Source: Raillietiella orientalis | Lineage: Eukaryota | Direction: 5' to 3' | Assembly (NCBI GenBank): GCA_036172245.1 | Contig: JAYWIR010000001.1 | Span: 3,658,001-3,722,000 of the forward strand | DNA: 64,000 bases | In this document: positions 1-64,000 of the stretch, piece after piece | Position numbering within the stretch: the first letter of the stretch is position 1 | How the letters are laid out: every line of letters starts with the position of its first letter | Notes under the pieces: model-generated | Database searches by the model: none | Seen by the model: only the letters and a program-made list of their open reading frames with translations | Told to the model about the DNA's origin: nothing | Translations under genes and position numbers: made by a program

Positions 1-259
1 GCCAGCAGGACTGGGAAAATCGATTTGTTAAACGTTGCCTCCCATCCATCTTGCATGTCTTCGTCAATAAGTTACGCATGCTCCCTGAGTGAATGGGGAC
101 TGCACCATCAAAACAGACGTGACGCCAGAAAATCTTAAAGCAGGGTCTTTGCACGAGAGAGCCGGCTACATCTTTCAAGAACAGAATTTCACAAGCTTCT
201 TAGATCTGCACTATAACAAGCAAACTTCACGCTGCAACCTAACTTCTCCCCCTGACAAG

Positions 260-471
260 AAGAGAATCAAGGGTATAATGACGTCACTTATCGTGACGTC
301 ATTTTTTTTGTTTTTCTCCCAGATTAAGTTACGGAGATGCTAAATCCGCGGTAACTATTTGTTGTATTTCCTTATCATCTATGCATCTTTGAGTTGCGAA
401 TCGCAGCATTTACTGCTTCCGTTGTTCAAAAATAAATAAATAAGTGACGTCATTACACCCTCGATGCTCTT
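260..471. repeat. Short MITE-like element with 32-bp inverted termini
   Basis: 260-291 AAGAGAATCAAGGGTATAATGACGTCACTTAT versus the reverse complement of 440-471 AAGAGCATCGAGGGTGTAATGACGTCACTTAT (29/32 identical). Confidence 0.65.
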
Positions 472-1719
472 GTTGATATTTTTAATCCTGAGTTGCAATT
501 CAATGGACTCGGCATAGAAATCAATGGAACGTCTGTCTGTCTTTCGCTGTCTTCTTCTGAATAGGCAAACCACGCTTGCAATGTTGCTGTCGGCAATTCA
601 GTTGGGTTCCATTCCACAAAGAAGAGGAAATCTCCGTCCTCAGCCTTGTCGGCGTCGAAGGCACCAGTCCGCACGCATAAACTGCTGCTAACAGAAATAA
701 CAGCAGCATGCTCTTCTTAGTGGAGAATTCCTCATTTTGATCTTAATGAGGAGCATCTATAGCCCTACGACTTGCAAGTCATTTTTCAGTGCAAATGAAG
801 ATCTAGGTTACCAGAATCCATTGTCCCCCTCAAGCTTCACACTCGGTTCGCTCTTTGGTTCAAGGATTTTCAAAAGCACCGTTCATCGTAAGACTTTTTT
901 TTCCGTTTTTGCAGAATGCAAATTTCTCTTGGGGAGCTAATGGTGCTAATGGTGGGAGTCACTGGGCACAGGAACGAGACGACGCAACGCTCCAGATCTG
1001 ATTTCGTGCAAATTGTCTTCATCCTTGACGCTTCTTTGTCGGATGCCCTACAGCGGCGTTCGGGACGGAGTGGCCTGCGAGGTTACTTTCGATCCTTGCT
1101 CGCAGAATCGGGAGGGTTTTCCTCCCCACCCTTGAATGCATTTCTGCCGTGCTACTTGCAGTTTCAAATTAGCAGAGTGGATGCCAACTGAATCTGCGAA
1201 CTGCTCGATTATCGTCTCCGGAAGCGTCAGCTGAATCACATCGTTTTTCACGGGAGCAACCTCCAGCTCTTTCCCGGATCCATTGGCTTTCGTTAGTACT
1301 TCGCCGCCTGACAGCAACAAGCTTCTGTACGGTAAAGTGAGCAGGCTCAATTAGCTCCGGCTTCCCGAACAGGACATTCCCCAAAGTCTGCGTGCTGTTC
1401 AGAAGCTGACAGTTCCGGGCGCTTTCTCCGGCGTGACCGTGAGGTCACGAGACCCTTTGGAATCGGAGTTTCAGGTGAGCAAACGACGCTTCCAGGCAGC
1501 ACGCTTACTGGTCGCCCTCTGCTACATTTTCCTTCACGTTTGCAGCCATCATCTCCTATGCATCCTGGACCGTCGGCTGTCGCTCCGATGCGACGGATGC
1601 ATTGCATTCAGAATGTTCAATCTTCTGCGATCGCGAGCGCATGCGCGAGCCAGCAGAGTCTGCCAGCGTCAAATTTAAGAAAAATCGAAAAATAGCAGGC
1701 CTTCCCTTGGACTGATCTG

Positions 1720-2280
1720 GAGCGTTTCATTGAGTTCTGTAGCAAGATGTATGCCCAACTGCAGCCTCTTTCGGATGCTTCCCAGTGTACATGGATTCTG
1801 CAAAAAAAAGAAAAATGCAGCACAATATCACTGATGATTTTTTTTTTTTAATTCGAGGGAAAATTTTCGACCTTTGCTGAACGTTCAGGGAAGGGAACAG
1901 TTTCTGGTTTGGCTTACCAGGAAGTGAATAAAGAAAACCTGTGGATAGGAATTTGTTAAAGGGCATGCCTCCCCGAGAGCCACAACTGAAGAATGATGTA
2001 GCGATGAAACCTCCCTAAGCGTTCAGCAGCATCAACGACCTTCTCTCAGGTTTCTCAACCGAAAACTCTCTCATAATGTCAGAAGCTGAGTTCATCTCGT
2101 TTATGCGACGGGAGAGTTGCTTTGTGTCCAAGGATTCGAAAGAATGAGGGAAATGATCAGAAAACGCACCCCTGCAACGCCTTTGAAGCCTTTCTTTTAG
2201 AAACCACGGCCTCTGCACCACGCTAGGTTTGCATTCAAATATTCGCCGTAAAGATGGAGATTGTTGCTTTTTTCTCAAGA
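1720..2280 (-). mobile_element. Possible LINE RT remnant
   Basis: SFESLD (AFD-like) and FFSCGSRGGMPFNKFLS (F..GVRQG.PLSP.LF-like) in order. Weak. Confidence 0.3.
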
Positions 2281-2313
2281 TGGAGAGTCGGTGGATACTA
2301 TTCCAATTTGGCA

Positions 2314-3672
2314 GAAGTCGTGGTCAGGGTTCTCATGAAAAAGCTCTTTCATCTAAGGAGGAGAGGGCTTTTATTTTTTGAAGTGTGTCTCAAAAGAAGT
2401 GCCCATGCGACTGCTGGAGACCGGAATGATGGAATCAACAGATTGTCGTGGTGTTTCCGATGTTCGATGGCAGCACCAATCTCACGGATCAACGCCGAGA
2501 ATGCGGGGTGAGCCTGGGTTCGGAGTTCTCTTCGCGGGATAGCGCTGGCTGGCCTGCGGGCTTCGGGTGCGGCAATGGTGGAATCGGAAAACCGGATCCT
2601 AACGCCCTTGTTGTTTGGCCGGAAGTGGAAGTTGACCCTCCGGGGTCCTTCCATGAATCAAGGAGCCGGTTCCCATCGGAGTTCTCCTTTGTCTGTGCAA
2701 TGCTCTAGCCAGTCCGTATCGTGTAACATAAAGCTGGTTGATACTCCCCTCAGGTGGTCACCCCTCCAGAGTATAAGAAACGCTCTGCTTCCTTCGGGGA
2801 GCGACCCTACAGAGAAATTTGAAAGTGTCTCTTTCGGGATTCTCTCCAGAAGGGGAAACAAGGAGCGTTTCCCTTACGGGTTCCCTCCGGAAAAGAAATT
2901 TCAGGAGTGGCCCCCTGGAAGGTCCCTCCTGGTAAAATAGGGAAGAGAGGTTCTCTTCAGGGTGCTCTTCAAAGACAACTAGGGCGGAGGTTCCCTTCGG
3001 GGTTCTCTTGCCAAGCATAAGAGGGACGGATTCCTTCCTCCGAGGCTCTTCCTGGATTCGTAGGATGGAACCCTTACTCGAAGGGTTCCACGCACCCTTA
3101 AGTGGCATGGGAGAATGTTAAAGAGCTTCGTGACCTTTCCTTCCCAAGAAGGAGAACGGTTCTCTAGGACTTAGCGAATCCGGCCCCCCCCCCCAAAAGT
3201 CCCAAATTGCAGCGTGTCTTTGGCGCCTCGGCAGAACCAGTCCGTAGGGCCGAGAAAAGCCACTTTATAAACTCTGAAAGAAGTGCTGGAGCGAGCTTTA
3301 TTTATTTCCATTCATCTCTAAGGCTTACAGCTGAGAGGAGCAAGCACGCAGTAGGCATTATTCGGAGAATCAGGTCCAGGCATGCGGAGAACATCAGCTG
3401 GGGTGCAATTAGCTGGGATTGGCTCCCGGAATTCCATGGTCTTCCTTGTTGTTTCTGGAACTACTTCCTCCAAATTTCTGGCAAATGAAAGCTTAAAGCC
3501 ATTGGAACTAAAAAGACACTTGGGAACGTGAGTGCTCCGGGAGGATCAGTAAGCCTCCGGAACATTTTGAAAGGATCTGAAGTCGTGGTCAGGGTTCCCA
3601 TGAAGAAGCTCATTCATCCAAGGATGAGAGGGCTTCTATTTTTTTTAAGTGTTTCAAAAGGAGTGCCCATGC
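2314..3672 (+). repeat. Direct repeat pair of ~95 bp (2314-2408 and 3579-3672)
   Basis: GAAGTCGTGGTCAGGGTT.CATGAA.AAGCTC.TTCATC.AAGGA.GAGAGGGCTT.TATTTTTT...GTGCCCATGC occurs twice. Confidence 0.85.
2480..3140 (+). repeat. Long structured SINE-like repeat, copy A (head missing)
   Basis: Shares ordered blocks with the other copies: GGCTGGCCTG, GCGGCAATGG..GGAAAACCGGAT, GAATCAAGGAGCCGGTTCC, CTCCAGAG, TTCCTGGATTC, TGTTAAAGAGCTT. Confidence 0.7.
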
Positions 3673-4199
3673 TGAAAGATTGATTCCCTTAGCACGTACC
3701 GAGGCAGTGTTCTCAGCTATCAGTGGTAAAGTAGCAGATTACAGGATTATTCGTGCGGCTCTTCTGAGCCTACCTCGAATCAGGAGAACTACGGTAGGGA
3801 AGGGAACAGGCCGCGGATGCCAAACACGCAACGCGACCCTGCCTGCTGCGCTATAATCAACCACAATCGACCGGTAGTGCAGCATTTCCACCTACCCGCG
3901 AAATGACAGGACAGTTCGATAGAATACCTGGAAAGGGCAAAACATGGAAAGTCTTCATCAGCAGTCAACTCGTCCCGAGAACCCGGTTGTCGCTCTGTCT
4001 GGAGCGGGACAACGGCATCCAAAGAAGTTGTGGTAGCGAAGGAAAGTGTTGTGGGGTTTGCCCCTTCGTTTGCCTCCCAATGGATTGCGGACCTCGATCC
4101 GACAGCATGTATCTGTGGGATCACGTTTCCTAAAAGCCGTGAAGCATCCCGCAGTCCGAGATGAGGAGATTTTGCGGGATTCGAACCCGCAAAATGAAA

Positions 4200-4830
4200 A
4201 TCCTTCTTTTCTGTCTTCGAAGTTCTTCGACACGGTTCCACGCCACCCGAGGGTGGGTTATCCTCCAGCTTAGGGGGTATCCCGGGAGGGCTCCTCCCTA
4301 TGAATCCAGGAAGGATTCGGAGTCCGTTCCTCTCACGCCTGGGGAGGGATCCCCGGAAATAGAGATCACCTCCACCCTGGTTGTCTTCGAAAGGTAATCC
4401 AAGGGAATCCTCTTTTCTTATTCTCTCCGGAGGACCCCGGGGGGTTTGTTCCATTTTTTCTCCTCTGAAGGGAACCCGGAAAGGATCCGATCCTGGAGTT
4501 TCTTCTCCGGAGGGATCCCTCGCAAGGGATCCGCTCCTGTTTTTACTCCTCTGAAGAGAACCCAGAAGGGACGCTTCTGAAATTCAGAAGGACTCAGCTT
4601 CCCTGAAGGGATCGGCTCTCTTCTCTGCACTCTCTGGAGAAGTAGTGGAGACACAACGACTCCATCAGTACGACGCAGAGGGTTCCCCGGAATGGGGGGT
4701 GCGCTCCTTCACAACCGGAGAAGAGCTCCCACTCGGTGCTCCTGAAAGGACCCAGGAGCTCGACTCCCATTTGTTGCGGCCCTCATCGGGGCATCCGATT
4801 TTAACCGCTACCAATGCCGCACCCGGATGA
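4200..4830 (-). repeat. Long structured SINE-like repeat, copy B (inverted relative to copy A)
   Basis: Reverse-strand match to the same blocks, from GGTGCGGCATTGG to TTCCTGGATTCATAGGG..GGTGGCGTGGAACCGTGTCGAAGAACTT. Confidence 0.7.
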
Positions 4831-5149
4831 ATGTAGGCCAATCAGCGTCATCTTGTGGGGTGAACTCTGAACCCACGACGCACTGCGTCAATTCCTTCGA
4901 AGTATTCGATCCCACGACGCATGGTGCCACGCGCGGAGGCCACCGTAACCACACGGCCTCTGGCGCGGGCGGGACACTGCTTCAGGAGAGAGAAGCCAGG
5001 CGTATCCTCCTGAAAAATCCGGTGATCACTGCACTATTAAACGGAAGCAACAGTCTGCAACACTTGTAAAAGGGCGCTGTAAAAGCTGTCTGTTCGGAGT
5101 GACATCTCAGATTCACAATTCTTAAATGTGTCATTAAAAAAAGCATTCA

Positions 5150-6600
5150 GGACGCAGTCAAGTTGACGCAGTCAATCCTGCCAAGATTAAAGAAAACAAC
5201 TGGTAAAGAAGAGAGAAGCTGTTAGGTGCATTCGTTGCAGCCAGGGGCGTGGAAGTTTTCGAGAAAGGAACCCATGGTTCCCACCATCTCCCAATTTGGG
5301 ACTTTAGTGGCCGTGCACACATGACATGAAACCACCTATGCCGCATTTTATGAAATGCTGGAACCAGTGGACAAAAATGAAATTTTTTTCAGAAAGTTGA
5401 TTTTTAACAAGTCAGGGGGGACTCTATTCCCACTCTACTTCTTGCTAACCACCAATGCTTTGCATGAAAGTTGACTCCAGAAATCTCTACCTCCTTTTCT
5501 GACCTCTGAACTTGCCTCTGACCTGCCTGGAAATCTCATCAAGTCCCAAGTTAATGAGCGCATCCAAGCACCTTTAAAAGGTGAATAGGTCAGGAAAGAA
5601 TTGATCCATCGACTCCCCAATGTCTTGTACTTCTCTAAGGGAACAGGGACTTCAATTCCGGGAAAGAGCCATTCCGTAAGGAAATAAAACCATGAGATAC
5701 TCTCAATATTTCTTTGGAAGGTGTCTCTTCAGTTTTCAGTTTCCAGTTTTTACTCCCTGGCGAAGAGCTGAACCTTCTGGTGGAGACCCCAATCGCGTTT
5801 GGAGAAGCAAGTGGAACAGGAACATCTCCCGCGGGTTTTCCGGAGTGAGGTCTTTCGCTCCACTATGCATTTTTCTTCTGCCTGCAGCCCAATTGGGTCC
5901 TCAAACAGCAGACCATTATCCTCTGACGATCGAATCACCCTTTCTGGACAAGGTTTAGCACCAAATGTTCCTGAATTGCTTCTTTCTGCGTGTCGAAGAT
6001 GTGACAGTAGGAAGGAACCTTTCTTTCGGAATCGTGCGCTAAGGAGAGGCCCAGACCCTTCTTACCGGGAGATTGGGGCTCTCCTCAACAAAAAGTGCCA
6101 GGGATCTTCAGCGGCCACTAAAAGCTTCAACAGCCTTCTGGCTAAGTCGGAAGCTGGTTTCTCTTTGATAAAGTCCAAACACTTCAGAACTAAACTAATG
6201 GAAATGTCGTTGTCTTCCCTGTCACAACCGAGCGCGAACTGGGCTGAGATCTTCCTAAATGTAGGGGCGTTCTGGTTCTAGGAGATCAGAAAAAAAAGGG
6301 GATTCCGCTGCTACGTCCGGCATCGACATTCTGCCAGCTGCACAGCCATAAATTACTCTTCCTCTCCATTCAGCTTTTTCTCGAGCACATCCTCACCTCA
6401 GCGGCCCTTCCCCTCTTTTCGATCTTTTTTTCCTTCTAGTATTTCCTTTCTGAAAATAAAAGCGAAAAAACAAAAAGTTTTGGCTTTCCCTTCTCTCCAC
6501 CAGAAGCACTTCATAGTCCTTCATCTAGGCCTTGCAATCTCTTTAGCCGTTTCTTGCATGAGGATGTTGCTGCTTATTAATGTCTCTCATCTGCAGTTAT
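5150..6600 (-). mobile_element. Degenerate L1-like LINE ORF2 remnant (APE endonuclease start and thumb region)
   Basis: NILMQET, AGRSSGI and NQNAP (APE motifs LQET, GRSGGI, N.YAP) in order; downstream LPK..FPELK..RWI. Confidence 0.4.
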
Positions 6601-7864
6601 GAAGACGTCCCTCACTTGGCGACTCGAAGGCCATCACCCAATCACGACCCATTTCGAAACGGGACGCAAGAATTCGATTTGTCCTTCATCAGAGGCTCGT
6701 TTGGGGGAACAAACGACTTTTCACATCGGCCGCTCTATTATCAGGGAGAAATCCACTTCCGAAATCCCCAATTTACGCATTCCCTCCTGGAAAGCTCACT
6801 CCACATCGAGACCTCGGAATCGTGACCCGTGACGTGACTTTTCAGAAAACAGCCTCTTCCTCCACTTCCTTCATGAAGACAAGAGTAGGAAATCCCCTCT
6901 AGCTTTCCGACCGTCTCTGCTCCTTCACTTGGCTCCTCCATTCGGAATCCAGAGAAACCAAAGAAGTATCCGTAGTAGTATGCAAGGCATAAGGAGGGAA
7001 GAGGATGAAGGTGGGGACAGAGCTCAAAGAGCCAAAAAAGGAATGGAAGAAAGGAATCAGGGATACGGATGAGCCTTTGAACACTACGGTGCACCTCCAC
7101 CAAAAAATCCTAATCGATTTTTCCTCTCATTTTAACGAGTCACATTGACATCACTGTCGATCTTTCCTCCAGCTTCCCAGAGAAACCAGCAGCTCTTGAG
7201 GAGAGAGGCGAAAACGCTTTCTGCCCTTTCTCTCAGGGAGCTGAGGCTTGCTCTACTGCTAGCCAGAGCGAATTTTCGCCTTCATGCATCCGGAATTTCA
7301 AAGTTCGGACCCGCTGCCAAGCACACACCTAAAAAGAATTCGAGGGGATGGAAAGATCAGTTCCGACTCGCTAGTTGCATTAAGCAACGGATTCTTAGGG
7401 AGGTGATGGACGAAATGTGGAACATCTGGACCAGGAAAATAAAGGTTCAAGTGGCCAAAAGTGGAATCTTCGCGACATCACAGGACAAACGAATCGTTAA
7501 GAGGCTGAGGAAGTTTCCTTGAGACTCAGCTCCTAGTGTCCAGTCATTACCACACGCCATCTTCCGAAGATACGAACCTTAACGGAAAATGCTAGGCACG
7601 GTCATTTCTTCACGGATTTGAAGCTGGGAAGGCGGATGCAGAAGGAAAATGCGGAGCACCAAAAGTTCCAAGGGCACTTTTATCTCAGGATGTCCATTAT
7701 TCGAGGAATGGCCAAGAGCTCATTTGCATTTTGAAGTATCCGCACCGTAATGCCCGCACCACAATTAGTGTCTGTGTGATCCGCAATTCATTTACTCATC
7801 AATTCGCGAAAGCTCCTCTTGTTCGTGTGTCCGTATGGTCTACGTGGTCACTCATCGTATATCA

Positions 7865-8764
7865 CGACGCGCATTTCAAACGCAAGGGTCGATCAGATAG
7901 GAAGAAAGAACAAATAAGAGAAACCAAAATGTATTGGTGGCGCTAAACACATGCATCCCCATGTCTCTTTTCTGCGTAGCCACCATTCCTTTCCAAACAC
8001 TTTTGATACAGTAGAAGAAGCTTTTCGAGACCCTCTGCACAAAATTCCGCCTCCTAAGAGTTCAGCCAGTTCAGCAGCACTGCAGTTTGCAACCCCTTGA
8101 ATCCTTCCCCCTCGAATCGTCGAGCCACTTCTTGAGGTGCAGCGAGACGAGGTCTGCACTGTAAGATGGGTGGAGGATCAGAAAGTTCCCACTGGAATTT
8201 CCGAATCGTCCGTAGCGTGCGCGGCCAGCAGTGTGTGGGACAAAAAGGCTGTGCTTTTGGTAGAATTCAACAGCAACCATCACTTCGCAAGTCTTCCGCG
8301 AAACGCTTTCAAGACTGCGGCGGGCCGTTCAGAACCGACGACGTGGAATGCTGACATCAGGAATGGTGGGTGTCCTCCACGACAACGCGCGCCTTGGCAA
8401 CACACGCTGTCCGCACACTCCAGAGAATTCGGAAATTCCAATGGGAACTTTCCGATCACCCACCTTATAGTCCTGACCTCGCGCTCGGTGACTATCACCT
8501 CTTCCTGCATCTCCAGAGTGTTTCAACGATTCGAGGAAAGTGAGCAGTGGAAAACGGCAGTGCTGAACTGGCTGAACTCTTAGGAGGCGGAGTTTTATGC
8601 AGAGGGTCTCGAAAAGCTTCTTCTACTGTATCAAAAGTGTTCGGAAAGGAATGGCGGCTACGCCGAAAAGAGACATGGGGGTGTACGAAGCACCAATACA
8701 TTTCGGTTTCTCCTATTTGTTGTCCTTTCTTTCCGATCGGATCCTACTTTTGAAATGCTCCTCG
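7865..8764. mobile_element. Non-autonomous fold-back mariner element (~900 bp) with long inverted arms
   Basis: Right end reads, on the reverse strand, TA|CGAGGAGCATTTCAAAAGTAGG (mariner-type TIR plus TA). Left end reads ca|CGACGCGCATTTCAAACGCAAGG. About 7865-8240 is an inverted copy of about 8395-8764. Confidence 0.8.
8229..8672 (+). pseudogene. Mariner (DD34D) transposase C-terminal half, frameshifted, with a premature stop
   Basis: Pieces across frames: VWDKKAVLLVEF; TITSQVFRETLSRLRRAVQNRRRGMLTSG..LHDNAR; KFQWELSDHPPYSPDLALGDYHLFLHL; KTAVLNWLNS*EAEFYAEGLEKLLLLYQKCSERNGGYAEK. Includes the HDNA and YSPDL-x3-D mariner motifs. Confidence 0.88.
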
Positions 8765-9979
8765 TAGTTCCCCATAATATTTAGAAAGAATTCGAACACA
8801 AGCCACAGCCCTTAGAATGCCAATGTTCAGGGTACATTTCTTGTTTACACTCATTACTTATAGACGAGAATTTTAAATTGAATTTCTGTCGTAAGGACTT
8901 CCGTACGTGTTTATATTTTGAAGTTTGTAAGGAAAAAAAGAACAAACACCACGTGTTTTGGTAACTCCTGGTATTCCTGAGACAAAAATCTTTTTTGCAA
9001 AATAACCTATAGATTCGGTAGAAGAAACGACCAAGGACTGCATATGGATCCGTGTGCCCAATATGTCATTTCAGAAAGGCTACAATTCATTCTATGCGGG
9101 GTTTCCTTGGTAACAATCACAACAATCACAGTAATATCTGCAGGGAAACCATCTTGCTTGGGCAGATACTGGAGAAATATTTTTTGTGGACCTTTACGAA
9201 TTCCGATTAGACACATGCGTGATTGTCCAGTGCCATAATCTGATTCTTCAACGTCACTGTTTCAGGGCAGCTTCAGAGAGTTTTAATTAGGGAGATCGAA
9301 AGATATGAGTTACCGCGAATGAAAGGCTCCCAAAGACAAACAAACAAAACAATTCCGAAGTTCCTCATTAGTTTTTTCATTTTCCTCATTCTTCATTAGT
9401 TTTCCCGCCACGAATTTCTGTGCTTGCCCTTTTCGCTTTCCCAAGGATGTCTTCGGGAACTGTTCAGTCCCACTCTCATTTTGGCAGCCCTTATTTTGAG
9501 AAATTTCCAGAGGGCTTCGCGTTTCGATACAGCTAGGACCACGAGTATGACAGACGGCTTTCTCATACCTGCCTTAATTACTTCGATACAGAAGGTTCTC
9601 CTCGGAAGTAGCTGCATTGGACACGCAACCTGAAACCAATTTGTGACTCTTCCATGATCTGCAGTGGATATGCGTCAACATATTAATCCACATTGCTCAT
9701 ACGGAGGAGCTCAATTTATCCCGCTTTCTCAGTCTTACTCGCGGTATAGTGATTTTATTTTTTATTTTTTGCAACAAACAACTCAGCGATATCACAGTCC
9801 AAAGTCCCTTTTTATGAGACACTTGTTTTTCCATTTCTTTCCCTTGGCAACGCTCGTATTTCTCGTTAGGCCACGTTTGCTCTGCCGTTTGCGCAGAGTG
9901 GGAGATCGGGGTGGGAAGCTGATGGGGGTGTAATTTTTTTTCCTACCGTATAGCATCCAGCCTCGCACTAACTTGTTAC

Positions 9980-11028
9980 TCAGCTCCGCGTACTCTTTGC
10001 AGGGCGTACCTGAAACTCTGTGATGGTACTCTGCCGTGGTTTCGTATCCCTATTTCCTTCCCAATTAGTCCCATTAGAACCTGTGCGAGTCCCATGAGAC
10101 CTGCACGTCTTCTCCAAGCTTGGTCCTCCGGAAGAGGATGTCTAGGATGAAGACGGTCGAAATGACCCTTGCTTGGCTGCTCAAACCTTCCCCACATCGT
10201 CTGCAGTGCATCTTCTGCGGGATCTGTTTCTCTAGCGCTCGAAGGTCGACCCTGGTCTACCGCTAGTCTCGGCCTTGCCAGAGTTCACGGATCCAATCGG
10301 TCATCCACTCTTGCAGCTAACCCTTGTGATCGCCCCGGGAGCTGACGTGCCTGATGATCTGTCGCATGCTTCGAGCTGGGAGACAAGCTCCTTGTGGCGC
10401 ATGCCTGCGCCTGTCTCCTGGTGCGGCCGGCACAGACACTTCAACCTGACCCTCGGTTTCCGACCGCGACACATCAAGTGCCGTTAGATGCTGGCCAGGT
10501 GTCCGACTACCTTCTCCGTCATGCTTCAGAAGGTCTTTCCTAACAGGAACTGGGATGCGAGCACCACGTTCCGCAGGTTATCGTTTCCCTTCAGGAAGAA
10601 GTTCACTCCTTGGTAGTACAGGGCGGTTGCACAGGGTAGTACAGGGTTCGCTTTCCAGCTCTTGTCGGGTCATCCTCCCATCAAAGTGCCAGAGTTGTTT
10701 CGGCGTCTCCGATGTGGACTCCTAGGCATTTTGCTGCGTCCTCTATCCCGGATCCGTGGGATTACAGGAGAATAGCGTTCTGGATGCCAACCGTGATTTC
10801 GGAGCGTAAATCTTGATCCCCTAGTCCGGTTTTCATGGACTCGGCGATCCCAGAAATGCCTCTTGATCCTGGACGTCCTCTATGACGGAGAATAGATTGT
10901 CAGCGTAGGCCAAGTAGACGGTGAGCTCCCCTTTCAGGGTGAGTCCCTTGAGCCGACTCTCACCTCTCCACATAGGACAACACCATGCACAGGGCTTGGA
11001 GAATGGGAATCAGGCGTCTCCTTGGTTT
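9980..11028 (-). mobile_element. Degenerate L1/Tx1-like LINE ORF2 fragment (RT core to thumb)
   Basis: In order on the minus strand: NQGDA (QG motif), LKGLTLKGELTVYLAYADN (YADD-like), KCLGVHIG (KYLG-like), and RGRKPRVRLKCLCRPHQETGAG (conserved post-thumb motif). Several frameshifts. Confidence 0.7.
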
Positions 11029-11650
11029 CTACCCTGTCACATCGGGGCATTTATTTAGAAATAAATAAATTACAGTCAAAGTGGACGGCGTCTCCTTAAC
11101 ACAAAAATACAACAGCAAAAAGTTCATTGAGGATGACCACCAGCTCGCAGCCCAACTCCTAAGGAAGTCAGGAGCAGGAGGGAGGGGACAATAAGTAAAG
11201 TAAAAAAAAAAAGGAGGACAAGAACTGTTTGTCTTTGGTTTCACCCACTTCTTTCTTTCTACACGAGCGAATCAAATGGTCCGTTTGACCATACTTGTAG
11301 CAGCGGGCCTTCGAATGGGCACCTACCCTGTGCCCGAACTGTTTGCGACCAACGCAGAAGACGTTGGGTTGCAACCGGTAGGGGGTCTGTGCGTGTTGTG
11401 AGTGCGTCGATGCGCACAACTTTCCCGGCATCCTGGCGTCATCAAACGTTGATTACAGGAGTCGAACTCAGTCTCCTAGCCTAAAAATGATGCTTCCGAG
11501 TAGCCCACGTTTGGGGTTGTCCGCAGAGGTCAGCCCAAAACCAAGTGAAACGATCGCGCCTTACTCTGCCCAGAAACGTCCAGGATTGCCATGGTGACCG
11601 CAATCGCTTTGAAGCTAGAAGCCACTCACCTTTATAGCTGTGCAATTCTG
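11029..11650 (-). mobile_element. LINE-derived element carrying the ORF1 (gag-like double CCHC knuckle) 3' part joined directly to the family 3' UTR
   Basis: YRLQPNVFCVGRKQFGH...ARCYKYGQTDHLIRSC gives two decayed CX2CX4HX4C knuckles after a Y-x2-QP motif typical of Tx1/L1-type ORF1. It is followed by a T-rich UTR and AATAAATGCCCCGATGTGACAGGGT. Confidence 0.6.
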
Positions 11651-11699
11651 AGAAAAAAAAAAAAAAAGGATGCTTTCGAGCTGTGGAGGTGCACCCACT

Positions 11700-12720
11700 G
11701 AACCGAAGCCCAACCTCCTTTGCCGCGGCGCTGCCCTCCATCAGGGGACATACAAGCAGCGGTCTTGCGGCTAGATGGGAGGTTAGTGTGGAAATCTCCA
11801 ACAGAAGGAAAAAACTGGATGAGTGAACAACAGGCCAGCTTAAGGACGCTGCGAGCCCGAGTGCCCCACCTTGTGGACTTTTGTGCTGGGGCGAGCTACT
11901 GGGTATTCCGGAGGAATACCTGCAATGGCTCAGTGCTTTTGGACACGCACGCCCCCTCATGAAATTGGCAGGAGTCGGCGCTGCTGCTGCTGCTGTTGCA
12001 CTGGGGTCTCCTGTGCAACGCTTGCCTGCATCACTGGACACGGGGGCGTGTGGATCCGAAATGTGGCAGGTTCACAGAGCGCGAGTACATCCCGCACCTG
12101 CTTGTGGATTGCATTGCCCGCCAGTCCCTCTAAGAACGCCTCCCTGTGACCCTAGGAACGCCCAGAGGCAATTTCAACGACATTCTAAACCCCTATTCGT
12201 TCGCGACTCCCTTCAGCCAGAAACCACTCCAGCAGCTCTCTGCTGTCTACGCGGGATCCTCGCCGCCTGGAGCGACTCAAGAGGAGGACACAGCGAGAGG
12301 GATACCATCAACTTCGCCGTCCGATTCATGAGGATGGCAACAAGATGGTCCCACCTGAAGGGACAGTTTGCAGCTGGAGCATGCTGGTATGGATGCGGAG
12401 GACCGCCTCCATCAGGACGTGATACCTTCCCGTTCCCGCTCCCCCCTTCTCCCCCAAAATTTGTTTTCTTTTTATTTTGTTTCTCTTTACTTTTGTTTCT
12501 CCCCTCCCCTCTGCTGCCGTGGTGGACCTCACCGGTCTGCGAACCGGTAACGCGGCAGGTTAGAACTCAAAAGGACGTGGCTGGTCCAACCACGTCCTTT
12601 TGAGGCTAGAACTTAAAAGAAACGTGATTGTACCAGCCACTTCCTTTTGAAATCCAACCACAGAGATTGTGAATGTTTATTTTTATATGAAATAAATGCC
12701 CCGGCTTACCCGGGTGCCAA
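11700..12720 (+). mobile_element. 5'-truncated Tx1/L1-like LINE: ORF2 C-terminus with zinc-binding motif plus 3' UTR
   Basis: LLHWGLLCNACLHHWTRGRVDPKCGRFTEREYIPHLLVDC (decayed CCHC, zf-RVT-like), a T-rich UTR, and terminal AATAAATGCCCCGGCTTACCCGGGT. Homologous to 36140-36960. Confidence 0.7.
12561..12650. repeat. Tandem pair of hairpins (46-bp period)
   Basis: Perfect 15-bp stem CTCAAAAGGACGTGG (12566-12580) / CCACGTCCTTTTGAG (12590-12604), followed by a diverged second unit. Confidence 0.85.
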
Positions 12721-15700
12721 CTCGACTCGACCGAAGCTTCCATCTCAGCAAGGAGCTGTTGCACTCCTGAACACTTTTTGAAAACCAGCCTTACCCAACA
12801 GCGACAAGTCTGGAAGGATTAAGGAAACGGTGGAAGCTGCGGTAAAAAAGAAAAAGAAAAAGAAAACCTCCCTTGATTTTCATTATGCAATCGCGGATTT
12901 TTAAACGAATCTTTTTCAATTTATTCTGTGCAGATCATCATGGTTCCATTCCCCGAGCCTGCGATACCTGATGTTCACAGCTGTAGTTTCACTTCCCAAA
13001 TACGAATGGAAAACTTTAGTAGTGCAAACAGTTGGCCACTCTGATCGCTTCTACTCTTAAATACTGAGGTGCTTCTGTTATGGAAGCACTTTGATTTCAA
13101 GGGAAAAAAAAGGCATTAAAGCGCTATCGCAGTTTCTTTATTTTTTTTTTAAAAAAAAACCTATGAAATCCAACTCTTCTTTTTTATGAATCTTCGTGCA
13201 TCTGAAAGGATTTATGGTACTCACACATTTTTAACACACATCTTCTTGATTAGATTTGAGGATCTGAAAACAGTCGCGTGGATTCCTCAAGCTGATTATC
13301 TTTATTTGAGTTTTACTGATATCAAAGGAAGAAAAATTTCGTTTCGCAGATTCCCGTTATCTCATCCTCGCAATCCCAGCTGCCATATTCTGGAACCATC
13401 GCACCTTCCCTAACGGATTCTTCCGTTAAAATAAATCCCTTATGGTTTCTGTTGCTGCTTATAAACGGAGTCTGCGTGCGTGCAGCCTCGTCCAATTTGT
13501 CACCGTGTCTTCAGCACCAGCACTCTTTTCTCTTCTCTTTGCTCATCCCAACGTGTCTCTCATATCACTCCATCATTTTGTTTTCTATTCGCCGTTCTCT
13601 TTGTTTCATTTCCTCCCTCCACATTTCATCTTCCTCATCTCACGCGTGCGTTGACATCCCGGTAATACGAGTAGCATGCTTCTGGATTTCTTTTTTGGTT
13701 TTATCCGGCTACATCTTCCATCTTCTTCTCTAAGTGCCCTTGTTTTTTAACTGTTGATTCGTGACTCGCTCGCTAAATTTTCCTCTGGCAATCAAATCAC
13801 AGCGTCTCTGTGAAAACGGACCGGCATCTAAGCGGAGGCTGCAAGTGCAAGTTGCTGCTACTTCAATTCATCCGTTCCGGGCACCAAAACGATTATTTGA
13901 GCTCACGGAAGCTCAAAGGAAATGATCCGTTCCAGTGTTTCTGCGTGAATTCTAGCAGTGAGGGTCTCAAGAAAGATCCATAAGCCTCCTCCTGCATCCA
14001 ACGCGACGAGATGGTTCGAGTGTCTAGGGCTTCTCGCTGATATTCCGGCTGCTGAAAATGATGCGAGCTGACTGCTGATGCGCTCAAAGAGTTTTCAGGC
14101 TGGAGGCTTGGCGTCTCGTTTTCGTCTCAGCCTCGTGTTCTCGAGTTCTCAGTGATTTCGGTCACATCTCCGTGACTTGCTAGGAAGTCGGGAAAAAAAG
14201 TCCAATGCAGTCCTTTCGTTGATCAAGATCAAGAATGACTTATCTCCGAGTTCATCTTGTATTCATCCCATAGGTAATCTCAGGAGATCCTGAGATTCAT
14301 GTCGGTTCATATTCCATTCCTTTGCACTTGAATGCACTTTTTCTCCTCGGAGCCGGCATTCAGTATCTAAGGGTGTCTGTCGTCATTCCTCCAACACTGC
14401 TTCGAGCGATCGCACTTTCTAGCTTTCTCCTTGAAGATGTCCAGGATTTCCTTCCTTCATCATCTTTTTTGCTCCACTGCTTAACGTCGCTATGGAGCAG
14501 TCAATTGAAGGAGTGGGGTATGGTCAGCCTCTCAGTGGCTGAAAGAATCTCCTGCAAAGGAGTTCCCATCTTCTATTGGCGCTTTCCTTTCTCTCTTTCC
14601 AGGAGCATTTTCACAGTCTTCTTGCTGGTATTCTGTAAAATAAAATGGCAGTAGGGTCTGGTTTCTGGATATGTTCTCCAGAATCAAGTACCTGATTCTG
14701 GTTGCTGGTTCGCTCCATCATCTACCACGGGGTTTTTGTCCCTTGTTCAAGCTTTCCTCTCATTCCAATTACCGGGTTCTACCCTTTTGCTCAGTAAAAT
14801 GGAGGTCAAAGTGCTGGATCCAGAGATCAAACCTGGACCCCGTTTCATATGGGTTCATTGCTCATATGAGTTTTGATTTGTTTTCTCCTCGCCGGTGGAT
14901 GCTGTTGCGTTGGGTATCCCGGGGCACTTCTCGGATGACCACCGGTTTGCCGAGATCTTCGAAGGAACGTGACGAATGGACTCCGCCGAGAAGTCTGGTC
15001 CTGTCCTTCTCCTTCCAGGTTTTTTCTTCTCCGCCTCATTTTCTTCTGAACAAGTTGGTCCTTTGACAAGTCAGAGAAAGTGCGTGTGGGTCACCTGTTA
15101 GCTGGGAGACAAATGGATGCGAGTTCAGGAGATGGAGGATGCCCGTCCCCGGCGAAAAAAGATACCGGAAATCGGGAAAAATTCTGTTCGGGAGAATTCG
15201 ACGGCAGAGCCCCTGGACTCCGTCCGTCCAAACAACCTCGCATCGGCGACCCTCATGAGTTTTGATTCCAGCAACCGACAAATGCCAATTCGGATGCCAA
15301 TCTGACTTCCTGCACGCTAGATTCAGAGAGGTAGATGGCACAGAACTGATTGGCTACCTATGCTCCGGAAGAAGGGATCTGTTGCCATGTTCTCACGCGC
15401 TTTGGTCTGAAACGGTCGACAGCTTTGTGATAACCCCCGGAAACCCTAGAAGCAGTGAGCGCAGTTCTCAGAAGATGAGGAACGTGGCAGGAGTATTGAC
15501 ACGAGTCTGGGAAAACCTGGAACGCGCTTTCATTGGAAACGTCCGGGGATGTCGAATGCACGAGGAAGGAAAATCCTTCTCGAGTGATCAAATGCAAAGC
15601 ACTGGCCGAAGGAGCGATCCTTTGAAGTAATCGCTCACGAATCCAACTGGACTTCCAGAGAAGCAGATACGCGGACCCTTGAAAACGGGGAACCTCCGTT

Positions 15701-17749
15701 TCGACGTCTGAGAGAAGAGCAGCCTCCCATTTAGTTCCCCTTAATCACAGGAACAGGGTTCACAAATCCTCTCCCCATGATTCAAGATGGAATAAAGATC
15801 GAAAACCTCCGGGAAATTCTCGGAAATCAAAAATTCCGGAAACAGCTCGATATTTTTCCCGAAGTGCTGACGTTTCTGGCTTTCTCCAGGAAAACGGGTT
15901 GTCTGGAAGAATTTTCCGGAAGGAGAATCGCATGCTGAATCACTGCTTCTGATTGTATCAGATGATTTGCAAACGGCCGTTCCATACTGGGCATGCATTT
16001 GAACAACAACCACTCTGTGCAGTCAGTCACGCAGGTCCTCATCGGATCCGAAAAGGAAATCACGAGATGCATACGCGCAAAAAGTATCGCACTTATCACA
16101 GATCTTCTACCGAGTTCTTGGACGTCGGAAAAATCGATGAAGCTTTCACGATCTCCATCTTCCAAGACACTGAAATTCGATGCGATTTACTCAGCTGTAA
16201 TTCTGAGATTCTGCAGCAGCATTCGCCTCTTTCGAGCGATGAGATTGGTTACACTTCGCCCTGGCACCTAGCTTACTCCGTCCTATTCCAGAGACCTTCC
16301 CGAATCCTGATCCAATATATCCTTGCATCTGAGAAATAATTTACAGGAATTTTCTGAATTCGAAGGAAAAAGGGGAGTTTCTGCCGAGTTTTTTCCTTCC
16401 TTTTCTTCGAATTAGAGCATCAGAAGCATCAATCTCAATTAGGAGTTTTTTCCGAGAAAAATATTTCCTCGAGGGACAACGAGTGAAACCTAATCACTCA
16501 CATAAAGATCTCATTCTTCCGTTATCAATAAGGCTATTGAAGGTATGGCCTAACAAAAAGATACATCCTTGCAGTTTCAACCCAGAAGATATTGACTGCA
16601 AGAGGAATCCACCAAAACAATCCACAAAGACCATCTGAAAAGGCCATCTCTTCTTCTTCCGATAGAGGCTGGTTTTCCAGCCCTGTATGAAATGGGCTGG
16701 AATAGAATTCTTCTTGTATTCCTCATTTGGAAAACTACTATTTCTCTTTCCACCGTTTGATCACGACCCAAGAGTGGTGAATGGATAGAGGATTCGATCT
16801 TTTTCTTCAAAATCATAGAAAAATTTGGAAAAGTGAACATAAGTGATCAGTGACAAAGTGCCCAGGAGTCCATTACAGTTCCGGCTGATTTTATCTGAAA
16901 CTGCAAATGTTCAGAGCTCATTCAATTTGAGATTGCTCATCGCATCAATGAAACCAAAAGGCTGAATATTAAGAAATGACATGAAGAATGTCACAGCTTC
17001 ACTGCAACCCAATCAATCATCAATAGGTCCATCCATTCGCATCATTGCTTGCACCATCCAGTGTTTCTCAGTTTGCACTGAGGAAACATAAGGATGCGGA
17101 GAGAAACTCTAACTCTAAAGTACTCTTCCCTTAATAGATTCTCTTTGACAGTGAATCCCAAGTGTTTCTGCGCATCATGCGGACGAAGGGAGGGGAGTGG
17201 GGCACCATCGAGAGAAATTATCAGAAGCCCTCAGTGCCAGATCATGGATGTGGGTAGTGGAAGCTTGCACATGAATCCATCTGCTCACTACTCTGTCCTC
17301 TTATCACGGTGTGATTTCGAAGGAAGAATCCAGTGCCTCCGTGTCAAGGAATCACAGACTGATACAGGTAGATTGAAGGAAACGGAAACAGAGCTGGGAT
17401 GCATGTGGTTAACGACGACTCATAGCATGAGCGCTTAGTTCCTGATGTGCCTCGATAAGTTCTCTAATGTATTCTGATGCCACGAGAGCGAAGCAGGGTG
17501 TTCCTCAAAACGGGAGCAAGTGGTGTCAAAAAAAAAGCTCACATCTTCCGATCCACTGATGCTGGAAAGCAGTTTTGAATGAAATCTTGAATTGTTCGAC
17601 TTCTCCACTGTTACTATTTTCAGCGAGCATTTCCGGTTCCGTTCTCACAAAGATTCATTCTTCACTAGAAAGTTCGCATTCAATCCGCTTCCGTCTGAAA
17701 TACTTTGTGAACTCCGATTCCTAGATACCCAGTAGAGTTTTTAGAATAC

Positions 17750-18700
17750 CATAGGCACTCTTCAGGGGTTTTAATTTGTGCCATCGTGACGAGAAATCTC
17801 AGGATTCTTCCTGACTGCTTTCGTCCTCATCTTAATCGAAAGTCCTGCAGCAGGCAGAAGGTGTTGAAAGGGTTCCTTTGCTTGGAAATGTGATGTTTGG
17901 TAATTTGATTCAGCACGTTTTGAGTTCCGTGACTCAGAAGAGGTCTTGCGGAATTAAAAAAGTTGAGGCATCCTTAGGAGCCCGCCTGACAATTCGGCGA
18001 AAGATTTGATTCTGTTCCCATGCCCGGGAATGGCAAGAAGTGAAAAGAATGCGTTTGCTCGTATAAAAGGTGGCAAGATCAAAAACCATAGAATCCCTCC
18101 AGATGTAGTTTCGCAACTTTGGAAATCACATAAGATGATTGCAGATGAATGGGAAAAAACTTTAGAAAAACTTTGCAACTGCTACCCCCCATGCTGGACT
18201 CTTAGGAGCAAGGTGCTCGTAATAAAAAGCGATCGCTTTCGATGAGCACACTCTTTCTCTTTAGAAGCCTGAGGTGGAGATGTGACCGTTTCACTTATCG
18301 ACAGTGATTCCTTGTTAAAGCTATGGGAATGAGGTGCTTCCATACGCTGGATTTCTTCAGATGCCAATGTTTATTCGGACGTTTCCTGGGCTCCTCTAGA
18401 AATTGAAGATGCATATCATATTTCTAAAACAGTCAAGAAAATTTCAAAATGCTCTAAGATACGTACAGAAGAGGAATCGGCGAATAGTGGTAGAAAGCTT
18501 CAAATCCAAGATGTATCGCAGCTTCCCTTGGAACAGGATAGAGCTAAGCACATTTTAGAAATGCTTATCAAGAGCAAATTTCCGTTTGTCAAGAATCATG
18601 TGCCTATTGGATCTCCAAGGCATTTTAGAAGCAAAGGTGGCTGACGCGGTGAGCTCACGCAGGCGAACACCTTCCTCTAGCAGAAAAAGCACTCCATAAC
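17750..18700 (+). mobile_element. Degenerate L1/Tx1-like RT/thumb remnant
   Basis: EWEKTLEKL...WTLRSKVLVIKS resembles the W...LTL.GKVLVIKS motif; weak RT motifs upstream. Confidence 0.4.
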
Positions 18701-19089
18701 GGAGGAGGTAATCATAAATCGTTCCCTTGGAAATTTGCAGAAAATCAATTCTTGCAGTCCAAAGCATTCCAGCTCTTCAAGCATCTGACCATTTGGGGAG
18801 GAGGGCACGGGGGAGTGAGTAGTAACTTGCAGTTCGGTTTTTCGGTAGATGGCTAGTCGATTTCTGTGCTGATGAGTATGTAAACAGATGAATCCTCAAA
18901 TCACGCGTCGATTTGGTGGCATCCTGTGCTTTTGATGCACTGACTGCAATGCGTACTCGCCCGTTCTTTCGAATTCTCTTGCAGAAATATCATTTCTCGT
19001 TCCTTCTGATTTTCTCAATTCTCTAAAATAAATCTTCAGGCGAGGCAGATATTGATCCTCAAGCGTAAACAGATCGAAAATCATGCCTC

Positions 19090-19450
19090 CATGTCATTTT
19101 AGAGTTCATTTGGGTTGTTCTTGTGCTTTTCATCAGTCTTCATCTCACGAGGAAAGCTTTCTGACGTATTTCCGGCGCTGAGACTTTCTGCAACTCCGGC
19201 AGTGCCAAGCTTGCTTTTATTTTGCCCTTTTTTAAGAGTGGCAACCCTGTGGAATCCATCCACCAGGATGGTGCGCATGAAATTTGCCTCTCTCTACTTT
19301 CAGAGTGACTCGGAAATCTGTAAACATGCCGTGGACGAAAGACCGGATCTTTTTGGCGTTTATGTGTCTTTGTAATCCAATCAGATCGTCCTTCCGAATG
19401 CTGAAGCAAAGGACATTTTTATTGGAAAAAGCAATTTGGAAAGGAAGCTT
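19090..19450 (-). mobile_element. Possible hAT C-terminal dimerisation-domain remnant
   Basis: PSWWMDSTGLPLLKK...LALP...ESF..MK-LMKSTRTTQM resembles WW...P.L...L..P...E.SFS.MK.IKS..R. Confidence 0.35.
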
Positions 19451-20239
19451 GAAATTCAGGGTTCTCTCAAAGCGAAAGTAATCACGCTTTAATTGCTTTG
19501 ATTAAATCGGAAGTAAATAAAGACGAAACCTCGATGGGTTAGGAAATGTCTTTGAACATTCCATCTGTTGCACCATGGACATTTCTACAGCGTGCGCATG
19601 CGTAAAATCCAGACCAAGACTTATTTGTCAAGCATGTCATTTCCCAAAAACTCCGCTGAAGCTTTGAAAGAGAATTCCTGAAATGTTCGCAGAGAAAATT
19701 CAAAAACACCCAGACTCCCATATTTTTTTCCTAAGGGCCTTTAGCTGTCATCATAAATGGTGTGTTTGCAAATGGATGGCAAGTATGCAATTCATCATTT
19801 GCTCGTGTATCTTCCTTTTGTGGTCTTCAAAATGCTAGTATTCCTTATTTTCCTTTTCCCATATCTTCCTGCCTGCGTAACTTCCACGTTTTTTTTCTTC
19901 TTTTTTCTGATCCAGCTATGTTTTCCTCGCGGCTTTCTTTCATGTAATTTCGAAAATGATTTTATAACTCAAGGCAAAAGGGAGAGATGTAGCAACATGC
20001 TGTAATAGGTGATTGGAAATTCGTGAAGTAGGCTCCTCCATCCTTCTTCGCAGATGACACTGAGAGAAACTGATGAAACTGATAAAAAATCATCTTCGTA
20101 TACTTCAGTCAGCTACCGGCGAATAGCGGCGGCAGCCCGATTTAAATTCCGACTGGAAAGACTAGAACCGTAGCAGGTTGCACCGCCGGGTCAAACACGG
20201 CTTGGTTTCCAAACACGCGTTCTTAATGTGCCTTGCTCG

Positions 20240-20500
20240 CTTCCCGCATGAAATCCCGAACTCACTGTTCTCGGATGAATCCAGCCACTGTACGGAAGCC
20301 GAATCCCAGTCCTTTCGGATAGGGAAACTCGTTCGAATCACTCCAGGTCATTAGTCTTAGTTTTCAGCTTACCGAAGCATCGCGCTTGCATCCTTCACGA
20401 GCCGATGTCATGTGCATCCCCTCTCAAAAGGTACACCCATGGTCTTCTCTTTCAGACGGAGAGGCAAGCATAAACAGCAGCTAATTTCATCAGTAATGGG
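20240..20500 (+). mobile_element. Possible Tc1/maT-type transposase fragment
   Basis: LFSDES (first catalytic Asp motif) followed by PMVF / DGEASINS, resembling PLVF..GVKIN. Confidence 0.3.
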
Positions 20501-23198
20501 GTTTTTCAACGAAACTTTAGTTTTCTGAGCAGAGCACTGAAATTTGACATCATCTTAGCTGGGGTTTATGGCTACAAGCTCACGCTAAGCTCATCGGTTC
20601 TCCTCTGAGTGGGAAAGCCTTGGGAGTTCTGGCGTCCAGGCAGAACTCACGGGAACAAACCTAGTCGTACATGGCAGGGGTATGTGTAGCTTGCCGGCTG
20701 CAAATTCTTCAGTACGGAGTCAGTGTTGTTCTCCGATAGAAATTGAACAGCCGGGAATACTTGGTAAGTTGTTTCTAGAAGAGCTTAGCATGGGCCTTAG
20801 TTACAATGTTTTCGTGATATTGATCAGGGGAAGCTCAGCGGTGTCACGGGAAAGGAACGGATAGGAAGTTTGATCCAAGGAACGGGAAGGGTTGTCATCA
20901 AAACCTCAGGTGTTTCCCTTAAAGTCGAGCTGTGAGACGAGAGCTTTGTTTTGCATAGTACTCTTGAAAGGGTCGTTGTCACTATCAAGTAAATGCATAC
21001 CTCGTACGATCCAGGGCCTCGCTGACCCGTGGCTAGAAAGCATGCTACAATTGGGAAACATGCTGCAGTCAATTCTAAAAAATGCACGATTAAATTCAGA
21101 CTTCTCACTTAATTCCAAGGTAAATAATTTAATTGATTACGATTGGATGGTCAGCTTCCTAAGCTGATCTAAAGTGCCCAGTAGTAGGTAAGTAGTCACC
21201 GTAAACTTTATTCTTGCATCAATACACTTCAGGATCCCTATGGTGATCGAAGACTTCTCATAGAACGCGAATCTGATTGATGCTGCGCTTGAAGAGGGAG
21301 CTTTAGAAAATGGGAAAAGCTATCATTTTCTATGGCATTCTGTTTCGATGCAGAAGTTTTTCTGAATCTCATAAAGCACTTAATTCTTGAAATATGAGCA
21401 GGTATCATTGGGAGCACTCTTATCCTCAATCGAATTGGGGTTACGGAATATTGTGGGATTGGAGCTGATGTCTCCAAATTCGTTTTCTGCTCCAATCAAA
21501 GTGAAAATGAGTTAATAAGAGTCTACTCATGATAAATCGATCAATATATATACTATGATGCTAACAGAAATTCGGAAAGCAATCTAAAAGGCAAATGTAC
21601 TGAAGAAAAGGACACGACCATTGACGTAAATAGAATGGGTGTTCGTGAAGCAGTAAACAATTCGAAAACACCTCTTTTCTGGTAAAACTGAATCCGTAAG
21701 AAATTGAAAACACCATTTCATAATATAAATTCATTTCGAAGTAATTAAATAATGGAAGGATCTTTCGAATTTTTGAGTGAACATCGGATTCAGTGAAACC
21801 ACTCTTGGTATACGACGATTACTTCTTTACTAAAAGTAGAGAGCACCATCAGTGTTGCAACAGCACTCAGGTCTGCATTTGGAGAAGCTCCTTTCATCTG
21901 GGAAACCTCCTGGTTTATAAATTTCACAGCAGCGTGAGAACATTCATTCCAAACGCATCCGAGATGAATAACTACGTTGCATATTTAATTAAAGTATTCA
22001 AGATTGAAGAAATGAAACAGAAAGATGGAGATTTCCAGAGCGTCCATCGTTTCTTTTGAAGGAACAACAGAGCTGTACCCTTGAACCAAATGAAACCACA
22101 TGAAAATTTTATCAGATCCCGTCCGATAAGACCAGGATGTGAATCTTTGTTTTATGTTTTTTGCAGTGCACAAAAATTTGATAATTGGCGTTTCGATCAT
22201 ACCATTTCCAATATAAGAAATACACATCTCCTCCTCAAGGAAATGACTTCCTTTCCATAACTACGGGAGCTTCAATACAGCTCCTCTTACAATGCTGCTG
22301 CGCAGGAAGTGGCTGCCTTCTGCAAAGTCTCTTTTTTGCACCGTAGGGATCGAGGCACACATTCTATTACACGGTCCCCAGAGTTGAACGAATCAGAAGA
22401 TGGAACCGTCAGTGAACTACGTACTTCATGGAATGATCGTTTTGAAACATCACCAACAATTTTACCAGCTTCACAGACGATCGCAAAAACCCAGGAAGAT
22501 GTGAAGATCAACGGTACCAAATATGGGATATGACAAGTACAGCCTCAGATCTATTTATCGCGTTCGGTGTTTCGTGGCTTCTACACCATCAATCGGGCTC
22601 TCCTGGCAAATTCCCCCGGGACATGTCCGAATTCGAACTTGAGCGACGAGCATGATATTCAGCTTTTTCAAACTTTTCATGCAGTATTTGGGCAGAATTG
22701 AACTGCTAATCACCGGGTGTGAACTTCATCAAAACATTTCTCAGAGAACACGGGAAGCATTTCCTTGCAATCAGAAGCTAATGTTTCGAGTCCCTCTTTG
22801 CAGAACCTGCTTGCGGAGTTCTTGTTTCCCAGCCATGTCAGACTGAACCCATCGGCTCCTCTGGTCATGCAACGAATTGGCTATTTTTATGTCGTGAACT
22901 GACATTCCACTTTTTTCGTAGTTGTCCTCCCTGTTTTTGGCCGACGTTGTCCTCCTAGCATCCTTTCCTCATGCTGATATAGGTTGCATTTGTCCCTTTT
23001 CCTTAAATGAGACTTATTTTATTTGTAACAAAGTTCTGTTTTGAATCCACGTCAAACTACCCCACAGCACATGGCGGCTACTGATGATTTACATCCATCT
23101 GCTTGAGACGTGAGTCGAAAATATATCTCCTGCAAATGTAAGTGTATCGCCTCTTTGCAATCAAATGAAAAAAAAAAAAGAAAAAACCAGCCGAACTG

Positions 23199-23226
23199 GA
23201 AGAAGAAGAAGAAGAAGAAAAAAAGA
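23199..23226 (+). repeat. (GAA)n microsatellite with A-rich flank
   Basis: Direct reading of the sequence. Confidence 0.85.
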
Positions 23227-25276
23227 AGTGATTCTTCTTTGTTTTGCACTCATCTTGATAGATTGCTTTAAAGTGAACCATTTTGAGAAAAAACGTTTTA
23301 AAGTCATATTGGAATTCCAATATTCGAATTCAGTGATTGCTTTCAATTCAGATGATCAATGATGATCGAAGAATTCATAATAAAGACAGACATAATAAAT
23401 TTGGAAAACCATTCTATTGAACCCATAGGAAGCAATCAAACACTAAAAAGTCGATTTTACTTTTTCGGCATGAGGAAAAAAAAATTCGATATGGGAAATA
23501 ATAAACTTGCAGTTTTCTTCTTGATCTGCTCTATTGAAAGGAAAATCAAATAGCATTTAATAATAAACAACTTTTTTAAAAAATTATACATTGAAAATAA
23601 CGGATCGCATGTTTCTCTTCATATATCAAATGTTCGTTTAAAATTTAAGAATCAAGAAGACATTTAAAAAATTCCGGAATGCATTGATGAAGGAAGCTGT
23701 GCAGTACCATTCAGTCACACCCACACATGAAGGGTTAAAAGCAGAACTCGAAAACTTGGAGCACCAAAGTTTTGGGAATTATGTAAATGCATTCAATTTC
23801 ACATTTAATGAATTGAGTGTAAATGCATGAAATTAACTCGAGTTTGGAGTTGATTTTCTCGAAAAAGAAGAAAAAAAAGCGTATGTGTTTTTAGCAACAA
23901 TCTTCTTTACCGAAGAACAGCGTTGTCTCAATGAAATAACGAAATAAGAACAACGAAAGAGTTTGGAGAACTTTCCATCGCAATATCTTGGGAGGAATAT
24001 TCCAAGTACATTCGTGTAATCATAAAAATATCTTGGGAGGTACCAACTAGTTTTGAAAAAAATTTCTATTTCTTTTACCGATTCTATTTAATGTCCTATA
24101 TAGACAAAACTATTATTAAGTGCATAGAAGAAAGAAAGAGAAAAAAAGAAGGTAAAGGTATTATTACAATTCTACGATGAACAATTGAGAATCATGTTGT
24201 AAGGATTTTGGAAATACTTGATATTAATCCGATTTCTTTGTCATTATAATGCACGCATGACAAAAGATATACTAAGCCTCCAGAAAAAAAAAAAAGTTAC
24301 AATGTAAAAATATATAGTTTCTTCGACAAAGAACCTGAATGAGATATGCAAAAAAAAGAAAATTGCAAAATTTGCATATTCAAATACATACTATGCAATT
24401 TGGTTGTCTATGAACGTTTTTTTTTTAATGAAAAATCATTTACATACGTATCCGAAGGGCCTAAAATACTGAAACTAAAAACGAGGAATAGTGCATTTAT
24501 GGAACACAATGAAACATCTGAAATAACTGAGGATGCTGCTAAGAATTGAAATGTGTGATACTCATGGGAATGTGCTAATTAAAAGGAAGCAGGATAATCA
24601 AGTTGTACATCGGAACGTATGGAATCAGCGGTTACGTTGAGAGTACCTTGTTTACTATTTTTAGAAGGCAAGGTTTTAGAAAAACCGAAGAGAAAACTGA
24701 AACACTATAGGGAGGTTCAACATACGTAGGTCGACTTATTCCATTAGGTTACTAGGTCACAAAAGGCGTTTCAAATACGGGAAGCAGCAATCCCATTCTG
24801 TGGCATCTGAGGAACTCAATAGCACAAAAACATCTCAGTGAATGTTGAGGAAGAGTGAATTTAGCAGACACTTACTATTCGTCAGAGTTCCTTCAAATAC
24901 TTGTATTTTGACATGATGAAAGAATTTAAAGGCAATCAATCAAAATCATTGAATCCTCATTATTTGCAATCAGCCTTTGTTTATGAAAGTGGTGTAAATG
25001 ATTAGTTTTCATTCTAAATTAATTGAAGTTGTATAGATCTCCAAGCCCTTAAAAGGATGAAAATTCTGTAAGGAAGTTTACTAATCCTTGAACTAATTAG
25101 TGAGTCGTGTGATTTATTGTTTCGTGTCTCTCCTATACACATCGATTTCTGCCATGTGTGAAGGGGAAACAATGTTTTGCAAATCCATAGAGAAGAATTC
25201 CTTTTTTGTTGCTGCATTATTTCATTTTCATGTTTTGCAAACTTTGAAACAAACTTGGCACAATCCCTAACACATC

Positions 25277-25291
25277 TGTGTGTGTGTGTGT
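25277..25291 (+). repeat. Short (TG)n microsatellite
   Basis: Direct reading of the sequence. Confidence 0.8.
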
Positions 25292-28200
25292 TGCCATTGG
25301 CTCTAGTTGTGTTGCTTGCAAGAACTATTCCATTGATGGATATTTTTTTTGTTTGATACTCATGATGGTTTAGACCATATAAACACTCGGAATTTACAGT
25401 TCAGTACCTAATATACGTTTAAATAATGTAAAAAGAAAATGCTTCTGGGCGTGTATAGCCATAGAAACCCTCAATTTTTCAAAGTTAATCGTGTGTTTCC
25501 AACATATTGCTAAAGAGCTCTTGTTAAATCAATCTAGCATTACCGCTGCTTAAAAAGGCAAGAAGACCACTTTGCATCTGCCGGTTTTAGTATTGTGAAG
25601 TTCTTTATAAGCTGGTTCAGGAAGATGGTCTTGAAGTCTGTGGCGATTTCAAGTGAGAACCAGCCAGGTTTACCCGGATTTGGCTTATAAATTCTTCGAA
25701 GAAGGTGAACATAGTGAACTTGTTTACAATCAAATGTTACTGAAAGTTATTATGATGATAATGATCTTATTATAGTCAAAGTAGTATAGCTACTGGAGAA
25801 TTCTTTGTATAAAAGAGACGTGGGTTTAATAGCTGATGTTTTACTTGGGTAAGTACAGTAATCTGTAAAGTGTGTTTTTTTTTTTTTAGGATTCGCAATT
25901 AAATCTCTGAAAATGAAGCACGAAATAAGGTATTTTTTATTGTTTTTTTTAATGGAATGCAAGTTCTATTTTTTTTTTTACATATATTGTTTCTAAGTTC
26001 GTTAGATTTATAAACCACATTGCTTTTCGAATCCAGTTTTACATTGTTTTGTTTATAGTCTTGTTTGCTAATTTGAGGGAGATCTCAAACCGTGTTTTTT
26101 CGAATTTTTAGTCTTTTACAGAAGGGAGAGTCAATTGTGTTGCTCAGTTTTCTGTTAGCACTTTCAGTAGTATTTCTATGCAATTTTTGATAGTCATATT
26201 TTGTGAACCTTTACTTCTATGGGTTCCAAGCATCTGATTTCAAAATGGGAATCCAATACAAAGATTTTCAATAACTTTGCAGTAGTTTAGGATACTTTTT
26301 TGCCATTGTGTTTTGTGCATAATCCTGTTTTAACTTTATGCCCATCTGTTCCTTTTTTAATTTTTTAATGCATCTAAAAAATTAAACATTTTCTGGCGAA
26401 TTCGCAAGCCTGCATTTAAAATTCCATATACTTCCATGAATCAAGTAAAGAGAAAGGGAAATAAAGGATGCTGGAACATGGATACACATTAGATTTTTTT
26501 CTTTTTTTTCATCATGTTGAATTCAGATTAGTGTCAGTTACATCGTAAACTCGTACTTTGGAGTTGCTGCATATTCTTTGTGAACTTTTAGTCATTTGAT
26601 AAGTAGATAGCTTAGATAATCTAATTTATTTGTATATGCATTTGAAAAAATTGCTTTCCGATTTATTTTTATTTATTATAGAATCTGGGAAAGTTGGACT
26701 GGAATATTTTTACCACATTACTATATCAAAAGTTTGCTTCAGTGTTTCCAGAATTTTGTGGATGCTCAAATTTTTCAAGCACATCAGGTTTGAATTCTGA
26801 GAGATCATTAAATTCTACTTCTAAAAAGAGCAAGATGAGAATGAAAAACTAAAAATTTGCTCATCATTTATCAAAATATACAATGTAATTTGTAATAGAT
26901 GTGATAAAGTGACAGACCATAAGGCAGACTGAATGAAAAAGAATGGTTTTCTCCATGTGTCTTGCATTCTTCCTCTGCTTTTGCTTTAGCACTATATCCA
27001 CTAGATTTTGACTGTTCACCTTAACATTTATGCTGTTTACACGAACAATGCAGAATCTTGTTTCTTATAGCAGAAGCATAGGATTTTTCTGATGCATCAG
27101 GTGATGTAATTGAGATGATAGCAATAAGAATTTTGGATTACCATCCTTGATTTTTCATATTAAATTGGAGCAACCATTTCTCAAAGAACTGCAAATTCTC
27201 ATGAATAATTAGCAAAGAATTTCTCATAAATATTGCATTCCACTTAATATGTCTTGACTATGCAGAAAAGTTAAGATATGTAGCATTTTCTATTGCATTG
27301 CATTACATTCTAACAGCATTATACAGAGTTGATTTTTGTTAAGCAATATCAGATGAATGCTTTAAATAATTTCAGTGGACAAGTTGGGATTATTCCTCCT
27401 CTAGAAGGGATAATTGCATTATATTTAAAGCTTTTGTTAGTTCATTCATAATCTAAAGATTTTTGACAATACGAAAATTTCATATAATGGGTCTGTTCAT
27501 ATTTTCACCACATTAAAAACAAGTGTTGGTACCCATTTATGCAGTTTATGACCATCAAAGAATGATTTTTGTTCATTTATAATCTTAAGACTGAAGTATA
27601 ACTAGTGACTGAGAACTTGTAAAATTTTCTTTGCCTTTTAAGTTTTAAATACAACTTTATATCTTAATAAATAGCAGTGTTCATTTTTTCATACAAAACA
27701 CAATTAGTTTTTTTCCATTTTTGCATTGATATAAAAATTTTATTCAAAAACCCAGATGGCATTGCATCTTAAAAGCAGAGCTTGAATAGTGAAGAGAATG
27801 AATAAATGGAAGCAGAGGAATAGCAGTTAATTGATATGGCTGTCAACAGGGGAACATACTGAATTAACAGTAGAGATGACTGTAATACCCCTATCCTGTT
27901 GTTGCTAAATGTATGAAGCTGATGGTGCACTATGGAAGAATGTTCCTTCAACTTCATAACAGTGTTAAGAACCATCCATATTTGAGAAGTTCAGAAACTT
28001 ACGTGATTAAAAGTTATGAAATATTTCAATAAAGGGAATTTATTATGAATTTTCAGCAATGGTTATTTCACTTATCCAGGTACACCCATATGACTAGTAC
28101 TAACATAATGATTTACTGTATGTATTAATAAGTTTCTTGTAAATCATGAAATAACAATTGGGAAATCCAACTGACAGTAAAAAAAAGTGTTTTCATGAAT

Positions 28201-28379
28201 TGCATCAAACTGCCTTTTTGCAAGAGAGGAAAAGACCGTTTATGAAGCTTCTGGTGTTTTGAGATGCAATTCCCACAATTTGTTTTGATAAATCCTACGT
28301 TATGTTCTGGATTCGTTATTGAAGTGTCCGGTTGTGCATTAGAATTCAACTGATTACTATTTTTCCTTATTGTATCGAA

Positions 28380-29520
28380 GAAATTCTTCGTTCGTAAAGT
28401 AGCCTTTGAACGAGTAAGTAGAAATGATCCCGCAGAGGTTTATGGTGTTTTGTTTCGATTTCTTCGATGAAAAGGGACACGGAACATGTGTTTCTGCTAA
28501 GAATACATCCCTCTTCAAAGACACTCTCTTCACAATGTGGCAAGTAGGAGTTGCCAGGGTTTCTAAGCATTTTTCCTGGTCTAGTGGTAGCACGGTGGTG
28601 GCATGTCTGAACCGCTTTCGATAACTCCGGGTCTGGGAGAAATTTATTGCCAGAGGGAAAGCTTCTGAAAACACTTTGCCGATTTCAAAAAATGAGTGAA
28701 GTGTTGTTCGTGTTTCCAAAACCATTCCTGTGTTATCGATTCGGTTCGCGTATTTGTTAGACCTTGCGTGTCCGCGCTCTGATGTCCGTGATGGATGGAC
28801 TTACTCGTCCGATCGAATGATTCTGTGGGGCGTTGGGGGTGAGGGGGTGGGATCCGGCATTCGAGTCGAAAGCAAGTCATCTTTTACACTTTTGAATGAG
28901 AGCGTAAGAAAGATTTTTTCCCCTTGTCGTTTTTTGCGGATGCTTGCGACAAATTGCAAATGCGAGCAAGGAAATACCTTCCAATTTAGGGGCATTCCGT
29001 TTTATTTTTTGCGATTTGTTTTCTCGATCAGTTATCCGTGGATGTGGAACTGCAAGGAACAGAGTTTCAAATAACCTCGGTAAGGAACGCGGAAGAGCTC
29101 GTTGCAGCATTCCGGACGTCCTCCAGATCGTGCAAGGTGGCAAAGACCGTCGTATTCATTCGCAAGCTGGAGAACACTCGATGCAACAGCCAGAGAATTG
29201 CATCTTTTTGCTTTCTGTGTTTTGAATACTAAAGCTTCACACAGGGAACTACGTTCACCTAAAGACGTTCTTTCCCGTCAGCTCCTTCACGTTGTAAAAT
29301 AGAATGAGACCAAGTGGCCTCTCCTTGAAGTGGTGCTTCCCGAGAAGAGTAGGAAACCCGCTGCTTAGAGATGAAATTGCACTCACGTAGACGACAAAAG
29401 ATGAAAGTTGTGTGTACGGTAGAATTTACAGACTGTACCATCCCGAGTCCACGGCCTCTTCGGTGGCCAAGTGTAGGACTTTTTTCGTTGCTGCTGCGTA
29501 GGCACTCGTGCTCCATTTAT
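28380..29520 (-). mobile_element. Degenerate hAT-superfamily transposase remnant
   Basis: Collinear decayed hAT motifs: CTIWRTSGMLQRAL (TRWNS..ML.R), LLSTRMPDP (ATxLDP), and LATPT..VKRV / GCILSRNTCSVS (C-terminal dimerisation domain). Recognised by eye. Confidence 0.5.
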
Positions 29521-31191
29521 CCGGAAGTGCTTCCTCTATTCTCTTCGGAAGCTAACTTTAAAAAAAAAAATGCATTGCATCGCGATGAATCGTGAAAAGT
29601 TTCTTCTAGGCAATTATCTGGAGTTTTTTTGGTAATCTAATAGGAGGACTTCGTAGCATCTGTCTGCTCTCATGTCTTAAGAAGTTTTGAATGCTCATTA
29701 GCGTATACGCTTTTCTAAGACAGACAAGTTCGTGTTTGTAGGCTCAAGAAGAAGTTAATGCTAAAATGAGAACATCTCATTTAGGTGTGCACTGATAGCT
29801 TGAAAAATGCTGCTTCCTTGAAAACACTTTGCAGATTCCTTTACTAGTGGTTTGTACATTATTAATAGAAGCTATCCAGAAACGATTGTTCTTCATTAGT
29901 TTCATTGAGAATTTATGTGACCGTTGAAGATGAACTGAGCACAGATGAAGAATGTCTTAGAACTTTCAAACTGAATAGGAAAAGGAAATTAAAGGAATGC
30001 CCTAACGGCATAATGAGCTGTACCGAAGAATGAATTGCTTAAGCTTATGTTGAAAAAAGCATAACGGAATGATAGCACAAATCATTGGCAGACTAATAAA
30101 AAAGGCGGAAGTACCCAATGAGTGGGAAAAAAGAAAAGAGAATAATTGTGCCACGTACTGTTTGGAAAATCGTCAGGAGAATAAGTCGAACACTGGAATC
30201 AAGAAAAATTCACATAAGATTCCTATCACACACTCATGTATCTGGTGATCAATTTGCTCATCACCTATGCTTCTTATTTGTTATGCCATCATTTTTATTG
30301 ATGGGTGCCACGGAAACTGTCTGCAGCTCTCATTTCAGGAAGCTGATTTCCAATGATGTTGCAGGAACAACAACAAAAGATAGGGAAGACTAAAATTTAG
30401 CATTCCGTTCTCCTGGATGTCTTCGACGTTTGCTTGTTTATGTCCTGATTGGAGCATTTCTTAAAGGAGTGTCGACATGCTGTGTTTCACGGTAAGCCGA
30501 TCAGACCATGGCAGGCCGCCGGTCTTGGTTTGCCCTGCAGCCGCTGGCCAAACTTTTTTGGCCAGAGATGGAAAAATATCAGGCAAACATGTTTGAACAC
30601 GCGGTAAATGGAATCCAATCTACAGCTCTGGAACCACCAGCCGTTGTGCATTGATGCTTCCGTGTAGAATCGATTTATCTTCAGAACGCAAGTAAAGGAA
30701 AAGATGCAATTTCAAGGTGGCTTACATAGTTCAGTTGGTTGTATTCAAATGGCTATTGTCATGCATTCATACAACATTACTCACTAATATCCACCACAGG
30801 TAAGTTAATAGATCCCCTGCAAACAATTCTTAATTAGGTGGGCATTTGGTTATGATTTTGTGCTTCGCGTGTCTTTTGACGATTTTGTATGTTTGTTTAG
30901 AATAGGGAAGGTAATGGAGAGGAGGTAATGGATCCATAAGTGAATTTTAAACATGCTGGAAGCTCTACTGTGTAATAATGCACATCATTCGTTGTTCTTT
31001 TTTCCACTGAAGCGATTGAGTGGTGTCCTGCTTTGCTTGCAACTGCATCTCTTCTTCTCAGGTGAACAAAGACTTCCGCAGACCGGGATTTCTTTCATAG
31101 AGGTGCATTATTCGGCAGCACCAGATATAAAGATGATTTTGAGGGAGCCAATTCCAACCAAGAATGCACGTTGTCTTGCTTGTGTACTTAC

Positions 31192-31258
31192 CGTATAAAG
31201 ATACAAACACAGCTTGACGTGACTGAATTGTTTTACCATATGACGTATGATATGTGCA
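31192..31258 (-). CDS. Candidate 67-nt exon, possibly the C-terminal strands of an Ig domain
   Basis: Strong acceptor tcttttctttag and donor G|GTAAGT. The phase-0 frame reads CTYHTSYGKTIQSRQAVFVSLY, but a second frame is also open and no partner exon was identified. Confidence 0.3.
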
Positions 31259-32449
31259 CTAAAGAAAAGATCACGTCAAACTTTCTGCTGGCACTCATTA
31301 ATGTAAGCACTCAATAAAAGCGTCGAACAGACTTAGCGAATGCATTTTTAATATAAATACCTCGTGAATTAATTTTTCTTTTTTTAATCCTTCTTTGTCC
31401 GCTTATGTTGTCCAAGAACCAAGAATAATTGAGTTGATTACTGTTCATGGAATCGACACCAGTTAGGAAATCTTCGCTTCCGGGTATCTTGTGAATGCCC
31501 GTTATTTGATTTTAAATGGATAGGAGGGAAGAAATAATAAGATGACGCGAATACCCCCAATGGGCAGTTTCAGTGCTAAAAAAGGAAAATCAAAAAGAGA
31601 GGCTTCTTCGTGAACCTCCGAAACCAATTTTTTCAGTGGAACATCAAGGAATATTCGATCGAGAACGCCAATGCAGACAGAGGTCGGAAAAGACGGTTGC
31701 CACTTCAGGAAATTCTCCACATCATTATGATCCTTTTCGGTAGATCAATGAACAACACCCTCCCGGAGGACAACATTTTTTAAGTGGGCAACAGCGAGAC
31801 AAATGATTAGGGGCGATCATTATAGAGTTGATAACTTTGTGATCAAGAACTTCCTAAAATTGATTTCAGGAAAGTTCTTTTTCATGTTTCTTCCTTTCCT
31901 TTTTTCCCAAATCGCAACATGATTATTTGCCCGGTGAAGGGGATCTCCGAGCTCAGTGACCAGCGTAGTTTTGAGGGTTTCCCCAAACACGGGCCTTGGG
32001 TTTCTGGAAATGATGTCATTCTTCGTACTCACTAGAAAGATTCCTTTAGAGCACAGTGAAAAATCTCGACTGTCAAGTTGAAGGTTCCTCTAAACTTGCT
32101 GTTAGAACCTACTCAATTTTCGTATGAGCTTATTTTGGTAAAAGAAAAAAAAAAGGGAGCGATGTACAACGCTTAGATAGGGGAAAAGATGATTTGACAC
32201 AGTATTTTCACCTTTTTTACAACTGCTATGAAGATGGATGAATGTTCAGTTATTAGATAAAGATCTCCAAAAACTCCTTGTTGGCAGACTGAAGAACAAA
32301 ATATGGGAACAAGTCGAAAGGAATTCATCCTGAGAGCATCATCTTCGTCTTCTGGCATCCGCAAGTTGGAAGCACATATTGACGCTTTTCTTTTTCTTGA
32401 CCTGGAGTGAGAATTAGCCGTAGTACACGCCTCTTCAAGGAAACGCTTC

Positions 32450-34600
32450 CGATGGATCAGATCCTGGTACTGACAGCGGCACTAACATCCTGGTACCGAA
32501 ACACCGAAGCGATTGACAAAAATTCGGGCGCGACAAGGCGCGCGTCCGGACAAGTCAAGGTAAAATGGGCGTTACAAGAAGGGATGCTGAGGGTCGCAAT
32601 CCGTGAGCTCAACAGTCGGCTAGCAGACGAAAAAGAAAATCGTCCCCGTTCTGCTCGCAGTTCAACGAAAGTGGCATCTCTTGCCATAGAAAGTGGCCAG
32701 ATCAAAGGAAGACCGCGTTCTGGGCAGCATCGCGCTTCGTGGCACTTCCCATCCGAAGAAGGGCACCTCCGATTCGTAGGTCGTGGATTCATTCATTCGG
32801 CATAATTCGACCTTCTTCCCGGACGGGCGTCGCTCATCGGAGTCTCTCGACCAAATCCCAATTAGATAGATCAACAACTAAGCGATGATTACGGACAGGT
32901 ACGACGAGCCGGTGACCCAAATCAAGAATACCACTACCAAATACCAAGAGTTAGTAGCCGGGAACGGATCGCTCAAAGTGGAAGCCGGATCCAATGGTCC
33001 AGTGCGAAGGGGAGGAGGTCACACTGGACAACTACGGATGTTCATCTATAGCTTTGGAAGAGATGAGGCAGAAAGTGGAGAGCGGATGTTAAGGACTGGC
33101 TCTGCACTTGGCCTCTAAACGAGTGTCCGTTGCTGCAAGAGCAATGGTTGTCTTCCTTTGAGATCTCAGGATTCAAGAAATGCCAAAGTGTCGAGAGAAG
33201 CGAAAATTCTCAAGAGGCAAGTGGAGCACATCACAAGAGAAATGACTCGCTCGCACATATAGTGCTCTTGGAGTTGGCCTGCTCTTTATGGATCTTGAAA
33301 GTGCTTTTAGAACGATGCCTTAAGAACTCCTAGGGTTCTGAAAGAAAGCGGGTCAGACAAACGGATCCATCATCCGGAACCACTAGATAGATGAACGCTT
33401 TCAGCACAATCCAATTAGAATCCCGCTCTTCAAAGATGGCACAAAGATGGAGAGGATAGACCGGAGATGCTGAGTGATCTCCGCTTCGTGTTGAATATAT
33501 CCACGGAGATCTGTGTGTTTCAGGATGCACTGCAGAGTTTGCAATGAGGCCGAGATGCTCATAAATCCAGCCCTGAGGGCTTCCTTGTACTTGTACTTTG
33601 AGGAGGTGCAGCTGGAAGGAGTCAAGCGACAATCACAACCAGCATCGGCAACAAGACCGTCCCTCCCCTTCAGCTCCACGACGCGTACAAACATTTCGGA
33701 AAGCCTTCCAGACTTGAAACAGCCATAGTAGAGCATCAGCTGTTGGCACAAAATAATCAGTACACTGGAATCTGTTCTTTCCTTGTGACAAAAAAGATGG
33801 GCTTTCTACATACCAAGCTCGTCCACCAGCAGGGACTCGGGCTGTTTAAGAAAAACGGAATGGGTTCTTCTAAGCACCAGCACCCGCCAGCAGAGCAAAA
33901 GAAGCGTGTGCTTGCCGAGGAGAAAGGCAAAAGAGTGTCTATACTCAAAAAAAAGCGGGGGATGTGATGACCTTCCTAACCTCCCGAAATGAAGCAGAAA
34001 AGTTTGGTTCTAGAGCTGCTTCAAGCTGCTGACCACGCAGGACGCAACAGTTCAAGAGCCAACCCAGGATACCCTGTGGGTAATACGAAAACGAATCCTA
34101 AAGAGCGAGACCCTGAGATCGACTCCCAATCCCGGCCTCTCATCGATGCATCCGGTTTTTCAGCTGCAGGTGCCGCACTCAAATATGGATCAACCAGCGT
34201 CATCTTGCGGGAGAAACTCGAACCCGCTATGCTCCCATTTCTGCGGCGTCGACTCTTTGCAAGTACTCGAACCGCGACGCTTGGTGCCGCTCTCAGAGAC
34301 CGCAAGTACATGGCCTTCGGCGCGGGCTTCAACATACGGAGATCTGGGAAGATCTCTGTCAGGCGCCGTCGTAGATGAACACATTGGACCTGGAAGCGAT
34401 ATAAGGGGTTTGCGGGAGGGGTGCCAGACCTCTGGTCCACAGCGGGCACTCAGGACAACTGACAGCGGCGAGCTAAGATTCACCGTTGACGGACTCACTT
34501 TTATGAGAACGTGAGGATAGATTGAGAACGCTCGAGTACAAGGAACCATGGCGTTCCTTCTTGGAAAGTCATCCAGACCAGGGTGCGGCTATGTTCTGGA
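32450..34600 (+). mobile_element. Probable degenerate non-LTR retrotransposon of a restriction-like-endonuclease clade (R2/NeSL/R4-like)
   Basis: RT-like pieces (Y..PVTQI..LKVEAG; ERML..GL), then NPLCSHFCG (zinc-finger-like) and GVPDL...TVDG..YEN...LEYK (PD..D RLE-like), in the expected order. Heavily decayed. Confidence 0.4.
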
Positions 34601-35849
34601 TCTCTCAACATCGCACTTCCGGTTCGAGTTCCCCTTCAGTGGGAAGTACAGATTACCTTTTCGTGAACGATGCTCACACCAGCCTCGTTCCTGTTGCCGG
34701 TCACGCGTGCAAATGTGCAACTGGTAAAGAGTCACTTCGGCTCATCCTCAGCAATTCAACTGTAACTCCTATGTAGTCACGAAGACTTACGACAAGCAAG
34801 TCGACAAGGCTAAGAGGATGATGGAAAACTCCTCATCTCCTGCCTCCAATCCATCCTCGGGCGGCTTGCACCCTCTGACAGGACCCGGTACTCCAAAGCT
34901 CACTCACTACAGTCACCCTTAGGAAAGAAACTACTGGAACCTGGTGTACACTTCTCCCTTCGCTGCGTGCTTTGTGCTGGAATCTCTCCGCGCGTGAGAT
35001 CCAGCCAATGGCAAGGTCTTGAGGGAATCGAAGATTCTATGGAAAAGATTTGGACTTTTTAGGGAAGAAATAGCATTATTCAGGAACATTTAGCAATCCC
35101 GCTTAATGCATTGAGAGCATTAGATGAGTTATTATGAGTAAACAACCTTCAGCTACACAGCACTACTCCCTGAACACTAGAGGAACACACAGGGTCTGAG
35201 GCTGCAAAAGAGTTGGTCGCAAAAGAGAGCTTCTTCCTACCAATTTGTGGAGGGAAGGGGAGGAGAATAAAATAAAAACCCACCGAGCGTCTTCCCCATC
35301 AGCTTTAAGAAAAATCGTACCGAGATGTGCACTGGAAACTCACGTAACAAGAGAACCTCAGGAAAGTACAGGGGGAGTTCAAGGAAGAACGTCGAAACTT
35401 TCTGTTCATCTGTTCGAATATCCCCTTTCCAACATTATTTTATGTTGGAAGAAATAGTTGGTTCCCAGATTCTTTTGCCTACATCCTGTTGTGTTCAGAA
35501 ACCACTGAACACTGCTGCGAATTACTGCAAATCGTCTTATAACATTGCGCGGAGCGAGTTCTTGGATCTTCATCCATCATCGCACCCTTTTTGCTCTTCA
35601 TCGTGCTGCACCCACGGCCTTTCGAAATAGCGACAGTGTTGAGTGATTTCTTGCCTGATAGAAGTTTCGTGGAACTGGAAGAATCCAAGTCTGTGTCATG
35701 AAAATTACGGTAGGGAAAAGCAGGAAAGAAGAAAGTTTCATAAGCCGAGGGTGATCAGAACAAAATCATTTGGACCAGATGTTTAGTCTTCCGAGATTTC
35801 GAGAGGACCAGGAGCTCATCCGTTCCGAACAAGTAAAGATTGGGAAAAC

Positions 35850-36963
35850 ACATGGAGAGAGCTCCGGAAAAGATTTCAATTCATGATAAGTCAGGCATCA
35901 TGAACGAAAACGGAAGAAGCCATGGAGTTGTTTGGGCGACTGCTCTTCCGTTCGCTTTGGGGAGAAGCGAAGTCGGAAGCTACCAGCATGCGGCCTGCGA
36001 TCTTTACAGAAAGGAAGGAACGGAGGCAAGCGGGTACTGTGAAGTCCGGATTAATTCAAGCACGACAGATGCTCGGGGCAATAGAGCTGCGTGTGGTACG
36101 GAACAGTGCGGGTTCGAATACCCGTAAAGAATCGACATCAGCTGGCTGACGCATGTAGCCCCGCCGCCCTCCATAAAGGAATTCTTCGCTGGGAGGAACT
36201 TCTGAACATTCCCTGACAAAACGCACAGAGTCTTTCAGTGTTTGTGGACAACTCTATGCTTCCCTTGAAGTGGAAGGACTCACCATTGCAATTGTTGCAC
36301 TGGGCGATCCATGCAACGCGGGAGTCCACCACTGGGCAAGAGGGAGTGCAGTCCCAGAACTGTGCCAGGTGTGGGGAACAGGGAACCTTCCCACACCTGT
36401 TGTTGGATTGTGTTTTCCCTCCTGTGAAAATCTGGAAACGCTTCGCTGCTGCCTTCCCGCTCCCGATGGACAGCGGCAGAGAGGTCTTGCGGTGCCTCTT
36501 CGTGCGCGACTCGATGGTCGTCTGCAGCTTCCCACCTTGCAGCTCCGTGCTGCCTTCGTGGGAAGGTGGTGGCGAGGAGCCGCGCCGAAAGGACTAATCG
36601 TACGGTGAGCCCATCGTCTGCTCGTTCATGAGGAAGGCGATGAGATGGCCACATTTCTGCCAAGAAAAAGAGGGAATTGTCAATACCTTACAGGGAATGC
36701 TGAGGATGCCAGGAAGAAATCTGGGGCCCTTTTTCTTCCACCCAAACATTTTTTTTGTGGGTGTTTTTTTGTTTTTGTTGTTTTCTTCCCATTCCTCCTC
36801 TGCGTATCTCATCGGGAACGCTGCTCACGAGAAGCAGCGTCCCCGAGGAATTTCCCTTCGTAGTGGTGAAGTCACTACGAAGGCACTTTTTATATCTGAT
36901 ATGACTTTTTTTTGGTGCATATTTTTTTTTTACAATAAACGCCCCGTCATGACTGGGTGAAAG
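35850..36963 (+). mobile_element. 5'-truncated Tx1/L1-like LINE (same family): ORF2 C-terminus plus 3' UTR
   Basis: GILRWEELLNIP...LLHWAIH...QNCARCGEQGTFPHLLLDC..VKIWKRF (CX2C..H..C, zf-RVT-like); ends in AATAAACGCCCCGTCATGACTGGGTGAAAG. The 5' boundary is uncertain. Confidence 0.7.
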
Positions 36964-37790
36964 AAAGGATCGGCTCCAGAGAAACGGGTGTGTCGTGGCT
37001 TTCGAGTCCCCCCCGCAGGATGACTCTGGTTGGCCTGTAGGCTTTGTTTGCGTCACTGGTTGACATCCGGTCACACCGGAGCGTTTATTTATAAAATAAA
37101 CATACATGTCTGTGGCAGGACGTTTGATCCTACTGCGTTACTTATGGATACGAAAAGGAACCTGCCAGGAGTGCGGCACTGGTAAAATACGGAAACCGGA
37201 TTCCCCCCTTGACTGACCGGGATTAGAAGTCGACGCTTCGAGGTCCTTCTAGGAATCAAGGAGTCGGTTCCATTCTGGATTCTCCTCCGGTTGTGAAAAT
37301 GGAGTCATCTTCATCCTCGGAAGCGGACCCTCCATCTCGTACCATGGAGTAGATGTGTTACCACCTCTCCAGAGAGTGTAAACAAGCGTACCGCTCCCTT
37401 CTGGGAGCGCCCTTTGAAGAAATTTCGAAAGCTCTCCTTCAGGGACCTCTTCAGAGGAGGAAACCAGAAACGATTTCCTTGCGGAGAGTTTCTCCGGAGA
37501 AGAAATTCTTAATAGCGGATCCTTTCCGGGTTCCCTTCGGAGAAGAAAATAAGGAGCGGCCTCCACCGGGAGGATCCATCCGGAGGGAATAAGGAAGATA
37601 CAGCAAGGGTGGCGGTCTCCCTTCGAGGTTCCCTCCTGAGCGTAAATGGAACGGACTTTTTCCTCCAAAGCCCTTCCTGGATTCATATGGTGGTCCCTAC
37701 GGGTTGCACCCTATGAATTGAAGAGCGACACGCACCCTCGGGCGGCGTGGGCAGTGTCAGAGTTTTGTGAGCCCTCCGTAAGCAAGCGAA
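36962..37790 (+). repeat. Long structured SINE-like repeat, copy C (interrupted at ~37058-37168)
   Basis: AAGGATCGG..GGGTG..GTGGCTTTCGAG..GATGACTCTGGTTGGCCTGTAGG, then GCGGCACTGG..GGAAACCGGAT...TTCCTGGATTCATATGGTGGTCC..AATTGAAGA. Collinear with copy E. Confidence 0.75.
37058..37168 (-). mobile_element. Short LINE 3'-UTR fragment inserted in reverse orientation into a SINE-like copy
   Basis: Reverse strand GTAACGCAGTAGG...CCACAGACATGTATGTTTATTTT..AATAAACGCTCCGGTGTGACCGGAT matches 12546-12720. The SINE-like sequence resumes on both sides. Confidence 0.65.
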
Positions 37791-38899
37791 TGGTTCTTCA
37801 GTACTTAGGGGACCAAGAAAAAACAAAAGAATGCTAAATATAAATACTGAGCAGCCCCATCATTTACATTTCCTCATCAGCATTTAAACAAGAGGATCCG
37901 AAGGCCGATGGAGTCTTCGGCGTGTCTTCGCAGACTCCGGGAAGCGATGTTCGTGCGCGGTGAGACTCTAGCAAAGCGTTCCCATAAGATACCTTGCAGT
38001 CCGTGACAAAAATGCGTCACATGGTCCGGAAAGGCGGCTGTCATTCTTTTACTCTGCAGCAACTAGAGCTCTCTTGGATCGAACAATGTCGGAGAGCAGA
38101 CTTGTGACGCCAGGTGCACGACATGACCTGGATGTTCCTTCGGTGTTTCGACTCCCCGTCGCTGTGTGCAGGGCCGTTTCTTTCGAATAGGCAAAAGGGG
38201 ATGAGAAGTCGGACGAGATTTCGAAGGTTGGGAATCCTATGAGGATGATGGAGAGGAAGGAACGTCCTGTTTCCGTTGTCACAGTCTCTACCCTAATCGA
38301 CTATGGTCACGTCCTCCAATTCTCTCAGCCGGAGGATCGGGTCGCTTGGGCTGGGCGTCATCAGCGAAGCCGGATACCGCATCTCCGATATCCGCATCGT
38401 GCTCCCCTTCCTCCTCCCGCTGCAGCAGCTTGTAAAGGACATCCCATTCAGAGATATTTGGGAGGGGGACATCGTTGTCGAACTCTGGAGCCCGCAAGCG
38501 GAGGCCCTTGCCCTCGGGACCCTGCGGGTTCTTCCAGACCGGATCTGCAGCGCCTGCGCAGAGATTCCTTCGGGGCTCCTAGGGAAGACCCACGGGATAC
38601 GTGCCGGAAACTCCAAGCGCCCCCGGAGCGAGTTTTGCTACTACCTTCCTTCGGGGCTCGAGCCCCGTCCTGAGTTCCCGAAGAACTGGAATCTCTCGGA
38701 GTTTCCCTAGCGGCGAGTTCGGATTGCTTTCCTCTTAGACCCCTTTCCGGTCGTCGTTCAGGAAAGGGTCTAATGGGGTTAAAGGGGTCCGCCATAAGGA
38801 CTCCCCCATCCCCCCATCCCACCCAGAGGCGACTCTCGACTCGGGTTCCGCCATCACCATCTTGAGATCCCTCGCCTTGCACCGGAGCAGCGACCGCTT

Positions 38900-39686
38900 C
38901 CTGTGGGGCACCTTGCACGGTGTCATAATATAAACGAACAAGCAGTGTCCGCCGTCGAGGAGGCAACGGCGGCAACGGAGGCCCCCCGGATACTCCAGCA
39001 TCCTGGTATTGCCGTGCCGCCACGTTCACGTGGTTCCTTCCCTGTGCGCAGACGCCACCGTGTTCCCGCCTCGTTGGAAACGGGATGTCCCGCTGTTTCT
39101 GCATCCAGGATTCAAGGACGACCGGCGCAGGCACCGGTTTCCGGAGAGGAGCTGCCTCCCCGAGATGTTCCCAATGCAGGACGATGGGATCATTTCCTCA
39201 CTTCCTTTTGGGCTGCCCTGGAAGACGTGTGGCGGAAACTCGTATGGGTAGTCCGCCACCGGACGGCTGCAGCGCTTCTCCGCGCAAGGCGGGCTGGAAA
39301 CGGGTGCTGGAATCGCAGCGGTCTGTTGCATCCGTGCCACCGTCGTGACAGTCCGCTACGTGGCGGAGTCTCCTTCGCAGCGAAGGGAGGCTGCCCGCCA
39401 GCATGGCAGCCGCCTTCGTGAGGGCGGCTGCAAGGTGGCCTCATCTGCCAGAAGAAGTCGTCGAGATCGCCTCCGTGCAGAGCTGGAATTAGGAAACAAG
39501 AAACGTGCTGTACCTAAGACCCTTGTCCCGTCCCTCCTGTATTTTATTTATTTATTTATTGTCCCTTTCCTACTTTTTTAGAAGCCGACCTGAGTGACGT
39601 GGTCACCCCTAATCAACTTTTTCTTTTTTTGGCATCTCTTGTGGTTTATTTATGGAATAAACGTCCCAGAGTCACCAGGTAAAAAT
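38900..39686 (+). mobile_element. Degenerate LINE 3' portion (same family)
   Basis: SPRCSQCRTMGSFPHFLLGCP zinc motif near 39155-39220, a T-rich UTR, and terminal AATAAACGTCCCAGAGTCACCAGGTAAAAA. The GC-rich 38290-38900 segment may belong to the same element. Confidence 0.6.
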
Positions 39687-39820
39687 CCTGCCACACTCAG
39701 AGGAGGAATGAGGGAATCAAGTCCTGCAGAATTATAGAGGGAAGTTGAGCTCGAGCAATCATCGGTACTGAACACTGATGTGATTTTTTACTTTCCGGAG
39801 TGTACACATTCGGTACGACA

Positions 39821-40226
39821 AGGCTTGATGCTGGTGGTGCATTGGATCTGCATCCTCAGGCAACATTCGAAGAGGAACAAAATGGAAATTAGAAAGGATA
39901 AAGGAGGGAAAAAAATGCTCAGGAAATTCTTAGAGGATTTCGTGGAGCAGAGAAAGAGCAAGCGGTTTCCAGTAATCAATAGGCATGAGGTGATGCAATG
40001 TGGACTCCCATCTTCCATTTAAAGAAGTCCAAATCTCTTGAAACGCGTTTACCAAGATGCTCTTTGGGCCCGTTGATTATTGGAAATAGGAGGTCCTTCC
40101 GCTGCTCCACGAAATCTTGTAATAATTTCCTGAGCATTTTCCCCCCTCCTTTATCCTTTCTAATTTCCATTTTGTTCCTCTTCGGATGTTGGCTGAGGAT
40201 GTGCTGCATGGCCAGCATTCAAGCCT
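39821..40226. repeat. Inverted duplication: ~155-bp arms, ~90-bp spacer
   Basis: Both arms contain CGAAGAGGAACAAAATGGAAATTAGAAAGGATAAAGGAGGG..AAAATGCTCAGGAAATT..GATTTCGTGGAGCAG, on opposite strands. Confidence 0.9.
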
Positions 40227-43200
40227 CCGCAGAGTCTTTTTTCACATGGGCATTCAGTCTGAATGGTGCGAAACTGATCCATGCGGGTCAGATGATGGAT
40301 GTAGATCATTTGCACTCAAAGAGAACGGACAGAAGCGAGAAAACTCCCGGACCTTCCCACAAGGAGCGGGAAGACTCTCGGTGGAACCCTTTGATGCCTC
40401 GGGTTTCGCTCTTTCAGGGCAGTGATCCTTTCCAATCGTTGCCTTGTTTCGTCTAAGACGCCTTGGGACAAAACTTTTCGACCGAGGCTCCAGGAGTGCA
40501 ATGTCCCCACGTGTAGGCAGATATTTACATTCCGAGGGGTTCTTGATAACGTTTATCCTCTGAATGAAGCGATCCCCAAGTTGCCGCCAATGGGAAAATT
40601 AACGAGGAACGTTCTTACCCTTTCACGCGATTTCCCTTTTCCAAAGACGCTGCTCCGGAATTCAACCCCGAAACTCTTTGTCGAAATTCGATTTCATCTG
40701 CATCCCAATCAAACCACGGAGGCTCTTATGAGCGAGTTCACTACCCATGGAGATGGAGGGAAATGCAGAAAGGCTAGATCGATGATTTGTAGACTCGAAG
40801 GCGCGTTTTGTTTTATTTTTGATTCTCAGTACGCGCGTTTTGGAGATTTTTCTCAGCCACGTTGGTTCGTTCCCCGAGGGCGGTACGTAGCGAATTGATT
40901 CCTGGGGATTCGTGTGACCTTTCCTCTACCGATTCGTGCACTCCGCCACGGGGTCCATACTCCCGGAGGAGAATCCCTAAGTCATAAGGCGTGTTCGGCG
41001 GAAGAAGATTCACCTCCACCTTCGGACAGGATCCTCCAGGCACTTTGCCTGGTTTTTCGAGGGCTCTGAGTTTCGTCCTGCTAGGCTAATATTTCCATTT
41101 AGTCATTCGGGGGGTTGTCACACAAATTGTGACATCTGGTTCTTATTGTTCCTCAATTCGTTGTCTTCCGCTTCTGATCCTTTGGTTCCAGATGACAAAT
41201 TCCTCTCTTACTGTGTGGAACCTTCTCGAAATGAGATTTATTCTTGCAATCACGGGAATCGCAAGTACATCTGCTCCTTGCATTTTGTTATTCTGTTTCG
41301 ATGACTTCATGATTAATCATTTCGCAAGCATTCATTATTAGCCAGTTACTTCTCGAACGTTTTTCTTTACATTTTTTAGATTTTTTCTTTGATTTTTTTT
41401 AAAAATTATGAGTCAAATTCTGCAGCTTGTTGTATGATCAACATCGTGGAAGAAACGGTCACGATGCTCTTTATCTAAAAAATATCTCACCGTGTATTGA
41501 GACCAGACATTTCGACAGCACTAAGGTTTCCTCAGGCAGCTAACAGTTACATTGCAATTTCAGTGTAAAGTAATGGAACTGTAAAGGCACTTCCAGACTT
41601 ATAAGTGAGTTGGGACTTGACCAAGACTGCATCTTTAGTGATCATGAATTCTCGTAGCTGACGAGACGAATCGTGTGCTGGAAACATGGATGCAAGAGAC
41701 AAAGCACAAGGCCATCTGAGGTGTTGAAATAGCTCGGACATTCAAACACTTCAGGCGAATCTGAATTTCTGCGAATCTGGTCAGATTTGTTGAGATGCTT
41801 GAACTGACATTGCGTTCCCTAGCGACGATAGCAGCAAGGCAGGTGTGACAGATCAATTCTTTACTCAGTGCTCAGGAAGCAATTCATGTTGCAAACCCCA
41901 AACATTTGTAATGGGAGGCGTCATCCTGCACAAATGATTGAATTTCGGTGACTTTTACATTCGCCTAAGATGACCATTGAAATTTAGATGAGCTTCGTCG
42001 GTACAAAGTGATGAAACCAAATTTGGCCGAGCAAACATTCCTTTCACGATGACCACTGGAGATGACAAGCAAGATTGGAACCACCCTCGAAACACCGAGC
42101 ATGGGATGTGCTCAGCAGTAAAACTCAGGTTCGAGGCTGAATCCAGCAGGATACAGTCATATTAAGGTATGAGGCCGTTCGGATTGAAAAAATGGATTTT
42201 GGGAGTCGACACACCTCACAAAATGCTTCTCACGGAGGGAACAGTTGATCCTGGGATTACTCAAACTTGTTCTTGAGCGCCCATTAGCGATCCAGAGAAG
42301 GTAAGATGAATGATATCTTTGTGTCTCTCATTATGAGGTTCTTTAGAACCTTCCTTAGGAGACATCGTTTGCTATTGGAATGATCTTGGAGTCCCTGAAA
42401 GCATCAGCACCCTCATCTAATTACACGCACAAAAAAATGGACTTTGAGAAACCTTCTGACCACCAGTGAGTGATCTTTTGTTGCAGTCACAGCTGAACCT
42501 GTCTTTGCTCAAGTTACAGTCTACAGAAATCACACATTTTGATTTCCTTTTTTTCTTTTTCTAGCAAACTCGTCGTCGTCTCGGTAACTACTGGAAACTA
42601 TTAGGGTAGAATTGCGCTGCTCAGACCATGGAAGAAGCCTGTCAAAGTGCGCACCTGCATTCGTGCACACGTAGCAATGCCTGAAGCATTTCTGTCAAAG
42701 ATTTTCATGGCTTCTACGACAGACGACACGAAGGACTCCTACCACTAGGAAGATGTGCCCATTAGCTGCATCATGAGCAGCAACTGATTCTGTGCGTGAG
42801 ATGTTTGTGAGTCCGTTGCTCATGCCTTATCTTCATACATTTGCAGATGGGCAGGTGAAATCGTGGATCGATCAGGAAGAACTTCCAGATACAACGATAA
42901 ATGACGTACATAATATGTGGGTGCCCTCCTGTGTTTCCGTGCAAGTGTTCGAACGCAGAGAAAACCATAGGGTGAAGGAAAAATAACGAACGAGGGCGTC
43001 CTTGAAGTAGATTCGAGATGGTGCGAAAATAGATGGGGGCATCTCCGGGATTATAAGATGAATTCCAAAGATGTTTGGGCGGTAAAACAGCCTAAAAGCG
43101 GGGAATAGGGATGCGATTGTACGTTGGAGCCTCGATGCGAATTCGTCGGGCTCGGAGTCATTTCTTTTCCTCTCTACATATGTGGAAAAGACGGGCGGGC

Positions 43201-45950
43201 AGAAAATGCGTTTCTTGTGCTATTCGGGCGATTAAAGTTTTCTCTGCCACTCAGGACACAGGAAGGAGATGCACGCCGTGGAGATGAACTCATCATGGCG
43301 AATCTCCTCATGTTCTCGAGGTCTCAGTACCTTCTAGAGAATTCCATGCGAGAAGATATGCTTCACACAGAGTCTCCGATTGATTATCTTCCGGAACATG
43401 GAGTTCCGGCTCCCTGGAATCTCCACAGGGAGTGGTTCCTTCCGGGAGGGAAAAAATTATCAAGGAAGGACCCAGTGGAGCTTCTTGTGCCCAGCAAGCA
43501 AACACGGCGTTTCCTGGAAGGACTTAGTGGAATTCACTCTCTACCTGCTTGCTCGAGGTCTGGAGAAAAACCAAAAAAGAACTCACGGAGAGGATGCGGG
43601 GTGACGTCCCGAACGTTCAAGAGCATGCCTCCAGAGGTGTAGGCTCAAGGCTCTGCTGGGAAAGCAGGTGCCCTCGTCCCAGAGGCTGTCCTTTTGGTCT
43701 GTCAGGGTCTCGTTGCGCTGCCAACTCAGCGAGTCCGCATCACGGAAGAAGAAGGGGAAGGGAGGAGGGAGAAGAAAGCACAGAGCAGTGGAGCTCCGTT
43801 AGAACGCCTTTTCCCGGATGATTCTCCCAGCCCGCTGTTTCCGCCTCGGCGCTCCCGGTGTATCATCTCGAGCTTGCAGCTTGTTTTGGGAAGTCTGGAG
43901 TGTCCGGACAGAAACTGCCCATGCTATGGTCCGTGAAGACGCTCCCTTTCGGAAGGGAACGAAATGGGGAGCGGATACCTCTTCGGGAAGCGATCCGGGA
44001 TGTCAGAGGGGCGGGAGCGAAGGTAATCAGACGGGACCAGATCGGGCTCGTCAAGCATCGGATGTAGAGAGGAGGCTCTTGATCGAGAGAGTAAACTTCG
44101 CGAGTCATTTCCCGTGACTGCATTCTGCGAGCTGTTCGAGCAGCTGAAAAAGTGAGGAGGAACTCCAGTGGGAAGCAACAAGCAGCACGTGCCATCAGAA
44201 AGCAATTCACACGGTGGGAAAAGGGCAACCCGTTTCTTCATCGAAGAACGCTGCGTTCTTCTGCCAGCAAGGTCGAACCAATACGAGTGCGCAGTGTTTT
44301 GTGGGCACCCTAGTTGTTTGGAAGACGGTGTTACGAGACTCGACAGTGCATCCTCTGTAGATTTCCCACCCCCTTACGAGGCCGCCCTGACCTCTTCGTA
44401 GTCACGGGGCCTTTCCTTTCTTCCAGCCTGGACAGTGGCATGCACGTAAATGACTCTGGCATCAAGAGAAACCATGACACTGAGAGTGGAAGCCAGACCG
44501 TCGGATTGCCCGGTACGTGCTTCTCCTCACAGTTGCGCGTCAGCTCATCGTCAACTCCCCGGTTCCACCGCCTCTTGAATTTGTATACAGAGGTCAGGTG
44601 GGCGAAAGACAGGAGTACAGATCCAAAGGGGGGAGTTTGATGGGAAGGCCACCTCATCCTGGAATGTGTTTTGCGTGGATCGCAGCATCCGTTGCACCGG
44701 AGGCGTTGCACGCTGAACTATCAGATGTCCCAAGCACAAAGCCCCCTGCCCCCCCTTAATTAATAGCAACGACACATGATCGCATCCTTGCACCTGCTAT
44801 GCAAGATCCAACTGCGCAAAACACAGATGGCACGAAATTTCATAACTTAACTCGAACTGGTCCTCAGGTAGGAGGAGTAAGAGTAGGAGTCAGCTCTTAA
44901 ATCTGAAACGTCTTGAAGGTTTAATAAGCATGACAACTCCAGGAAGAAATGAACGGCGACATGGATTTCGGGATTTTCACGGTGTGGAACATGAGATGAA
45001 AGATGCCAGCATGATTCCACCTCGTGCTTGCAATAAATAATCAAGCTGAAACTAATAATGGTTGCAACCAATCAGTATCCATAGGAGCCGATGGCGTTTT
45101 TTTTTTTAAAAAAAACACCATCGGTTCCGTCTAAGAAGCTTTGACGACCGGATTGCGGTCAAAAGACCAAGCTCAGCACCCAGAAAGATGAATCGAGTCT
45201 CTCGGAATGCCCCGGGAAAACTTTAAGGTCCGGGAAGTGCTGACGGACGCCTTCCTCTACTTTCCCGAAAAACCGCTATTTCGCTGGTACAAAGGGGCCT
45301 CCCCCGAAACAAGGAGCGAGATTCACCCTTTCCCCCCAGCGAGGAAAAGTGCCCAAGGAATGTACCTACTGCGTGGTAGTGGACACATTTCCTCACGAAC
45401 TCTTTGAATGACGAAGGTTGCGTCAAAGATGACAGTGCACTGCTGAGCAACTCTAGTTCCTCGAAGTGTCACAGGACCTGCTTAAAAGGGATATCCAGTT
45501 CTCCAGGGCTCCCGGTTGCGTCCTCGCTAGAGATCTTTTTCCCCGTGAGAGCAGTGATGGACGGGCGAAACAGAGGAAGGGCTGTCATCCTACAGAGCCA
45601 TTCGCAGTAGGCTTCTCCTAAATGCGAAGGACAACAAAATGGCCCAATCTGAGCTGTGAGGTCTTTCGGCTGTCTGTGGTTGCTCTAAACCAAATCGTTG
45701 ATCTCAGTCCGCTTTTCCTCTCCTTCCTAACCTTTCCCTATGCAGGTCCTCGGGAACTGTATTCAGTGCCATGAGATCTGTCCATCCCATCCCGTGTTCA
45801 TTTATTGCTCCATTTCCCTCTAGCTCCACTCTCCAGTCGTGTCCCCAGCGAGAATGATCCGTTTGGTTTCGGGTCAGCATATGTCTGTCCCTCTCTACTT
45901 GTAAAAATCTTATTTATTTATGTAAGTGAATGGCTCAATAATCAGAATGA

Positions 45951-46430
45951 GGTCACGCTGGAGCGTTTATTGTAATCTTGAGCAAAAGAAAAACATGGAC
46001 ACGAAAGCAGAAGTGCAGAAACGGGACCCTACGGAAGTCTGAAGGGTTCTGGATGGGCTGGCGAGGAGACTGCTGACTTGGCAACGAGTTTCGCCTCGGA
46101 AGAGAAGAGGAAAGTGTACCAGATAAACAAATAAAGAACTTTGGTACATGACTTTTATTTACTAGGCGAAGGGAGGTGTGCCATTTGCAATCCCCTTGAG
46201 CTCCTCTGCAACCCGTGCAGGATGCTGGCAAGTTCCATCTGCAAATCCAGTAGGTGGAGCCATTTCGTTTGCTCTCCTCACGAAGGAGGTCATCGCAGTG
46301 ATAACTTCCATAGAAGCTCGCTGACGTGCAAATCCGTCTCCAAAGGCAGCTGCCGTTTCTAAGCATCAGTGAATGCAGGGTCCGTGTTCTCCAGGACAAC
46401 CATTCGAAGAATCCTTTGTATCCACCGTGC
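45951..46430 (-). mobile_element. Probable LINE 3' end (same terminal motif)
   Basis: Reverse strand T-rich tract followed by AATAAACGCTCCAGCGTGACC. The upstream coding remnant is not clearly recognisable. Confidence 0.4.
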
Positions 46431-47559
46431 ATTATTCATTGCAAAAAATCAATCCTGTCATCATGATCGAAGTGCACCCTGTAGCACGGGTAGTTGTGAT
46501 AGCTGCCTGCAGCCTCTCTGGCATTTGCTCGCGAGAGCCTTCTTTTCTATGGGATGGCTGGAGTGCTTACGGATGATGGATTCCACAGTCCCTATCTTTC
46601 CACATTGAAAAATGTGCTCTTCGTCTGCGTCGTAATGGGATGGCATTATTAATCACTGGAACTCTTATCGGTTTCTTAGAAGTACGCTCTCTTACTTGGC
46701 GTTAGCCAGAGTAGGTGTTTCAATGCACAGGCACTACGAAAGTGACCTCACCCAAGCCGGTAAAAGGAATGGCAACCTGGCAGGAACTGGAGCGCACTCA
46801 TTTCACCCATAGAGTTAAAAACTTTGAACACTGGTTCAGAAAAGCCCAGCCTAGGCGTGACCCCGACTGCAAAGACTAATGAGGATAGGAAAAAAAAGTC
46901 AGGAAGAACCAGCAAGAATCTACAGAAGGGGAAAACCCAAGTGGAAGCTTCGGGACTGTAGTCGAAGAACTTCCAGAATTCTCCCTATTTTCCCTATCCG
47001 TCGCGGTACTTCATGGTCGGTCGCCTCGAGTGAAACATGGAAGCTTCAGAAAAAAATCAGGAAGGAAGGGAATCCAATGATTGGAATCGATCAAGCCATT
47101 CTATAGGAGGAGGAAACCTCCAGGAAAGAGGGAGAGTACTCTACGCAATAAATCATAGGAGGAGCAACAGAAACCGCGTGACATCAACTCTGATTGCTTT
47201 TCTGATTTCTTTGTTCCTTTGGTTAAGACAATTTCATCACTTGTTGGTTTGAGACAAAGTCAGGAACACCCTGGGCTCTTTCAAGGAGTGCCGAGCATTG
47301 GGTGGGTGTCGGTAGATGCAGAAACGGCCACCCATGGAACTATGTGTTCCCCACAAACAGTCCTCATAGGAGGAGGAAGAAAGGAGGACAGGAGGAGGAG
47401 CAGGAGAAGAAGGGAGGAAAAAGAGGGAGATTGCGATCGTGGAACCTTTGTCCCCATTCTTCTGACCCATCATTTTTCATACTCCTCCGCCCGGGAGTTG
47501 ATCCGGTAGATCTCGTGAGCTCGCATCTCGTCGTGATTCCTTTATTTTTCTTCAGCTGC

Positions 47560-48770
47560 TCATGAAAGGCACGTAACACACGTGTGACAGGATCAGCACC
47601 GCTGCGTCCTTAACTGCCGAGATCACGGCCACTCGCCGCCCCGTCCGCTCCCTGTAAGCCTGGTTCGCTCGACTGCGCATCGTCCCTTCTTGCAGCACGG
47701 GACGACCGACACCATCGATCGTCAGGGTAACGTGAGGGTTGCGTCGCTGCCCTCCTTTCTGGCTCGCCGTGTAATTTTTCACCCCGACCAGGAAGTCATT
47801 GCTGCGGGAAGGAAGGATGACTTCGTTCGCTCTCTCCTCGTCGCTGGGTTCCACCTCCTCTTCGTCAGAGCACCTCTCCTCGCCACCGCCGGTTTCCTCC
47901 GCCTCCAAAGCCGCCGCGACCTCCTCCCTCTTGGACAGGACTTGCTGTTGCCGAACTTTCTGGAAGTCGCGGGTCAGGACTCTGGTTCCGGCTCTGGAGG
48001 AGATCACGCACTCGTAGACACCGTGGACCGGTTCCTCCACGTCCAAGAAGTTCTCGTACGAGCACGAGCTCAGCTGGAAGACGAGAAGAGTGGGATAGCC
48101 CACGGAGTCAATCTTTCCAAAGGGAACTTTTCAATATGGTACGGAAGATGGATCGGGTAGACACTCGAGGACACTGGAGAGGGGTGCGGTTTTCCAGAGG
48201 GGAGAGGTCGACGATTGCCTGAACCTCTGTCTTTCCTCACGCGTTTACCTTTCTGGTGAAGGACTCCTGTTTTTCGATTCTGTGGGACAGTGGACTTTCC
48301 TGCTTCCTCCACTGGAACGTCAAGGACGAGGATCCAAACGCCATGCAGGAGAGCCTCCGCATAGTCCTGTTGCCGAGGTAGACCATGGATTCATTGATGT
48401 AAGCGCCGTATCTCGCACCTTGGAATACAATAAAGTCTGCTCCACTCGGGGATGAGGAGCTTGGCTGGACATATGATAACCCACATATCAAGAAGGCATG
48501 CAAGACCGCGCGAGCTCACGTCGGGGCAGGCGGTAGCTTCCGTAGGAGGGCAGCACTTGCGCTGCAATGAGACTGCAGTCTCCCCTGGAGGTAGCTTCCT
48601 GTTCCCTCGGTGGTGACTGTTTTGCGCTCCAGATCCAGACAGAATCGACGTTCCCGTCCTCCGCTTTCTTGTGATCTGAATCAGCTGCTGCACCCATCTG
48701 ACTTTTCCCTTCGGAGGTCTTCGTTCTCTCTCAACCTTCTTCAGCCCCTTCTGCCTGGTTACTATCATTT
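47560..48770 (-). mobile_element. Probable Tigger/pogo (CENP-B-like) transposase remnant with an internal deletion
   Basis: ORF 47552-48103 has SYENFLDVEE followed by an acidic run (SDEEEVEPSDEE..LPS), like Tigger C-termini. Upstream pieces RKRRTG/NVDSVWIW, FQGARYG and YINESMVYLGNRT resemble the CENP-B HTH and N-x-DETGL motifs. Confidence 0.4.
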
Positions 48771-50874
48771 GTCATTTCTCAAATCTGTACGGATCTTCCA
48801 GATGCAAATCCACGCGCTAGTCAAATGCCCTGAATGAGGCTACTACGGACGCTCGTAGCGTGCACGGTCCTCTTGCTGATTGATCAATGATTTCGGAATT
48901 GAACCAAAGCAGATAATAAGCGGTGCTCGCAAAAAAACGAGATGAGCTGCAATGAAGAAATTGAGGTCTTCAGTTTGCACCTTCGATGATCTGCAATCTC
49001 AAGTCACGCAAAGTGTCATGGAGGACCCATTTGTAATCGTGCGTGAGATTCTTCCTGCAAATTCAGAAGCGCCAGAGTGCGGATGTGCTTAAACCCTTCT
49101 GGTGAAAGACTCCACAGCACAACGGTAGGCCAGCCATGACGAATTGATACTTTCCAAACGGAAGATGATGATGGACGGAGGTTCTTTCGACTTGCTCGAG
49201 TCCTCACGAAGACTCTTCAGATCCCAATTCACCACTGATTTTTCAGCAGCGAGCTGCTTCAGGTCCACAGGAGGAAAAAATTTTGTTCTACCCTTGCTTT
49301 GCAGACAGGAGCCTCTTGGAAGACTTTTTTTGGACTCATTGTCATTACCAAAGAATGGTCCTTGTAATTCGATGCAGACGACAGCGCTTGCTGGTTTACT
49401 TTCTGCTCCAAAAAGCGATTTCTTGGCAGCTGTTGGCGAAAGGCGAGCAAGAAACTACATGGGCTGAAGGGGGGCAGCTACAAGGTCATTTAAAATCACG
49501 AATCTCTCCAGAGAGCAGAGGTCGCCGCAGAAGCTTTTCGGCTTGGCTTGCTGATTCTCGTCTGCTGATTCTTCCGCGACATTCGAATCCAGTGCTTCTC
49601 CACATCTTGTTCACACTCCCTCGTCCGTTCCTGCATAAGAACATTCATTTCCATCAACATCTGAGCAGCTGGCGGTGCAGCCTAAGGGCGGTTTCAGGAC
49701 TCAGGTTCTTGCTTGTCGATAGGAATGTTCCAAGGCACAGAGTTTTTTGACGGTGGCAATTTTCCAGCTCACCTCAGTCACACACTCAAGCCTCCAGTAT
49801 ACCCAGAAGTGTCGTTTCGATTTCCATTCGCAGCACGGATGTCTTCTCATTCATCTCCAACGGCGTATTCCGTCAGCAAGCCCAAACTAAGCTGATTCCT
49901 CACTGCGGTAGTTCCGGAGGTGGCAGCTGCCAGGTTTTGGTCATTGCCGATCCTCCTGCGGTGTAGTTTTTCTTCATCTCGTTTCCTTCCAGTTTTCGCT
50001 TCGATTCGTCAATCGGAAGAATGGGAAATTCGACGTGCCACGGTGTTGGTCCATCCGAATGCATTTTGAACGACCATCACCCTCTGAGTAATCAAAGAAA
50101 AGTGGAGGATGGTGCGCCCGTGCACCTCTTGAGAAGAAAAAATTCGTAGTTTCCTAGCGCGGAGAGGTTGCCGATGATGCCATGTGCACCCAGATGCAAC
50201 TGAGCGAACATTCTGCATCCACCGAGGCAAAGCGAGCTGGAGCCGGGGAGTGTCTTAGAGAGGTTTTCAGATTTTTTCAATTAGCCACGCCGGTCTGAGG
50301 TCAGCGATCGAAAGTTCACCAGTTGAGAACCTTGTTTATCCCATTACCAGGATTTCGAAACGCAAAAGGGCTTCCGGAAGATTCCAAGGAAAATGCTGAG
50401 CGTTGGCATCCGAATCTAGATGTCTGCCTTCCGGATGCTGGCGGATATAACGGTTGACGCCATCCAGCTTGATCCATCAAGGCGACCAGCACTAAGAGGT
50501 AGAAGAGCAGTCCAGAAGGCAGAGGCGGCTATACACCGTCCCTCTCAGCAAAACGGCGGAAGTTTCCAACGGAGATGAACGGGATGAGTTCGGTTCCGTT
50601 CTCACCTGGCTTCTGATGCTGTACATGGCATGCGGATGCACTCCATAATTTCGGTCGAATCAGAGGAGTGAGAAACAATGGACCGCTATCATTTTTGAAG
50701 TGGGGATTCAGCTGGGAACATGGATTCGCCCATCGGACTGGAGTAAGCAAAGCTGTCGTTCTTGACGCGTACTGTCAGGCAAGCAAAAAACCACCCCGCA
50801 GGCGAATACAAGCGAACGAGTTAGCTCCATCGAACCAAGGCGCCATCCCTTCGAAAATCTCATGCTCAACCTAC

Positions 50875-51162
50875 CCTTGATCAGGATTTGGAATTCCACC
50901 CGGCTTGTCCCGACAGAATTCGTCGCTTCGCACGCGTAGAATCCACTGTGCTGCCTGCTGATCTTGAAAAAGTTCAGTACCGGTCCGTTTGTCGTCAAGC
51001 CGGCTGGAATGGCTTCAGCAATAAATTGATTCAAGGGAATTTTATTCCTGCTCCACGAAAACGCCAACTGATCTGGGTTTGCTTTCACATTCAGTTCTAG
51101 AACAGCTCGTGTATTTTCCATTAACTTAACAATAGATGGAGGGTTAATAAATAGAGGCCTGA
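50875..51162 (-). CDS. Next coding exon (288 nt, phase 1/1) of the nephrin/Sns/Hibris-like gene; Ig domain lacking the first canonical Cys
   Basis: Acceptor tgtttcag, donor G|GTAGGT. Splices in frame to the 54719-55018 exon (..HVL-F-RPLF..). Translation RPLFINPPSIVKLMENTRAVLELNVKANPDQLAFSWSRN...GPVLNFFKISRQHSGFYACEATNSVGTSRVEFQILIK has G-x-Y-x-C-x-A-x-N-x2-G and ANP without an upstream Cys, as in the equivalent Sns/nephrin domain. Confidence 0.9.
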
Positions 51163-54100
51163 CTGAAACATAAATGAGATTTGATTGGCAACGAAACTCT
51201 TCTCGTCCAAGGTTCACGAAAAACACATGCCCATGCGCTGACCGACAGTTTCCGTAAGAAGGGAGCGCAGCGCTTTCCACCCCCTCCCGCTCGTTCCTGC
51301 GGGAAACGGCGCGAACGGGTTCCGGAATTCGTACGGGCGGAAGAGAAAGAAGGGAGAGAAGAGGAAGATAATTTATCTGAAACAATGCTTCGAGCTTTTC
51401 CCTGGAATCCACGCACTCGCAGAGAGCTCATCTCACGTGCAAACATGCGGAAGGACAGGTCACGACACACGCGTACTATGCACAACCGGCTGCCGGAGGC
51501 TACACTCTACATCTGGCGCTGCGCGCGACGCACTCCGAATCCCGGTCGCTGTGCCACCCGGAAGGAATCAGGTTCTCGAGAGGAGGGTGCATTCCAGACG
51601 GCACCTGCAGCAACCAGTCTTTGACTCCGAATACGGAAGCCACTGACCGATTACCGACGATTTCGCCTGTGATTCTTCCGAATGCCGCCACAGACGAGCA
51701 AATCGACTTTTTTGAGGAGGAAGGGATGAAGGGAATTTTTGATTCCGTCGTTCGAAGCCCGGAACTCGATAGCTCTTAATTTGGTGGAAGAGGCGAAATG
51801 AACATCTAAGGAAGAACGTAAGTGTGGGAAGAGCAGTGGGAGAGAAGTTGACACTTTGGACATCGAGTTGGGGAAAATGCAGCACTTATCCATACTTTTG
51901 AGGGATCTTAGAAGCAGCTCCGCACATACGTAAGGTAGGCTCAGATGTCAAGATGTGCTCCTTCCCATTTATCTCGAATGCCCATGCAGGACTTCGACAC
52001 CCTCAACAGCTTCGAGCGGCGGTGAACACGGCCATCATTCTTGTCAACTCAATTGTGGCTTTTCGGATACTCACGCTGGAGAGCAAACAAGATTGATACA
52101 TGGGAGCAAGACTGCAGCCGCAGTGGATTCGCGGCAGCTGCCTTTCGAGAGGTTTGCAGTACCAGGCTTCGAGGTGGAAATCCGGAAACCTGGTACTGCA
52201 GGCAGCAGCATGATGATCACTCTGCTGCTGCCGAAGATTTTTGAGGCTGCAACGCATGCCATCTCAAGTCTGCGGATTAGAACCTCCACATTGCATCCCA
52301 GCAGAGCATCTCTCAAGTCAGAATCCTTTTCATCCCCGAGGAAAACTTCGATGGACTCCTGAGGAATGGCAAAGGGTTGTTGGTCGGAATGCCTGATTCA
52401 CTTGCTTTCGCTCAAGCTGATGTGAGAGTGGGTGGACAGCAAGAGCCAATTCTGTTATCGTCGGCTTCTTTTGCTTCTGGAAGCAATTACATCAAGCTTC
52501 GAATGTGTTCGTCTAAAGACATAAAAGCAGTCTCTCTTATATCTCTTCCCTGATGACCGAAAGGATCGATAGCTGAGTCCTTTCCTATTGTCTCTCGCTC
52601 TCGATTGAGCCATCGACACGAGACTTCGATCAGCTGTATTCAAATATTACAATGTTTCAAAGGATGAACTTTCCAGCCATCAGGTAGTTTGTCTCGACAC
52701 ACTGACCCCTACGACAACATGGACTCTGATTGATTTGCCACGGCAGAGAAAAGGCGGAAGGGATCCGATGCCTATCCTTCTACAAAATTCTTTGATGTTT
52801 TAGTGCCTTTTACAATAAACTGTGCTACGTCTGTGGTACTGACTTGTGCTTCTGATTCCCTTGTTACGTGTTCCCGCGTTTTACTTGGTTTTTGGTTCCC
52901 TTTTGGTTTCTAAGCAGAAGGAACTCGGTCTTTGGCCTTTCAGAAAAACACCTTCCACTGCCATCTTATTCCGTATAGCGAATGCTTATCATCCCTCCGG
53001 CAAGAGAGGAAACTGAAAAAGATCTTGCTTGTCGATAAGGACACTTTTTACTTTGGACATGAAGAAGTCTCTGTTACCGGTAACCTTGGTTAACAAAGCG
53101 AGCGAGTGATTTATGGAAGCTCTTTCATTCTGTCTCTAGTGAATGTCATCTTCGAGGTCTCACGTGGGGAAATGGTTTTCGCCTCTTGGGATGTTCGGCT
53201 GTCAGAACTAATCTTGACAAATCGAGAGATCACGGAGTGCAGAATCTTTTGAGGTGAAAAATCACGTTAGAGCTGAAAATGTTTCAAGTTTCTTTCAGAC
53301 CAGTGAATTGAATTTCAATTCCGGGAAATTTTCACGAGCTGGATGTGTCGACAGAGAAAACGACTACGGATCATTCTTTGCTAAAAAGAGGAACTGATGA
53401 AAGTTATGGAGAGCAAGAAGAAGAAAGAGGTGCTCTCTCGATCTCAGAAGTGTAGATTTTCATCCTTAATTATTGTTTTTCCTTTTATTCCATTCTTTCT
53501 CTTCGCCTTTAGTTTCATTTCATCACCTTTTTGGTGCACAGTTGGACATCCGCGGGTGGTGCTCGCTACAACGCCCTATCTCCTCTTGCATTTACAAAGC
53601 GGCCGGCAGATTTCGACCGATGAAGCACTCAGTGCTTATAGCAAGGAGGAAAGCGAATGCACTTCGACCAGATGGAGTGAAGATTGGAGCGTGGCGCGCA
53701 GTGGAGTTGTTGACGGCGGCGAAGGACACAGAACGTTTCCTTACGGATTTGGCTCTCTAGTGGGTTCGTATTTGTTCAAATCGTCGACGACGGACGCCTC
53801 TTCAGAGGCTCAATACAAGGATGGTTCTAGTAGCTCCACGTTTTCATGGTTTTTTGAGTAATAAGCCTTTTCATCTCTCAGCACGTTCAAGGATAACGAA
53901 ACTCTGCATCTTTTGCCATCGGAGTAAACAGAAAGATTAAGAGCTTTCCCATCTAAATTACCAATATAAATCAGATTAGATATCTGAGCATCTTTTTCCG
54001 AATTCTTTTATTCTATCCTCAAACGGTGTAACTTTGGCTATGGGTGAAGCCGTCAAGATGAAACTAAGGTGGCATCGAAACGAAGAACCTTTCTCTAGAA

Positions 54101-54718
54101 TCAAGAAGGGGGTTGCATTTCCTATTGGACCGCTTTTCGGCATGTGGAGGGTGTAGAGTTTCGTGTAGAATCGAGTAGCGCTACACGAGCCCGGTGCGTA
54201 CTTCAGGCAAGCTCTTACATACTGAGTTCGTTTCAGATGGTGGTTTTGGTTTTGGTCGCTTCAGGATCCGTTCTTCTGAAAACCCTTGCAAGTAACCAGA
54301 AAGAGAATGCTTTAGACAAGAAGGGCTCCAGGAACTCTAAAGACTTTCAGTGGAGTCTTTCCCTTCAGGTGGACTCCCAAGTCCTGAACTGTTCTTGTGC
54401 TGCGTCGAAAAAGGGATCAGTTAATGTGCGTCTTGTATTCTTCGGAGGCTGGATTTTGAAAAGATCATTCTATCAAAGGAACAGAAAGCAAAAGGGAAAG
54501 TGCCATTCTCAACTTTGCAAAGCTCTTCGTTCGCGAAGGAAACCCGAGGAATCCAAGGTTGGCAAAGCTGAAACAAGGAGATCGTCCCAGATTCAGCGCA
54601 TTCGGGAAATTGAAAGCATCTTTGATGAAATCGATTCGGTCCCGCGGCACTCAGATGCAACTGACAACCCCTGGATGCATTACGAGGTGCCCGCATAAAA
54701 CACAGAGAATTGACTTAC
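51163..54718 (-). other. GT-AG intron (~3.56 kb) between the two nephrin-like exons
   Basis: Canonical GTAAGT...TTTCAG ends; the phases of the flanking exons are compatible. Confidence 0.8.
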
Positions 54719-55018
54719 AGAGTACATGAAGATGTACATTGGTTTCCTTGCTGATATGAAGGACATCGTTGACGGCAAAGCAGAACAGAGGGGTGCGGTG
54801 GTCGGCGTGAGTCACGTAAATTGTCAGATTGCTGCAGGAAACCATTCCTCCATGCTCTCCTTCAAACCGTTCCTCGTTTCCAGCCAAATGGAACGTCCCT
54901 TTTCTCCATTCAATTCTCGCCGAAGGGTTGCTGGAGCCACTCTGGCATTTGAAAGTGGCGAAAGTACCGTTCATTAATTGCAGACCTCTCCTTTCTATCT
55001 TCACAGTTTTGGGAGGAA
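54719..55018 (-). CDS. Internal coding exon (300 nt, phase 1/1) of a nephrin/Sns/Hibris-like Ig-superfamily gene; one C2-set Ig domain
   Basis: Acceptor ttttttcag and donor GTAAGT bracket an open frame PPKTVKIERRGLQLMNGTFATFKCQSGSSNPSARIEWRKG...GEHGGMVSCSNLTIYVTHADHRTPLFCFAVNDVLHISKETNVHLHVL. The C-x-S-x-SSNP-x-A-x3-W-x-K, GG and C-x3-N motifs match the nephrin/Sns Ig domain pattern as I recall it. Confidence 0.9.
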
Positions 55019-58000
55019 CTGAAAAAACAGTGCAACACAAAGTAAGGCCAGGACTGGAAAAAGGTCGCTCTCCTGTCCAGGTGCAAAGGAAAAACACGTT
55101 TCTTCGCGAGGTCACGGCAGCCACATTTTGGGTAGAAATAAAACAAAAACGCCCCGCGCGATCAGTGAAAATCTGACCTAAGTCACATGAACCTGAGGTC
55201 AGGGGACCGGGAGGACAATAGCCGGCTGTCTTGTGTATTTGATTCTGCATTTTATGCCGTTTCGTTCGATGCTAAAGGCGCAGTCCTCGTATCTCGTTTC
55301 CAAGGCGAGATATGATTACTTATACAAAATGAAGCTCGAAACGAGCCTCATACGAGAAGCTCATTTTGCAGGAAAGCTAAAATATTTCTCGAAGAAACAG
55401 CAGCACCCTTGCATTCGGGAATTCTCTCTGGTAAAGCTGCTTGCTTATGCACGGATAGATCGTCATGGATCGTCTCTTTTTGTCTTCAAGGTCAGTTCCT
55501 CAGTGGGATAATGTGCTTTGTAAGATTAGAAAATGTACCGGAAAACGGAAAGGTCATCGAGTCCAATTAAGAATACCATCTGCTGAACTCGCTTCTGCTT
55601 TGGAGATGTGTTTTCCGTCCCGGAAAACTTCGTGAACCCCTGCAAGAAAGGTCGAACAACGTCTAAGACACAAACAGGAAGACGAAAAATTTCAAGCTGT
55701 TTCATACTTCACAGGAGTCCACCTGGCATTAAAAAAAGGGGTCCACTACGTGCTTGGCCATCAACTTTTGTTACTGAAAATGAGTGTCATGGCAAGTTCA
55801 CACAAAACAGCCCCTTAGATCCAGAGAACTGCACAGGATTGCGTGCATTCCCCCTATTTGTCCTCATTTCCGATGGTCCGCAAACAAATTGGTTTTAGGG
55901 AGTGGATAAACAAGTAGTCAGATTCCGTCCACAGCTGCAAAGCTGTTTTTGATTGATGCTGTCCCATAAGAGCTGGGGTGATCTAGAGCTGTGGAAAGCC
56001 CAGTAAATCGATGAAGCTGGTACAAGTTCTTCATCTGTGCCTGTACCTCATTGATTTTTTGGATGGGCTATCATCACAATTTTGCCCTCCCATCATACTT
56101 ATTCAATTCTGTCAGATGTCGGTTCCTCAGAAGTAATACTAAATGTCCCTATTCAAATTCTTCTATTAAGAATTGACTTTTGTTATTAGCATAGAGTCTT
56201 CTATGTCTCTCCATCCAGAGAGATAAATCTTGTGGAAATTATATATAAATTAGAATTACCAATCATAGAAATGTCAGTGGCCTCTCTGAGTCGGATGAAG
56301 GTTACGTGAAAGGATCTCATCTTTAAAAGGATTATTGAATACATTAGCATTGCTATCACTGGCAGGTTTGCTGAAGGCTTCATTTGCTTCTCGCCTTTTC
56401 TTCTCTCCTCCATACACCAGAAAGTTTTTTAGGCTGAAACTGTAACATCCAGAAGATTCCATCTTTTTCTAAAGACTTCCTTCATGATCTTCTTCCTTCT
56501 TTTCTATCCGATATTTGTAGCAAACCACACTAAAATTTTTCCTGCAACAAGGGCAGCAATGTCTTGATTTCATCTGTTTCTTCATTGGCCCAGTTAAAGG
56601 TCAATTATTAGTATTTAGACTTTGCTCGGAAACTATTTTTTCCGTTTTCGAAACGGAATCGGTGAACTAGATGGAAAGCTCGCTTGTTTCTTCCCATGGA
56701 TCGAATCTCACAAGACACCGTGGATCTATAAACGAAATGGTCCAGTTGCATTTCAAAGAGTCGTCATTTTCAAGGTGCAAACATGAAATCCATCTTCAAA
56801 GAATTCTGCATGAGATTATTTGGAGCAATACATCGTTTCAATCGGAGTTCTAGAATCTTTTGTTGCTTTCAGCCCTCAGCATCACTCAGTCATTGATTGT
56901 ACGAAATCCAGTGCAGCACGTCTTGTCTTCAAGGGAGTGTTTGAAGAAGCTCCAGACACCACACATCCGATTCAGTTATAGGGCTGCAAGCAGGGTGAGG
57001 GCGGCTTCACAATCACTGTTCATGACTGTCTTCAGTTCCGAGTAGTAAAAGACAGATCTAATTTCAGGCCCCGACATGCATGGTCTCCATTTGTTCGAAA
57101 GTGACAGAATGATGGAGGAAGGAAGCCAGGTCATCATTCCTAAGAATCATAGACTTTCAGGAATTCTTCCTTCGAAGGAAGTTGAGAAGCCTCCTAGCTG
57201 CCTTCCTGCCTAGAGGAGAGGCAGAGATTTTTGCAATGAGCTTCTAGCCTCGCTTCTCATCAACCAAGGCAAATGATGATGACCGTGAACATTTCCATCG
57301 TTCATGCAGCGCCGAGCTGTGATTTGTTGCAAGAAGTGGTCCATTTGCCACAAGGAGCTCAATTGAACTACACGACCGCCTCTTACTGCAGCTGTCGATG
57401 AGGTTGCTTGCTATGAAATATAGTTTTGTAAGGATCGCTGCCAATCTGGTTGCCGTTTGCTGCTGGAAGCGGAGCTCAGATTTTCCCAGAAGTTGCCGGA
57501 TAGCAGGTCGATTCGGGGGAAGATTCACTATGACTTTACCTGGGTCGCCAGGCACACACCATCATCGGGAGTGTTCTGAATTGACGCGAGTCCTTTCCTT
57601 CCGAAAGTGCATAATGAACCGCTGTTCCTTAAGGGCTCCATCCTGCCTATACGATTAGTTAGCAGTGGATCGTCTTGTTTCCGAAGGGCTACATCTCTAG
57701 ATGCCAAGTTCGATAAACTCTGATGCAGGAAGGAAACTGTGCTCAGTCAGCAGACATCGGACTAAGAGCAGTTTCCTAAGGACAAAGCCACAAGTAGTGG
57801 CTTTATCTTTAGGGACCACAACCAGTCCTGAGCGCACAGACCATACCTTTAAGGAGACGCGCGCCTAAGCATTCCCGCCAGCACAGCTCTCGAAGTTGGT
57901 TTAGCCGGAGGACACGCTCATCCGCACAGGCGTTTAGATTCAACTATCTAAGAGATCGCAGAAACAAGCACAGCAGTCATCCTTCTCGGAAAAAATCAAA

Positions 58001-58152
58001 TTCCTAATTTACTTTGCGCACCCACTTCCGGGACCTACGGGTTTTCAACGCGGTGCCCGTTTGTTTTTTAAAAAAAAAAAAAAAGGTGCGTGAGTGGACG
58101 TGCTCTTCGATTCACATTTCGTTGTTTCCCTCTGCGCCCTGCTTCCCTTCAG

Positions 58153-58283
58153 AATTCACGGAACTCTCGCAGAGCTGTGGCAAACGCGAGATGAATGGAG
58201 TTCTAACGTGTGGATGCAGGGAGGAAGCGGCTACGCAGCAAACGAAATTGGGCTTTCCTTACAAGTCACAGGAAACATCGAAG
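58153..58283 (+). CDS. Candidate exon resembling part of a MAM domain
   Basis: Pyrimidine-rich acceptor gcttcccttcag; reads IHGTLAELWQTRDEWSSNVWMQGGSGYAANEIGLSLQVTGNIEG (LW..N.W..QV..EG pattern). The donor GTTAAC is weak. Confidence 0.25.
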
Positions 58284-58789
58284 GTTAACAAAGGCGGAGC
58301 TCATCGTGGATGACAGAGGAGGAGGAAAAAAGGCGAAGATCATGCCTCAAGTGGATCCCCTGGTTTTCTGGATTCCCCGAAATGCTAACCAAGAAAATGC
58401 CCGCCTGATTTCTCCCCTCCTTTTCTTCGAGCGCTCCCTTTGTAGGGGAATCGTAAACTCCCGCCGTTTCCAGCGATGTCTTCGAATGCCTCCGTCTTTT
58501 GAGATTTCAGAAGACTCGCTCCAAGTCTCGTTGCTGCCTCTGCACCCCGCAGTGGGGTCACTTATCTGTCCTTTGACCACATCTTTCAGCTTACTTGTTG
58601 CAGAAGCGACGTGACCTCTTCGGCAAGTTCTGGTTGCTCGCTGAGCTCATCGGAGCTCGTCCGACAGGCGAAGAGCTCAACTTGCTTTCATGGAAGCAGC
58701 GCACGTCTTCTACCAGATTCCCCTAAATGGCTAAGCTCAGGAAATTGGGAAGAATGTCCCGCTTGGCCTGCTCTTTGGCTCAAAATTAA

Positions 58790-59170
58790 AAAACGCTTAT
58801 CCTCTCTGTATCGCATTCTGGAGAGGCAACATCTCGAGGGGGATATCAGCCCGTTCCATGGTACGTGATAGGGGTGCTTCCCCTTGAGAGGGAGACAGAC
58901 TCCGTTTTTACAACAAGAGAGGAACATCGAAGGAATCCTTGATTCCTGGAATGTCCCCGGAGCGTCAACTTGCAATCCCGACCAGTCAAAGGAGGCATCC
59001 GGTTTCCGCCAGTGCCGCTCCCGAAGTCAACATAGTCCAACCAGCGTCATCCTCCGAGAAGGGACTCGAAACTCACGATGCCCCCTCCACTTCTCGACAT
59101 CAATCCTTCGCCAGGTAGGATTCGAACCCGCTACTCTTGGTGCAACGCTCTAAGGCCGTGGCCGTGGCCG
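58790..59170 (-). repeat. Long structured SINE-like repeat, copy D (5' part with tRNA-like head)
   Basis: Reverse strand TTAGAGCGTTGCACCAAGAGTAGCGGGTTCGAATCCTACCTGG (Pol III B-box) followed by the family body (GGATGACGCTGGTTGG, GCGGCACTGGCGGAAACCGGAT, CAGGAATCAAGGA, GTACCATGGA). Confidence 0.75.
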
Positions 59171-59229
59171 CCAAATGCATCTAGAAGACATTCGATTCCC
59201 TTGGATTCACCCTCCGAGCGACTCCGCGA

Positions 59230-59900
59230 TCGGATCACTGAACGTAAGAAAATCTCCAAAGGGGGCGTTTTTCCGGTTTCTGTCGGTCAGTGGTGACTGT
59301 TTCCCCGCTTGCCCGACAGTGAGCACCCGACCATCGACAGTGACTCCATCTTCGAAGATCACCTATCGTTCCCATTTCAGTACCTCCGAAGCAGGAGAAG
59401 ATCATTCATCCGTCCATGGAAACGAGTGTTTATTCTCATCACCTCGAATCCCCGCGCGAGCCTATGGAGAACGGAGGGAGGTGGAGTCCGTATGTTCCTC
59501 CCGTCGCAGCTTGCTGGTTTCCGGGTTCAGAAGCATCCCCAAAGCTTCTGGGAACGCGTATCGTGGGGATGTACCTTGTTTGTTCATATGATGATCAACG
59601 GCGAAGGTCAAGCCTATTCTGCACCCCCGTCACATCTCCCCGTGGTTATCGTGTTTATCAAGAATTGATAGAGTTCCTGTTTCTGGAGGACCCCTTCTGG
59701 CCACCAAAACGGGGGCACTCATCGTCGATCCCCGGTCCATTTCCAGCCAATAATTCGTCATCTTCGGAATACCAAGGAGATAGTTCTCTCGAAAAGGCAG
59801 GCGAATGGAAGAGGAGGGAGTTCATGATAAAAGGCTCCGAATTTTCCAGAACGGGGGAAGCCCGCGCGACATCGCAAGAGCATTGTTCAATCACCGGCGG
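59230..59900 (-). mobile_element. Degenerate LINE reverse-transcriptase remnant
   Basis: Ordered decayed motifs GPGIDD, KGSSRNRN..LINT, VQNRL, KQGYIP and VTVDG..GKQSPLT (K.PG.D; RPISL.N; NRL; QxGF; V.VNG..QG.PLSP). Confidence 0.4.
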
Positions 59901-60959
59901 AATTACCGCTCGACGGTTTCCATTTTTCCCCCGAGGAGCAAGACCTAATGGAGTTCTCTTGGAGCACCTGCTGCGGGTTCAGTAGTTCAGAAAATGGAGT
60001 TCAGATGCCATTTTCTGGCTCAGTGGGTTTTTCTTGCGCCTGACCACTGAAGTTTCATTTTACCTCTGGAAGCCCACGTGAGCGATAAGGTGGAGGAGAA
60101 GGGAAAGAAAGCACAAGTGCCCGAGGAGCCATGGCCCAAGCGGCCGAGTCCCTTTGCCACCATTACTATCATCAGTGTGTGTGTGGGGTGGGGTGGAACG
60201 GGGTGGGGTGGAACTATCTCACTCTCTGGCATGGCGAGTAGCTCGGATAGGAAACGCTCGGCATCTACGATTCTCGCGCGGCGATGCTGATGTGCACCAA
60301 GTGGTTAAGAAGCCACAGTCTCCTCCCCCCCAGAGCATACAGGCACACAGGCATCTCCGTCTACAAGACATATGGCCTTTTCTCAAGGCTACACTCCATT
60401 CGGGGGAGGCGAGGGTTCAATCAAGCTATTGGGTGGACGGATGAAGTGACAGGACAAGGAATTCTACAAGGAACAGGTTCCTGGAAAGAGGAACAAGTGA
60501 GTAAGCAAAACAGCAGCATCAAAAAAAAGCAACAAAAAGCGGTTGCACAAGATTCGTAACGGTGGCTGCAGTTCTCGTTCAACCCTTTTCAACTCAACCT
60601 TCAGACGTTGGGGCAAAATGTCCGACCGAATGATATCCAGGAACAAGGGAACGCGGCTCCAGAAAGACAACTTACAGAATTCCCCGTCTTTCCGCAGCCC
60701 GAAGGCGGCACCCTTTGCGCTTTATACAGGGGTGGTGCGGTATCTGCAATCTTCTCTCTGGTCGAAGGAATGAACTGCTTTTGGAGATCACATCTCTACA
60801 CGGAATGCCTCCTGTCCCCCTCCCCCCCAACGCGCTGCAGTATCTCCTCCTCCCGTCTAGCAGACACAGAGCTCAAAACCTCGCTGAAGAGAGCCCACCA
60901 CAGAGCATGGAAGCAAGGCACCTCTATTCCTCTTGGTTCGCTGATTACTCAAAGATCGT

Positions 60960-61650
60960 TCGCCTGAGGGCTCATAAAGCTCTTTAACACTGTTCCACAC
61001 CACCAGGGAGTACGTGTAAATCTTCAATTTGGAGGGGGGACCGCGGAAGGGGACCACCCTATGAATCCAGGAAGGCTCTGGAAGCAGGAGTCCGTCCCTC
61101 TTACGCCTGGGAGGAGAACATCGTATGGAATCCTTGCCCTGGTGGTCTCCGAAGAGAACCCCGAAGGGAACCTCTTCCTTATTCTCCTCCAGAAAGACTT
61201 CCTGGTTCGTGAAGCCTCTCCCCTTTTTTTCTTCGGAGGGAACCCGCAAGCGAACCGCTCCTTGGTTTCTCCTCCGAAGAGTACCACGAAGGGACGCTCT
61301 TCGATTTCTGTGCTCTCGATTCCCCAAAGGAAACAGAGCGCTTCTTCACTCTGGAGAGACGACCTTCAAAAGGGGCATCAACCAGCCCCATTTAACAGCT
61401 CCACTTTCACCACCGGAGGGGAACCCCGGAAGGAACCAGCGCTCTTGTATTTCTGAAAGAACCCAGGAGGGTGGACTTCCGATCCTGACCAGTCAACGGG
61501 AAAAGGAGTCATCCGGTTTCCGGATTTCACCAGTGCCCCATCGGTAACCTACAGGCCAGCCACAGTCATCTTTTCGAAACCCACGAAGCACCCATTTTTC
61601 GGCGTCGATCCTTCCTCAGGTGGGATTCGAACCCGCAACTCTTAATGCCA
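60960..61650 (-). repeat. Long structured SINE-like repeat, copy E (near full length)
   Basis: Reverse strand AAGAGTTGCGGGTTCGAATCCCACCTGAGGAAGGATCGAC head, then the complete body to GTGTTAAAGAGCTTTATGAGCCCTC. Confidence 0.75.
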
Positions 61651-63519
61651 CACAGTTTTATTCCTCTTGTAGACCGAGGAGATTTGAAGGTGATCTCCTT
61701 GCGAAGAGGTGTGGACCTGCATCGAGCGGAAGAAACAAGGGGTCCGACGCGGAAGAGTTAACTAGAACGTTCCTGTCAACTGGGAAAAAGGGATAGGCAG
61801 TCGCGGGAGTCGAGGAGTTCTGCGAGCCTCGAAGGTCGGGGTCGTTCTGCCTGCTGTCGACACATCTGTGGTTCTACGGCAGAACTGCTCTTCGTTAGAG
61901 GAGAGCAGTTCTATCTCTTCTCGGCCTTCTGGCTGAGATCAAAGTGTAGTGCAGAATTGGCATGAGAGTTTTCGTTCTGGAACAGCCTTGACCAAACTCC
62001 AATCGATTAGGCTCCGACGCATTCCAAGAACGAGTCACAGGGCATCCGCCCACCTCCTTTCCCTACTCCTGCTCTTTCATTTATCCTCAAAAGCCATCTC
62101 TCTGGAAACAAAGCCATCCAACACCAGATTGTTCCTTGTCCTTTTATTTACCAAGGAACCCTTTCTATTACTTCCCGGATTTCCTCTGGATGTCCGAAGA
62201 GGAATGTGCAGACCGCCAGCTAGAGTGCTGCTCGTAGTCACCCGTGCGCCAATTGGGTATGAAAGGGGTAAAAAAAAAAGAAAAGGAATCGGATCTCAGA
62301 GTACACTCTCTATAGAACAGCCCACCTCATCGGAGCGCTTCGCCCCCAATGAAGTGAAGTGACTGGGGCAAACCGCCAACAGCTGATTGCTTCCGGAGGA
62401 CGCTGACGACAGCGTCTGGAGCTCATTGAGAGGACACGGACACCTCGTTAGAGACGTCGGAAGCACCGTTGGCACGCATGTTTCTTCCGGTAAGAGAATC
62501 CGTTGAGATCACCGCAAGGCTCACACCACCCCGGAGCTCGAGCACGACCGAGGCAGCAAACGTTGGTGACGGCAACCGCAGCATCCTCTGCGGGGTCGAC
62601 CGCAACCGAGGAGCTCCGAAAGATCAAGATGACCACCCTGAAGTCCGCAGCGAACCAGGATTCACTCTCTTCCTCAGAGACGAGCATTGAAAAGATCATG
62701 AAGGCTGACATCCAACCAGGAGCCCCTTCCCAGAAGAGGACATCCCGGAAGCAAGATGCAGCATCGCCACCGACGACGCTCCCCGTTCGCCAGGCACCCC
62801 ACCATCAACTTTTCTCCCCATAACGTCTTCCAGACCGGAATTCAGTTCGTTCTAGTCTATCGTTCCCGGCCTATCACGGCTCCGGGGTCTTCCGACGAAC
62901 TCCAGGTACCCAACCAGCTCTGGTCCCAACTTTTCTTCCTACGTGAGAGAGCAGTTCTCTCTCCAGCAAGGCGCGGGTTGGTTGATTCTCCTCGGTAGCG
63001 GAAATTTTGGGAGGTTGCTCCGGGTGACGGAGGAGAGGAATCCAGAAGCAAAAGGCGAAAGCAATCCGAGGGAACGACGGCTGTCGCGCAACTAGCCGAT
63101 TGAGTTCCTTCGAGAGAAAAGGAACGGGAGCTCTTGCTCTGGAGCTCTCTTGAAACCTGTCTGGGACCGGATGGAGGAGCACAGTTGCCGAGAAGCAGCG
63201 GGGACATGAGAGCGGAGTGTCTTAGCCATCCCAGGCTCGGCCGCCGATGAGGGTCATCTCCGAGGGAGACCTGAGCGGTCACGGGATTTTCAGCAGCATC
63301 CCTACGGATCCATTTCGTCCTTTCCATTGTAGGCGACTAATGGACCTTTCCAGAATCTGCGAGCGAGTAGGTAGGAGATACGAGAGCAGCGCCTACGGGG
63401 ACGAGGTTTGGGAGTCGGAATCCGGGTCTCACGAGCTTGAGCGAGGCTATTATGAGAAGGGAGAGAGACAGGATGAGTTATCGAAATCCAGTTAACCCCC
63501 TGGTCAGCGGAAGAAGCAG

Positions 63520-64000
63520 CTCTCCTTCGCTCCCTCGCTCCTACCCATCCTTATTGAACTCCTATAGGAAAGTAGGGAAAGGCGATGCTCCCCTCCCTTC
63601 CCGCAAAGCATGCAGCACGCTGGCTCTCCTGGTCTTTCCGAACGGAAGCATTTCTCTCTCCCGGTACTTCCTTCAGGGAAGTCGAGATCCCTCAACTCGT
63701 CTGTTACGTTGTCACTCGCTCTCTCGCACACATCCTGAGGCGAGGATCTGCAGCCACCTTCTTGGGATGGGAGGTGCTTCCCATTCATGACCCTCGTGCT
63801 TCCCAGCCGCGAAGGGTTTCTTGTCTTTTTTGAAGTTCCCGATGGAGTCGCGGATGACCTGCAGGAAGGACCAAGCATTGCTCCAGGTCTGGCTCGATTC
63901 CTTCTCCGGAGAAAATCTCGGTTTCCCTCCGGAACCGATCTCACTGCTGCAAGAAGGTCCGAAGCATCTCCCCTCTCCCTCCCTTTCATCCCACGCGCGA
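63520..64000 (-). mobile_element. Possible LINE ORF2 post-thumb remnant running off the window
   Basis: GSTRVMNGKHLPSQEGG resembles the RV...LP..EGG motif. Single motif only. Confidence 0.25.

What the first reader, a model, noticed from the sequence alone, without database searches (positions are those of the whole stretch)
60960..61650. Long tRNA-headed repeat whose body looks like a multi-hairpin structured RNA (cUUCGg-rich); at least 5 copies
Seen: five collinear copies (2480-3140 +, 4200-4830 -, 36962-37790 +, 58790-59170 -, 60960-61650 -). Two keep a B-box head (AAGAGTWGCGGGTTCGAATCCYACCTG). The ~0.7-0.8 kb non-coding body has repeated sense-strand hairpins: CTC-TTCG-GAG (61147-61156, 61272-61281), CCC-TTCG-GGG (61159-61168; 2993-3002), GCTTCC-TTCG-GGGAGC (2787-2802), CGCTCCC-TTCT-GGGAGCG (37392-37409), GGATCCCT-TGCG-AGGGATCC (4513-4532) and a conserved ATCCGG-AAA-CCGGAT. 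A long-range pairing (37261-37274 with 37645-37658) may close the domain. Known: cUUCGg is an exceptionally stable RNA tetraloop, and most SINEs are much shorter. Inference: the TTCA/TTTG loops in other copies are CpG-decay products of TTCG, so the ancestor was a highly folded Pol III RNA. It could be an undescribed long SINE, a retrozyme-like element or a captured structured ncRNA. I could not identify a ribozyme core by eye.
Basis: partly seen in the sequence, partly recalled or inferred. Interest (0 to 1): 0.7.

Follow-up and report, generated by a model that had tools for sequence, protein, structure and literature searches.

The report
Long hairpin-array SINE targeted by LINEs
These repeats are dead copies of an unusually long, tRNA-headed jumping element whose ancestor carried a row of about a dozen mutually matched hairpins, and two other jumping genes repeatedly landed at two fixed spots inside it; it is an unusual variant of known mobile elements, not a ribozyme or a new cellular RNA.

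Summary
The repeat is real: six copies in the window, roughly 10,000 in this animal genome. It is an extinct ~0.9-kb SINE: tRNA-Arg-related head (65% identity), a body that is a degenerate ~40-nt tandem array, an A-tract, a terminal hairpin, a T-run and an oligo-A tail. Copies are 83.5% identical to their consensus on a star tree. The CpG-decay idea fails (C>T 0.104 at CpG, 0.114 elsewhere), copies show no covariation (102 vs 104 expected), and Rfam and a hammerhead-motif scan find nothing. One part of the structure idea survives: in the consensus, each array unit's two arms pair better with each other than with other units' arms (P about 0.001 on the nine clearest units), so hairpins were maintained in the source element, by selection or by template-switch repair. 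Two Tx1-like LINE subfamilies hit fixed sites in this SINE: one antisense near position 171 (22 of 40 LINE ends; one case in the window), one sense near 855 (6 of 18 tail-bearing copies). The scan noted this SINE and LINE targeting of it before, on other DNA of the same genome; the arm co-adaptation was not in the notes I saw.

The parts
60923..61653 (-). SINE copy 5 (the flagged copy): consensus positions ~36-788, B box at 61617-61643, hairpin-array body, ends at the start of the A-tract
   Evidence: 83% identity to the consensus
58813..59172 (-). SINE copy 4: head with B box (59112-59138) and first part of the body, 3' part missing
36137..36959 (+). 5'-truncated Tx1-like LINE fragment inserted in sense at SINE position ~75-85, with a probable ~10-nt target duplication
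   Evidence: tblastn to the intact relative and 3'-end profile; duplication read from the sequence
36960..37832 (+). rest of SINE copy 3, interrupted at site A
37061..37171 (-). 110-nt 3' end of Tx1-like subfamily A, antisense, at the fixed site after SINE position 171, with a ~13-nt target duplication
34110..34329 (-). SINE copy 6: head-only fragment
4170..4970 (-). SINE copy 2: full head, body with one extra ~40-nt unit
2484..3198 (+). SINE copy 1: headless, body to the A-tract

Best explanation
An extinct, long tRNA-derived SINE. A source gene was transcribed by RNA polymerase III from the tRNA-Arg-related head through to the T-run after a terminal hairpin (inferred from anatomy), the RNA was oligo-adenylated and copied back into the genome by a LINE reverse transcriptase, most likely of the L1/Tx1 type (inferred), priming on the tail or internally. 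Its body arose by tandem amplification of a ~40-nt palindromic unit (shown); while the units diverged in the source lineage their arms stayed matched (shown statistically), giving a chain of local hairpins. After insertion the copies decayed neutrally (shown). Two Tx1-like LINE subfamilies later used two fixed sites in the copies as landing pads (shown).
For: Head: 51 of 78 aligned columns identical to this genome's tRNA-Arg(CCT), best of 40 tRNA loci, score 61 vs shuffled maximum 47; sharp common 5' end. Only T4 run is at the 3' end. 12 of 18 hairpin-ended copies are at least half A in the next 30 nt, and 17 of 18 show an A-rich run by eye. 28 elements in 600 kb of evenly picked DNA, i.e. ~9,800 (6,500-14,200) per genome. 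57 copies 83.5 +/- 1.9% identical to the consensus, best 88%, star tree. TRF periods 12, 40 and 79 over positions 224-596. No compensatory excess in copies: 12 vs 9.8 and 102 vs 104 expected. Arm matching: own minus cross -3.3 kcal/mol on 12 units, 0 of 20,000 permutations; -2.3 on the nine TRF-supported units with the core held constant, P 0.001; 0 of 250 neutral duplication simulations in each of two settings. LINE site A: 22 of 40; 13 of 16 with target duplication, inserts 110-1576 nt. Site B: 6 of 18, one full junction pair.
Against: Target-site duplications around the SINE itself are not shown: 5 of 54 over the 95% null, P 0.056. No partner LINE with a shared 3' tail among 31 LINE loci. 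Pol III transcription was not tested. 907 nt exceeds the <700-nt description and the 662-nt maximum in SINEBase 2013. One global-fold pair set gave a slight compensatory excess (125 vs 104, P 0.02). Against random genomic CCC-N4-GGG sites the arm signal is weaker (P 0.033), and shared ancestry of units reduces the number of independent events. The clusters of 3' ends near 790 and 860 are only partly explained.
Confidence: 0.82

Rival explanations
1. The matched hairpins need no selection: template switching during DNA synthesis or reverse transcription repaired or created the palindromes in the source lineage.
For: Template switching can create and maintain stems (PMC8794818, abstract and start of introduction seen). 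The arm signal is the same on both strands and with DNA parameters; span-limited folding z is -2.4 sense, -2.7 antisense.
Against: Several units keep the same unpaired TT/TT internal loop that repair would remove; G-U pairs number 5 on the sense strand and 0 on the antisense; chromosomal copies show no such repair after insertion.
Confidence: 0.45
2. The repeats are retropseudogenes of an unknown structured cellular Pol III RNA (7SK- or telomerase-RNA-like) rather than of a selfish SINE.
For: Own terminator hairpin and T-run; frequent 3' truncation; co-adapted hairpins.
Against: No Rfam match over the element in the window or in 12 loci; no TTAGG template motif on the sense strand; the genome search returned no non-self match above 83% (none above 79% for matches over 200 nt) among the 40 candidates scored of 4,216; tRNA-derived head and ~10,000 copies fit SINEBase's SINE side of the distinction.
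Confidence: 0.07
3. A retrozyme-like or ribozyme-bearing circular RNA element.
For: Length and hairpin density only.
Against: No hammerhead core on the sense strand and no complete core on either strand; no ribozyme family in Rfam scans; no terminal direct repeat within copies; unique head and A tail.
Confidence: 0.03
4. The SINE-plus-LINE composites were amplified as one unit, so the fixed sites are not LINE target choice.
For: All site-A cases share one 3' junction; L106 has no SINE body behind the insert.
Against: 5' junctions differ in every case (110-1576 nt) with variable duplications; heads with and without the LINE are equally diverged (82.8 vs 82.9%) and share a diagnostic variant at similar rates (6 of 40 vs 5 of 57); inserts are younger (87.4% to their own consensus) than hosts.
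Confidence: 0.07

Closest known systems
tRNA-derived SINEs with head, body of unknown origin and tail; quasi-oligomeric CHRS family (SINEBase, PMC3531059; Definitions section read whole, other passages seen)
   Same: tRNA-related head over 60 nt at >60% identity, <1 kb, thousands of dispersed copies, A tail, internal tandem motif as in CHRS
   Different: 907 nt (about 780 to the first A-tract) against a 75-662 nt range; the tandem unit is a ~40-nt hairpin with co-adapted arms; built-in terminal hairpin before the T-run; no partner LINE tail found
Tx1-Mar LINEs in Mariner-N4_AMi, Tx1-9_AMi in Harbinger, Xenopus Tx1 in Tx1D (Kojima 2015, PMC4494074; passages seen)
   Same: APE-endonuclease LINEs that prefer fixed places in another dispersed repeat; two hot spots in one host, one antisense near the 5' end and one sense near the 3' end, used by different families
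   Different: The host here is a SINE, not a DNA transposon or LTR element; the host animal is probably an arthropod; sites are precise to the nucleotide
Retrozymes and hammerhead-bearing repeats (recalled, no paper read)
   Same: Non-coding, hairpin-rich, sub-kilobase mobile elements
   Different: No hammerhead core, no terminal repeats, has a tRNA head and an A tail

Membership tests
tRNA-derived SINE (SINEBase) | Interspersed repeat shorter than 1 kb | tested here: met
   907-nt consensus, dispersed over many contigs; longer than the looser <700-nt description
tRNA-derived SINE (SINEBase) | At least 100 copies | tested here: met
   172 exact matches to a 20-nt head motif; ~9,800 estimated
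tRNA-derived SINE (SINEBase) | At least 60% identity to a tRNA over at least 60 nt | tested here: met
   51 of 78 columns to tRNA-Arg(CCT); 40 of 62 listed tRNA loci compared
tRNA-derived SINE (SINEBase) | Simple-repeat 3' tail | tested here: met
   A-rich tail after the T-run: 12 of 18 at >=50% A in 30 nt
tRNA-derived SINE (SINEBase) | Target-site duplications from LINE-mediated insertion | tested here: inconclusive
   5 of 54 above the 95% null, P 0.056; low power at this age
tRNA-derived SINE (SINEBase) | Partner LINE identified (shared 3' tail) | tested here: inconclusive
   No homology to 30 RT loci or L212 except one separate SINE copy in L053; only the top-scoring RT families were sampled
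tRNA-derived SINE (SINEBase) | Pol III transcription from the internal promoter | not testable with these tools
   Anatomy fits (single terminal T-run); no transcript data
Retrozyme / ribozyme element | Self-cleaving ribozyme core | tested here: not met
   Motif scan of the consensus; Rfam on natural copies; the consensus itself was not scanned with Rfam
Retrozyme / ribozyme element | Long terminal direct repeats (feature recalled) | tested here: not met
   No within-copy terminal repeat in self-BLAST
Known structured ncRNA (Rfam) | Covariance-model match | tested here: not met
   No match over the element to E 5 in the window and E 2 in 12 loci; one U2 fragment beside the copy in L098
Structured RNA under selection in its copies | Covariation across copies | tested here: not met
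   12 vs 9.8 and 102 vs 104 expected; one global set 125 vs 104
Target-specific Tx1-clade LINE | APE endonuclease + RT + C-terminal zinc finger | tested here: met
   Intact relative L212 (57% identical to an insert) has Exo_endo_phos and RVT_1 over cut-off, zf-RVT below cut-off at E 0.0013
Target-specific Tx1-clade LINE | More than 20% of flanks in one sequence type (Kojima's criterion) | tested here: met
   22 of 40 3' flanks at site A; for subfamily B only the reverse count was made, 6 of 18 SINE tails
Target-specific Tx1-clade LINE | RT phylogeny within Tx1 | not tested
   Best homologues are fish EN-RT-zf proteins at 31-34%; their Tx1 label is recalled, no tree with reference families was built

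The most novel reading that the evidence does not exclude
The source RNA was a selected, multivalent array of about twelve UUCG-type hairpins with a conserved internal loop (a natural repeated protein-binding scaffold that raised its retrotransposition or stability), and this SINE became a dedicated safe harbour for two Tx1 lineages with separate sequence specificities, a SINE-targeting strategy I did not find in print.
Probability: 0.3. Interest if true: 0.62.

Novelty: new variant of a known kind. Interest (0 to 1): 0.4.

Why it matters
It would be among the longest tRNA-SINEs relative to the SINEBase catalogue, with paralogous hairpin units that allow a clean test of selection versus template-switch repair in the birth of RNA stems. 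The two LINE hot spots extend Tx1 target choice from DNA transposons, LTR elements, RNA genes and microsatellites to a SINE, and intact relatives of the LINE are in the same genome, so endonuclease specificity can be assayed. It is a dead family with no sign of a host function.

Tried and rejected
CpG decay: rejected (C>T 0.104 vs 0.114, G>A 0.113 vs 0.104, CpG vs other; genome CpG o/e 0.92); loop G>A was 35 of 242 against a background of 0.106, loop C>T 21 of 243 against 0.112. Reverse orientation (variable end as a 5' truncation) was considered after a U2 fragment beside L098 and dropped because hairpin-ended copies carry A tails in the tRNA-sense direction. Coding origin: six frames of window copies gave no Pfam match over cut-off; no nucleotide or protein homology of the consensus to the LINEs tested. 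Helitron or MITE: no matching termini seen in the consensus (terminus rules recalled). Subfamily split: principal components tracked only unit deletions. Metagenome pattern scan: 0 matches. Sequencing runs: no RNA holder listed; the one DNA run, small share, was laid and covered mainly the repeat copies, not used as evidence. Internal priming at the site-B motif as the cause of 3' ends near 860: no matching duplications seen by eye, left open. Host placement: an Ig-domain exon found nothing; CCT-gamma gave mostly arthropod hits at 66-69%. Look-up of earlier findings by sequence returned nothing. Literature: Tx1 targeting and SINEs; tailless copies; hairpin-array or long SINEs; template switching; none listed a SINE-targeting Tx1 family or a hairpin-array SINE, but only open-access papers are searched, Repbase and Dfam were not available, and Kojima 2015's supplements, which I did not open, may list further targets. 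PMC4640811 passages gave only general background.

Full report
Observation. Self-BLAST links the five named copies at 67-77% identity and shows a sixth fragment at 34110-34329. The quoted hairpins and both B-box heads are at the stated coordinates; the ATCCGG-AAA-CCGGAT palindrome is exact in one copy only. The window lies in a 210-Mb, 491-contig genome of an animal, probably an arthropod with no close relative in the protein collection (Ig-domain exons; CCT-gamma 66-69% to mostly arthropod proteins).

Copy number and age. A search with the flagged copy gave 4,216 first-look candidates, of which 40 were scored; non-self matches were 67-83% identical, none above 79% over 200 nt or more. Sixty evenly picked 10-kb stretches from the 25 largest contigs held 41 profile hits covering 2.5% of the DNA, grouped into 28 elements, i.e. 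about 9,800 copies (95% range 6,500-14,200), with a bias to large contigs. Of 153 grouped elements 59 were near full length without a long insert; after dropping one duplicate and one misjoined row, 57 gave a 907-nt consensus, to which they are 83.5 +/- 1.9% identical, best 88%, on a star-like tree. This is one old, extinct burst.

Anatomy. The 5' end is sharp. The first 76 nt align to this genome's tRNA-Arg(CCT) at 51 of 78 columns, the best of 40 tRNA loci tested out of 62 listed, with a score of 61 against a shuffled maximum of 47. Positions 224-596 are a degenerate tandem array with periods 12, 40 and 79; hairpin centres recur every 36-45 nt to position 698, with one double interval. Then follow an A-tract, a purine-rich spacer, a terminal hairpin and the only run of four T. 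Of 18 genome matches to the hairpin's 3' arm, 12 are at least half A over the next 30 nt and 17 show an A-rich run by eye. 3' ends of 54 copies cluster near 790, 860 and 907. Target duplications around the SINE are suggestive only: 5 of 54 over the 95% null, P 0.056. No partner LINE tail was found among 31 LINE loci. By SINEBase's three formal criteria (PMC3531059, Definitions section read) it is a SINE; it is longer than that catalogue's 75-662 nt range (passage).

The structure claim. CpG decay is absent: C>T is 0.104 at CpG and 0.114 elsewhere. Rfam finds nothing over the element in the window or in 12 loci, and there is no hammerhead core. CCC-TTCG-GGG is over-represented (5 vs 0.1), but that follows from tandem duplication. 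Global folding of the consensus is mildly better than shuffles (z -2.2, 25 shuffles); 200-nt windows over 1-650 are not (z +0.2 to +1.2) while the 3' windows are (-2.5, -3.6); with pair span limited to 40 nt the body scores -2.4 sense and -2.7 antisense; the six window copies score -4.4 to +0.4. Across copies, compensatory changes match neutral expectation in the UUCG stems (12 vs 9.8) and local helices (102 vs 104), with one slight excess for a global pair set (125 vs 104, P 0.02). So inserted copies are not under structural selection.

Selection on a source element would show between its paralogous units, so I folded each unit's left arm with its own and with every other right arm. On 12 units own arms are 3.3 kcal/mol more stable, 0 of 20,000 permutations; the effect holds when left and right arms come from consensuses of disjoint halves of the copies and when the central 10 nt are held constant. 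Three of the 12 units lie outside the TRF array and were picked for looking palindromic; on the nine TRF-supported units with the core fixed the difference is 2.3 kcal/mol, P 0.001, not reached in 250 neutral duplication simulations at either of two divergences (simulated pairwise difference 0.34 and 0.39 against 0.41 observed), and P 0.033 against random genomic CCC-N4-GGG sites. Basal stems alternate between GAAG/CTTC and GGAG/CTCC, and several units keep a TT/TT internal loop; G-U pairs are 5 sense to 0 antisense. Hairpins were therefore maintained in the source lineage. Whether by selection on the RNA or by template-switch repair (PMC8794818, abstract seen) is open; I put it near even, and the number of independent compensatory events is small.

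LINE targeting. Many copies carry an antisense insert after position 171. It is the 3' part of a LINE whose intact relative L212 has two ORFs, endonuclease, RT and a zinc finger, with fish EN-RT proteins as best homologues (the Tx1 label for these is recalled). A motif in the LINE's 3' end has 122 genome matches. Of the first 44 listed I left out 4 already held (all four at the SINE site) and fetched 40: 22 sit at this one site, although the SINE covers 2.5% of the DNA; 7 of the other 18 carry a variant 3' end of other subfamilies. Of 16 inserts with both junctions, 13 show a target duplication by alignment (about 7-19 nt), lengths run from 110 to 1,576 nt, and two further inserts had no SINE body in reach; five of the 16 came from a body-biased search. 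In the evenly picked sample 2 of 22 copies spanning the site are filled. A second subfamily sits in sense just before the terminal hairpin in 6 of 18 tail-bearing copies; of these six, one shows SINE, duplication, LINE and tail in order, one a probable 5'-inverted insert, and four run beyond the 860 nt fetched; L137 is another complete case and a few copies ending near 860 are directly followed by a LINE piece. This mirrors the two hot spots of Tx1-Mar in Mariner-N4_AMi (PMC4494074, passages). Searches listed no SINE-targeting Tx1 family. In the window, copy 3 holds a site-A insert (37061-37171) and a sense LINE fragment in its head (36137-36959).

Mechanism. Shown: dispersed family, tRNA-related head, tandem origin of the loops, A tail, neutral decay, matched arms in the consensus, independent LINE insertions at fixed sites. 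Inferred: Pol III transcription, mobilisation by an L1/Tx1-type LINE, endonuclease sequence preference as the cause of the hot spots, any function of the hairpin chain.

Earlier notes of this scan on the same genome describe the SINE and the LINE targeting (unchecked AI notes, read after I had reached both readings). Their view that selection on the fold could not be shown agrees with my copy-level tests; the unit-level test adds a signal they do not mention.

Verdict: new variant of known kinds; interest 0.4.

Noticed in passing
window 61913-61950 (+): 5' fragment of U2 snRNA (about 38 nt, Rfam E 0.005) 260 nt from the head of the flagged copy; a truncated U2 pseudogene or the junction of a U2-associated element.
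   Followed up: no
window 11456-11633 (-) and 11644-12718 (+): Decayed U1-like sequence (E 0.0009) lying back to back with the 5' junction of a truncated Tx1-like LINE fragment.
   Followed up: partly
L098:5980-6045: A SINE copy ending near position 860 is followed by a short fold-back and an antisense U2 5' fragment.
   Followed up: partly
L212 (G000:C103:129300-135800): Intact two-ORF Tx1-like LINE inserted antisense into the RT region of another LINE copy with an 11-nt target duplication; many intact LINEs lie in arrays about 5.5 kb apart on small contigs and near contig ends.
   Followed up: partly
L194, L198, L204: Three LINE 3' ends of another subfamily share one downstream sequence on different places, suggesting a third fixed target in some other repeat.
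   Followed up: no
L028, L034: Two LINE 3' ends run into the SINE body near position 555 in sense: a possible minor third site.
   Followed up: no
window 7864-8765 and 39851-40201, 12558-12659: Long imperfect inverted repeats (72-79% arm identity), MITE-like or fold-back.
   Followed up: no
window 9988-10955 (-) and 38991-39228 (+): Further decayed LINE fragments, one of the second large RT family.
   Followed up: no
window 50708-55271 (-): Exons with immunoglobulin I-set and C2-set domains, nephrin/sidestep-like by resemblance (name recalled).
   Followed up: partly
window 2314-2408 and 3579-3672 (+): 95-nt direct repeat, 87% identical, on either side of SINE copy 1 at a distance.
   Followed up: no
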